Translations under genes and position numbers: made by a program
The notes under the pieces: generated by a model
Told to the model about the DNA's origin: nothing
What the model saw: the letters and a program-made list of their open reading frames with translations, nothing else
Databases searched by the model: none
NCBI GenBank assembly: GCA_973895155.1
Contig: OZ316893.1
Coordinates: 22,603,844-22,667,843 of the forward strand
From: Marsupella aquatica
Taxonomy: Eukaryota > Plantae > Marchantiophyta
Reading direction: 5' to 3'
DNA length: 64,000 bases
In this document: piece after piece, positions 1 through 64,000 of the stretch
Layout: each line of letters starts with the position of its first letter
How positions within the stretch are numbered: the first letter of the stretch is position 1

Positions 1-114
1 CTCCTTGACATCTTTTATCGCCTCAACATCTTTTCTCTCCTCGACATCTTCTATCACCTTGACATCTTTTGCTCACCTCAACATCTTTCATGCAACGCAC
101 GGGCATTGGGCTAG
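1..114 (+). mobile_element. Helitron-type 3' end (element runs off the left edge of the window)
   Basis: Degenerate 'catctttt..cctc(a/g)a' subterminal repeats, then the hairpin-like tgcaacgcacgggc and terminal CTAG|T at 111-115. The same end occurs at 46560-46588 and, inverted, at 8917. Confidence 0.7.
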
Positions 115-285
115 TATTTCTATAAGTAACAAGAACTAACGAGTGTTGGAGAGGGTATATTGTATTTTGGAGAAATGTATGCAGAGAAAAGTATAATTTG
201 GCAGGAAAAAAACTTTAGACTCATTTTTGGGCCCCCACCACAAATATGAACTTAAAGTTCATTCAATAAAACATCACCAACGCGC

Positions 286-419
286 GTTACGGTGGGCCTC
301 CCGTAGCCGCCCGGTGTGATGACCAAAGTCACCAGGGACCTTCAAGGGAATGACTTGACTGCTGGACCTATATTATCCATCCTGGCCCTGAAAGTCACCA
401 CCGTGCATGCAATATTAAG
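286..419 (+). repeat. ~140-bp tandem repeat family, part 1 (end of one unit plus start of the next)
   Basis: gttacggtgggcc...gctggac|ctatattatccatcctggccctgaaagtcaccaccgtgcatgcaatattaag. The same unit occurs at 1180-1273, 5411-5521 and 8761-8910. Confidence 0.85.
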
Positions 420-1178
420 TGCATGAATCTTATTCGACGGGAAGTGGTGGGGAGAGTCAAGATATACTCTTTGTTATTGGATCCATATTAGGGACACCCT
501 CTTTGGTCCCTTTTCAGCACCCGAAGGGGGAACCTGTTCTCTGTCATCTGGCTGTGCATTATGGCTGAGCAGGAAGACATCAGATAATATTCTCATGGGT
601 TCCCATATTTCAAGACTACAAAAGTGAGAGGCTCTAGGGGAGCACAAAGGGATTATTGGGATCTGAGACTTGGTCAGCAGGAGACATATGGCTTTGGCAC
701 AAGGATTTTATTGGGATCTGAGACTTGGTTGGCAGGTGGCATATGGAGATGGTGGTGAGTGGCAGTCTGGGGAGAATGGAGTATGCCTGTTGCCCAGTCT
801 CTTTCCTGGCTGTTTCCTGATTGGATGGCTGCTATTGGTGCATGGTGGCTGCATTTGGTTGCTTGGGTTCACCCGGCTTAGTTTTTCCTGTTGGTCCCCC
901 TTGTTCGGGGGTTCCACCTTCCCACTGTTACTGCCCCTTCTTTTTGGCAGTATGGGCTGGTGGATCCCATGGATTTCTCTATGGGGGTGCTCCTTCTCCT
1001 TGCCCCCCTTAATTGCTTCTTTTTTCTCTGCCTCCTTCCTTCAGGCAGTTTTTTTGGGGGGTTTCCCTGGTTTTTCTTGTTTTGTGCCCACGGGCCCTTT
1101 GCGGAATAAAGTTTCGGGGCTCATTCCCCTCAAAAAAAATAATAATAAAAATAATATATATATATATATATATATATA
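420..1178 (+). mobile_element. 5'-truncated LINE-like retrotransposon 3' fragment
   Basis: Interrupts the 140-bp unit and is flanked by the apparent TSD atattaag. It has a pyrimidine-rich 3' region, aataaa at ~1105 and an A-rich/(TA)n tail at 1132-1178. No intact ORF, so the family is uncertain. Confidence 0.5.
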
Positions 1179-1179
1179 T

Positions 1180-1273
1180 TAAGAGCTCCAACTTGTTACG
1201 GTGGGCCTACCGTAGCCTCCCGGTGTGACGACCGAAGTCACCAGGGACCTTCAAGGAAATGACTGCTGGACCT
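1180..1273 (+). repeat. ~140-bp tandem repeat family, part 2
   Basis: aagagctccaacttgttacggtgggcc...gctggacct continues exactly where 419 stops. Confidence 0.85.
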
Positions 1274-4200
1274 CATATATCAGACTGCCAAAGAGCAGGG
1301 GCGCTGAACCGGGAGACAGGATCCCACAGGCCAAAAAACCCAATCAAGGGAAGACAAGAAAAAAGGCCAAAAGGCCAAAGAGCAAAAACAAAAAAGACCA
1401 GGCACAAGCCCAGCCCAAGGAGAACAAAGGACACACAAACCTAAGGACTACCCAACTGCAAAGTGAAGGGCCTGATAAAGCTCCGTCGTGAACTGCATAG
1501 GGGGGTCAAGGAAGGGAATCCGACTAGACGCCCTGACTCCAACCACCTCTCCTCTACGAAGGATAGTGAAGGCCTGTGCACGCTGAAGTGCAATGGACAC
1601 CCGCTGTCTAAAAAAGGCTGTGATAACAGAGATGGGTGGATAAGGCCGCCGCTCGACGTAATGAACCGCACAGGAACGCAAGAAATGGTCAAAAGTCGGG
1701 TGTAGCGCTCCAAAGACCTCCACGGCAAACGGGTAAAAAAGGTCCCTTGGGTAACGCGTAGCATAAGCCTCCTCCTTGAGGTGAGCAGCCCTCGTGGCAG
1801 CATGACCGGGGATATGGGCCGCGGACGCCAAATTGGCTCCACTTGTGGGGTCAGCAACAACCACATCCCCAAGGGCACGAACACCAGCACGAGAGAAAAC
1901 CAAATCAGCCCGACACCTGTCCGGAACTCCATCCTGGGGTGGTAACACATGTTGTTGCTCCATCATAACATGATACCCGGAATCACGAGCAATGGCGGCT
2001 ACCACATCCCGTATGTCATCGTGTGTCGCCGTCCGCTCACTACCATGACCACATCGCAGGATATGGATTTCCCCCCTATCCAAGGGCGCCCCACAAACGC
2101 ATGTGGGTTGCCCAAGGAGGCATGGGTGGGGAAGACCAAGTCTCCGCGCATGGAAGTGGTGAAGACAAAAGATCTCATACGAAAGGGGGCCCACAATGGG
2201 CTGGCAGATAACCAAGCCCCCAAACCAACGCCCGAACCGGATAAAAAATGAGCACGAACCAAGTCAGAAGGTGCGTCGGAAAGCATGCTAGAAAGGGTGA
2301 ATCGGTGCATGCGATCAGAGATCACCTGTTGAACTCGGTCGGGACTGTCCAAAATAACTCCCTCAAAAGCAGGGATCACGCTCTGCACATCCTCCGGTAA
2401 TAAGGACCGGGCATGACGAAGCTGGACCTGAAAAGGGAGAGCTCCGTTCTCCACTCCCATGACCGGGTCAGAGAGGATAGGCCGAAGGTCCACAATGAAA
2501 CGTGACGCCAAGGCGGGGGCCACTTGCGCCCAGCTGCCAAGAAACGCACGAGGAGCAGCAACCACAGCCGAGGACACCCCCAGACCACCTCCCAATGGGG
2601 GCAGAGACGCCTGCCTAGCCGCAAAAGAACCATCCTCTCCATCAAGGGCTCCAGGACCGATGAGGTTACCAAAGACCCGCATCACGGTGGTGTCAAAGGA
2701 AGAGAGCAAGGACAAAAACACTGGGGTGGGGGGGGACCGTCCGCAGGAGGTAAGATGGTCGGCAAACAAAACACAAAACCAAAATCAAGAAGGCAATCTG
2801 GACATCTCCCAAAGCCACCAGCTGGTCAAGGTGCAAGACATCCTGGTCCAAGGCAGACTGTAGAAACTCCTGCTCAAAGGCCAACCCCCCAAACGGCACC
2901 CCAAGGACCCGAATGCCATCATGTCTAATGGGGATATCAAGAGGGGGGGAGAATGAGTCCGGGAGAGGAAGATGGGACCAGACCCCACACTTCCTAGACT
3001 GTACTGACAAACCAATAATGGCAAGCTGCTGAACAAAATGGATATAGGCATCTCCAAGAAGCAAAGCAGGAGCAACAATGTGAGTATCGTCAGCAACGGA
3101 GGGGAACAAGCAACCTGGAAAGGCACTGGAAGATGCCCGTATGGCCCGAAGATGAGCCAAGGCAAACAACGCACCACCAAGGGGATCCCCCTGCTGAGTG
3201 CCGGACTCGGACATAATGGTGGAGTATGTCCCAGACGCCAGATGATCAGAGTAGACCAAGGGGGCAGGGGTCCCATAAAAATCTCGAGCAAAAGGGATGA
3301 GGGAAGCAATCTCCCCCCAGCATCCCGAAGCTCCTCAAAAATCACACGACGGGAGACAGAGTTGAAGGCATTTGCAACATCCACCTAAATGACCCCCCAA
3401 TTAGGGTGGAGGTCCAAAACGGCCCGCAAGCCATGTACCACACTCTCACAACCGCCCGGGGTGGCCACGCCAAACTGGTGGGGGAAGAAGTGTGATGCAA
3501 ACAGGGCCCTCATCTGTAAACAAATGCAACGGCTAACCAAACGATACAGGACCTCCCCAATGGCCAGGGGTCGAACGCCACCAGTCTCCTTGTCCAAAGC
3601 CATGAGCCGACACGCCCCCAAGAGCTGAGCGACAACCGGCGGAATGCGGCCACCTGTAACATGAGCACAAACCTGGAACAACTCTGGGAAACCCGATGCC
3701 GAGTCATCGGGGGAGAAGCAGTCCCTGAGGTGCTCAAACCTCATCCCAGAGATGCCCCCAGCGGAAAGATGGGGCAAGTGAAGGAAGACAGAGGAAAATA
3801 TCTCGCGAAAAAGGGAGAACTCAACCTCCGGAGAGAAACTCCCAATGAAACCTAGAACCGCGCAAGAAGCCGGGGGATGAAGGGACCGAAGGGACCGAAG
3901 GGACCGAAGGGCCGCAACAGTCTCGATCGAAGGAGGAGAGGGGGAAAGGGGAACCAAGGAACGTGCGGCCCGAGAGAACTCCCCCTCCCGTCCCAACAAA
4001 AGACATCGGTGAAGGCGGCGTTGTACAGGAGGGACCAGCGGTTCCTCCTCAACCTCAGAGGCCCGAGAGGCCAACGCAAGAAGCCGGTGATAGAACTCCT
4101 CCTGAAGCAAAACCCAGTCCCTCGACAAAAACCGTTGCAACCTGGCAATGGTCTCTCTATGCCCGGCCGGGCCCCCCCGAGGAGGGAGAGTCAACACCCA

Positions 4201-5409
4201 ATGAGGAAGCAAGAGGAGCAGGGACCAGGCACCGACATCAGTGGGGTCACGCGCCAGCCGGTCAAAAGGAAGACGAAAGATCTGCCGAAGCAGGGGCCGC
4301 AAGGGCACAGGAATCCGGGTATACAATCGAGGATGCCGAAAACTGGGATAAAGAGCTGCAAGGACATCCAGGTGGGCCAGCCAATCCCAGGAAGAAGGGG
4401 GGGCAGACGGGGGAGGGGGAAGGGGGGCAGGGGGAGCACAGAGGAGGAGGAAGCACGAAGAGCGGGACAAGAGCAACAATGACGAGTCAGACCAGATGGT
4501 TGGTACCAACTGTGACAAGCATCACACTGGACACGGGAATCAGAAGGAGAAGAGGGGGGGGAAGAGGGACGGAACCTGCGAGCTGAACGAGGGGTGGAAG
4601 ATGGTGAAGCCATAGGGACAAGAGTGGTGGGAGGGGAACTAGGATAGGAGGGAGTTCCATGGGAAAAAGCTGGGATAAAGGGTGGGGGCAAAGGAAAAGA
4701 AAAGAAAATAAATGAACGGAACGATGAAAAAAGGGTACAAGAACAACACCGGAAAACACGAGCAAAACAAAAACAGAAATGAAGGAACAAGGGATGGATG
4801 TCCAAGACAAAGAACCTCAACCCAATAGTGGCAAGCCGCACTAAACCCATAAACCTGGTGACCCGGAGGAACGCCTCCAATGACTGGACGAAAAAAAAAC
4901 CCCGCGGACGCAGAGCCAGAGCGCGAACGGGTACCACCTTTGGTGGGGGCCCAGCCCCACCAGCCAAACCAGGTCCAAGGCCTCCAGGCACGAATCCGCA
5001 GGGGAAAATCCGGGGCCGCAAGAAATCCAACCCAACCGGGGGGGGGCGACCTTCCCAGGCCCAGGGCCGACAATCCCGGTGCAAGGCCGTCCTTGCTGGG
5101 CTCAGGGCCGCCCTTCCCGGGCGCAGGGCTGAGCCCCCGGCGTCAGCCCAGGCCGATGACCTCCGCTCCTGGGAGCCGGGGGACCCTCATAATTACCCCA
5201 CGCCTCCCGAAACTCCCCGCTCCACGCCGCTCCTCGCCCGGTCTCCCACCTCCGCTGCACCGCACCCCCGTTGCCCAGCGCTGCTCCGCTCCATTTCCCC
5301 GCTCCGTTTCTTGCTTGGCCTGAATGGTGTTTTGGCCTGGCTTGTCTTCAGAATCAGTTACTTTGGGCAATACATGAGTTGTCACTGCACGCATGAAAGC
5401 AAGTTAAAG
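1274..5409 (-). mobile_element. Near full-length CRE-like non-LTR retrotransposon (RT plus restriction-like endonuclease), frameshifted
   Basis: Single decayed ORF ~4613->1448 split across frames. N-terminal C-x2-C...H zinc finger (CDACHSWYQPSGLTRH), GGVRPLAIGE, DVANAFNSVSR, QGDPLG, ADD, C-terminal CVCG..H.L.C knuckle and RADL..DVVVADP..EVFG endonuclease motifs. GC-rich 5' UTR and a short AT tail. The 5' boundary is approximate. Confidence 0.88.
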
Positions 5410-5410
5410 C

Positions 5411-5708
5411 CTATATTATACATCCTGGCCCTGAAAGTCACCACCGTGCATGCAATAATAAGAGCTCCAACTTGTTACGGTGGGCCTACCGTAGCCACCT
5501 GGTTTGACGACCAAAGTCACAAGATTCAGGGAGACAGAGTCCCTGTTTTGTCATTAAATGCGTCTTGGTTTTCCCCCACACAACACCTCACCGGAAGACC
5601 CTCCTCGTTTTTGTGTCCCACTTTTTTCAGGCCAGGCTTTTTGGGTCCCTTGGCTGCCCCTGCCCATCCCATGCTTGGGCAGCCCTTAAAACCTCGCCCT
5701 TTTTGGTA
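5411..5708 (+). repeat. 140-bp unit (part 3) followed by a ~170-bp repeat that recurs inverted at 8430-8757
   Basis: ctatattatacatcctggccctgaaag... then tgttttgtcattaaatgc...gcccctgcccatcccatgc.tgggcagccctt. Confidence 0.75.
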
Positions 5709-7459
5709 ACCCCTTTATTTCTATATTTTTATTTCTATATTTTTATTTTAAATAATGGGTTCTCTGGCCCGCTCTCTGGCCATTAGTCAGATTTTTTTGA
5801 CTTTATTTACGGACCCCACTAGAGGTTCCTTCCAAAATTCCTGGCACCACAGCATGCCACATCAGCAACAACCGCAACAAACAAGAATGGTCATGTTTGC
5901 GCAACGAATAAACTCCTCTCCATCTTGTTTACGTCACTTTTCGTGTAATTTTATGGACGCCATGCCGTCAAAACATAATGTAAAAGTAAATAAAAGTTCA
6001 TCCAAATCTATTGATACAAAGGGCGAGATTAAAAACATTCACCCATATTCTCTTTACTTAAATTTATAAATGTTTTTTTATAAAAGTAAATAGTGTTCAA
6101 CGTAAACAGTAACCGTATTCCTGTGTAACTGCCGAAATAAAACCGTCGGAACAAAAGAAGCACATCAACATTTCGAAAGGGAGGAAGGCTTTTGATGAAA
6201 GTAATGAAAAGAGGAAAGCTCGAAAGGAGTTTTGCCTCTTGAAGTGCAAAGTAAAGAGGAATGTTGGAGAAACAAAATAAAAAAAGATCAGAAGCCGAAT
6301 GAAGAAAGGAAAAATGAGAACTGATCGAGGATAGAAAAGAGGCGCAGCACATCTTAATCAGAAACAAATAGATCGAGCAGAAAGAAGGAGAAGCAAAGAG
6401 AATCGATAAGGACATTGAGAAGATCGATAAGGACTGATCGACCTCAACTACTCTAGCAGATCACTGAAGCTCAACGTAGTAGTCCACTAATCGAATAAAA
6501 ACAGGTGGGGGTCCACGAACTAATTTGAAAGTTTGAAACATGGAAATAAAACCCAAGATAAGGCGAGAGTAGTCACCAATTGCAAGAAGAACTAAACCCT
6601 CCCTACAAATATAATTTTTTTCAGGCAGGAATTCCTCTCAGCATTGAGTGTGGTTGCATTGAGGTCTCTTTTGTAGGAACAAAATTATCTCAGATTCCAG
6701 AAAAGAACTATCTGGTTGAAGGAGAATGTATATGTGACATTTCCAAAGAACAAAAATTGTCAAACCAGGAAGCAGGATACCAAAGGCAAGTGACTCAATA
6801 AAGGGGTGAAAACATTAGCCTAACCTCTGTAAGATTAAAGAGCCAAAATAAGCCTGAGTCCGAACAACTGCAAAAATGACTAAAATAACTACAACCCTAC
6901 AGACAAAAATTGCTGGCATGAATCAAAGGATGGCAAAAAGTCTGGTTTGGTTGAAGAATGGAGTTGAGAAAAGACAAAGAAAGGAATTTCACGGCAGAAA
7001 CTAAACGATCACAAAAAGCGCCAGCAAAATACTTTATGGGTCCCCTCTAGGTAAATATATTCGTGACTAGCCCCTCACTTTTCAAATATACTTAATGGGG
7101 CCCCTTGTCCCTGCAACCCTTTCTCGTGACCTGTGTCAGTAATTCTTTTCTGCATTTTTTAATTTTAACATAATCCTACAATTATCTACATCAGTCCACC
7201 AAATGTACTCTCTAGAAGCAATTTTAAGTGTACACTTGCTTAAAATAAATAGATAACATATGTACAAAGTATTTAGCCCTTGTCACTCCCATATTCATTT
7301 TTTTCATGTTTTGAAATACTTGTGCAAGGTAAGTACTACTTTAAGGTACCTAATATTTACTCTCTTTAGTTATTCCATCTCAATTTTTTGGGCAGTACAC
7401 CTGAAAGTATTTCTCCAAAGCATAGTCTTACCTGAACTTTAGTAAGGCGAGTCAATGGT

Positions 7460-8015
7460 TTTGGGTACTATTTTTTAAAATTTGTTTTCTGCAAATAAAC
7501 CACGTGTGATTTAAGCAATTCTTTGATGCTATTTTGCCAAAAAAAAAGGAGTCCAACGTGAGTATTTCCTAAATACACCAAGTTCTTTTTGTGTCACTTT
7601 GAGCAAACATAGAGACGTGAATTGTGATATGATTTTGATAGCTAATAATTTAGTGGTTGTTTCACCAACATTGAGCTCAAGTTTTAAGGTCATATAACTG
7701 CTTTTACATTTGTTACTATGTGCATCCTAATGCTCATGTTTATGAATTCAATTGATGCCTTGTGAATTCAATTAGTGCATTTTGTACTAAGCTAAACAAT
7801 AAAAATTACCATTTAAGTGACATTGTGTAAATTGCCTGAAATTCTCTAGCTAGGTGCTCACATCTGAAAAAAACTTTCACAAAAATAACACCAACAAAAT
7901 GCTCAAGTCTAACATGAATATTTCCACAAAGGTTTTTGGCAAAATAGCATCAAAGAATTCTTTAAGGGCCCTTGATTTAACTGCAAAAAACAAATTTTAA
8001 AAAATAGCACCCAAA
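7460..8015. mobile_element. MITE/foldback-like element with ~85-bp inverted termini
   Basis: tttgggtactattttttaaaatttgttttctgca...ttctttgatgctattttgccaaaa (7460-7545) is the approximate reverse complement of 7932-8015. No TSD recognised. Confidence 0.55.
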
Positions 8016-8429
8016 TAGCATCGGTGAGACACCCGGATTTCTTTTTTTTTGCCTTGAAAACCGAAAGCAGGCCCATCCAACAGAGGATAGACGTCCTGCT
8101 TTGGAGCATGCATTTCTATGTAGGGCAGCCACAAGGAGACAATACCCAGGGATCCGACAGGGACCCAGACCAGGAGGGAGAGAGGATTAAACCAGAACCC
8201 AAAGTGGGCAACCAGGGCTGAGGAGATAATCAATACTCCCACCATTACACCCCACACACACACACACACATACCCTCCACACCCCTTATGTGTGGAGGGA
8301 GGATTGGAGAAATTGGGGGAAGACATAGAAAGGGGATAAGGGAAAGAGTAGATGCTTGCCATAAACACTCCTTCGTGTCATGGCAACTTTGTTCACCACC
8401 CTTTTGTTCAACAAACAGTCAGCAGCAGG

Positions 8430-8757
8430 AAGGGTGGGGTTTGAAGGGCTGCCCAGGCATGGGATGGGCAGGGGCAGCAAGGGAACCCCAAAAAGGTTGG
8501 CCTGAAACTGACTTGTGACACAAAAATGAGGAGAGTCTTCAGGTGGGGTGTTGGGCAGGAAGGGTGTGATTTTAAGGGCTGCCCAGGCATGGGATGGGCA
8601 GGGGCAACTAGGGAACCCAAAAAGGCTGGCTTGAAACTGAATTGTGACACAAAAATGAGGAGGGTGGGGTGTGGGGGAGAACCGAGGTGCATTTAATGAC
8701 AAAACATGGGCTAGTCTCCGTAAATCCTGCAAGGCACCAATTTCCAGGGCAAGATGC
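8430..8757 (-). repeat. Inverted copy of the 5420-5705 repeat with an internal tandem duplication
   Basis: aagggctgcccaggcatgggatgggcaggggca occurs twice (~8443 and ~8574), followed by gcatttaatgacaaaaca. Confidence 0.75.
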
Positions 8758-8760
8758 CAA

Positions 8761-8910
8761 CTATAGTGTACATCCTGGCCCTGAAAGTCACTACTGTGCA
8801 TGCAATAATGATAGCTCCAACTTGTAATGGTGGGCCTACCATAGCCGCCCAGTGTGACGACCGAAGTCACCAGGGACCTTCAAGGAAATGACTACTGGAC
8901 CTATACTATA
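8761..8910 (+). repeat. Complete uninterrupted copy of the 140-bp unit
   Basis: ctatagtgtacatcctggccctgaaag...gactactggac, then ctatactata (start of the next unit). Confidence 0.85.
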
Positions 8911-8916
8911 CACTCA

Positions 8917-9245
8917 CTAGCTCGATATCTTTGCGTTGCATAAAAAATGTTGTGACACTCGAGATGTCATTATGTGAAAAATGTCATGAACTAAAAAAAT
9001 GTTGTTAAGAAAAGAGAAGTTGTGACGCCCAAGATGTCATTATGTGAAATATGTCGTGAAGTGAAAAGGTTTCGTTAAGAAAAAAAAGTCATTTCGCCAA
9101 TTAAAGATATCATTATGTGAAAATTGATGTTGTCAAGTACTAACATGTCGTTAGTATGTGAAAGATGTCATCAAGTAAAATGATGTTGTGATGCCAAAAG
9201 GGTCATTTTGTGAAAGATGTAGTGAAGAGAAAAGATGTTTTTACG
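8917..9245 (-). mobile_element. Helitron-type 3' end, minus strand
   Basis: The minus strand reads ...tttttatgcaacgcaaagatatcgagCTAG|T, preceded by the same catct/aagatg subterminal repeats seen at 1-90. Confidence 0.6.
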
Positions 9246-11399
9246 TAAAAGTGAGCCCCTTGCCTGACACCTTATAATAAATGCCTCTGCCATGATCTTT
9301 ATTATGTTTTTGTTTCTTTGGTAGTGAAAATGATGCCAAAAAATGATTATAAAAACTCACCCCAAATATTGGAATAATAGTTTCATTGTAATTTGATTAG
9401 TGTAGGTAGTACACTTATTGACTAAAGTAGTATCTGCAATTTAACTCCTCCAAATGTTACACAAACTATGCAATATTATTCTATTGAGTAACTATGTACA
9501 CCCTATTGAGTAATATGTACAGTATTTCCTTTGATCATGGATTGATCCTGGTGCATTGTGTGACCATAGTACCTTGAATTTGTTGATCTCATTCGTGATT
9601 CTCTTGGTAACAATGGTGTGACTCTTTTCCTTTCACACTAAATTAAATTCACTTTTTGGCTTTTTCCTTCTCTCTAACAGGATTTCTCATTTTTTGTGCC
9701 CTGCAAATTTGAATGACAACCACTCCAAAACAAATGGCGCGACTCTTTAGTATAGGAGTTAATTAGCCCGATTAGCAGTTCCTTGAACGTAAATAGATAT
9801 TAAGAAAAACAATCTTGCAAGAAAAATTCTATTCTATTGTGTTCATCTTTGCCCCATCTTGTTCTTTGTCCACCCTCTTTTCAATTGTGTCTTTATTTAG
9901 AGTCAATGTACCTTTTGTTAGCATTCCCCTATCCAGTTTTTTGTTTATCCTCATTTTAAGTTGTGTGTTTATTAAAGACTCATTATTAGTTTGTCTCTAT
10001 TGAGAGTTACGTTCTAGAGTGAACACTTCAGGGCTTTGCAAATTTTTGGTAAGATGTCTCCTTCTGACTGAACTTATAGAGTCTCAGTACCAAAGCTAGC
10101 CCAAGTGGTCAAAATGAGGGACAAAAGCATGGTTGCAACCTATTATATATATACGTAGATGGTGGACATGTATTCAAAGCCCACCCTTAGACAAATTATC
10201 GCTCCCAGGGCTTATGAAGATGCTCAATGCCAGAATCAGCCCAAATGGACAAAACATGTTTGCCCACTATATACATGGTGGACCTTTTTGTTCTCATTTA
10301 TTAATATACGATAATCCTAAAAAAAATTTAATTTATTACCATTTGGGGGAGATTGCTTAAAGTTGGAGCAACCCTATCACCTCTGTGCATGTCTGATTAG
10401 TTTTTTCCTTGTCTAATTAATCCCAACATTGGGTTGGAAAGACTTATTGCCCTAGCCCTAGCCCTATCAATCATATTTAACTCATCCTCCATTTAAAATT
10501 GGTTTGACTCTTAGGATGTATGCTTGTGAATTGGAAGTTCCAATATCTAATCTGCGACGTCCTGCATCCCGTAAGATATGGGGTCTATCCATCTGTTTGT
10601 ACTTCATGCATGACCGATAGAGCTTTGATCACATTGTACATTCTATTGATTTCATCCAAGTTGACATGACCATAGAGTCCTAGGTAGGGCGACTCATCCC
10701 CTTTGATGATGTTTCCCAAATGTCAAATGTGCCTTTGCTCATGTTGCATGAAAAGTATTATATGTTTTGCAAAACTTACATTTTTGATAGATACAGTTAA
10801 CATCATTACATGTTGATGGCTCATCACATTGTTCAAAACATTTCCATACTATAGAGAATGTTGCACTATGCCTACGAGAATGATTTGGACCATGCCTAGG
10901 AGTAGTGGAATGATATCCAGATTCACTGGACTTATACTAATCGAAAAACATATTTCTAAAGAAAGATGTATATATAGCTCAGTTTAAACTCTCTAGTCTC
11001 TACCGTACAAATAGAATGAAAGCGTCATCTCTCGTCCAACGCACCATGAATTTACATAAATACAACACTGTGAAATGAATATTTTCTCCATGTGTAGCTA
11101 TCCATGTCAAAAGATGATATAACACATACTATGAAAACAAAAAAACAAACAAATTAAACAACAACATTTCCCAACATTTTTAGGTCCCTAAAATATATGG
11201 CTAGTATTTTCTTTAATTTGTGGTTATTGTAACAAATATAAAAGAGTAGGATATATACTTTGTTGACTTATCACAAGTTGAGCCGAAGCTCCAAGAGTGT
11301 GCACCAAAGTTTCTCAATCTTTCATGTATACTTGCCTACATCCCTACTTTCTCCTAAGTTATAGACTATGTATAACTTAGCAACCATTTATCTATCAAG

Positions 11400-13645
11400 T
11401 GAAAGTATTTTAAAGGAATTGTGATACACATGTGAAAGATCATAGACCGAGCCAAGGCTCCAAGCATACGCACATGTATGAGTTTCCCTATCCAGAAAAA
11501 TATTTCACTTAGTAAAAAAAGGATGTCAAGTGGCAATATGAAAAATTCTTGTATAAAATATCTCAAGCCAAAGCTCCAAGTCGGCGCATGCAAGAATTCT
11601 TACATATCCCTCCATTTTAGAATAAAATGGTGGGCCTTGCCACCTAGCGCCCTCACCAATCCCAGCACTCACGCCTAAGTGCCCTTGGTGCCTGAATGCC
11701 TTCACGGACTCCTTGAGAAAGCAAAGAAACGGGTGCCCCTTGCATTGACTGCCTACGACCACTCCCATACAAAGTCGCGCTTGCCCCCTAACACGACCGC
11801 TACTCAACGGTCCTCATTGTCTGCACAGGCAACCAAGTACCTTGGGAAGCAACCCCATTAGATTTAGATCTCCTCATGCCTAGGATCCTAGCTCAAGCTC
11901 AACAGACATTGGTAAGTAGGTCAGCGATAGGTCCTCCCGTTGCCATAAGCCGGAACCAGAACCAACACCCACTATTTAATCTGAACAACAGCTCCTTCCT
12001 CGGGTGCGGCCCGGGTTCCTCCTTGTACCTATCCATCACCAACTGACCGCCCTGCCCCCAGGACATGTTCATGGCCCAAATAGCATAGCTTGTCCTAAAG
12101 CTTGTCCCAACACGCATTGACCAGAATGACTCTACTAAACAACTCCTGGTACTCGCCCCACTAATGCTTAGGGGCCAAGTGCACTTGGAACTCAATCTTT
12201 ATGTGTACTTGGTCTTGCCTCCCTAACGCAAGTTCCCTTAGGAGACTGAACGCGACTTGGCTACTATTTTGGCAGGATTCGACAAACTGAGAAATGGGCC
12301 CAGTAGACCACAACTATACATGGCACCCCTAGACCCAGATGAGCTCAAGAGGGTGTATTCCTCCTTGAGAGTTTTCCAACGCACCTAAGAAGTCCTCCAA
12401 CGGATTTCTCATTTTTCCTTAGTGTTGCGACCACCTCGGCTCATGACTTCAGCTCGCCCTTAGCCCCCATGGAGACACCACTCCCCTCATATATGATTCT
12501 GGAGACCTGCCACCCCTGGGCCAACTTTGGTCCCCAAATTTTGGACCCCCACCTAGACCCCAACCCGCACGTCTGGGTGTGCCACCAACTGACTATGCCC
12601 ATAACTTTCTACTTGGGCATCCGTAAGCAGAGTGCCTTAGCCCATTGTGATTGGGCCGACCCAATGCTCATGCCTAGGCCCTCAGATCCCATCGTTTCCC
12701 GAGGCCCCCGATCGGCCAAACTCGGATCAGGCCGTAACTCGTGCCCCAAGCGTTCGTTGCCCATGGAGTAAACTTTATTGGCCTTGGGCCCAAGTGGAGC
12801 TCTCACTCAAGTCCTCAAGAACTCAAAGTCCGTCCGGGGGTCCGGACGGTCAACCTTGAGCCCGGCCCTTTCCCGTGACCCGACTGGACCTCAGCTAGCC
12901 TAAGTCTTAGTGTATGTCACCGGCTTAACGTCTTGCCATGCCCATTGCCCACAAGCCCCCCCCATGCTAAATCCTCCCCGGATGGCCATTCTGGGCCTGG
13001 ACCATAGGGGAGCTCGGCGTCGGAGTCAGCGATGTTGGAGCTAAGTGTTAAGGTAGTGTCAAGTTCCGTGACTAATACGTACAATGGGAATTATAAAACA
13101 ATCACAAAAAATTAAGGAAGCAAAACCAACACTAAAACAAATCAAAATTTCAATTACAACCAAAGCTTACCTTTCTAGTTTTTCTCCCCATTAGCCAAGG
13201 TACTCAAGAGTTGTACTTGCACAATGATAGAAAATCTCAAAGGTCTCCCCTTTTATCCCCTTGCCATGACCAAAAGCCTGCCCTCTTCCTGGTGGACCCG
13301 ACCCTTCGAAACCTAACCCTCGCGGCAGCCGGTTGACTCGCCCCCACCCAACCCCTAACCCTAATCCCGGAAGCCCCAACCCCTTCTTCCCGGCCCAGGC
13401 CCGCCCTGACCTCGCCCCCACCCAGCCGGACCCTTCTCCCCGACTGCGGTTCAAGAGAGTCCGGGACCAGGCCAAGAGGGTTCAGGAGAGTTTGGGACAG
13501 CACTGGGAGTGGTTTGGGAAAGTTTAGGCCCAGCCGGGGAATATAGATAAATATCCAACATTTGATCCCTTTTGGAGCCGACAAATGACAAGTTGTCGTG
13601 TCCGACAACACGACAACATGCCCAACTGTTCAAATGGGGCAAGAG
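11400..13645 (-). mobile_element. Degenerate TE-like remnant, family unresolved
   Basis: GC-rich stretch with stop-riddled coding-like texture, an intron donor (cttacc at ~13167) and a GC/aaccct-rich leader at 13300-13540. No diagnostic motif. Confidence 0.3.
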
Positions 13646-14162
13646 CTTGACTCAAGCTTCCCATTTTTCAAAGGGGTGATTATGATTACAAATAAATATG
13701 TCTCACTCAAATGTAGATATGAGATACAATATAGGTCCAGTCGTCATTTCTTTGAAGGTGTCTTGGTGCTGTTATTTGCATGCACTTTGCTGACTGGCAT
13801 GCTCACTTGCAAGTCAAAAATAAATAAAATTCTTGCCAATATAATTTACTGACCCTAATATCTGCTATATGGCCAAATCCATCTTCCAGTAGTTTGTCTC
13901 ACTAAGGTTTTTGTTATATATATATTATTTATTTATTTCAATGTGCCATCACAAGGTGCATCACTTGTATGATTTAGATTTTAAAATATTTTGGAACCTC
14001 TCCAAATTTGTTTGATCTTGCTATCCTAGAGCTCTCCTGTCCCACTACATTTAATCTTCAATACATTGCATCTTACTAACCCCTTAGCAAATTTTATGGA
14101 ATTTCTGTTAGTTTTAGTGAATGAGAGAGAGAATTAGTGTTGTGGACACTTCTTCTTTAGAC

Positions 14163-14362
14163 CACACCTGCCCCTATAAAGGGCTACGGGTAACCCATAG
14201 CTCTCATTTTGAAGAGTACAAGTTCAGAAATGTGTTTTGAGCTCCACAAAAGGTGCTGACTGCAAAAGCTTTTTTGGTAAGTACTCCACAAAAGGTGCTA
14301 GTGTTCCACCTTTTATGGTGAGTAGTGAGACATGGAATGAGTCTTTTATAGTGGCAGGTGGG
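14163..14362. mobile_element. Small MITE-like element
   Basis: Terminal inverted repeats cacctgcccctataaag / ttttatagtggcaggtg. Internal direct repeat ctccacaaaaggtgct occurs twice. Confidence 0.55.
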
Positions 14363-15513
14363 TTTAAGTAATCCTATTACTTTTATCTGCTAAGATTATG
14401 GTTTTTATTGCCACTACCTAAGGCAAGGGAGGATCTCTATAAGTTATGTGCACAATTTGCAATTGATGTGAGCGCCATTAAGTGACAATCCGTTCCCTAG
14501 CTATGTGCACAACTCTTCAATCCTTGTACTTTTACTGGTCATTTTGTGAATTGTACTTTAATTTGGCATGTGCAATACTTATCCCACTCAATCCTTTCAA
14601 ATATTGTGCAACAACATTTGTCCTGCAGATAATCACACATCAAAATGTGGTAACATAAGGTGTGCACTCATTGACACAGAAAATAAAGAGGTTTAATTAT
14701 CATGGTATGGAGTGATGTTATACAGCATATATATCATATTTTGATGAGCACTTACCGGTCGGGCGCTCTTTCCGATTGCGGTGCTCACTAGAGGGGTGCT
14801 CTGAGGACAAGGTGTAAAATGCACCATGTGCATGAGGGGCACCTGGATGGGGGGGAGGGGGGGGGGGTAACAGTAGTGACCAAGGTTACGGTAAAGTAAA
14901 CGTTGTTCAAGGTTGCCATCAATATAAAGCAAATACCTTCGTGTATGGATCATATCACGATGAATTGCACGAGAGATCATTGTAGTTTGGAGAAGTAGAT
15001 CGCGAGTAGGCCCCATAAAATCCCAGGTGCATACGTCCAATCAAGAGTAGGACCCCAACATTTGCACATCGATCACTACAAGACAACAACAGCAACAAAT
15101 GAAGCATGTATGTTCCAGGATGAACATGCTGTATTGCCAAAAGCAGAGGGGTGCCTAAGTCTTCATCCAATTGGTGAACCTTGTGTAGATATCCAAAGTA
15201 GTTATGGTCATCCCAATCTTATTTACTTCCTATAATCCACTGATACCGTAGGAAACGTTGACTTCATCCAAAGCATCAGTCACTCCCTCCACGTGCTGAA
15301 GGCGTCACATGCCAGTTTGTGAATCAATCAGTGCTTGTGATGACCTCTCTGTCTAGAGACAGTTGATGATTTTCACTGTGATAACAAACAACAAACAAAT
15401 TTACTCTTACAAGCAAAAAATTTCTTGTTACAAACAAAACTTTATTGTTACCAGCAAAACATACAATCTAAAATTTTGCCATTAAAGTCATAGTTTCCAA
15501 ATAATTTAAAACA

Positions 15514-15786
15514 AGACAGTTCTTTGCTAGTGTCATATGAGACTATTACTAGCTGGAGTGTTAGCAAAAAAATATAGACTACAAAAAAAATTCAAAATTT
15601 TCTTTCCAAAAGTAAATTTCAAAAAGATTTCCAAAAAATTTACCATCTACAGACAGTTCTTTGCTAGTGTTAGATGATACTATTACTAGCTCGAGTGATA
15701 GCAAAAAAATATAGACTACAAAAAAAATTCAATATTTTCTTTCCAAAAGTAAATTTCAAAAAGATTTCCAAAAACTTTACCATCTA
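15514..15786 (+). repeat. Tandem duplication, 2 x ~137 bp, upstream of the NLR-like gene
   Basis: agacagttctttgctagtgt...tttaccatcta occurs twice, nearly identical. Confidence 0.9.
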
Positions 15787-16324
15787 TTTGTTACTAGGAG
15801 TAACTATTTGTTGTTTGCTCTCAAGGTGATTATAGAGTTCTTTGTGCTCGGTATCTATTCATCTCTCTCCAATATTGGGTCAGGTTCGCAGCAAAGTATA
15901 AAGCTCGTGTCGAAGCGAAAGCGAAACCTCAGATGAGTACACGTTTGCATCTCTTTCGCAGACAACGAGAGCAGTCCTGGTTCACCAAACTCCTATCAAT
16001 TGGAGTCGGCAAACGCTCATAATCGAGCTCATACTCCGGCTCTATGAATGGAGCGTAAATCATTACATGCATCCGAATCCTCCACTGATTGATCACGGAT
16101 GGTTCTCCTTCCTGAAATTGAGATAACAGAAACAGATCCGAAACTGTTTCTGTGAGAACCGGATCTCCTTCCTTTCAGCAATTGAGTTTTCCGCATTTCG
16201 GTCCTTTAACATCACTTGCCCCATCGCCGCGAGGTAAAGATAGGGTTCTGGGATCGGAGAATTGCACCACTGCATTCTCGATAGAAAAGCTGAGCCAGCG
16301 AGTTAGAGAAGCGAAGTAATTACG

Positions 16325-19300
16325 ATGGCTTCAGAAGTGAATGCTGTGGTAAACCTCGTGGTGAAAGCCACTTCGTTTCTCGCTCAGCTGCAGGATGGGT
16401 GGTACAAAGGATCGGTGGAGCTTGATACACTCCAGAGCAAGCTTTGGGTCCTCAGGGCAAGGCATGGGCAGTGGAACGAACAGCTGCAGAAATATGGGAT
16501 TTCTGAGGACAAGTATATACTGCCTCTAGTGGAGGAAGCCGCGAAAGCTCTCGAGATCTTCCAGAACCAAGTTGCGCAGCTCCAGAAATCCTCATTAAGG
16601 CGTTGGAAGAAGAAGGTGTTCCCTGGTCAGCTCCTGTTCCTTGTGAATAAGATCTTTGAAATAGTGGATGCTGGCCCTCAATTGCTTGCAACCACTGTTG
16701 CCAACAACGATCAATTGGAAAGGTATTTGCGACAGACGCCGGCCCAATTGCCATTTGGTCCTGATCTAAACTACGTGCCAAATACAGATTCGATTTTGGC
16801 AGTCCGAAATACATTGGAGAATTCAGAAGGACCCCGAGTAGTGACAGTTTATGGCGGCCCAGGAATGGGGAAGAGCAGCCTATTGAAATATTTGGCAATT
16901 CAGTACCAAGAAGAGCAGAAGAGACTCCGAGCCGATGCATCTTTCCCTCATGGTGTCTACTACCTCTTTTGCGGACAGCATGCAGGGAAGAGAGTAACCC
17001 AGTTGCTACTCGAACTGCTGGGGAACCTTGGATATGGAACTGGATGTGTAGCGCCAAATGACTCTCACTGGATGTGTAGCGGGTTACAAGAAGAGGATTA
17101 CATCAGTCTGCGTACAAATCAAATAAAACTCAGGTCCCGTTTGGCTGAGCAGAAATTGCTCATTATGTTGGATGATTTGTGGGAGCTTAAGGTATTGCTG
17201 GAGCTCTTAGTTCCTGCAAAGGAGGTAAAGTATTTGGTCACCTCTCAAATGAGAGACATCTGCAGTACTGCTGGAAAGATCCAGATAACAGAGCCTACCC
17301 TCCGAGAATGTCGGCAGATCATGGCGAATTATACCGACGGACTTGCCAAAACGGGTGAATTTCCTCAAAATATTGAGGTCAGTACGTAGGCTTTATAACT
17401 GTGTTCGTCTTGTTTGCACTGTTGATTTCACTGGAAAGCCGCAGAGTACCTTATATTAATTGCCATTGGTCATATAGCCACGGATCATGAGTCCAATTGT
17501 CATTCGTTAAGCAATCCCTGTAATATTTCCAATTCGAGCAATGGTGTGGCTGACGCTTAACACAATTACACTTGCCTCTGGCAGAGCGTGGCAGATGGTA
17601 TTATTAGAATGTTACAATACCATCCGCTCTCGTTGGCCAACACTGGCATCAGCATAAACAGGAGTCGGGCAACTGATATCAAACAGTGGGATGTGATAAA
17701 GAAACATATATATGTGCACCTTGATGAGAATGAGTCTCATAGCCCGGCTGCCTATGACAGGCCATACAGTCTCTCCGTCAGTGCATCGATGATGCTGATG
17801 GTGGAGTCGCTACCTGCAGAGGCACAGCGGCTCCTTTTCTTGATGGCTTTGTTGGAGGGTCGAGAGTTGCCTGAATCGCTGGTGAAATATTTCTATAGCT
17901 TTATTCAAAAGGATAATTTTGTGTTGAAGTATAATAAACATGAGAGGTGTTTGCAAGACAAGTCACTGATTGAATTGAAAGTGCGAGCAGATGGGTCAAT
18001 TCTGGACATTCATAGGTTGAGGGCGCACTGCATTAGAGAGAGAAAAAGTCCTGAACTGCGACTTATAGGTTCTCAAATATTAGCTTTCCCTGAGTATCAA
18101 GACGTCGCTAAGCTTATTAGGACAGGGAATGCAGAGGAAACATTGGTCACTTTTTTGAGCGCAATGTACTACGATCAATCGCTCAGAGATGTGGTAGCGG
18201 GCACTTTGGGCAACCATGTTAGTTTAATTAATGATGGGGTCATTCCACGGAGCTTGACCACAGAGACCGACACACTTGATCTTGTTGAGAGTGTAAGACG
18301 AAAACACTTCCAAATCCAGGACCTTGTTTGGCTCTTGAATGCTGATCATGAGGAAGACAATTGGAAACGAGAAGCCCACGAGTTGGCGAAGAAGGTATGG
18401 TTCATATTGCCTTGGATCAACTTGAAATGTCTCATTTTTATTTTTTTTGCCTCGAAAAGTTTCAATGAATTACAATCTTTGAAACAGAATATATATGTCT
18501 GAGTTGTTTAAATACAAATAGACGGGAATGCAAGCCCTGCAATAGTGAATTCTCTAAAATTGTTTAAATCGTATAGATTGACGGGAATGCACCCAATGTT
18601 GAGCTCTTCCATTTTGAAATCAGTCGCGCAGTGCGGCTTATTACTAAAGATCTCCTTGGGTGAAACTAAAGATGGAATAATTAATTTGGCGTCTACCTAA
18701 ATTATAGTAACCGAGAAACACGATGTTCTGAATAGGCTTTGCGGACGCATCACATTGTATAATTCTGAAATGAGTGAAGTTTTGTTGCAGTTTGATACTT
18801 CTCACATTTATCACTTACTGTACTTGGGGTTTTGGATGGTTGTGACAGATTATTATCAAGTTCGTTTGCCAAGGGAAATTGGAGGACAATAGTATGGCGC
18901 TGCTCCTCCGACTCCCCCAGACCACCTCAGCAGCATGTGGAGCACTCAGGGCACTCTCTCGTTGCCACGCAGTAGATTTCATTAAGCGCAATTTAAATTT
19001 TTCAGAAGCATATGCTGAGACGATGCAAGCTCTGCTGGATTTATTCGAAAACAATGCCATATCATTGGAAGAACGAACAGATGTCATCACTACTCTTCTG
19101 CTTGTTCTTGATTACGAAAGCAAGGACTACATCCGCAAATTCGCCGCCAAGTATCAGACGCTCCTTGCCATGAACTTCGATAATAATTTTCTTCATGCTT
19201 TGACATATGCGCTGGGACGGAGAGGGATGCGTACGATGGCAGAGTTTCCTGGAATTTTGGAGTCACTCTTTGCAGTACTAGAAGAAACCGGGAATGATGA

Positions 19301-20858
19301 AGAGCTCAGAGAAGAGGCATCACACGTCATATGTGATCTCTGCGAGGACATACATCTTGCCATGAAAATTGCTGCTTTGCCGGAGGCTCTTAAGACGCTC
19401 TTCCATTCTTTCTTATCGGATGACTCCCTCTCAGCACTCCAACGAGAACTCCGAGGGAACGTGGGAGAAGCCCTGTATTGCCTATCATTTGTGCCGGAGA
19501 ACAGGACCAAAGTAGGGGCAACAGAAGGCATCTGGAATGGCCTGGCAGGCATTCTCACCGAGCTGGAGGAGGTTTGGTGGGCCATTCGTGAGGACGATGA
19601 TCTTCGGAGTGTGGAAGAACTGGCTCGTGTAGCCGCAGGAGTTCTAGGGTCTCTGGCGTTGGAGAAGGATCATAGCGACACCATACATCTATTGCCTGAC
19701 CTTAGGTCCGGTTTGCTGTTCTTGCAGCTTATCGAGACGGTTAGAACTTATACCCGCCCTCTTGAATACAGCGACCCCGGCTCTCATGTATTTACCAGGT
19801 TTAATTCTACAAGAGCATTGATAACACTGTACTCTGAAGCACCTGGAGACCCAAGGTCAGCCGACCTCCCAGGTATACAAGACGTGTTGAACGTGGTACT
19901 TTCTCACCCCGGAGCTGCTCCGTCGACGACGTCTTCAATGGACGAAACATGTTATTTGAGCCTGTCATGGACTCGAGTTCTGGTATATATGCAGATGGGA
20001 TCCTATGCAGAAGCCCTCAACAATCTAGATGTGTACCTGATCCCAAAACTGGATATGTGGGATCCGCAATATGTCTTTTCTTCTTTGAGGCTCTCGGAAT
20101 CTAACTTGGTCTTCAGTCCCTATTGTGGTTTGTTTCGGTGAGGACCCTGCTTCCCTTGTATTCTTTGAAGAAATCCATGTATGCCCCACTCAGTTCAGGT
20201 TACTTGAAGGTATTTTGTTTCGTCATGTCGAACATCTTGTCAGTCACGGACCTTCATCCCGGTCTTAATTAGTCACAGTCACTAATAATATATGGTTTGA
20301 CGTTGACAGCATCCCTGGAAAATCCACTCATTCCAATCAGCGAGCCTTGGGTTTTGTACGAGATGTGCACTTGTACGTAGCATTTTCCTAGCACTGCTCA
20401 GTATGCAGTTGAACTAACTTAAGCTGATATCTACTTGCAGGGATGCTCGGATATTCCTTCAGGCTATGCTGGGGGACTATGCAGGAGCGTTGCTAGGTGC
20501 AAACAGAAGAGTCCAAGAAAACTACCGCAGGGTGTACTTGGCAGAAAGGGGAGTACTGAAGAGGCTTGCTGGAGATTTGCAAGGAGCCCTGGCTGACTTA
20601 GATGCAGCCTCCGTGGGATCATTCCAAATTTGGGCTAAACAGGTCCTATGGCAACGAGGTTATGTGAAGTATTTGATGGACGACACGGTTGGGGCCAAGG
20701 ATGACGCAGAAACAGCACAACGTTATGCAGTGTATACAACTTATCGTGAAACATCACTTGAGTTTTTGCTGCTATGCAAGATACCAGTGACATATTTGGG
20801 GTACTCGAAGGAGTCTTTCTGTCTGCGTGTGATAGAGTACCCTGTCTTCCCTGTGTGA
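16325..20858 (+). CDS. NLR-like STAND ATPase: helical N-terminal domain, NB-ARC, armadillo-like repeats, TPR; ~1189 aa; exons 16325-17377, 17585-18394, 18849-20137, 20441-20858
   Basis: P-loop GGPGMGKS, Walker B LLIMLDDLW, RNBS-B KYLVTS, GLPL-like HPLSL, MHD-position DIHR. ARM-like segments (EALYCLSFVPENRTKVG; AAGVLGSLAL) and TPR-like segments (ERGVLKRLAGDLQGALADLDAA; QRGYVKYLM). All three GT-AG introns keep frame and sit at the same positions in the paralogue. Confidence 0.9.
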
Positions 20859-21051
20859 TCGACTGCTATCTTTCGTTTAAGGTTTCTCCGGTTACTTGTT
20901 TACCCATGTAAAATGCCGCAGGTGTTAGTCGGTGTCCTCACCACGTGTCATCACCTTAAGAAGTCTCCGGTTAGCTTTATCATGTGATATGCAGTGGGTG
21001 TGAAGTTGTTGAACTCACCACGGTCATTGTTTGAACTGTTCGCTGTTTGTC

Positions 21052-22032
21052 GAGCGCGTCTTTTATCCGGTTCGGGTGTTGGTTCGGGGGCTTGGTTATC
21101 TGCGAGCCCATTGTGGGCCCCCTTTCGTATGAGTTCTTTTGTCTTCACCACTTCCATGCGCGGAGACTTGGTCTTCCCCACCCATGCCTACTTGGGCAAC
21201 CCACATGCGTTTGTGGAGCACCCTTGGATAGGGGGGGGAATCCATATCCTACGATGTGGTCATGGTAGTGAGCGGACGGCGACACACGATGACATCTGGG
21301 ATGTGGTAGCCGCCATCACTCGTGATTCCGGGTATCATGTTATGATGTAGCAACGACATGTGTTACCACCCCGGGATGGAGTACCGGACAGGCATCGGGC
21401 CGATTTGGTTTTCTCTCGCGCTGGTGTTCGTGCCCTTGGGGATGTGGTTGTTGCTGACCCCACGAGCGGAGCCAATTTGGCGTCCGGTGCCCACATCCCA
21501 GGTCATGCTGCCACGAGGGCTGCTCGCCTCAAGGAGGAGGCTTATGCTACTCGTTACCCAGAGGACCTTTTCTACCCGTTTGCCGTGGAGGTCTTTGGAG
21601 CGCTACACCCGACTTTTGACCAGTTCTTGCGCTCCTGTGCGGTTCATTATATCGAGCGGCGGCCTTATCCACCCGTCTCTGTTATCACATCCTTTTTTAG
21701 ACAGAGGGTATCCATTGCACTTCAGCAAGCACAGGCCTTCACTATCCTTCGTAGAGGCGAGGCGGTTGGAGTCCGGGCATCTAGTCGGATTCCATTGCTT
21801 GACCCCCTATGTAGTTCACGACGGAGCTTTATCAGGCCCTCCACTTTGCCGTTGGGTAGTCTTTAGGTTTGTGTGTCCTTTGTTCTCCTTGGGCTGGGCT
21901 TGTGCCTGGTCTTTTTTGGTTTTGCTCTTTGGCCTTTTGGCCTTTTTCTTGTTTCCCTTGATTGGGTTTTTTGGCCTGTGGGATCCTGTCTCCCGGTTCA
22001 GCGCCTCCTGCTCTTTGGCAGTTTCATATATA
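21052..22032 (+). mobile_element. 5'-truncated CRE-like retrotransposon copy (endonuclease plus 3' UTR)
   Basis: Highly similar to the reverse complement of ~1280-2255, ends in an (AT)n tail, and has the 8-bp TSD tgtttgtc at 21044-21051 and 22033-22040. Lies ~190 bp after the NLR stop codon. Confidence 0.9.
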
Positions 22033-22929
22033 TGTTTGTCCCTTAAGGAGTTCATGTCTTTCGCTTTTCAAATGTCTCGGATCTCTGCGGGGAATTCAGG
22101 TCTTAAGGTTCACCTCTCTCTCCCCTGCATTATGGATCAGAGAACATTTCTAAGTTTGTCACTATGTCGTTTCTCTTCAAGTAAAGGCGGAAAATAAAGA
22201 TCTGTACACAATTACTTCTCAAAGCAATTGTCATTGTGACAGTGTCTATGATAACCCACTCAAAATTATGAAGTAAGAAAATTCATCACTGCAAAGGCTC
22301 ATTTAACCCCCCCCCCCCCCCCCCAAACCCCACAACTGCACGATCGATCAAGGACCATGGGTAACGCAATTTCATCCAAGTCTAGCTTACCTTAATCAAG
22401 GTTAACCTGTAAACTATATAAGGGAGAAAGGGGATGACATTATCACTTTAATACATATTGCTTTAGTATTACTAACTAGTGATATGATATACCAGGGTTA
22501 TATATTTACGGACTTTGAACATCGCGCCATGTTAACGATTTCTGCCACAAACATGAATGGTGATGTTTGTAGTAACAACTAAACATGCCCACTCCCCTGG
22601 CCAACTCACCTAAGCCAATTGCTTTTGCTTTGTGTATTTCTAGGGAGGTCAAACTAGCAGGGACAAATTCAATCCCCGGGTCATTTTTGTATTGTTAAGA
22701 ATGTACTCCACCAGAAGGGATTGAAGCATACGGTGAATTGTTTGGTTATTAACCCTACCCTCATTACCCATTCATTGCTACTATGGTCAGGTTACTACCA
22801 TCGTGGTCGATCATGTGGTCTAGTTGACATTGAGTTGCTGTGAGGTAACTAAGTTGGAGTTAAGAAGTCCCACACAATTAAAGTAGCTTTTAGTTGACCT
22901 GGGTGTGGTAAAGTTTTGGAAACGACAAG

Positions 22930-23170
22930 TTGTGGTCTTTTGGAAAGACCCTTTCCGGGGTGCAAACCCAAAAAAGAATAATGTAGCGAACTAATTCGTG
23001 TACTTTGTTGTTGACGACTTCAAGTGATGTTTTTTTTATCTTACTGTGTTTCATAAATATGTTGGTTTTTCTGCCTGAGACCGTTCTCCATACGCATCCT
23101 CTTCTCATCGAGGGTTGACTAGTAACATTTTGGAGGTCTACAAAGTAGGTAAACTTTTGTTCTTTTTCGA
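22930..23170 (+). repeat. ~230-bp repeat, direct copy at 25235-25452
   Basis: Shared core ccatacgcatcctcttctcat..ga..ttgacta..acattttggag.tctacaaagta. Confidence 0.8.
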
Positions 23171-23214
23171 CGAGGGCTCTAGCTTAGATGGTGCTCTCCA
23201 ATTTGAGTATGTTG

Positions 23215-24970
23215 AGCAATAGTGAGCTCTGTGAAACTGTTCAGATCATATAGATTGACGTGAGTTCACTTAATCATGTTGAGCTCCTCCATTTTGGAAT
23301 CAGTCGTGCAGTGCGGCTTATTATTAAACACCTCTTTTGGTCATACGGAAAGATGACATTAATTTGGACTACACCTAAATTTTACCAACCGACAAACGCG
23401 TTGTTCTTAATAGGCTCTGCGTACGAATGACATTGTATAATTCTGAAGTGAGTGACGTTCCCTGTGACGTTTCTTTGCAATCTGGATAGTACCCACAAAT
23501 ATTTTTCATGACTGATACTCGGGGGTTTTGGGTGCTTGTGACAGATTATTATCAAGTTCGTTTGCCAAGGGAAATTGGAGGACAAAAGTATGGCACACCT
23601 CCTCCGACTCCCCCAGACAACGTCAATAGCATGTGGAGCACTCAGGGCTCTCTCTTATCGCCACCCAGTAGAGTTTTGTGAGCGCAATATAAATTTTTCA
23701 GAAGCATATGGTGAGACGCTGCAAACACTGTTGGATCTACCGTGACAAGCCATATCGATGTCTCAGCGACGATGGGTCGAAACTGCTCTTCTCACGGTTC
23801 TTGATTACGAAAACAAGGACTACCGCAACCTTGCCGCAAAGTATGAGAAGCATGTTGCCATGAAGTCCGATAGTAATCCTCCTCATGCTGTGACATATGC
23901 GCTGGCACGGATTTCCTGTGGTAGAGGAATTTTGGACTCACTCTTTGCGGTACTAGTAGAACCCGGGATTGATGACGAGCTCAGAGAAAATGCATCATAC
24001 TTCATAAGTGATCTCTGCCAGTACAGGCATCTTGCCCTCAAACTTCCTGTTTATTTACCGGAGGCTCTTAAGGCGCTCTCCCAGTTTTTCTCATCGGATG
24101 ACTCACTGTCAGCACTCCGACGAGCATTCCGAGGGAACGTGGGAGAAGCCTGTATGGCCTATCAATTGTGCCGGAGAACAGGATCAAACTAGGGGCAACC
24201 GAAGGCATCTGGGATGGCCTGGCAGGCATTCTCATCGAGCTGGAGGTTTGGTGGGCCATTCGTAAGGACGATGATCTTCGGAATGTGGAACGACTGGCTC
24301 GTGCAGCCGCAGGAGTTCTAGGGTCTCTTGCGTTGGATAAGGATCTTAGATTCTTAGAGACACCATACCTACATTGCCTGGCGTTAGGGACGGTTTGCTT
24401 TTCTTGCAACTTATCGAGACGGTAAGAGCTTACACCCGCCCTCTTGATTACAGTAGCGGCTGCCGTCATGTATGTACCTCTTTGTATTTTACAAGAGCAT
24501 TGATAACACTGTACTCTGAAGAACCTGAAGACCCAAGGTCAGCAGACCTCCCAGGTATACGAGACGTGTTGAACGTAGTACTTTCCTACCCGGGAGGTGC
24601 TCCGTCAATGACTTCTTCAACGGACGCGACATGTTATTTGAGCCTGTGTTGGACTCGAGTTCTGGCATATATGCAGATGGGATCCTATGAAGCCCTAATT
24701 AAGAATCTGGATCTGTACCTGATCCCAAAACTGGGGATGTGGAACCCGCAATTTCTATCTTCTCCTTTAGGGTACGGGGAATATGACTATCAATTTCGAC
24801 CATATTTTGGTTTGGTTAGGTGCGCACCCTGTTTCCCTTGTAATCTTTTAAGAAATCCATGTATGTCCCACTCAGTTCAGGTTGCTTGAAGGTGGTTTGT
24901 TTGTTTATGTCGATATCTTGTCAGTCACCGGTCTAAGCCCGGTCTTAAGTAGTCACAGTTCTTAAAATAT
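23215..24970 (+). pseudogene. Isolated duplicate of NLR exon 3 (23545-24819, ARM region) with parts of both flanking introns
   Basis: Colinear with ~18540-20295, with the same acceptor tgtgacag|attattatc. Contains an in-frame stop (~23743) and frameshifts that split it into ORFs 23758, 24168 and 24374. No NB-ARC or TPR exons adjacent. Confidence 0.85.
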
Positions 24971-25234
24971 GGATGTTTCCTAGAGCGATAATCCAAATCG
25001 GGAAGCAGCATCTAAGCTAGAGCCCTCCGGAAAAAGGAAGAAAACTTGAACTACTTGCTAGATCTCCTAAGTGTTGGTTCAATCTGAAACAAAATGTTTT
25101 TTTCTATGAGGCTATCCCAACCAATGCCTGTGCGTTGCGCATTTGATTGTCACTGTGGTCGTGTTGTCTTTGCCCCCGTGTTTGCATCGTGGTGAGTATC
25201 CTACACAGGTCAACGAAAAGCTCACGGGGTCTGT

Positions 25235-25452
25235 TTTGGTCTTTTGAGAGGACCTTTTTGTGGTGCAATCTAAAAAGCTATGTTAGCAGAGATCTAATAT
25301 ATGGACTAAGTAATGTTTTTGTGTGTTTCTGTGTTTCATGGATATGTTGTTCTTTCTGCATGGGACCGTTCGCCATACGCATCCTCTTCTCATTGAGAAT
25401 TGACTAACATTTTGGAGATCTACAAAGTAATTCAAGTTTTGTTCTTTTTTCG
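25235..25452 (+). repeat. Second copy of the ~230-bp repeat
   Basis: Matches 22930-23170. Confidence 0.8.
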
Positions 25453-25599
25453 GGGTTTTTGAAAGTCGGGCTTCTAATGACTTTCAACCCATACGGATTT
25501 TTTGCTTTATTCACTTCTCATCTGAGGATCTGATCTAACTAGTTTTATCCAGAGGGCTCAATTTGAGACCATGACAGGAGGGCTTCGAGTGACTCTCAA

Positions 25600-28060
25600 G
25601 CCAAAAGGATTTTTAGCTTTATTCACTTTTCATGTAAGGATCTGATCTAACTAATTTTAATTGTGCACTTACTAATTTTAGTGACAATGCAATTGACAGC
25701 CGGCCCATGGGTTTCTCACTATCCATGAATGCCCTGTGTGAAATTCTTCTCGGTGAAGGTCTTTCGATCACACGGCCCTCAAATCCAGAGGGCGCAAAGG
25801 TAATAGGAACAGACTCGGAGTCGAGTTCTACCGCTCCCACTGGCAGCACCATGTTCTCACCAGCCAGCCAGTTCGACTGCACTGCAAAAGTTTCCAAAAA
25901 ATTCCGGAAGGGCATAAACCACCATTGTCCGATTTTTCAAAACCTTGTGAATCCAGATCACCATGTAGTCAATAATGTCCTCCGCTTTCCTCTGTTACCT
26001 CCTTCACCACTATCTCAATGGCCTTGGAGACCAAGTCAAGGGAAAGCGTGGAGCTAGGTGGGTAGGGGCTCTTCCGTTTCCCGAGACTCAAGGCCTCACT
26101 CCTCTTGGCCCTAGTTTCAAAGATCCCCACCTGACTCCGTAGTTCTCCAACCTGGGCTCTCAATTTTTCCAACTCTCCTGAGTTTTGCTCCTCCTTGGCC
26201 AATGCTTCTCTCAACACTCCTACTTCCTCCGCTTCTTTGGCCTTGGTAGACAAGGCCCCCTAGCTTCAAGTGAGAGATCTCATCGTGAGCCGCATGGAGA
26301 AGCTTAGCCTTCTCTTGTATGGCCTCCTCCTTGGCTTTGATCACCTCCTTCATAGACGTGGCACTCTGTTGCAATGTCTCCACCGTTGTGTTGGCTTGCT
26401 TGAGTGCATCCCTCAATGTGTGGCCTAGGTTGAGACCCTCGTGGACTCCTTCCCCAAAATCCCATAATTTTGCCAAATACACCTAAGGAATATCGTAGAC
26501 AAGGGGCTCATCCGGATTCCCCACAAGCGATTCAAGCCATTCCAATATGCTATCATCATCTTGGATCTCTTCCTCAATTTGACTATCTCCCGTTCTAGCT
26601 GACAACGCTGGCCTCTCCGTTAGTTTTCCCAAGATGGTAGTGGCAATGCTTCGGATATCGGTGGTAAGAGATGACCCAGCTTCTTCAGGTCCCGGGCCCT
26701 GGGACCTCAGTCTTAACTAATACATGGAGGACGTGCAAACGCTTGAAGGGTAGTTTTTATTCATTTTGAACTAATAATTATAATTATTACCGGTAATAAG
26801 CTCGGGGGTCTCACTATATGGGGACCTCCCCATCGACTGCGATGTTTTTAGGGCTCGGACCCCCTAAAATGTAAGAATTTATTATTATTTTTTAACCCCT
26901 ATAAATTTGGAATATTCTTGGAATATTCTAAAAATTGGATTAAAAAGGCCCTAATGTTCTTATAAGTCTCAAAATTGAATTTCAAAGACCCTATTGTTCT
27001 TCTACAAAAATTCTTAAGTCTTCCTTTAGAACCAATAAAATGACCCTATCCTTCGTCGCATGTGATATGCCATTTTTGTGGAAGTGAAACCCCCGAGGTA
27101 ATAAGGGTACTTTTAATGGTAAAATGAAAATAATATGAGGTAAACACAAAAAGGGCCCAATCGCAGGGGGTCCACTTCTTTTATATAGAGTGAGGGCCCA
27201 GGGGTCCCGGGGCGACAATAAATCCTTTAGCTCTGGCCAACAAGAATGACCCCATCAAATGTAAAGCTCCGCCCGGTTTCAGACTCCTGGGATTAGCGGC
27301 CAATACCTTCGTCAATCCGTAGTACCACCATCCGTAAATATGAGCTGGATTCTTCTTGATGTCCATTGCAACTACAAAATGCTCTCCATTCACCACTCCG
27401 GATTGCCCAAATGTTACTAAGGACCCGTTGATGAACCTTGGCTAGAAATCCCTACAAGTGCACTGCATCCTTGACGACTGAGAGATGAATGGCAGTGGTG
27501 GAGGTGGGATTATTCACCCAACAGGCCACCATTGCCAACGTGAGATCCCCTACGATGTTCCGAGAGGTGAATGAGAGCTGTTGGTTCTCTAGAAACGTAC
27601 AAGAGCTTAGCTAATTCAGCATGAGGCACCAACCGCTGAATGCATTCAAAATAGATCCCCTCCGTACGCAATTCTATCCCAGCCTCAAGGTCCCGACTCT
27701 TCCCCGGAGGAATCCTAATCTTCACTCTCATGAAATTTGTGAGTCCGGTGGCTTGAAACATAGCCTTGCACAATCCTCCATCACCCTGGTAGAGGTCTTG
27801 GGGTAAATTTGATGGAAAACTTTCCTCATTAATAACTGGTGTGGTGCTTGCTGGTGGTTCAATGCTCATTGTTGCCCTGCTTCCTCCTCTCTCCTTCTCA
27901 ATCAATGACGCAATGTAAGTCCGGTATGCCGCCTTGTATCTACGAACGCGAGCTGCACTGAACTCCGGCTGATCAAGCATCCATACTCCCACAAAATTCC
28001 TTGATCGTAAAATCCCATCAAGCAAAATCCCGTCACCCGTATCTTGTAGCAAATTTCAAA
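25600..28060 (-). pseudogene. Degenerate TE accessory-type gene (unknown N-terminal region plus coiled coil)
   Basis: Same-strand ORF fragments 27510-28052, 27181-27396, 26117-26482 and 25969-26253, the last two with E/K/L heptad character. Broken by stops and frameshifts. Confidence 0.4.
26799..27022 (+). repeat. ~220-bp repeat, inverted copy at 30920-31132
   Basis: agctcgggggtctcactatatg...aattcttaagtctt is the approximate reverse complement of aagacttaagaatt...catatagtgagacccccgagct. Confidence 0.8.
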
Positions 28061-28299
28061 TCCTGGCCCAAAACAGCCCCCGTAACTCGATTAAACACCA
28101 TCAATCAAACCCCAGGAAAAACCCATCGCAAAGGGCTCAAGATCACGTCACAAAAGCGTCGGATGAGTTCAAGGTGACCGGGTAACCGCGAGGGGATCAC
28201 CCAAGTGCTCACAAAAAAATGGAGGAAAAAAATGTGAAATGCTTTCGACAATGTAGTTTCGTATGCGCGGAGGGAGAGAAAAAAACCAAAAAACTACTT

Positions 28300-28795
28300 A
28301 CTCCCGGCCGCCTCCTTCCTCGCGGCTTTCTACTCCTGGGAGTTTTTACTCCAGGCACGCGGCCCTATGGAGGGCATGCGCTGCCTCGCGCTCACGCTCG
28401 CCCTCCTTGCTCCCGGCTCCCGAGAGCCTTTAATGCCCTCCTTCTGCCTTGCGGTATCCTCCGGCTTGCGGCCCTATGCAGGGCTCGCTCGCCCTCGCCC
28501 CGGCTCTTGGGGGATTTAATTCCCCCCTTTACCCACCCCTCTACCTCACATCCGGGCGCCTCTCGGCTCGCACTCCGCCTTGCACCCCGCGCCCCTTCTT
28601 GCCGCGGCTGCCCTTATGGCCCGGCTTGCAGCCCGACCGCCACGCAGTTGCCTTCACGGCTCAAGACCCTATTCAGGGCTCGCTCACCTTGCCTTGTCTC
28701 TCCCTGGCTTGCGGCCCTATGCAGGGCTTGTTCGCCTTGCCCCAGCTCGCCACGCGCCTCAGCTCTCGCCTTGCGCTTCTCCTCGGTTGCCTTAC
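28300..28795 (+). repeat. GC-rich degenerate repeats
   Basis: ggcttgcggccctatgcagggct at ~28463 and ~28706, with variants at ~28360 and ~28665. Confidence 0.6.
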
Positions 28796-30919
28796 TCAAT
28801 TTTTTATTTTTTCCCTCCCCTAAACTGCTATTGGGGTCTCAAAAATGGCCAAAGAGTAATGGGGAGTCCCCCAAGGCTGGCCCTTCTATTTTTAAGGGCC
28901 TAACATATTTGCCTGCTAGGTCGCCGTAAATGTTAGAACTATTAGGGGATAAAAATAAATAAAGTCCTCTGTGGCATCACCAACTTATAATGATAGAATT
29001 AACTTGCAAAATTAAAAAAATGCTTATTTACAATGGCTATTAACAAGGCACACGACTCCGTAACCAATTATTTGTTTACAACCGTCACAGCCATGAGTAA
29101 ACATCTAAATTTGATTGAGAAGTTATCAATTTGACAATCTAGAAATTCTTGTGTGACAAGTTACCAATTCAAGCATTCTAGTACCGTTGCCACTTGTTGA
29201 CCCGAAAGGATTCTTGGTTTGATAATTAGATCTCCATTCCAATTTCTAGTTAATGTAGAATGTCTATTCTAATTTGGCTTTGTTTTAAGCTCTGTTCCAT
29301 TCTGAATCTTATAAAGCCAGGGTTCTGTTGATCTACTGGAGATCATCATTTTGCATCATCTTCTATCATAAGCCAATTGAAAGGACATTCTTACTAGTCA
29401 TTTTCCATACCTTTCTTTAATTGTTAGTTTTATTCATTGATTACCATCAATCCTCTAGAGAGAGAACTCCTTGGCAAGGTTATGCCCAATTAACATCATA
29501 TTTGTTATTTTCAGTACCAATTCACTTTTCATTAACTCTTCAAGGGAATGAATTCAGGTCTTTAGATGTTAAAGTGCTATTTAACAATCTACCCACTCTA
29601 CCATACAATGTGTAAGCAAAAACTGTCAAAAAACTCAATTCCTCCACATTCAACCTTCCGTTTGATAAACCATAGAGATCATCTCAACCAGATTGACCTC
29701 CACCATCTTTTGGGCATTGGTTTTTGTACGAGCACACACTAAGACCACCGAGAGACTCAAAACCATCGGTTATCGCCGTGCTGAAAATTGACTTCACTTC
29801 ATATATCACACACACATTCCTTGGATGAACATGGGGATCTACAGATTAATTGATTTGAGAGTCATTGAGGCAAGTGAGAATCTGTACCTTATGTGCACTA
29901 TTTTCAAGACTTGTGTACTTGTACTTTTCCTGGTCATTATGTAACATGTATTTTTATTTAGGAAATGTTGTATTTTTCTCAATCATTCAATCCTATCAAA
30001 TACTATGCAATAGTCATTTACATATCACTACAAGACAAAAAATGAAGCATGTTACTGGATGAACATGCTATAATCAGGCAGTCTAGAATCTCTAGCTAAC
30101 AAATGTAAACCCTTTTTGGTTGGCTGTCTCACAAATTTTCAAAGTCTATCTGATTGCGTTTCACTATTTACTTAGATCTATTTACACTATAATTTCATTG
30201 ACATCAAAGTTTCATGATCATAATCTACTCCTTCAGAGTGAAGCCATCCCAGTAAGTTCTTGGCTGACATTTTTTTGGGTTCATACTAGGTTCATTATAT
30301 ATCAGCTCCTTGAATGTAAACAGAGACGAGTCAGACCAAAACTTATCTTGCAAAAATTAATCATTTCATGTTCATCTTTGCTCCTAAATAGATCGAGATG
30401 AGACAGACAAAAAACAAATTCTTATCATTTCACGTTCATTATTTTGTGAACTCATCTCTTTGCCCCACTAATTTGGTTAAGACATTGGATGTGACCCTTT
30501 AGCTTTTGTCAAATGCATATTCCAATTCTCTTTTATTCATCTTTTTTAGGTTTACACTTGCTTTTCTTTTTCTGGTTAGGTGTATGTCCACTTTGGAACT
30601 CTTTTTCTTTCCTTTCTTTTTACTTTGTTTTTCCCTGAATTATACATTTTAGTGAGTTTTTCTTTGTGGATGAACTAACTTTCAGTTATCCCCTTAGAGG
30701 CATGGTCTAGACTGAGGTACTCTAAATAATAGCCCTTTAGCTAGAGTAGGTTTTGATGGCGCTTATTAGTACTACGTTTTAGACTATCTTAGTACTATAA
30801 AAACGCCAACTGAAGTCTACTTTGAAGAGCCTAGAGTGAAGCCTCTAGACCGCTCAGGGTCCACAAAAATGGCACATCACGTGCGACAAAGGATAAGGTT
30901 CTTTCATTGGTTCGAATGA

Positions 30920-31132
30920 AAGACTTAAGAATTTTTTCAGAAGAACAATAGTGTTTCTAAAATTCAATTTTGAGAATTATAAGAATATTAGGGTCTTTCT
31001 AACCAATTTCTTGGAATATTCCAACTTTATAGGGGTTGAAAAATAAATTTTCTTTTCTTACATTTTAGGGGGTCCCAGACCTAGAAACATCGCAGGTGAT
31101 TGGGAGACATTCATATAGTGAGACCCCCGAGC
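30920..31132 (-). repeat. Inverted copy of 26799-27022
   Basis: Compared base by base with the reverse complement of 26799-27022. Confidence 0.8.
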
Positions 31133-31961
31133 TAGATCGTAACTCACAATAAAGAGAAAACTGATGATAATGTTCATTAAGATCAAAATTTTAAATGAGG
31201 ATGAAGAAAAGTGACATTGACTTTAAATAAAGACAAAACTGAAATGAGAATGCCCAAAAAAACAAGGATGGGGGAAAGACTAACCAAAATAGCATGTAAA
31301 TTTTATTGTGCAAGATTTCTCTTTATATCTACTAGCCCGACTACCTGTTCATACGTGAATAGCAGGGAGGACAATAAAAATGTGGGTAAAAATGTCCCCA
31401 AAATATATTCCTTATTCATAGTCTTTGAAGGATAATGAAATGATAAAAAAAATTATCATGCATGTCATCAATTTAATAATCATAATAAAACCATGACAAA
31501 AAGCATGCTGCATGCTTATAGTTTGACATATGTCATGGTGTGTTTTCCATCCACATGATGAGCCATGGAGATACTCTCTAGAAGCTTCACTCAAGAAACC
31601 TAGGCCCCAACTCTAGCTTGTAGTTGGCAGATTTATGTTCAAGGAACGGGGCTAGTGCTTGACTGAGTAAGCACGAGCATAGGAAATCCGGGTGCTACTG
31701 TGGGAAAGCACTGGTATTGGGCTAATTTGCTGGACTTCGTTCAATTATTGTGATGGAGCCTAAAAATGGCCCAGAACTTACTCTCGGAAACATCTTGGAA
31801 ATATTGTACACCATATTTTGGTAAGTGGTCAGCCTACTGTGATTACAAACTTACCTTTGGTGGGGGCCAGATACAAGATCGAGGGCACTCTTACAATACC
31901 CCACATGCACGAGTCTGTTGCTCCATTTATACATGGCCCCCTGGCTCTAGTGCGGGCTCTA

Positions 31962-32085
31962 GTGTTGGTCACACAGAATAGCTTTGGCTTGAAGTCAATC
32001 CGAGCCCGTGTTGGTCACATTAGAGATAGCTTTGGCCTAAAGACAATAATCCCACCCCGTGTTGGTCACACAGAAATAGCTTCAG
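31962..32085 (+). repeat. Three tandem ~48-bp units
   Basis: gtgttggtcaca...atagctt(t/c) occurs three times. Confidence 0.75.
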
Positions 32086-33014
32086 CCCAACCTATCATTC
32101 CCGTCCCGAGTATTGGCCCCACCCTAGAGTCACACAGTTTATTTATTTACTTAAATTTTAGAGCAAAGGTGCAGTGCCATAAGCAAAGTTCTGATCAGAT
32201 ATCCATCTAAACGTTTTAACTCGGATCCCCGCTCGGATCCCAGACTGTTATTCGTGTGACTGTTCAACTTTTTGACTCTGAAGCCGTCACATTACTCAGA
32301 TTCAATGCAAACTTTGAAATAGTATCTGTCTGAACAGAAAGTTTATGAGGGGGGTCCCATCCTAACCCTTAGTTGGGCAAGAAGATAGAAGCACACAGTC
32401 TAGAGTCTTTAATCTAGGAATAGGCCTCGGATTATAGAGTGCACATAGAACTATGTGAGAGCGCCATCCTTAAAAGGCCAAGAAAGACAAGTGTATTGTA
32501 ACTTTTGACTCAGTGCCTTTTGCGTTTCCTGGCTCGGTTTTGAAATCTTCTCTTTACAGTGGGCGCCAAGCTGGGTTCAGTCTCGAGCTCCGCCCGTGGT
32601 TTCATTCGTTCCATAACAATTCATTGCCGATGCGCGTTCACACGCAGTTCCGGGCCGGGGTTGATCACAACCCGTAGAAGAATTTATGGATCGTCCGTGT
32701 TGAATATTTCGATCACGTCACTATAACTTTTTGCCTTGAAAAATCATATTGAATTCCATCCAAAAGACAATATACTAGTCAGTCACTAGAACTTGCTTTG
32801 AGTACTTTCAAGCATACGTGATCCCATTCATGCAAGTAGACTATACACTAGACTTCCTTTCCAGAGTAAAGACTTCCTTTCCAGAGTAAGTCTACGAGAA
32901 AACCTCCATGACTATGAAAACTACGGTGATTGACCGTGACGACAGCCGGGCCCCCCGTCATCGAGCTTCTCCAGTCCCCTTCCCGGTCCCCTTCTGCCAC
33001 ACTTGCGCCACTCG

Positions 33015-33527
33015 GTTGGCGCCCACCTTCCGGTATGTCGGCGAGCATATACACACACGGCAACGAATGCAGGAAAAACGTTTTGATTTCTGCACGGCCC
33101 GGCCAGAACCCATTCCGAACCTGAATCGCAGCCAATTCAACGTGCGGTGGGTCATTCCAGCTACAGTACAGCAGAGCATTCGTCGGACTTCACAACTTAC
33201 CTGGACCTGGACCAAGTTTACAGATGATCGCCAAATCTAGGTACTTCATTCTGCTTTAGTTCTCTACACTGACAAATACATTCCGGTCGCGCCCACCTTC
33301 CGGTGTGTCGGCGAGCATACACACGGAAAACGAGAGCCAACGAAACGTATAAGTTCTGCACGTCCCGGCCCATTGCCAAATCCCAAATTCCAGCCAACCT
33401 GCGGTGGGTCATTCGCAAAATTTCGTCAGACTTCAAAACTCACCTGAAGCTGGACTAATTTCACAGATGATCGTCAAATCTACGTACTTCGATCTAGTTC
33501 TCTAGACTCACACATGTGTTCCCGGTT
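33015..33527 (+). repeat. Diverged tandem duplication (~270 bp plus ~240 bp) in the peroxidase upstream region
   Basis: gcgcccaccttccggt.tgtcggcgagcata, tgcggtgggtcattc and cagatgatcg.caaatcta.gtacttc each occur twice in the same order. Confidence 0.85.
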
Positions 33528-33790
33528 GAAAGTCATTGGGACTTCAGATCGAGTTGCGCACCTTAATTGGGAGCCGCGTTGTTGGGTCCATTCAAATTGC
33601 TGAATTGCTAATATAGTGTTGGGGACCGCGGAAAGGTTATACGAGAGTTCTGATAGTGCTTTTGCCTCGATACCGGGCTTGGAGGTAAATCTAAGCAAGA
33701 AGAAGGAGCTCAATCTAAGCAAGAAGCAGGTTGCTTGATTAAGGATAGTATTTCAAAAGCAGCGAATTAAGTGTTGGATCTTAATTTGCC

Positions 33791-36255
<2,465 letters not shown>

Positions 36256-37261
36256 CACATATCGTACATGTCGATGGCCATGAAGGGAAATAGTGGCATA
36301 GATTGACACGTTATCCCTCAGCTAGTACTGACATACCACGCGGTAGTCCTTTTAACACACACAGATAGTGTAAGTGTTTCATTGAAGATTTTGTTCATAA
36401 TCTGAACGAGCCACCACTAATTCCTTCACAGGAGACTACAGGAAAATGGGGGGCTACAAGTGTAATTAATTAACTGGGGAACGGGCTCATTTTGTTAGCT
36501 GCAGGATGATCAAAATATATCCATTTCGTATCCAAATGGTTCCAATACCCAGTAAAGTGCTTGTCATTGGCAAGGATTGTAAACAAATGGTATTACTGGA
36601 ACAATGAGATCCCGCCATTCATTGTGGCATTGCGCAGTATTTTCTTTCTTTCTTTCTTTTCTTATCATAAGTGGACTTGGAAGAGAGAGCAGCTAAGAGA
36701 AAGAGGCTTGAAATGGAAACCATTAGTTACGCATGCACATGCACTCATATTAACGATCTAATTAGAGCACTCGATTGTCCACCAAGAGAGATTTTCCAGG
36801 GGATACTTGATTCTGATGCTGCATTATCTACCAACCAGTTGCGAACTTTAAGCATATATTAGATATAATTATAAATGTTTGGCATGCTTCTCGTAACTTC
36901 TGCCGCCAATGAGATTGGTTAACATTTCCGTGCTAAAGCGCTCAGCAACGCGTAGGTGTTGACGCTGACCAATGTTTCGGACTATCCGGATTGGGACGAC
37001 TGAGATCTGATTCGATACGCGGTTTGGCATGCAAGTTACTCAGCAGCGAGAGACCTTATTTTACAATTTAACAATTCTGATAGTAGGCTTCCGGACGATC
37101 CTGATTGGGACTACTTGTAGACTCACGAGATTCTACTCGGATAAGTCATAGTACGCTTCCCTTTGCTCCAGATTCCATGGCCACGAGGAAAGCTTATTTG
37201 GCTTGGTTGACACACAATGTAAAGTCGAAGACAACAGGGGCTCATTTTCTCCGGGCCCTTA

Positions 37262-39570
37262 GTATATAATGGCAATCAAAAACTAACTAAAGGACATAAC
37301 TTGAAAGTGTGGGTGCAGACCAAAAAAAAACAGGGATGGGGCAAAGGTGAATTGGAGATAGAGAAGAATCATTTTTCTGCAAAGTTTTTTGAAAACACAT
37401 ACTTTTTACATAAAAGTGCCAAATAGAGTACAAAAGAATAAGCAAGAGAGGTCCCAAGGGGACAAAACCAAACGCAAAAGAAGTGAGCAAAAGGAAACCC
37501 CAAACAACCAAGAAAGAGGAACTAAAACTACCGCAAATGGACCGAGGTCCTCATCATTCCTAGCAAATGTGGCAAAAAGCTAATGGTCTACATCAAGTGT
37601 TGAAACTAAATTGGAAAGTGGGATTGGAATGTCCTCTAGGGGGGCTAGCCGCTGCGGAGTCACACTAGCACCCACTGTCAAAGATTGACGATAGATGGCC
37701 CGAGCTTGAGCACGCTGTAAGGTGACTGAAATGCGTTGGTGAAAGTGCATGGTCAAAACAGATAGTGGGGGTCCAGTGGGACCCATCCGGCCGTGAACAT
37801 CTCGAGCAACTTGGCGAAGAAGCCCATCGAACTGATGATGGAGACGCCCAAATATCTCAAGAGCAAGGGGCAGGAAGTTATCAGATGAAGCTCATGCAAC
37901 ATATTTGGCCTCCTTCGTTGTTGCTGCTCGTGATGCTGCTACCCCTGCCGTTGTTGCCGCTGTCCCAATGATGTCTTGGCGCAATGGGTTGGCCACCACT
38001 ACATCTGCCAAAGTACGTTGACCCTCACGGACCATGGTAAGATCCACCCGTAACCGCTGTGATGGAGGACCAGGTAACTCGAGCACCACCTCCCGCCGTG
38101 CGTAGACCAAAGAGCCAGAAAGAACCTGAGCAGTGGCATCTCTCACAGCGTCGTGAACAAAAATGGTTTCGCCGCCCAAACTACACCGAAGAAGATGGAC
38201 ACCTGTGGCATCACAAGGCTTCCCATAAGTGCAAGTAGGAGGTAAACCAACAAGAAGTGGGTGGGGCAAGCCCATACGAAGACGCATGGCTGTTGCAAAC
38301 TCCATTGAAGACATCTGTAGGTGAGGAATGATTGGATTGGCTTGAAGCCAGCCTCCTGCGCCCTTCCCTTCGGAAGAAAGAATCCGAGCTCGGTCCGTGT
38401 CAGGTGCCTCAGTGAGGATGCTGGAGAGGGTGAAAGCGTGCATACACCCAGCAAGGTTTGCCTGGAGACGGACGGGGTCCAAGGATAAAAACTCCTGAAA
38501 TGAAGGTAACGCAGCTCAAACAGGATCTGGTAATGATGACCGCACCGCGCGCAAATGAACCTGAAATGGGAGGGAACCCTCCCCTACCTCCATGAGAGAT
38601 GAGAGTAAAAAAGGTCGATCCACAATAAGGAAACGATCTGCCAACAATGAGAAGGCGGTCGCCCACGCGTCCAAAAAGGCCAAAGGTGCAAGGCGCTCAG
38701 TGGAAGTAAGCCCAAAACCACCGTGAGAAATAGGAAGACTGAGCTGTTGATGAAGCCACGGAGATGAGAGCAAAGTACCTGGCCCCAAAAGAGAGGCCAA
38801 AGTCTCACGAATGGAGACATCAAACGCTCGGAGGTGTAGATACAGATCCTCAGTAGGGGGATGTGTCCGAGCCAAATAGGACGCGCGAGGGTGGATGTAT
38901 CTCAACAACAACCCAAATCCTGTCTGAGAATCTCCTAACTTAGGGAGCATAGGAGGGCTAAGGCAGCCTGTATAGCGTCAGCAATGAAAGATGAGCAAAA
39001 GGAGGCGGTACCAACTGGGGAGCCAAGGACCCGAAGACTGTCGGTTGGACGTAAGAACCTAGGGAGAAGCACAAGATCAGAGGGTAACCCAGCTGGACTC
39101 CATGCACGACTCTTCACCAGCTGAACCCGTAAACCGAGGCCCAACAAATGGGTGAAAAGGGTGGCAAGGCCAGAAGTAACCGCAGCAGGTGGACCAATGA
39201 TGTGGGTGTCATCGGAAAGGGAGGGAAAGATACACTGGGGGTGGGCCGTGGAGGTTTCCCGTAAAGCAGTAAAATAGGCAATGGCAAAAAGAGGCCCACC
39301 CAAAGGGTCACCCTGACGTGTACCTTCTGCAGAAGAAAGATTGGTATACACTCCTGTAGAGGTGTAATGACTATAGAAGAGGGGGGCCTCGAGTCCATGA
39401 AAACAACGGACAAAGGGGATAAGGGACTGGATGTCTGGATCCGTTGCCCTCAAAGCACGAAAAATTGCTATCCGAGAAACTGTATTGAAAGCATTAGAGA
39501 CATCAACCTGGAGGACAACCCAATCAGGGTGGAAGTCCAAGATAGTACGAATACCTTTTTTTGTTCCCAC
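37262..39570 (-). mobile_element. 5'-truncated CRE-like retrotransposon of a second, diverged family
   Basis: DVSNAFNTVSR, QGDPLGGPLF, LSDDTHI, GGFGL, C..G...D..G.HLLRC, RVDL..DVVVANP across frameshifted ORFs. Short AT tail near 37265. Confidence 0.85.
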
Positions 39571-41816
39571 CTTTATTTAAATTGAAGGAACAAGTAATCA
39601 GGCCAATACTTAATTGTTATATATCACAACTAGACAATGTTGTAATCGTCATTGATGAAGTGCGGTTGTTGCAGCTGTGTTGTCATATCTGGTTTTCATA
39701 GCGGCTCTGTCATAGATGGGGCAGCGTTGTGGTTGTTGAAGTCAATTGTTGTTTTACTGGGTGTTTTGTTGTTGCTGTACTTGCACCTGGGTGGTCATTG
39801 GGGTTGTGTTGTTGCTGGGGTAATGTCTGGACAATTAGAGCAATGCCCATGCATTTCACAATTCATTGAGCAAAGGTGACATTGTTGTGGAAATGTGGTC
39901 ATTGCGGATCTGGAGTCTTTGCACTGAAATTAAACAGGCAGCATAAAATAGGGCATGGAATGAAATGGATAAGGCCAGGAGAGTTGGGGCAAGAGATCAG
40001 GCAAGAGCAGGAGCAAGGCTGATCAAAATGTAGGGGAAGGTTGGGTGAGTCCAGTACAATTAGGACTCCCTTAAATTATCCCCTTTCCAATGTGTGCTTG
40101 TTTACTTGTAGGTTTGGAGCAAAATGACTCTCCAATTTGAAGTATCAAAAAGAACTCACAGCCAATTTCCCCTAGCCTCCTAGATTTCTTGAGCTACCTC
40201 CTCCCCCTTGCAAGTCTTCCCCCTATTTTTGTCCTTGGTTTTTTTGTTTCTTGTAGTTCCTTTCATCCCCCCACCCCCCAACTGCTCAAATCCTCCTTTT
40301 CCCTTTTTTCCTCCCTCTCCAGTCCCATGTTCTACTTTATTTCCCCTCGAAATATATTTTCCCCAACTTCACCCAGCTTTCGGATCATTCTTCCCTCCCT
40401 CGTCACCCAATTCCTTTAGGCCCGCACATGCTACCTGGCCACCTGCTGCCATGGGCAAAGGTCAATTGCCTTTCTTGGACTCTGTCCTATGCAATCCCAC
40501 CAAAACCGCTATACTATGTAATCCCACCAAAATTGGTCCATACTCTGTTTACAAATGGAGTTGTCGGTAGGAACCAATCTGACTAGGCCTATTTTCTAAC
40601 CATAGACCATAGCAGTGCCCCTAGACCTCTCCTAAAGCCTACTTCCTTGGACTGCCAGCCAGTGTGCAACAGTTTGCCTCCCTGGCCAACGCCTGTGCAG
40701 GAATGGGGAGGAGAGGCAGAGGAGGGGAGAGGGGGAAAAAGGGAATACCTCATGCCTCCTTCCTTGCCATCGCCTCCCTAGCTTTGTCCCTGCCCTGAAC
40801 AACCCCCCTCATCCCTCCCTTGCTCACCCTCTTCGCAAAGGTCAGCAACTAACTAGTTTTTTCTTCCACAACACTCCTGCATCAGCCACAATATCAACAA
40901 TACCCTTGACCCCACTCTCAACATTTTCCTTGTTTCCACAGCACTTTTGCATGAACCAGAACATCAACAATACCCCTGACCCCACCCTTGACAATTTCCT
41001 TGTCTCCACAACCCTCCTTTGTCTCTCCTTTGTCTCACCTGGAATTCTTTGCCTCGCCTCAACAATTTCTCTGCCAAAGATATTGGGTCCCTATATTATA
41101 GATGGAAAAGTATAAAGGTCCAATCTTTGGGTAGTTTCTTTGAAGGTGTGTGATGACTTTGGTGGAAACACTGGCAGGACCACCTAAACGCGTTCCAGGC
41201 TCTGTGCATGGACTGTAGCGAATTTCAGGACCTATATCCTGAATTGTTAGGAACAGTCGTAAAGATGAGAAGGTGCCTAAAAAGTCTACGTTCAATTCGT
41301 ATGATCCAATCGTACATACCCATCTGGCCCAAGTCATGACTTTTCCATCCCCGCACTCTGCTGTTTCCTATGGAAAAGCTCTCCCCACAGCTCGCGTCGG
41401 CCATAGATGCCAGCGTCATAGCAGTCGTCACTCCCCAAACACCGTGTTATGGAAAAAGCACTTAGAAAAACAAAAGCTAGTCTTCAACTCTAGCGCAAGG
41501 GATGCCTTGCATTGGTATAAAATTATGCATCTCTTCCACAACCACGGGAATTTAAGCTTCCGAGACCTCCTATCTGGATGGACTGGGGAAATTCTACCGT
41601 TTGAGCTGAATCTCCAGCATGAATCCGAATGCATCTCCGATTTACTAAGGATTACTTTCAGATCTCAGTTGCTGTAAAACCATGTTTGGAGGATTATCTC
41701 TGTAACCGTTACATGCGTCCGAATTCTCCACTGCTTGATCACGGATTGTTTTCATATCTCAGTTTCTGTAAAACTGTGTATGTCATAATCCGAACTCCTT
41801 TCTTTCATTCTTTCAG

Positions 41817-44800
41817 CAATCTAGGTATTTAGCACAGACTCCCGCGTCATTGCCTTTTGGTCCGGATAGAAACTATGTGCCAATTGCGAATTCGATTTTG
41901 CCTCTACGAAATGCACTGGAAAATACAGAAGGGCCCCGAGTAGTGACAGTTTATGGAGGCCCAGGAATCGGGAAGAGCAGCCTAGTGAAATACTTGGCCA
42001 TTCACTACCAAGAAGAGCAGAAGCGACTTGGAATGGACGCATCTTTCCCTCACGGTGTGTATTACCTCTGGTGCGGACATGATGCACGGAACAGAGTACA
42101 GCAGCTGCAACGTGAACTCCTGGAGAATCTTGGGTTTGGAAGTGGATCTGCAACTCCAAATGGCTCTACCAGCACTGGTACTGATGTACAAGAAGCGGAT
42201 TACACTGCTTTGTCTTCAAACAAAATCAAACTCAGATCTCGCTTGGCTGAGCAGGAGTCGCTGGTCATCTTGGACGACTTATGGCAGCCTGAGGTATTGC
42301 AAGAGCTCATCGTTCCTGCAAAGGGTGTTAAATATTTGGTCACATCCCAAATCAGAGACATTCACCTTGTAGCTGAAAAGATCCAGATAAACAGGCCCAC
42401 TCTCAGAGAATCTATCCAGATCTTGGCTAATTATACCGACGGACTTCCAAGAAAGGGTGAATTTCCTGACAATATCAAGGTACGCTTTACAGCTCTGTTT
42501 CGTCAGATTTTCAGTAATTGATGTTTACCGCTAGCGGATAAGGTTTTGGCAAGGCTCTATTTCGAGTACGTAGGCTTTGGAGAAATGAAGGCATGAGCCC
42601 AATTCTCATATGTAAGGCAGCCGCTGTGACATTTCCAATTAGCGTAGTCTTGTGACTGATATTTAACACTATTACTTGCCTCAAGCAGAGCATTGCAATG
42701 GATATTATTGGACTGTTAGAGTTCCACCCGCTGTCTTTGGCCAACATTGGCATCAGCATAAACAGGAGTCGGGCAACTGATATAAAACAGTGGAATGTGA
42801 TAAAGAAACATATATACAACCACCTTGATGAAAGTGATTACAGTCCACCTGCCTATGAGAAGCCATACGGTCTTCCCGTGAGTGTGTCGATGATGCTGAT
42901 GGTGGAGTCGCTACCTGCAGAGGCACAACGGCTCCTTTTCTTGGTGGCTTTGTTGAAGGGTGTAGAATTGCCTGAACCACTAGTGAAGTATTTCTACAGC
43001 TTTATGCAAAAGAAGAATTTTCTGTTGAAGTTTAATCATCATGAGAGGTGTTTAGAAGATAAGTCACTGCTTCAATTGGCCATAGGAGGAGATGGCACAA
43101 TTCTGGACATTCATGGGTTGAGGACGCACTACATTTTAGACAGGAAAAAGCCTGAAGTAAGATCAATAGGTTCTCAAATATTAGCTGCCAGTGCGGGTCA
43201 AGATGTAGCTAAGCTTGTGAGGACGGGGGGAGCAGAGGAAACACTAGTTGCTGTTTTGAGCGCAATGTACTACGATGAATCGCTCGAAGATATTGCAGCG
43301 GGCACTTTCGCGAACCATGTTCGTTTGATCAATGGTGCGGTGGTTCCACGGAACTTGAATATGGAGAAAGACAGACTTGATCTCGTTAAGAGTGCACGAC
43401 GAAAACACTACGGAATCCGAGACCTTGTTTGGCTCTTGAATGCTGATCATGAAGAAGACAGTTGGGAACGACAAGCCCACGAGTCCACAAAGAAGGTATG
43501 GTTTATCATTGCCTAGGAGCAAGTTAAAATGTCGAGATTACAATGAATTTTAATCAGAACTTGTCTCAGTTGTTTTGATATATTGATTCGAAATCAGTCG
43601 TGCGGTGCGTGTTATTATTAAAGATCTTTTTCGGTCAAACCAAAGATGTGATTAATTTTGCGTAGACCTAAATTTTAGTCCAAGAAGAAACGCGATGTCC
43701 TTCATAGGCTCTTCGTACCCATCACATTGTATAATTCTGAAGTGAGTGAAGTTTCCTTGCTGTTTGGATAGTACCCACATTTATCAATGACTTATCATTC
43801 GGGGTTTTGGTGATTGTGACAGATTATCATCAAGTACGTTTGCCAAGGAAAATTGGAGGACCATAGTATGGCACACCTACTACGACTTCCCCAGGCCACC
43901 TCAGCAGCATGTAGAGCACTCAGGGCTCTTTATCATTGCCATGCAGAAGATTTCTTTCAGCACAATATAACTTTTTCAGAAGCATATGTTGAGACGATGC
44001 ACAGTCTGTTGGATCTATTCCATAGCAATGCCATATCAATGGACGAACGAATAGATGTCATCAATGCTTTTCTGCATATTCTTGATTACGAAAGCAAGGA
44101 CTACATCCGCAAATTTGCCGCAGACTATGAGAAACTCTTTGCCATGAAGTCAAATAATTATTTAAGTGAGTGTACAACATTTGCTTTGCGATCGGATTGG
44201 CGTGGTAGAGGGATTCTTACGATGGCAGAGTTTCCTGGACTTTTGGAGTCAATCGTTGTGGTACTAGTAGAACCTGAGAATGACGAGTTAAAAAACGAGG
44301 CAGTATGCCTTTTAAGTTGTTTCTGTCAGCACAGGCGTTTGGCCACGAGAATTGCTGCTTTGCCGGATGCGCTTAATGCGCTCTTCAAGCTTTTCTTATC
44401 CGAGGATGAGCTCCCTAATCGCTTCCTCGATGGCGTCCCCGATGGGTTCTTATCAATTGTACGAAATGGGTGCGCGGGAGCTCTCCTGCTTAACCTTTCA
44501 CATATACCGGAAAACAGGAGTAAACTGGGGGCAATCTCAGGCATCTGGGATGGCCTGGGAGGTATTCTCAGTAAGCTGGAGAGTCAGGAAGACCTGCACT
44601 ACCGTCAGAAGCTACAGGCTTGTGACGCCGCCGGAATTCTGGGGTATCTGGCATTGGAGGAGGATCTTAGAGCCACCATCGCTTCATTTCCTGGCGTTAT
44701 GGAAGGTTTGTTTGTCTTGCAGTGGATCGAGATAGTTATCGAAGCTACTTCCACTGACATGACGGCTAGATATTATTATTCAACAAGAGCATTGATAATA

Positions 44801-45695
44801 CTGTACTCCAAGGAACTGGCTGTCGCAGAATTAACTGACATGCCACCGATAGAAGACTTGGAGAAGTTGTTTGCTTCCGACAACCTTAATGTGTCGAAAG
44901 CCATGATACATAAATCTTATTTCAGTCTGTATTGGACTCGACTTCTGGCATGTATTCAGATCAAATCCTACGCAGAAGGCTTGAAAAATGTGGATCTAGC
45001 TCACTGTCATGCCGATCTGGTCCGAGAATTCGGTTCGGAGAATCTGGTCTGTCAAATTAGCAGTTTCGGGATCCAAAATTCCATTCATGTCTCCCCCGAA
45101 AGCCCATTAAGGTGAGGAAACCTTTTCCTGTGGATCTAAAAATCCACGCCTGTCCCTGCCAGTTCATTTTGCCTACAGTGTATTGTTTTTGAGATGTAAT
45201 ATCTCGTCACAGGTCGTTAGTACTCAAGGTAATAAATTCATCGCTGACCAGAGTCCTGAAATTTCTTTCCTAACAACCGATAACTCCCTTATTAAACGCC
45301 TTCCAACCGCTGTGATACCTTCGGCTTGTCTCTGACTTAACACTACTAACTGCAGGGACTGTCGCACATTTCTACAAGCTATGCTTGAGGACTACTCAGG
45401 AGCCTTGCTGGCTACAAACAGGAGAGTTGAGGAGTATAAAGAACCTTCACGGGACAACTTGGCTGAGAGGGGAGTACTGAAGAGGCTTTCTGGAGATTTG
45501 CAAGGAGGCCTGGATGACTTAAATGCTGCCACTGTCGCACGTTACGGACTGAGTGACGAATGGGATGTCCTGTGGCAACGAGGTTACGTGAAGTATTTGA
45601 TGGGCGACAAGACAGGGGCCAAGGATGATGCAGAATCTGCCCAACGCTTGAAACTTGATGACTTTTTAAGGAAGTCCGTGGACCCTTGTATTTAG
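41817..45695 (+). CDS. NLR-like paralogue (NB-ARC, ARM, TPR) lacking the N-terminal domain and ATG; exons ~41817-42479, 42689-43495, 43823-45111, 45356-45695; possibly a pseudogene
   Basis: GGPGIGKS, LVILDDLW, KYLVTS, HPLSL, DIHG. Same intron positions and phases as 16325-20858. Open frame throughout, but no in-frame ATG before the P-loop. Homology (PVTYLG) continues past TAG 45693 to a second TAG at ~45760. Confidence 0.75.
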
Positions 45696-46169
45696 GTGAA
45701 AGATGAACGTCTTTGGGAGCTTAAGAAAACACCAGTAACCTATTTGGGGCTTTCGCTATAGCTTCCTCCGAAATAGTTCTAGCAGATGTTTTTCCGGCCA
45801 CATGACCTTGGCTACGCCTAATATTTCTGTGTTGTTACGATTTGACCTTAAAATCATTTGGCGAGATCTTTACGGGATACTTTGGCATTGACGTTACTTA
45901 GGTAGACTGACTGTTTGACTTATCGAATCAAGTGCAAATTTATTTGAAATATGCATAGTTTTATTGGGTGATCATGTTATGATTCTGTGATGTAATGGCC
46001 AGTGTCACCCATTTTACATCTCCATGTTCTCACATTCATTCTCCTCAACAATAACAAATGCACAATAATGATTAAAATGATAACATTTTTGCAGCAATCA
46101 CAAAAACCATCAAACAATGACATTTTGTATGCTATATTTTTTTTCAGCACAGAGAGAAAAAGTTTGTCT

Positions 46170-46587
46170 CCATTTTTTTTTGTGTTTCCTCAACAACCTT
46201 GCTTCACCTCGACATTTTTTTCCCATTTCAACATCTGTTATTCACCTCAACATCTTTTGTGCAATGCATGGGCTGTAATTTTTTGTGTTCTTGAACTCAC
46301 CACGACATCTTTCCCTCACCCTCGACATCTTTTCTCATTTTTTTTCACTTTGACTTCTTTTCCTCACCTCAACATCTTTTTCTCTCATTCACAACTTTTT
46401 TCACACCAACATCTTTTCTTTGCCTCTAAATCTTTTTCTCTCATCGACAACTTTTTTCACACCAACATTTTTTCTTCATCTTGACATCTTTTTCTCTCAT
46501 TGACAACTTTTGTCACACCAATTTTCTTCACCTTGACATCTTTTTTCACCTCAACGTCTTTTGTGCAACGCACATGCATTGGGCTAG
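46170..46587 (+). mobile_element. Helitron-type 3' end
   Basis: Many catctttt/cacctcaa subterminal repeats ending in tgtgcaacgcaca (hairpin) ...gggCTAG|T. Confidence 0.7.
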
Positions 46588-47463
46588 TAACATATGAAAA
46601 GGGGATGAGAATCCATCAACGTGCCCAAGGTAAATAGCTCAATGATCAAATCCTTCCACACTCCCTACCACCAGCAAACACTACAACACTATCGGTCGGT
46701 TTTGCGAAGACAATCTCATCGCAACTAACAAGCCCCTGATTTTCATAATTCTGGCCATTGCGAACATACGCGCATCGCACCACCTTCGCACTTTGCGAAC
46801 CTAATAACTTTGCACGCGGACCATCGCAACGGCATCGCAACACCATGGCAAACTGCGAAGCTAAGAGGTTCGCAAGATTCAATACTTGTGCGATCCATTA
46901 TACGTCGCATAAGGTTCGCAAACATACACGCACACGTCCCGCGTGGGCGTCGATATTTGAGAAGGATTTACCATCGCATCATATTTGCAAAATATACTGG
47001 TTCAATTGTTTTGATGGGGATTGTATGACAAAGAGCGATACCGGTGATTTCAGAAGTTTGTGAACGGTTTCGATTAGGAAAGTGCGATCCTAGAAGTATC
47101 ACAAAAACCCGACATATTTGGATCTGAAGTTCTGAAGTTAATTGACTCAAAAAGTGCGACGCCTTGGGGTTTATATTGTGCGATGGGAATGAGTTCTTAA
47201 AGGGTTCGCAAAATTATGATCACAGAGGATTCAATACATTATTTGCAAGGGGTTTTCCTTGGGACCCAATGTGGAAGGCAAAATTGTTGTTTTATAAAAT
47301 GGAAAAGCATGAACAAAATGATAGGGCTTCAAAGAACCCTATACATGGACAAGAGGGGGGAAATATCTGATGCTAGGTCCGCCCTTCTAAACCTATGCTG
47401 CCTCTTCCTACCCTAAGCTCCGGCATGACAAGTCACTCTCATGCATGTATCTCTACAAAATAA

Positions 47464-50400
47464 CTAGAATGGGCTCTTGTGGCTCCTCTTGGTTGGCTTC
47501 TTGGCTGGCTTCTTGCCCTTATCCTTCCGGGGATCCTGTTGGTGACGGGTGCGTGATGGCCGTCGGCGCTCCTGCTCCTGCTGCTCCTCTGGCTCCTCCT
47601 GCCCCTCCTGCTCCTCCTCCTCATCCGCAGGGTCCTCCTCCTCCCCCTGGTCATCAACATGTGCTGATGACACACGACTACCACCACTACCACGGTGGGA
47701 AGAACCTACCTCACGACTACTCCCCCCCCCCCGAGCACCACTAGTACCAGGAGTAGCCCCCTCATCGTCATCACTACTACTCACATCAGCACCCAACCCC
47801 TCAGGCTCATCCGAATCCTGCATCCATTACATATCATTAGTTTCCGCAAGACATAAAGGGTCACTCACAATGTTCGCATGCTAATCATATGGTTCACACT
47901 TAGACACTTACAGTAGCCAACTCGGCATCTACCATCACAAAGAGGTACTTTCGTCCATGCTCTATCGCCACCTCAATATGCTTTTTTGATATCTTCCTTT
48001 TGTACCTCCGATACTGCCATGCATAAAACCAATTAAAATTGGTTAAATTTGCCCTTAAGCATACCCTATAGCCACAAGTGACGCCTAAATCCTCAACTAC
48101 TAAACACGACCCAAAAAAATTTTTTAATTCAAATTTGCGAACCTATAAGCATGGCAACTTGCGAACCACATTTTTTGCGAAGGCGTTGCGATGGAGTTTG
48201 CGATGCGCATTTGTTCGCAAAGGCATCGGAAAATTGAAATGGAAAAAGTCCATGATAGACTTTGCGAGGGGTTTGCGAACAAATGCGCATCGCAACACCT
48301 TCGCAAACTGTGTTCCCGAGAGTTTTTAAAAATTTGCCAAAAATTCTAAGTGTCAGAGTTGCCCTAAACTAGTAACCAAGCAAGCATGCACAACAGCAAG
48401 AACATTCGGGGATGTCATTCACTTGCATTGCACAACTCTGAAAGGAATAGAGAGGTTAGGCACAAGCAAGAGGCACTCACAAAGTGTGACTTGAGGCCGG
48501 GGAGCCCGCCTTGACCCAACTTGTGGACTGGATTGGGGGTGGATTTCACTCGTTTGGCTGCATCTATGAAACGCTTGGGTGGCTTTCCCTCCTGGTCGGC
48601 CACTGTGACGCCAATGACATGGTCCTTATTTTGTAATCTGATTAAGTAGGTTGCTGTATGCAAGGAGTAGCTATTGATATTGCATAACAATTAACAAGAT
48701 GGCAAGAATAAGGGCAATCATGGCGTTAAGAGTAGGGAAATAAAAGCTATGTCGCGGGTGGTCGATGACCATATCTCTTTCAATATGTCACCAAATCCGG
48801 ATCTGTAAAGAGCATTGGAAAGATCTGGTCAAGGCGAGTAAAATCAATATAAAACACTCGGGAAACAGAGGTGTATTAAGGAAGATACGGCCTGATTAGT
48901 GTGACGGGTTAACTTGTGGCCGGAATTAGCGGGTTCGGCTTCAGTTTCGGGTTAACCCAAGCTCGACCACGGCTTAGCTTATGTGAGCACGGCTTTGGCT
49001 TAGCTCAGGTCAGCACGGCTTCAGCTTAGCTCAGGTAAGCACGGCTTCAGCTTAGGCTTAACCCGGGTTCGGATTAGATTGATCCCGGGTTAGACTTAAC
49101 TCAGGTTAGCCTAAACTCGGGCTCAGGTTAGCATAGGTAAGCTCGGGTTCGGGCTCAGCTTAGGCTAGGATAGCGGATAGCGGGTAGCGGCCTAACCCGA
49201 GACCACGGGTTAGCTCTACTCGGGTTAGATAGGATAGCTAGGTTAGCCGAACTCGGGTTAGCTATGTAACTTGGGTTAGCGCAATAGTGAGTACCCCCTC
49301 TCGGTTACGGGGGCATAACTCTCTGTGTATTTGACCAAATCGGCTATAATTGACCTCGTTGGAAAGAGGAGCTCAAGCCGCTTCCAACGCTGTTATCCAC
49401 GCAGCAAATGGTTGAATACAGAAATCGGGAGAGGAGGCGTAAGCTCGCGAAAACCATGGAGGAGGGCCGAATCCGAAGTACATAGCCAATTCGAGATAGA
49501 AATAAAGTTGCGAGTTAGGGTTCAGTAGTTAGAGATAGTGGCGGCTCTGTTAGGGCTGGGATGGGGCTCCAGCAGCATAGCATCCACCCATTTGGGCTCA
49601 ATGAGAGAGTATATAGAGCAGCCCTCCGGTAGAGGCAGCGGGGGAACTTCAGTTGTGTGATCTCACTTAGACTGAGCAGCAGGGAGGAGCTCTGTGCAAG
49701 CAAGGCTGGACTTGGACGCTGCGTGTTGGGGAGAGCTTGGTTGTGCTATTACTCAGGGAGTAATCAGCCAAGCTTCACAGCAACGGGTTGCTAGGTTTGC
49801 GAGCTGGATTGTGGCTCTTTCTAGTGGGCAACACAACTGAGTTCTTTTCCCCCGATACAGAGCCTTGGTGAAGGTGATGTGTTGGTGATTGTAAACTGTG
49901 GGGAGGATTTCAATGCGATTTGCGATGGGCACATTAGGGAGGCTGAGGTACTGATTTAGGGGCAACAGGAGGAGCATTTATAGTTCAGTCTGGCAAGGCT
50001 ACGAGATCCATGGGGAGTCCCGGCCTTTGTCTGGTGGAGAGCACTAAGGGATCTATGGCCAGAGCTGAGCTTGCAGGGCAAGCATGAGGCCGGGCCTCAT
50101 TGTAGTCTGGGGTAGATCACCGTTAGGCCTGGTACCAGCTTTGAAGTCGAGTCAACTGTGCATGCGTACTTGACATTCTGAAATGGAGGTGTGAGATCTG
50201 TATGTGCCCCCAAGAATGAAGTGCAGTGAAGGAGGTTGAGTTCAGGATTGAGTTTGCAAGGCAAGTACGGGATTGGTTCGAGTCCAATCTGCCGTCGCAA
50301 TCTGGAGTGAGCCGGGCTCAGGTTCAGGATTGAGCTTGCATGGCAAGCACGGGGCTTGCGGGGCAAGCACGTCGCAATCTGGAGGAGACAGCCTTCGGGC

Positions 50401-51935
50401 CTAGTGTTCGGATCAAGTGTTCTCAGTGAACTATTGTGCACATCTTTGAATCCAATTGAGTTTTCCTTTCAGGCCTCATTTCTCTCATGGATGTGTGTGT
50501 GTGTGAGGCAATCTGAGTGTATGATGAGACTAGCAGCGCCACTGAGAGGTGTACCGGGTGCATTGAAGTGGGTTGGGTGAGGGCTGTCACAGCTCTAATT
50601 GCTGAGAGTGGAATGGCAGAGTGGTGGGGCAATGGCTTAGAAGTCCCTAAGCTGGGAATCAGTCAGGAGTCACTGGTTTATGGGTACATTACGGCGGTGG
50701 AATAGAAATATACCTATGACAGTAAGCATACGTATAGACCTATGTGCACCGTAGCGCTAGGCCTTGTGTGTACGGGCCCGATATGAAGACCCCTTCTCAC
50801 CAGAACTATCATGAGCGCAGATCTGATCCCCAACCTTGGTTCCTTGGGATTGAGCTTGGGTGATGTGTGATAGAGCTTTGCTATGATAGTCTGGTGTTAA
50901 GGGCATAAATTGGTGTTTACCGGCCTTCACAACATCCCTTCGTGATCCTCAGGTACAAGGAGATGGTTTTGGCACCCATAGTGACGTCTTTGGTGTTAAG
51001 ACCCATGTCAATCGCGTGACAGCCACCTTCTGCATCTCAGCTACCTTCTGCTCAAGTGGCTTCAGGTCGTGGTCAGGGGGGAGCTTCCCGGCCTCCTTTG
51101 CTTTCAAGGCTCGATCTAGATTGCCCTTCCACTCTTCCAACTCGTGAGCTGCCTTAATTTGCACCTCAATCTTGTAAAACGAATTCCATATGTCCTCGGT
51201 GAAGTGGAGGGGTCTGTGCAAGTTCTTGTATGATCTCAAGTCTTTCAGGTGGGCTCTAATCTTCATCCTGTCATGGTATCGCATTTGAGACATAGAATTT
51301 GAAATCTTATCTGCCAACCATTGCTCATCTATGTCAGGCCCATTGCGAAATGCATCCTTGATTTGGTTGATGACCCTCTTTCGCTCTGCCTTCTCAATCT
51401 TCCCCCACTGCATGCCTCATGAGAAATTGCTTGTGATAATCTGCTTGATTGTGCTCTTAGCCCCTGCATATGCTAGCTCAGTTGGAGTCCCACTCGTCTC
51501 CAAGGCAATGAATGGAAGTTTTTTTCTTGCTTCCTCTTTCTGACGTTGCTCCTCCCTCTGTTTTCGAATTGAATCTCTCTCCTCTCTTCTCTTTTGCTTC
51601 TCTAGGGCTTGAGGAGAGGCAACTCCCGACTTAGTTCTTTCCTCTCTCTTCCTTTTTTTCTCTCTAGCCTTCTCTTCAGCTGCGGCCCTCTCCTCCCCCT
51701 CTCTAGTAGCTTGTCCTGCTACAATCCCAGTTTGCAAAACCTGTCCAAGAATGGCACTCAAAGAGGCAAGCCCTGCTGGAGAATTGAGATTCACTTCTCC
51801 CAATTGTGCAGCACTGAGATGTTGGGCCACTAAGTCTGCCCAGGCATTCTTCTCTTTCTCCGGATTTCCCCCATTGCCACTACCACTACCACTACCACTA
51901 CCACCTTGCCCTCCACTCCCCTCACCGGTAGCCAT
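47464..51935 (-). pseudogene. Divergently oriented CACTA accessory gene (possibly TnpA-like), disrupted by a stop and an LTR insertion
   Basis: ATG 51935 (MATGEGSGG..), charged coiled coil, in-frame TGA at 51417, and frame continuing to ~51022 where the LTR cuts it. Further exon-like pieces at ~47915-48020 and an acidic/basic tail at 47464-47823. Confidence 0.55.
48413..51021 (-). mobile_element. ~2.6-kb LTR (solo-LTR-like) nested in the CACTA
   Basis: TGTCA...TGACA termini. ~49170-51021 is the reverse complement of 62202-63965. No gag/pol. No TSD found, so the left boundary is less certain. Confidence 0.7.
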
Positions 51936-52929
51936 AGCTCCCCTCTCTCACAGTCTCCCTCGTACTGTTGCGCGCGCCCCGGCCCTTCTCGTCTCGCTCA
52001 AAAACTGAAATGAGCCCGAATGCGAGCTCCCGCCGATGTTTATGCCGTTCAAAAACGGGTTTGCGATGACATACGCATGGGAAACTGCGAAGCCCGCGCC
52101 CTCGCAAATAGTCTCGCAACTTACTAGGCACTTCCGAATCTATTCCCTTCGCAAGGCCATCGCAACCCGTAGAAGACCCAAAAAATCGTTCTCGGCCTCT
52201 GTTTTTGCGAAGTAAGTGCGAAGGCCGTAGGTTCGCAAAAAGATTCTCTAACTTGGAAATAATTTGCGAGGCAGGTCTTATCGGTTTAGGGTTGGAAAAC
52301 ACTTTGGGGTGTCAAATGGCTATTAAGGTTTGTCAAACGACATTTAAGGTATGTTAAGTGCCCATAAGTTAACATGGAAGGGGTGTCAATGGATGTTTGG
52401 GTTGTAAGGATAACTAGAATATAAGTTAACAAAGGTTTGGGTTTAATTAAAGGTTAGGTTTATATTTGGTTTTAATCTAGGAGTATTTGGTTTAATTAAG
52501 GGGGTTAAAACTTGGGTTAGGTTGGAATAAAAGGGTTGGGTTTAAATTAATGGGTTTGGCTTAGGGTTCAAGGTAGAGGTTTGCATTAGGTTGTGAGTAA
52601 TTACAGGGGTTGGGTTTGGTTTTAGTTGAGGGGTTGAATTGTGGTTGTTTTTTAAAGGGATTGGGTTTGGTTTTTAGTTGGGGGGTTTAATTGTGGTTTT
52701 TTTAAAGGGGTTGGGTTTCTAATGTAAGTGTTTGGGTTGGGGTGTAACATGATATAGGGTTGGATTTGGTTCTAATTGAGGGGGTACAATTTTTGCTTAA
52801 GTTTTAGAAAAGGGCCTCAATTTAGGGGTTAGGGTGAAGTTTAGAATAACTATAGGGGTGGGGGTTGGCCTATATAGGTAAAGTAAGGTGTAGATAGGGT
52901 AAGGGTTTTATATGTAATTGGGGGATTTG

Positions 52930-53650
52930 GGTTGGGTTTAGGGTAAAGGTTTGAATTTTTAATGAGGGATTTGGGTATTGGTTAGGATAAGGGTAAGGGT
53001 TTAGGGTGCTTGAGGGATTTGGGTTAGGTTTTAATGAAGGGTTTCATTTCATGGTTTGGGTTTAGGGTAGGGGTTTGGGTTTAGGGTAAAGGCTTGAATT
53101 TTTAATGAGGGATTTGGGTATTGGTTAGGATAAGGGTAAGGGTTTAGGGTGCTTGAGGGATTTGGGTTAGGTTTTAATGAAGGGTTTCATTTCATGGTTT
53201 GGGTTTAGGGTAGGGGTTTGGGTTTAGGGTAAAGGCTTGAATTTTTAATGAGGGATTTGGGTATTGGTTAGGATAAGGGTAAGGGTTTAGGGTGATTGAG
53301 GGATTTGGGTTAGGTTTTAATGAAGGGTTTCATTTCATGGTTTGGGTTTAGGGTAGGGGTTTGGGTTTAGGGTAAAGGTTTGAATTTTTAATGAGGGATT
53401 TGGGTATTGGTTAGGATAAGGGTAAGGGTTTAGGGTGATTGAGGGATTTGGGTTAGGTTTTAATGAAGGGTTTCATTTCATGGTTTGGGTTTAGGGTAGG
53501 GGTTTGGGTTTAGGGTAAAGGTTTGAATTTTTAATGAGGGATTTGGGTATTGGTTAGGGTGAGGGTAAGGGTTTAGGGTGATTGAGGGATTTGGGTTAGG
53601 TTTTAATGAAGGGTTTCATTTCATGGTTTGGGTTTAGGGTAGGGTTTGGG
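52930..53650 (+). repeat. Tandem array, 5 x 143 bp, rich in telomere-like TTTAGGG motifs; preceded by degenerate GT-rich sequence from ~52400
   Basis: gggtaaagg recurs at 52941, 53084, 53227, 53370 and 53513 (period 143). About three gggtttaggg motifs per unit. Confidence 0.93.
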
Positions 53651-54087
53651 TTACTTATATTTCTTTCTCTATCTCATTAACATGGAGTGGAAAGCTCTTT
53701 GGCGTTGTAGGGCACTTCCCCATGTTTTTTAAAGTTTTGGCTAATGCATGATAATGCCTTGCGACAGCCCGGGCATCTGAAAGGTATAATGTTTTCTCAT
53801 GCATTTCTAGTCATTGCTGTAAATATGGAGGGTTACAATCTATCATCCTTTTTTTCTGGTTCACCATAAGGCATGGCTTAATTCATTGTATATTGGCAGA
53901 TTTTCCCCTCCTTCTTCCAGATATGGTTCATGAAATTTGAGCCACAAGATCCGTCAAGGCATTGCTAAGCCCGGGTCTCATAAAGGTATTTTTTTGTCAA
54001 TTCTTTTTAATATGTTTAGGTAGGGATTATCAATGATGGTTTTGGTGAAGTTTTCACTAATCGCCTTCCAATTGCTATACTTGTCAG

Positions 54088-55249
54088 ATGTCTTCATCCT
54101 CTACAACTTCCACCACATCAGATTCCTCTTCCGATGAAGAAAGTCGTCCTCCTCCTCAGCCTGAACCAACCGTATGTCGACCTAGTGGTCCACCACGCCA
54201 ACTTTGTGGTTGTAAAAAATGTGTGGGGATGGTTGTCCAAAAGTCATATGTATGTGCGGAGCACATTGCTCGATATGGCCAACATCGAGGTCTTACACCG
54301 GGAGCTTCTTCATCCCGTATGGTGAGTTGTAAACTTACTGTGATTTCCATTTTATTTTGTAAATCTTGCTAGGTAGCATAAAATAAAATTTGGGAGGTTC
54401 ATCACACTCACTTGGTTCCATTTCTTCCTATAGGTATCCAGTAGGCCTACACCCACTACACCAACACCCTATGTTCCCTCACAAGGAGTTCTAGATGCTA
54501 TAGGCTCGGCACTTTCACAAGCTTTCTGTTTAGTGGCAGCAGGGCAAGGTAGTGTTGGGACAATTCAGGGTGACGGTATTGTTACAAGAGGGAAAAAAAA
54601 GTCAAAAAGACAGCCTAGAGGGGAATTGGATCAATACACTTGTAGGGTTGATGGTAGATGGGGCCCTTGTACCTTCACAGGGAAGTGTGTTCCTATCATA
54701 AAGGATTGGAATCTGGAGTGCCTTGGTTTGCCATGTGATATAACCTATGGTGAGGAGATAGAAGTTTGGGGAAGACGTTGGGTTGTCAAGAGTTCGACCC
54801 TAGGGGAGAGGCATGGGTATGGGATTTTCTCTTGTCATGACATTATTGTGGATGATATGGGTGGAAAAGGGCGCTCTTCGGATGGACCAACGTTGTTCCC
54901 ATATGGTGGACCCATTTACAAGAGGAGACATTGGAACATGATCCTTGTTCAACACCCTGAGTGGAAGACTTATGCATTGGACATGGATACTTTTGATGGT
55001 TGCACCAGAAAGTATTGTGACCAGTGTATAATTGATGGTGATCCCATCCGTAGTGGGAATATTGCCGGTTTCATCAACAGTACTGTGGGGACCCGGCCTA
55101 AGCGTAGGAAAAACTGTGAATGGGTTTTTGTTGATGGTCCCCCTCCAGCCCCTTATGGGCAGAGATATCATCATGACCATTGTCTAGTTGTAGCTAATAG
55201 GACCATTCTGGTTGGAGAGGAGTTGTTTACACATTATGAATGGGATTAG
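54088..55249 (+). CDS. CACTA-encoded SET-domain protein, ~349 aa; exons 54088-54321 and 54434-55249
   Basis: Exon 1 has CGCKKC...CAEHIARYG (resembles the transposase-associated Cys/His motif). The GT-AG intron (atg|gtgagt ... tatag|gta) is phase 0 and keeps frame. SET hallmarks: VKSS..HGYGIF, PYGG, YAL, IDG...GNIAGFINS, VVANRTILVGEELFTHY. Confidence 0.8.
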
Positions 55250-55399
55250 GATTACTTTAGGGACATGTATTATACGTTCATCGTATGTGAATGTATGTTT
55301 TGTAATGACATGTTCTTTTTATATTGTTAATAATATGTTTCGAGCACTACTATATTTGGAGTTAATTTCATTGTGAATGCTTTATTGTATTGTCTATAG

Positions 55400-58300
55400 A
55401 ATGTGCGGCCTAGTCAAGATATGTTGCCAAGGAGGTTGAGAGTTACATATCAAGAAATGGGCTTGCCACAAGACGGGGAAACATCATCAGCAGATTCCTC
55501 ATCAAGTGACAATGATAATGACAGTCTAGATGAAGGGGCACCTCAGACAGATTATGAGGTCATGCAAGACCAAGAGTCAGCCATGGATGACTTCATGACA
55601 GATTGGTTTGTTGTAGACATTGGTGGTGAAGGAGGTGTCCCACCCAATGAAGGAGATCCTCCACCAAATGTTGCACATGATCCAAGGCCTCAATGTACAC
55701 CTGAAGGACAAAAACGATGGGAAGAAGCTGAGGCACATGCTAGAACACCTATTTATGGGGGTGCTCGTTTGAATAGACTATCTGCCATCTTGGCATTGAT
55801 GAATCTTCACGCAAAACACAAGGCAAGCAATGCGCTACTATCGGATTTGTTTGCAATTTGCCATGATCTATTGTTACCCAGTGAAAATGTGTTGCCAGGA
55901 ACTTGAAAGGAGGCAAAGAGGGTTCTATCATCCATTGGCATGGAATACCATATCATTCATGCTTGTGTGAATGACTGCATTCTCTATCATGAGACCAATG
56001 CCAGCGTAACTGAGTGTCCAATTTGTCAAGAGCCTCGATATGAAACCAACATGTTGACCTCAAAGGTGCCTAGAAAAGCTGTTCATTGGTTTCCTATTAT
56101 TCCTCGATTGTTGCACATGTACCGATGTTCTGACTTGGCAGAATTGATGGTATGGCATAAGACACATTGATCAGAGGCCGGTGTCATGCGGTTGCCAGTT
56201 GATTCCCCTGCTCACAAGCATGTGGAGTCACAATGGCCAGAGTTTGCACGTGACCCTCGTCATGTGAGGTTAGGGTTGGCATCAGATGGGGTGAGCCCAC
56301 ACTCCCTTGGAGGGAAAGGGCGCCCTACTTCGGTTTGGCCGGTGGTTGTTATGAATTACAACCTTCCCCCATGGTTGTCCATGAAAAAGGGATTCTTATT
56401 GCTATCATTGATTATCCCAGGTCCATCTAAGGTAAAAAACATGGACACCTACTTGGCGCTCTTGGTTGGGGAACTCCATAAATTATGGGGGGGTGTATGG
56501 GCATATGATGATCGGACAACTACAGGAGGGTTACCACGTGTCTTCCAATTGAAGGGAATCATTATGTGGACCATGCATGACTATCCAGGTGAGTGGTATG
56601 GATTTGTATTTTTTTCATGTATTGGAGATCAAGTTTGTTTGGAAGGAAGTCCCTCTTTAATTCTATATACATGAACTTTTCAATTCCTTTGACTCTAATT
56701 GAGAATGTTATTTTGTGAGCAGGGTTTGGGTTTGTTTCTGGGTTCCAAACTCAAGGGTACAAGGCATGCTCCACTTGTGGTCCAAGCTTTCACGATATGG
56801 CCAAGTACTCAAAATGGCTGCACAAGATAATCTACCTTGGTCATACCAAGTTTCTTCCACTTGGGCATCACATGAGGTCTGACCCCCTTTTGTTTTCAGA
56901 CTTTGACATGATCAATGGTGATGAGCGTGAGATACCTGACCGCACAACATTTTCGTATTGAAAATCCATAGCTGATAGGGTGGCAGACCCTGAAGATGCC
57001 ATGGGATTTGATGGTAGTGGATTGACAAGGTGGAGTATACTGGCCACTTTGCCCTATTGGCCTGAGTTGAAGATTCATCACTTGTTAGACCCCATGCATA
57101 TAGAGGGAAATGTTGGGAAGGCTTTGATCAAGCACTTTTATGGGGAAAAGAACATAATTTTAGGGAGGCATGCCAGGATCTAGAACGACATCCAGATGTA
57201 TGGATAACAGTTGATGAATCCATAGGGATGGAACATTGTCCTTCAGCTCCATGGGTTTTGAGTGTTGGTGAAAGAAGAGAGTTTTGACAACGCATAGGGC
57301 AGATGCGGCTTCCTACAGGCTATGGTGCCAATCTACGTAAGGCTTTTGGGATGAAGGACAGTCATAAATGGCCAATGTATCTCAAGACACTTGACTATCA
57401 TCGTTTACTACAACATATACTTCCTGTGGCAATCATAGGTTTGGGGAGTGAAGAAGTGCAAGACGCCCTTTGGTCACTGGGCACTTTGTTGAGATGGATA
57501 TGAGCACTCAAAGGAAATATATGAAGAAGAGATACCACGGATGGAGGTATTGGCAGCAGAGGTGGTATGCAAGTTGGAGAAGGCCCTCCCTCCTTCCTTC
57601 TTTGATTGTCAGGTGCATCTTCTCGTTCATCTTGTGAGGGAGGTTGCCATTGCCGGTCCGGTGCATTGTAGGTGGATGTATTGGCTGGAAAGGTATATGG
57701 CCGTGTTAAAGGCTTATGTACGGAACCATGCACGAGTGGAGGGGAGCATGGCAATTGGATACTTGGCAGCTGAGAGTATGTTTTATTGTAGTAACATCTT
57801 AGCTACCATTGATCCTAGTTGTCCACGCACTTGGATGGAAGAGAGGAAAGTGGAGGAGGACCGTTTAACAAGTGCAAAAAAACACGCTTACTAACCGCAG
57901 TGGAGTTGACACAGGTTAGTACTTTCATGTTGAGTAACAGCAATGTGATGGAAGATTGGAGAGAGTTTTATGAGGATGCAAAGAGGGAGAGTCATCGCGG
58001 TCAAAAGCAAGCTTGAGGGGTACTAAAAAGTCTCCCATTTTCTCCACAAAAAGGATATACTCCTTGTCCTTATTCCAAGAATATTCCATAATGACCAAAA
58101 TGTGACATGGAATGGTTAGGATTGCTTGGAAAAACTTTAAAGGTTAGATCTTGCATGCCAAGTCTTTGGAAGTGTGCACAACATTGTTGGAAGTGCCCCC
58201 AACCTTGTGGAAGTGTGTCCAACCTTTTGGGGAGGGTATTCAACCACATTTTAATGACATTTTTAGTCCTTTCCTTCAGTCCTTCAAAAGTGATTGTCCT

Positions 58301-59018
58301 TAGTCCTGATTGCCTCCTTTGGTACCCCTCGATCTTGCTTTCCACCTCGCCCAAGGATCTTTCCAAAGTTCCTTGAGTATATGAAGGAGAAAGTACTTCA
58401 GTTGGATGCTATGGTGGCCCAAGGTGAGAATGTATCACATTTTCCAGATATGACTCCTGAGGTTCGAACAATTGTTCATGGTCCTTTAAGACTTGTTCAG
58501 ACCAGAACAGCAATGTGGACACAAGGGAGGCATTTCAGGATTTCTGACCTTGATGAGAAGAGGGGAAGAACTTTTGATTGTGGAGTTCAAGGGCAGTTCA
58601 TGCAAGATTCACAAAGTAGCCGTCATGACACTAATGTGATCAAAGATGTGGTGCCTCACTATGGGAAGATTGAGGAGATCTTGATCATATCCTATGATGC
58701 CGATTCCAAATTTGAAGAGTATGTCTTCAAGTGTAAGTGGTTCAAAATTCACCTGGTTGGTGATAATCGCACGGTACTTCTTGATGAGTGTGGGTTTACT
58801 CGACTGAAGACATCAAAACTAGCTTTCAACCATCTCATTGGCAAACATCTGAACCATTTACATTCCCAAGTCACCTTGAGCAGTGTTTCTATATTCCGTA
58901 CCCACCAGACCCAGAGTGGTCAGTTGTTATACCGTATGTGCCACGGTCCCATTCCATTATTCGGAAAAACCTGACGTTATTATTGTGTCAAATGGAGGAG
59001 GATGAGGACCAGGTTTGA
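55400..59018 (+). pseudogene. CACTA transposase (Tnp2/Transposase_21-type with downstream conserved domains), inactivated
   Basis: IHACVNDCILY..CPICQEPRY, FPIIPRL, LGLASDG, YNLPPWL, HDYPG, LDPMHIEGNV, PPSFFDCQVHLLVHL, WMYWLERYM, YGKIEEI, FKCKWF. Stops at 55904 and 56168 plus frameshifts. Intron 56589-56722. Confidence 0.92.
57999..58346. mobile_element. 348-bp MITE inserted in the transposase
   Basis: TIRs ggtcaaaagcaagcttgaggggtac / gtacccctcgatcttgctttccacc with a 4-bp TSD tcgc. Removing it restores ..RESHRPRIFPKF.. Confidence 0.85.
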
Positions 59019-62000
59019 TGCACTAGTAGTAAAACTTGTTGTGGGCCCAGAATTTGACCCTAAACTAACTATCATGGTTTTATTTATATTAACATATTAA
59101 TTTTCTTCTTTTGTTTTACAAACACTTAATTGGACTTTGAAATTTCATCTCACTGTTATATATGCAACCCTAGCCGTTTCCAAAGCTATCCTCATGCATG
59201 CCACCTTTTTGAAAACCCTACCTGTAACCTAAACACATGCATTCTCCATCTTGTAAAGAAACTCTCTCAAACATTTCCATTCTACAAACTTTTCAAACAA
59301 CTCTCTTTGCAAAACATTTTCAAGCTTGTCAAGAAGCAACTTCTGAACACTTTGTGAATAACACACCATTGGTAATTGTGATGCCAATGGGTTCTCAACT
59401 TTGCGAATCAACTGGCTTCGGTAACTTGCGACTATTTATACTTCACAATATTTTGCGAAGCTAATAGGTTCACAAGATATATTTGAGTACATTATTATCG
59501 CTAAATTATGAAACAAAAGAGATCCAAATGCAGTCGCGATGGTCGCGGATCCACAAATACTTTGCGAGACGAATAGTATCTGAAAGAGTTGCGAATTCAA
59601 TCCGATCTCAAACAAATTGCGAGGTATTTAGCTTTGCAATGTCACTATGTTGCGAACCTTTGAGCATGGTTTATTGTGATGCGTGTTTGATCACAAAATA
59701 TCTGAAGTCGATGACATCGCAAGACCATCCCGGCGTAAAAAAAAAGCTTCGCAAAAGGGGCCAATATGTAGTAGTGAAACAATAAATTAGAATAGTATAA
59801 AATGGCCAATATTGTTTCTGACATGCTAGGCATTCTCCAAACGTCCACCCGCCTTCAAAATCCTCCATTTTTCTTTTCTTCTGCCCTCTCCCCTCCCCTG
59901 CTCTCCTTTATTTCCCACCCTGACCCAAGTTTTAGATGATGCCCTCCCTCCTCACCCGATTCCTTGGGGCCCCCCATGCTCCCTAGCTACCTGTTGCCAT
60001 GCACAAAGGTCACTGCCCGCCGTGCACTCTATATGCCCTTTTAAAATCATTTTGACTATCAGGAAATATGATACTCTTTATGCCCTCTTTAAAAAATTTG
60101 ACTATCAGGAAATAACATGGACTCTATGCCCTTTTATAATAATTTTGGCGATCAGGAACTTAAAGGATGGACCTGCAAGTTGTCCATGAAGCCATGATGG
60201 AGAAACCAAACCTGCATGGACTTCATTAAAACATGAGGATATGCTTGGATACTGGTTTTTACATTTTTGTCCCAAATGAAAAACCAAACCTGCATGGACT
60301 TGATTAAGATATTCTTGGATACTGCATTTTACAGTTCTATCCCAAAAATACATTCATTTGTCAGTAACCAAATCATCACTTCAATTTGTCCAGAGATTTT
60401 CTTTGTCACTAACTCTGTTACCATTTCTATCTTAAAAGTACTTTGTCAGTGTCCATAGCGCTTTAATTTGAGAGCATGGCTTCATTCTTCCAATACTCTT
60501 TCCCTCCACATAGTTACTCTAACCATTTTTTTAGAGTTTAGTAAAAAAATTAAAAATTTAAAGTACATTTAGGTCCTTAATTATATAAATACCTGATCTG
60601 GCCTTCATGGTAGATGGAACATTGAGTAGATTCAATGCTTCACATTTTACTCATACGGCTCAAGTAATTTGCCCAATGGTGAAAACCAAATGAACTAAGT
60701 CTTAATTTCCTCAACAAAAAACAATCATGCTTATAAGCCCCACAAAAGGAAGGAACCAAGCAACAAGATGACTCATGAACCAAGGAAACAATTCTCACCA
60801 AGGAGGCTGGGGGGCAAATTAATCTCTGAAATTACAATTTTTTTATACACAATCATTCTTGAGATCAAATCATTGATACTTACGAGGATACTTAGTTTCC
60901 AAAATGACTATATGACTTTCACAAATGTTGTTACAAAATCTTGATTTTATAGAGCATTGCTCTTGTTACCAGAATTGTAGTAATTTTTCATTGCAAAGCT
61001 AAAGGAAATTTTAAGTTGCATAAGTATTGTTGTAGAATCCTAGTTTTTCAGAGACTATTGGTCTTGTTATAAAGAGTTTTGATTAATTTATTGTTGCAGA
61101 GCTACTTGAGATTTAATTTTTTGGGAGTCTTGTTGATGAATCCTATTTTTCAAAGAGCGCTTAGAGTAATTTTTCCGTTGTGAAGCTACCAAGAATCATG
61201 TTTTTCATACAGCGCTGCCCTTGTTACAAGAACCGAGCACTTTGAGTACTTTGTCGCTGCCCAAGAGATTTTAAATGTGCACCTTCAATCCACCTTCAAT
61301 CCATTCTCATGTACATTCTCAATTTGATTTTAGATCACATAATGTTCTTGTCCTGACAGAAATTTAGGTAAACAATTAATGAGAGGAATTCTCCATGAAT
61401 TCTGATCCATTTGCAGGTGGGTTGTCTCAAGATTATGTGTGAAATGATCTGTCCTCTTTCACAGTCCATGGGGATAGCTAAAGACAACATAATGGTCCAT
61501 CCGAGCTTGGGTTTTGATAAATCACACTGCCCAAATCCAATCCCACCTCGTTGAATTCATAAATAAACCTTGCCCAATGTTTTGGGGGATCATCAACCAC
61601 TAACCCCTATTACCCATTCTTTGAATGTGAATAGAAGAGAGTACAATAAAGTTGACAAAATATATTCTCTATTCCAATTCTTTGAATATTAATGAAATAG
61701 GAGAACACAACCATGCATGTCATCATCTTATTCTTTGAATATGAATGAAATGATACAAAAGTATCATTCATGTCGTCATTTTAACATGACCAATGAATAT
61801 ACCATCCTCCTATATATATTGGTGGGGCCCTAGAGTCTCAGTCTAGAGGCTTTACTCTAGAAACCTAGCCCCCAACTCTAGCTTCTCTTTGCGGCTTATA
61901 AGTGAAATTATAATTATCTGCAATCCCATCTAAACCCCTCCACTGTCTATTTACAAATGGAGTTAGGGGCAGGAAGCAATCCAGGCCTAATTTTCACCAC

Positions 62001-62201
62001 TGACCATTGGATTTGCCCCTACTATAAGAAATTCAAAAGCTTGAGAGCATTGCAAATAAAAATTTTGAAGGTCCTATGCAAGTGAAACTCAAAACTTGAT
62101 GACGGACCATGCTTTTATAGTTTGGGGTAGGTTGTGTTTGCCATGTGGCCTCAGGGGTTTCACTTCCACAAAAATGGGACATCACGTGCGACGAAGTATA
62201 T

Positions 62202-64000
62202 TGTCAAGCGGTTGACATTGGGTCTTGACACCAAAGCTATCACTATTGGGTGCCAAAACTATCTCCTTGTACCTGAGGATCACGGAGGGATGTTGTGAAG
62301 GCTGGTATACACCGGTTTATCCCCTTAACGCCAGACTATCATAGCAAGACTCTGTCACACATCACCCAAGCTCGATCCCAAAGGACCAAGGTTGGGAATC
62401 AGCTCTTGCACTCATGATAGTTCTGGTGAGAAGGGGTCTTCATGTCGGGCCCATACACATAAGGCCTAGCGCTACGGTGCGCATATGTCTATACGTATGC
62501 TTACTGCCATAGGTATGTTTCTATTCTGCCGCCGGAATGTACCCATAAACCAGTGACTCTGACTGATTCCCGGCTTAGGGACTTCTAAGCCATTGCCCCA
62601 CCACTCTGCCATTCCACTCTCAGCAATCAGAGTTATGACAGCCCTCACCCAACCCACTTCAATGCACCCGGTACACCTCTCAGTGGCGCTGCTAGTCCCA
62701 TCATACACTCAGATTGCCTCACACACACACACACATCCATGAGAGAAATGAGGCCTGAGAGGAAAACTCAATTAGATTCAATGATGTGCACAATAGTTCA
62801 CTGAGAACACTTGATTTGAACAATAGTCCCAAAGGCTGTCTACTCCAGATTGCGACGTGCTCGCCCCGCAAGCCCCGTGCTTGCCATGCAAGCTCAATCC
62901 TGAACCTGAGCCCGGCTCACTCCAGATTGCGACGGCAGATTGGAATCGAACCAATCCCGTACTTGCCTTGCAAACTCAATCCTGAACTCAACCTCCTTCA
63001 CTGCACTTCATTCTTGGGGGCACATACAGATCTCACACCTCCATTTCAGAATGTCAAGTTACGCATGCACAGTTGACTCGACTTCAAAGCTGGTACCAGG
63101 CCTAACGGCGATCTACCCCAGACTGCAATGAGGCCCGGCCTCATGCTTGCCCTGCAAGCTCAGCTCTGGCCATAAATCCCTTAACTAGTGCTCTCTACCA
63201 GACAAAGGCCGGGACTCCCCATGGATCACGTAGCTTTGCCAAACTGAACTGTAAATGCTCCTCCTGCTGCACCTTGATCAGTGTCTCAGCCTCCCTACTA
63301 TGCTCATCGTAAATGCAATCAAAATCCTCCCCACAGTTTACAATCACCAATACATCACCTATCACCAAGGCTCTGTATCGGGGGAAAAGAACCCAGTTGT
63401 GCTGCCCACTAGAAAGAGCCACAATCCAGCTCGCAAACCTGGCAAACCGTTGCTGTGAAGCTTGGCTTGCACAGAGCTCCTTCCTGATGCTCAGTCTACA
63501 TGAGATCACACAACTGAAGTCCCCCGGCCCCCCCGTTGCCTCTACCGGGGGTCTGCCCTATATACTCTCATATTGAGCCCAAATGGGTGGATACTACGCT
63601 GCTGGAGCCCCGTCCCAGCCCTAACAGAGCCGCCACTATCTCTAACTACTGAACCCTAACTCGCAACTTTATTTCTATTTCGAATTGGCTATGTACTTCG
63701 GATTTGGCCCTCCTCCATGGTTTTTGCGAGCTTGCGCCTCCTCTCCCGATTTCTCTATTCAACCATTTGCTGCGTGGATAGCAGCGTTGGAAGCGTCTTG
63801 AGCTCCTCTTTCCAACGAGGTCAATTATAGCCGATTTGGTCAAATACACAAAGAGTTATGCCCCCGCAACCGAGAGAGGGTACTCACTGCTGCGCTAACC
63901 CGAGTTACATAGCTAACCCGAGTTCGGCTAACCAAGATATCCTATCTAGCCCGAGTAGAGCTAAACGGTGGCCTTTGGATAATCTGCTACCCGCTAGTCT
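62202..64000 (+). mobile_element. LTR of the same family as 48413-51021, running off the right edge of the window
   Basis: Begins TGTCA and is a colinear reverse-complement match to 51021->~49170. TATA-like cctatatact at ~63557. Confidence 0.8.

Follow-up and report, generated by a model that had tools for sequence, protein, structure and literature searches.

Why should a plant transposon carry a SET-domain gene, and what would its product do for the element? The question is raised by a 64,000-nt stretch of the liverwort Marsupella aquatica (hereafter the window), in which a frame resembling a lysine methyltransferase lies inside a CACTA element. The original prediction took this frame for a transposon-borne chromatin writer or decoy that controls the silencing of its own element.

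The host element is a CACTA/EnSpm transposon, with characteristic termini, a 3-bp target-site duplication, a Tnp2/TnpD transposase and subterminal motifs all present (Table 1). The termini read CACTAC at 46679 and GTAGTG at 59776 in inverted orientation, with 9 of the 13 first positions matching between the two ends, and AAA stands on both sides (46676–46678 and 59777–59779). Although this 3-bp duplication is of low complexity, it is backed by an empty-site joint (46675→59777) in contigs of runs X1 and X4, and the bounded CACTA element of the original prediction is thereby upheld. The insertion site is a 19/56-nt pyrimidine-rich repeat (46176–46580) that is also found at the start of the window (1–88), and the empty-site contigs probably derive from other copies of this repeat. 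The left end of the element, CACTACAACA, recurs in five moss-type loci, a set defined here as 34 metagenome loci with Sphagnum-like proteins.

Table 1. Coordinates of the CACTA element and its parts within the window; shuffle values for TCGCA motifs refer to 200 shuffles.
Feature	Position	Strand	Description
CACTA/EnSpm element	46679..59776	.	13,098 nt; ~10.3 kb minus two nested insertions
Left subterminal TCGCA cluster	46703..47210	.	18 motifs in 46679–47300; shuffle mean 1.7, max 6
Divergent accessory gene	47464..51935	-	First exon ~51935–48423; putative acidic second exon near 47826–47464
Internal TCGCA cluster, presumed intron of divergent gene	48136..48305	.	10 motifs; shuffle mean 1.1, max 4
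Nested solo-LTR-like insertion	48604..51021	.	TG...CA ends; 5-bp duplication GCCAC; ~2.4 kb
Internal TCGCA cluster, presumed two-way promoter region	52021..52269	.	Just upstream of divergent gene; 11 motifs; shuffle mean 0.7, max 4
Five 143-nt G/T-rich tandem repeats	52932..53652	+	98% alike; telomere-like TTTAGGG motifs; between the two genes
SET gene, exon 1	54088..54321	+	78 codons from ATG; GT at 54322 is a phase-0 donor; Ser/acidic start, then CxCxxC-x13-H
SET gene, exon 2	54434..55249	+	271 codons and TAG; short helix, low-complexity linker, SET domain (about 54764–55246)
AT-rich spacer	55250..55399	+	73% AT; four TGTA; phase-0 acceptor at its end
Tnp2/TnpD-type transposase	55400..59018	+	Intron 56589–56722
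Nested MITE-like insertion	57996..58349	.	354 nt; 32-nt inverted ends; inside transposase
Right subterminal TCGCA cluster	59402..59753	.	9 motifs; shuffle mean 1.3, max 5

The transposase is identified by Transposase_21 (PF02992, 136.8 bits, E 7.7e-40) and DUF4218 (PF13960, 115.6 bits, E 1.3e-33), with a weak match to DUF4216, and is broken in the window copy by stops at 55904, 56168, 56959 and 57285 and by several frameshifts. The two nested insertions formed no part of the original prediction. The solo-LTR-like insertion is private to the window copy, a joint across it (48598→51022) being found in four of four runs, while a joint bypassing the MITE-like insertion (57994→58347) is found in three of four. 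A second copy of the 2.4-kb LTR-like repeat lies inverted outside the CACTA element at about 62204–64000, and the repeat has a very high summed depth in the contig runs. The young, TTTAGGG-rich 143-nt array could serve as a telomere-box promoter element or as a protein-binding array; it does not occur at comparable size in the moss-type loci. An Rfam search of the element gave no match.

Directly upstream of the transposase, as originally described, the two exons of the SET gene combine into 349 aa without a stop, the splice being predicted from the sequence; no exon–exon joint occurs among the joints listed for contigs of eight runs, whose contig kind is unrecorded. The motifs GYGIF, YGG, IDG, GNIAGFINS, ANRTI and GEELFTHY follow one another in frame up to the extreme C terminus, where they had been placed, and the protein terminates three residues past the catalytic Tyr. 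Exon 2 matches the SET family PF00856 at 25.1 bits against a cut-off of 22.4, with nothing else at E ≤ 1. Neither a chromatin-reader domain nor a known DNA-binding domain was found in the SET protein. Exon 1 goes beyond the original prediction in that it is not a neutral leader and carries the CxCxxC-x13-H motif, which stands N-terminal to SET in 11 of 123 proteins scanned, distant lineages included, most of the others being too short. This exon also matches Transpos_assoc (PF13963) weakly and below cut-off (E 0.024). The only other match among the exon-1-bearing sequences scanned, likewise below cut-off, is in a Riccia-like relative (P0087, E 0.031). The Transpos_assoc domain normally stands at the start of the CACTA transposase; the transposase exon at 55400 has no match of its own.

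We modelled the 173-aa SET core from a 61-row alignment (pLDDT 91, pTM 0.85), and a fold search with this model retrieved SET domains exclusively. The best match is Set1 (Z 13.1, rmsd 2.3, 120 residues aligned), followed by SET8 (Z 12.8, rmsd 2.2, 123 aligned), EZH2 (Z 12.2), PRDM3, NSD2 and SET7/9 (each Z 12.0) and LegAS4 (Z 11.8). On the strength of this predicted structure exon 2 is a true SET fold, in agreement with the original prediction. A 23-row alignment of the entire exon 2 yielded a model of pLDDT 38, and its profile matched no solved structure. Activating (Set1, MLL), repressive (EZH2, SUVH6) and H4K20 enzymes tie as neighbouring rows of the fold search, so that neither the substrate class nor the methylated residue can be read from the fold. 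The viral contigs searched contain no relative of the SET protein, and viral SET folds match at 14–21% identity only, so a viral origin is not supported. We also rejected a PR-type (PRDM) domain, PRDM2_PR being unmatched at E ≤ 1, a C2H2 finger array being absent and the Z of 12.0 for PRDM3 being tied with those of non-PR enzymes.

The closest solved structure by profile is LegAS4 (E 1.3e-5, ~26% identity), described as an active H3K14 methyltransferase whose motif reads YINFS, without the His (10.64898/2026.05.29.728679). Given this precedent, the missing His of the window protein appears harmless, and the change from NH to NS, originally taken as reminiscent of PR-type or atypical SET domains, loses that meaning. 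The GxG glycines, the SAM-binding Asn and the C-terminal catalytic Tyr are all present. With SET-core residues numbered from 54728 and conservation taken from 61 aligned relatives, G30 (56/59 rows with the residue), G32 (58/59), N117 (55/61) and Y170 (51/54) are kept in at least 90% of rows; Y82 is kept in 56/61, and Y59 is replaced by Phe in 16 of 60. The LegAS4 dead allele changes six residues. In the profile alignment four of these, Tyr135, Tyr159, Asn181 and Tyr220, align with Y59, Y82, N117 and Y170; Ser158 aligns with T81, a Ser/Thr swap, and Tyr231 has no counterpart, falling past the end of the SET protein. LegAS4, also called RomA, is a minimal foreign SET protein in the eukaryotic nucleus according to the available text on this Legionella effector, and it differs from the window protein in its ankyrin reader repeats and longer post-SET region. 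The match shows a compatible active site, not a common substrate or origin.

The three-residue post-SET tail is a real doubt on enzyme activity. According to a review (PMC3178901), SAM is held through the backbone by five atoms and through the side chain of a single Asn, and a very short post-SET region is offered as a possible cause of inactivity in PRDM constructs. Among the 51 relatives with the catalytic Tyr, 36 have a tail of at most eight residues, some perhaps cut short (median 5), and 30 have a Trp at +2 after the Tyr; a partner or dimer could supply the missing segment that closes the cofactor and lysine pockets. At −2 relative to the Tyr, 50 of 51 have a small or aliphatic residue. 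We take this position to be the Phe/Tyr switch, at which a small residue presumably favours multiple methylation. From conserved residues and the modelled fold together, the SET protein probably binds SAM and methylates a lysine.

How the SET gene relates to the transposase is suggested by their splice sites. The exon-1 donor, SET acceptor, SET stop and transposase acceptor hold phase 0 in the window and in the loci, the distance from SET stop to transposase acceptor is 139–153 nt throughout (153 nt in the window), and the spacer is 68–71% alike in the four moss-type loci tested (z 3.1–3.7 against base shuffles). The seven codons before the first Met of the transposase are conserved (NVRPSQD or NIRPSED), and so are likely translated from an upstream exon. 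As judged from these signals, exon 1 likely joins either the SET exon or, skipping it, the transposase exon. A complete SET–transposase fusion of the SETMAR type is excluded by ordinary splicing because the SET stop is conserved and no GT[AG] donor occurs after 55190, past the last SET motif. A weak search among proteins of 476–2000 aa found no longer fused form; two gene models (P0027 and P0072), which are predictions, join SET or part of it to the transposase. Intron 1 gave mixed results against moss-type introns (z 0.2–3.5), and the transposase intron has no similarity to them beyond shuffles (z −0.3 to −0.5).

We then asked whether SET belongs to the family or to this copy. The search with exon 2 returned 41 relatives and that with the SET core 84 clusters at 50% identity; from 30 proteins examined by cluster, the named relatives come from Calypogeia fissa, several Sphagnum species and Riccia sorocarpa. 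Domains of known host SET classes were absent from the 60 relatives scanned. A Calypogeia protein (P0001) and a 360-member Sphagnum cluster (that of P0004, with an intact 343-aa model) are annotated as the same two-part protein; many gene models labelled 'SET domain-containing' in Sphagnum and Riccia probably belong to transposons, so that counts of host SET genes come out too high. Where the SET end is complete and at least 300 nt of downstream sequence is available, the transposase follows in 19 of 19 loci; adding truncated SET copies makes this 19 of 23, all four misses being truncated. The linkage of SET to Tnp2 that the original prediction proposed to look for holds for every complete copy counted. 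In the four exceptions (L022, L026, L029 and L030) the SET match ends early and no transposase follows, and in L029 and L030 a CACTACTAC end lies ~1.4 kb further on.

Pairwise comparison of the window with three loci, by a simple counting method, gives a dN/dS of 0.15–0.17 for the SET core (95% intervals 0.08–0.27), against 0.10 for the transposase in the window–locus comparison; dS is ~1.0–1.2 for both, which is near saturation. These values indicate purifying selection on SET between lineages; together with the linkage to the transposase, they make SET a regular gene of this CACTA family with its many copies. Among sibling moss-type copies the SET dN/dS rises to 0.7, like that of the transposase, and 11 of 18 SET copies contain stops: most family copies are dead, and it is the active lineages that are under selection, not the resting copies. 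Contigs of run X3 that lie ~1% from the window copy have word depths of 541 at the left end, 545 at the promoter, 604 in SET and 620 in the transposase; word depth in X3 does not equal copy number and X3 may be another accession, and the values are consistent with a young, abundant family with SET throughout.

The original prediction had also set a clean SET frame against broken neighbours. The stops in the transposase and the divergent gene are real, but the contrast is borderline (the 349 SET codons are free of lesions, against about 9–12 in the other genes; P about 0.04–0.06, from rough counts, in a comparison chosen post hoc), and the clean frame is weak evidence for selection on the window copy. 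Against the dominant sibling contig, the window SET has six non-synonymous and four synonymous differences, a count limited to the ten among the rows listed. Given this ratio and the stops in sibling moss-type copies, we rejected selection on the window copy. Recent neutral capture of a host gene, one of the outcomes that the original prediction named as refuting it, was rejected on account of SET–transposase linkage and purifying selection across lineages.

SET trees place the window, Calypogeia P0001 and the Sphagnum copies in one clade (support 98/96 with 69 rows, 99/99 with 17 named rows), separate from Riccia and other Calypogeia lineages. An AU test rejects a tree that keeps the liverwort rows together (p 0.003), the group having been picked after the tree was viewed. 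Together with a dS short of saturation and the weak spacer similarity, the tree gives a hint that the family passed horizontally between leafy liverworts and peat mosses. Old paralogous lineages account for the tree too, and the transposase intron carries no signal of transfer. Two further Calypogeia fissa proteins (P0109 and P0143) represent a distant lineage of SET, whose Cys/His-rich N terminus is of another kind and whose catalytic Tyr is followed by a long tail.

Of the 12 loci that extend at least 1800 nt upstream of SET, 10 have the divergent gene there. It has a dN/dS of 0.16 against L028 and matched no Pfam family or Atlas cluster; the window copy has one stop (51417–51419) and is interrupted by the solo LTR. 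Its protein contains Lys/Arg-rich stretches, and we infer a TnpA-like role. The motif TCGCA forms four clusters in the element, is absent from the SET gene and occurs once across the 3.5 kb of the transposase. All four moss-type loci that span the left half (L005, L007, L023 and L032) share the left, intron and promoter clusters, and the right cluster is also found in L023. Clusters at element ends are ordinary for CACTA, and their sole role may be transposition; the divergent protein is a natural candidate for the TCGCA binder.

In maize En/Spm, TnpD and the DNA-binding TnpA arise from one CACTA transcript by alternative splicing. The arrangement proposed here would likewise draw two proteins from one gene, with SET as the alternative product and a separate divergent gene beside it. 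SETMAR is a domesticated fusion of host SET and mariner; SET and transposase coding sequences adjoin there as in the window, and the SETMAR SET domain is among our fold matches, whereas the window element stops short of a full fusion. Transposon-borne SET is already known from an EnSpm-superfamily element and three further transposon groups, which the original prediction missed. The Plavaka elements of red algae, within the EnSpm superfamily, are described as carrying SET in the accessory gene PAG2 (10.1101/2025.02.11.637652), with a function that, as here, is putative. PAG2 combines SET with an N6-adenine DNA methylase and is one of three genes in a cassette of the Plavaka lineage, whereas in the window SET stands alone, preceded by a first exon of transposase type, within a land-plant CACTA of the Tnp2 type; no N6-adenine methylase family was found in exon 1, exon 2 or 60 relatives. 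SET proteins are also attributed to the HarbingerS and MuDR DNA transposons of Phytophthora (PMC12730594) and to Helentrons (PMC4067079). These belong to other superfamilies in oomycete hosts, the available text reports no shared exon for them, and the Helentron SET is described as Clr4-like, unlike the window SET, which has no close host class. The TCGCA clusters have a parallel in VANDAL21 of Arabidopsis, in which motifs of the element-encoded accessory protein VANC21 are described in introns, upstream regions and non-coding parts (PMC5735166); VANC, however, is no SET enzyme: it belongs to Mutator-like elements, binds DNA and brings about the loss of DNA methylation. For land-plant CACTA we found no published description of SET in a search outside Repbase and subscription journals, where a curated entry may exist, and the available text of PMC11982613 and PMC12973397 does not mention it.

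What, then, does the SET protein do? Our preferred reading, held tentatively, is that SET and transposase are likely two splice forms with a common first exon, and that the SET form is likely a histone lysine methyltransferase that keeps copies of the family active. Joining exon 1 to the SET exon would give a short transcript ending in the 150-nt spacer; joining it to the transposase exon through the acceptor at the end of the spacer would bypass SET. The SET form would be recruited to the element by the shared Cys/His module or by a protein bound at the TCGCA clusters, may methylate more than once if the small switch residue acts as in other SET enzymes, and would lay a mark that counters host silencing. 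A more ambitious account, which we consider rather unlikely, is of an old and diverse bryophyte CACTA lineage in which one gene would yield, under a common zinc-binding address tag, the transposase in one form and a minimal SET enzyme in the other, the enzyme would be steered to TCGCA and keep the family expressed, and the kit would have moved sideways between leafy liverworts and peat mosses.

An active lysine methyltransferase could instead modify a non-histone substrate, such as its own transposase, the divergent protein or a host silencing protein, and so tune transposition. We judge this unlikely. In its favour, the pre-SET, post-SET zinc and reader domains that position nucleosome enzymes are absent, the minimal SET resembles bacterial and giant-virus forms, an N terminus in common with the transposase would bring the two together, and the divergent protein offers its Lys/Arg-rich stretches. 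Against it, histone enzymes make up almost all of the top fold matches and include LegAS4, the solved structure closest in sequence, and comparable transposon cargoes act on chromatin or DNA marks. Quite unlikely, too, is a catalytically incomplete SET that serves as a decoy, reader or scaffold, or as an enzyme that needs a partner to close its SAM pocket. The short tail, the lack of a counterpart to LegAS4 Tyr231, the Phe at position 59 in relatives and the inactive PRDM constructs with short post-SET regions (PMC3178901) all favour it, yet across lineages only 30–45% alike conservation is highest at the catalytic Tyr and at the Gly and Asn that bind SAM, residues that a pure decoy need not preserve.

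Self-restraint, in which the SET form marks its own family repressively or merely diverts transcripts from the transposase and so spares the host, strikes us as improbable. Splicing to SET would exclude the transposase from the same transcript, EZH2, SUVH6 and ATXR5 are among the fold matches, and bryophyte transposons are described as covered by H3K27me3 and H3K9me2 (10.1101/2022.10.24.513474); on the other side, the family looks young and abundant, from the X3 contigs (word depth 540–620) and the 360-member Sphagnum cluster, and a splice sink would need no conserved catalytic residues. Least credible is the capture of a host fragment that evolves neutrally, or the domestication of one copy for the use of the host, a reading already largely refuted. 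The clean frame beside about ten transposase lesions speaks for it, whereas no host SET gene of a known class occurs among the 41 and 84 sequence matches, linkage and purifying selection extend across lineages, and the listed differences of the window copy stand at 6:4.

If the more ambitious account is true, no histone methyltransferase encoded by a land-plant transposon would precede this one. The likely shared first exon suggests a simple switch between moving and chromatin writing. The available text of the sources cited reports no functional tests of transposon-borne SET genes of oomycetes and red algae. A young, abundant bryophyte family near transformable models makes it directly testable, in Marchantia or Physcomitrium, whether a transposon can write histone marks to escape or tune silencing.

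Elsewhere in the window, three related gene copies with NB-ARC, helical-repeat and TPR-like parts (16307–20858, with an NB-ARC E of 3e-10; 23276–24889; 41772–45695), one of them apparently decayed, form a small immune-receptor-like cluster. Pieces of non-LTR retroelements with weak RVT_1 matches lie at 1441–4521, 21346–22197 and 37892–39576, and 1300–2257 and 21050–22005 are inverted copies of one non-LTR 3′ part. A class III peroxidase exon (35794–36255; one gene, six matches) points to a leafy liverwort as the likely host, its identity being 77% with a protein of Calypogeia fissa and 53% with one of Marchantia.

Follow-up and report, generated by a model that had tools for sequence, protein, structure and literature searches.

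Can one short coding exon of a transposon begin two different proteins? The question is raised by the window analysed here (64,000 nt of contig OZ316893.1 of the liverwort Marsupella aquatica), in which an exon encoding a Cys/His motif lies ahead of two acceptors, one opening a SET-domain exon and the other the body of a transposase. A sequence-only reading of this DNA had proposed that a splice and polyadenylation switch yields mutually exclusive proteins sharing one N-terminal module. As set out below, this exon probably has two splice partners, the SET acceptor and, when the SET exon is skipped, the transposase acceptor, which would yield two alternative proteins.

A decayed CACTA element

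Judged by its sequence, the 13.1-kb element at 46679-59776 is a CACTA (En/Spm) transposon with related elements in mosses and liverworts. Its features outside the transposase transcription unit are as follows.

46676..46678, no strand: left target-site duplication AAA (right copy AAA at 59777-59779)
46679..46708, plus strand: left CACTA terminus, recognized by its sequence (CACTAC...)
46679..48400, no strand: subterminal region rich in TCGCAA/TTGCGA (19 motifs, 11 per kb)
47464..51935, minus strand: divergent accessory gene, candidate TnpA-like, interrupted by a stop and a solo LTR
48604..51021, no strand: insertion resembling a solo LTR (TG...CA) with a 5-nt duplication (GCCAC), private to the window copy
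51951..52400, no strand: putative bidirectional promoter region (8 TCGCAA/TTGCGA motifs, 18 per kb)
52932..53652, plus strand: five tandem 143-nt copies, TTTAGGG-rich, absent from the eight relatives checked
59747..59776, minus strand: right CACTA terminus (CACTAC reversed at 59776)

The two termini are identical at 16 of 30 terminal bases; related loci end in CACTACAACAAC, and one of them (L052) is a complete element with the duplication ACA/ACA. An empty-site joint from 46675 to 59777, skipping 13101 nt (the element and one duplication), was present in two of the four DNA runs (X3 and X4), and joints skipping 2423 nt at the solo LTR were present in all four. A second, inverted copy of the solo-LTR-like insertion lies at about 62247-63996. 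The Tnp2 transposase domains were matched by PF02992 (E 8e-40), PF13960 (E 1e-33) and, weakly, PF13952 (E 0.21). Both element ends carry 11-19 TCGCAA/TTGCGA motifs per kb, nine of them within 59301-59776 on the right, and the density to the left of the element is 0.17 per kb. Frames homologous to the minus-strand gene occur in most related loci (50-64% identity); a Pfam search with this gene returned no relevant match, and its likeness to TnpA is tentative. The window copy of the element is decayed. The TTTAGGG-rich array was judged to have no conserved role, as the region upstream of E1 holds 0-2 TTTAGGG in eight relatives vs 17 in the window.

In total, 63 related loci were compared. Because 62 of these belong to one closely related family, they amount to about two lineages beyond the window, or about three independent lineages with the window included. 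Viral contigs searched with the SET alignment and the Tnp2 piece gave no match, and prokaryote genomes gave a single weak one (L001, 31%), which was excluded from every locus count.

The putatively shared first coding exon

The transposase transcription unit comprises the following parts.

53756..53783, plus strand: 3' end of predicted leader exon U1 (GCCCGGG...AAAG/GTA), conserved in three lineages
53900..53985, plus strand: predicted leader exon U2, conserved
54088..54321, plus strand: E1, the shared first coding exon, with a Ser/acidic stretch, then CxCxxC-x13-H-x4-G, and a phase-0 donor
54322..54433, plus strand: predicted short intron to the SET acceptor, 112 nt (gene models P0001, P0004 and P0012)
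54434..55249, plus strand: SET terminal exon, 271 codons and stop (55247-55249), frame intact
55250..55399, plus strand: A+T-rich spacer, 150 nt, predicted to hold the SET 3' UTR and the transposase branch point and acceptor
55400..56588, plus strand: transposase exon 2, encoding the acidic linker and the start of the core (PF02992); the window copy has two premature stops
56589..56722, plus strand: predicted transposase intron 2 (GT..AG, phase 1), at the same place in related loci
56723..59020, plus strand: remainder of the transposase (DUF4218 and a weak DUF4216), disrupted by stops, frameshifts and an insertion of 352 nt

E1 is 234 nt long (78 codons) and ends in phase 0 at the donor boundary CGTATG/GTGAGT, in agreement with the sequence-only reading, which had also described two exon-like pieces upstream; these were recovered with ends at 53783 and 53985, both AG/GTA. 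U2 is 71% identical to L013 and 63% to L038, the shuffle maxima being 55-56%. The idea that the leader exons are coding in frame with E1 was set aside, since by inspection the frame up to E1 is not kept in the relatives read.

In an alignment of 16 E1 sequences, the most divergent at 33% identity, the three Cys and the Gly of the motif are invariant, the His is nearly so and the exon ends at the same donor position. The only recurring family in Pfam searches of E1 and its relatives was PF13963, the 'transposase-associated domain' (4 of 6 and 5 of 16 sequences in two sets, best E 0.009); all of these matches fall below the Pfam cutoff (16.6 bits vs 27.7), and the alignment covers the Cys/His half only (profile positions 36-64 of 74). 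No ordinary CACTA transposase was among the 22 matches of an E1 profile search, and a language-model search with E1 gave no informative neighbour (best 0.78). As given in supplement 2 of PMC4158355, the Arabidopsis ATENSPM6 transposase starts with CPCxxC-x14-H-x4-G, followed by an acidic linker and a PLY..HTIDVC..NC core. If spliced to the frame at 55400, E1 would reproduce this order of Cys/His motif, acidic linker and core. The earlier observation that the transposase frame has no Cys/His N-terminus of its own was borne out: from 55400 it begins with the acidic linker, and no CxCxxC..H motif precedes the first core block. The Cys/His spacing of E1 is that of the N-terminal domain of CACTA transposases (PF13963), and E1 is predicted to form the zinc-binding start of the transposase here.

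The SET exon

Joined at the SET acceptor at 54434 (TTCCTATAG/GTA), E1 and the SET exon form an open frame of 349 aa, the product of which is predicted to be a lysine methyltransferase. PF00856 (SET) scores 25-26 bits in the window (cutoff 22.4) and matches 29 of 33 homologues, and the language-model neighbours of the protein are SET clusters at 0.97, in one of which PRDM2_PR is found on 10% of members. Structure predictions were of low confidence (pLDDT 41 and 39), and the best hits of a fold search with such a model, G9a/GLP SET domains, had an E of about 2 over 27 columns and were not significant.

SET domains are marked by the motifs GxG, YxG, NHS and ELxxxY, and the His of the NHS motif is absent from PR-type SET enzymes. 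In the window protein GYG, YGG, the Asn and ELFTHY are present, and near invariance is seen for GYG, YGG, the Asn and the terminal Tyr; NHS reads NS(T), with Ser in place of His, and the Cys-rich post-SET part is missing. These last two features, together with a sequence search against solved structures in which no SET structure was matched, would fit a catalytically dead protein acting as a binder or decoy (e.g. of histone tails or host silencing factors) through its fold, a conserved helix at its N-terminus and the zinc motif that it would share. We regard this as doubtful, given the near invariance of these other residues, the same missing His in PR-type enzymes and the PRDM2_PR label in a neighbouring cluster.

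The SET exon is under purifying selection (core dN/dS 0.15-0.19, 7 loci, dS 1.2-1.5). The transposase core shows dN/dS of 0.11-0.13 (5 loci) at a similar dS of 1.2-1.5, and the E1 core a dN of 0.16-0.27 vs a dS of 0.9-1.5 (10 loci); purifying selection acts on all three coding parts.

Conservation of the splice signals

The two similar phase-0 acceptors named in the sequence-only reading lie where they had been placed, at 54434 and 55400, the latter reading TGTCTATAG/AAT, with the transposase frame opening directly after an in-frame TAG. That reading had suggested looking for both acceptors and their phase in related elements, and they proved to be conserved. The E1 donor is GT in phase 0 in all 51 loci that cover it (12 of the 63 do not), the AG of the SET acceptor is retained in 28 of 33 loci (G>A in the other five), and TAG/AAT is found in all ten covering loci, nine of Sphagnum type and the divergent L013, which keeps it despite a spacer that is 70 nt longer. 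Intron 1 and the spacer, aligned to a relative, are 56% and 58% identical (shuffle maxima 56% and 62%) and have decayed to shuffle level while the splice signals stay conserved. SET comes next after E1 in 23 of the 25 loci with at least 300 nt behind E1, the remaining two being interrupted by unrelated sequence.

In named gene models from Calypogeia fissa and several species of Sphagnum, E1 is connected to SET by a junction of the 54321/54434 type. Among the models retrieved, in searches that were weak, none joins E1 directly to the transposase; a weak search for long proteins bearing E1 returned four candidates and one match, and one with the transposase start, also weak, returned a single match without E1 (P0099). 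The four sequencing runs consist of genomic contigs, and among the joints listed there is no GT..AG joint at the control intron 56589-56722 or at either junction, so that these runs speak neither for nor against the splicing. The reading of one shared exon with two acceptors is well backed by conservation and by the likeness of E1 to a transposase N-terminus, but not by any retrieved gene model with the E1-transposase junction.

Every retrieved model uses E1 with SET, which would also be expected if E1 belonged to the SET gene only and the transposase were translated from the ATG at 55421, on an mRNA made by a leader-to-55400 splice or from an internal promoter. This case, which had been named as one that would refute the splice switch, draws on the ATG, conserved in nine of nine relatives, and on the conserved leader exons with donors upstream. 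Against it, the acceptor matches E1 in phase across three lineages, and the seven codons between acceptor and ATG look constrained (NVRPSQD vs NIRPSED, with a Ser codon switch): five of seven residues are kept and the changes are conservative. Their similarity score has P = 0.001 under random placement of the six differences; an identity-only test gives P = 0.077, and the dN/dS of these codons does not fall clearly under 1. Such a transposase would, moreover, be without the N-terminal Cys/His domain that ATENSPM6 carries in the supplement cited above. We judge this explanation to be quite unlikely.

The polyadenylation part of the proposed switch fared less well. The tract after the SET stop is indeed A+T-rich (73%), and this richness is what favours a poly(A) switch; 'UTR-like' is, however, not distinguishable here from 'intron-like'. 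The spacer has no AATAAA and one TGTAA, a motif found in all four spacers examined and taken as chance-level (expectation 26-36% per spacer). Both acceptors might then be used without a poly(A) switch, the SET mRNA carrying a long 3' UTR through the transposase and probably being curbed by NMD, so that the SET isoform would mainly be a splice sink limiting the transposase. The lack of clear poly(A) signals in spacers of 136-219 nt and the intron downstream of the SET stop suit this account. Purifying selection over dS >1, which a sink would not need, indicates that the SET protein itself matters, and we hold the sink to be unlikely. It is compatible with the splice part of the preferred explanation.

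A SETMAR-like fusion, in which E1-SET would continue into the transposase by splicing or read-through, was rejected and appears most improbable. In the window the SET frame does share its phase with the transposase frame, and models P0027 and P0070 do combine E1, a truncated SET and the transposase. These two models, however, disagree with each other in their joining points, the frames are out of phase in all eight relatives tested, and stops lie in the spacer behind a conserved stop after SET. The last GT common to all lineages (55187) is upstream of the terminal ELFTHY motif, leaving no shared donor past the terminal Tyr, and of the 16 shared GTs none sits in a donor-like context in every lineage.

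Relation to known systems

Transposon-borne SET genes and alternative splicing of CACTA elements are each already known; the nested layout of SET and transposase with a shared exon was not found in the published literature. Helitrons are among the transposons with SET genes. SETMAR is a single fused, domesticated host protein, whereas the element described here is mobile and multi-copy, with two products predicted to be mutually exclusive. What it has in common with SETMAR/Metnase, as portrayed in PMC9062482, is that the SET and transposase coding parts lie in one gene. Maize En/Spm and Arabidopsis ATENSPM3/7 are described as producing both TnpA and TnpD from a single, alternatively spliced gene (PMC13547354; bioRxiv 10.64898/2026.08.24.746577). 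The analogy drawn to En/Spm in the sequence-only reading holds in that a CACTA element has one transcription unit predicted to yield the transposase and a second, regulatory protein, and the TCGCAA clusters of the window resemble the TnpA-Spm1 target CCVTCGCAAA reported in the latter source. It is loose in other respects: compared with En/Spm as these sources present it, the second product is a SET protein instead of the DNA-binding protein TnpA, SET sits in the first coding intron of the transposase and would share the N-terminal Cys/His exon, and the candidate TnpA-like gene forms a unit of its own on the opposite strand. No intron lies near residue 78 in an angiosperm exon-boundary table (PMC4158355, supplement 1), where the first is found at 158 and all others at 462 or beyond.

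SET genes are reported in HarbingerS and MuDR of Phytophthora (PMC12730594), and PAG2 of Plavaka elements (EnSpm/CACTA-related) in the red alga Bostrychia is reported to combine a SET and a DNA methylase domain (bioRxiv 10.1101/2025.02.11.637652). Like these and Helitrons, the present DNA transposon has a SET domain among its cargo; in contrast to the oomycete and red-algal accessory genes as reported there, it is a land-plant CACTA element of the Tnp2 type with SET nested in the transposase gene. Factors that plausibly counter host silencing are encoded by VANDAL elements (VANC) and by fungal transposons bearing TET/JBP (PMC12730594). By analogy, the SET protein may be an element-encoded anti-silencing factor, a role that is hypothetical here and would involve a different biochemistry from that described for VANC and TET/JBP.

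Model and implications

The combined results suggest a model in which the SET exon entered the first intron of the transposase gene and came to use the promoter, leader exons and start codon of that gene. Use of the near junction (54321 to 54434) would give the predicted methyltransferase, and use of the far junction (54321 to 55400) would restore the usual N-terminus of the transposase. The near, 112-nt intron may be the default and the 1078-nt skip rarer, in which case transposase output would be throttled. At slightly less than an even chance, the SET protein would be nuclear and would methylate histones or an element-encoded protein, thereby keeping the chromatin of the element permissive. 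More speculatively, bryophyte CACTA elements may hold a splice switch between the transposase and a histone methyltransferase of their own, the common zinc-binding start guiding the SET enzyme to the element or transpososome, where it would place chromatin marks that shield the element from host silencing.

If the model is true, it shows a way for a transposon to acquire a chromatin enzyme with no new promoter: the enzyme is placed as an alternative last exon after the first exon of the element, and the amounts of regulator and transposase would thereby be coupled. The element would also offer a natural test of what the Cys/His domain at the N-terminus of CACTA transposases, so far uncharacterised, does, as two unrelated proteins would carry it. 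Its SET enzyme would be small and adapted to plants, and the substrate could be assayed in moss or liverwort models.

The CACTA element and its copies

The Cys/His exon (E1), the SET exon and the transposase frame are enclosed in a single CACTA element.

Features of the window
46679 to 59776: CACTA element with an AAA duplication
48604-51021: 2.4-kb solo-LTR-like insertion that carries a 5-nt duplication
52932-53652: array of five 143-nt repeats, almost identical to one another and rich in TTTAGGG, the plant telomere motif, between the two divergent genes
54088-54321: E1, first coding exon (234 nt), ending in phase 0

An empty site, with 46675 joined to 59777, is present in contigs of two of the DNA runs (X3 and X4), and copies free of the solo-LTR-like insertion occur in all four runs. 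The LTR-like sequence has an inverted second copy at about 62247-63996, 88-98% alike to the first. The transposase shows strong matches to PF02992 and PF13960, and the closest named proteins belong to the liverwort Calypogeia fissa and to Sphagnum mosses. The window copy of the element is decayed: its transposase contains several stops, frameshifts and one insertion, and its stop at 55904 does not occur in the other copies found across the four runs. Six of the nine best-supported SET-exon differences that were classed alter a residue (from the best 40 rows of a longer table). The TTTAGGG-rich repeats were found in none of the eight relatives checked. Left of the transposon lies a cluster of three diverged copies (70-85%) of one host gene, at about 16700-19970, 23270-24650 and 41800-45700; this gene gave no Pfam match and is presumably of armadillo-like repeat character. 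Long inverted arms at 1300-2257 and 21050-22005, 93-100% complementary and about 19-20 kb apart, are probably another repeat pair.

One scan of metagenome contigs with the E1 alignment yielded 63 loci. By protein likeness, 62 form one Sphagnum-type family and L013 belongs to another lineage, so that together with the window about three independent lineages are represented. The relatives have a common arrangement, in which the minus-strand gene is followed by E1, a short intron, the SET exon and its stop, the spacer and the transposase; one of them, L052, is an entire element bounded by an ACA duplication. Among the 25 loci whose sequence extends 300 nt or more beyond E1, SET comes next in 23 and the other two (L044 and L049) are interrupted, and E1 followed directly by the transposase was seen in none of these 25. 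An E1 profile searched against 1.8 billion representatives gave 22 matches; among the 20 examined, the true relatives, with identities as low as 33%, retain C-x-C-x2-C and pass into intron-like sequence at a common position. SET protein identity between liverwort and peat-moss elements is 66-76% (window 54434-56588 against L013, L036, L038 and named proteins) and the dS of the relatives to the window is just 1.2-1.5; bryophyte lineages may have exchanged the element horizontally.

Conservation of the splice signals

Re-reading of the window sequence bore out the coordinates assigned to the exon, acceptors and frames by the sequence-only reading. The SET acceptor AG, 112 nt past E1, leads into a 271-codon frame that encodes a SET domain and ends in a stop, and a second AG, 150 nt beyond that stop, opens the transposase frame, its TAG being an in-frame stop. 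Acceptors and phase are also conserved in related elements. The donor after E1 is a phase-0 GT in all 51 covering loci (12 of the 63 do not cover it), the SET acceptor is retained in 28 of 33, the remaining five having a single G>A change, and TAG/AAT marks the start of the transposase frame in 9/9 Sphagnum-type loci as well as in L013, there behind a 219-nt spacer. The intron and spacer are no more like those of the window than shuffled sequences, and the splice signals are thus specifically kept. The layout is real, conserved and selected.

Both upstream exon-like pieces (U1, ending at 53783, and U2, 53900-53985) are conserved with their AG/GTA donors in all three lineages, a pattern that supports a putative spliced 5' leader. 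The same donors offer a possible donor for a transposase splice if E1 belongs to the SET gene only and the transposase is translated from its own ATG at 55421. In the terminal 27 nt of U2, codons one to five (53959-53973) spell ALLSP in all three lineages with silent differences only (by inspection of the window, L013 and L038), in a frame that stops short of E1 in the relatives. The stretch may be a short upstream frame or the remnant of a micro-exon, or it may represent a motif conserved at the DNA or RNA level.

Assignment of the Cys/His exon

The sole recurring Pfam match of E1, always below cutoff, is the transposase-associated domain PF13963. In the first row of the alignment in supplement 2 of PMC4158355, the ATENSPM6 transposase N-terminus has CPCxxC-x14-H-x4-G, an acidic linker and a conserved core. 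E1 supplies the Cys/His motif (CxCxxC-x13-H-x4-G) and the 55400 frame the linker and core. As had been proposed, the latter lacks a Cys/His N-terminus of its own, and the far splice would therefore rebuild an ordinary transposase. Of the seven codons between the far acceptor and the first ATG, five retain their residue and two show conservative changes, with one Ser codon switch; in the one pair tested, P was 0.001 for similarity score and 0.077 for identity only, and dN/dS across the stretch is not clearly <1.

Against a shared exon, the ATG downstream of the 55400 acceptor is conserved as well, and every named gene model retrieved links E1 with SET (predicted models P0001, P0004, P0012, P0017, P0023, P0034, P0037, P0067 and others); two of them extend into the transposase, at discordant points. 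The two-product reading holds for the layout and the conserved phase-0 signals, but the retrieved models represent just one of its junctions. On balance, we consider it likely that E1 is alternatively spliced to SET or transposase.

The SET exon

The SET exon scores above the PF00856 cutoff, 29 of 33 homologues match at E up to 0.1, and the language-model neighbours of its product are SET clusters. Its dN/dS against the relatives (0.15-0.19) is low and near that of the transposase (0.11-0.13) at similar dS, indicating that SET has moved with the element while being maintained by selection. The SET motifs GYG and YGG, the Asn of the NHS motif and the terminal Tyr hardly vary, and the His of NHS is substituted. 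Ahead of the domain are a predicted helix, which is conserved, and a basic patch that could act as a nuclear signal. A fold search ranked G9a/GLP first, not significantly. C. fissa also has P0041, a remote SET homologue (31-37% identity) that lacks E1 and may be the sister group or the source of the captured exon.

SET genes are described for HarbingerS and MuDR of Phytophthora in the available text of PMC12730594; that of bioRxiv 10.1101/2025.02.11.637652 reports SET for Helitrons and for PAG2 of the EnSpm-related Plavaka elements. Literature searches outside Repbase Reports and the majority of subscription journals turned up no account of a plant CACTA transposase with a nested SET exon, and earlier annotation of this layout is possible.

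A model of the element

The available portions of PMC13547354 and bioRxiv 10.64898/2026.08.24.746577 describe production of TnpA and TnpD by alternative splicing. In the element studied here, a single promoter and leader most likely feed E1, from which the near acceptor would give E1-SET and the far acceptor the transposase. The products would be mutually exclusive, since a conserved stop ends SET and no shared donor lies past the last SET motif. The near splice would dominate, and the SET mRNA would end within the spacer. The divergent minus-strand gene (47464-51935) is conserved and gave no match in a Pfam search; its product is a candidate TnpA-like protein that would bind the TCGCAA motifs clustered at both element ends and upstream of the leader. 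These motifs resemble the TnpA-Spm1 target in the portion of bioRxiv 10.64898/2026.08.24.746577 available, and by this analogy the minus-strand protein, instead of E1, may provide DNA targeting. The predicted SET enzyme may protect the chromatin of the element.
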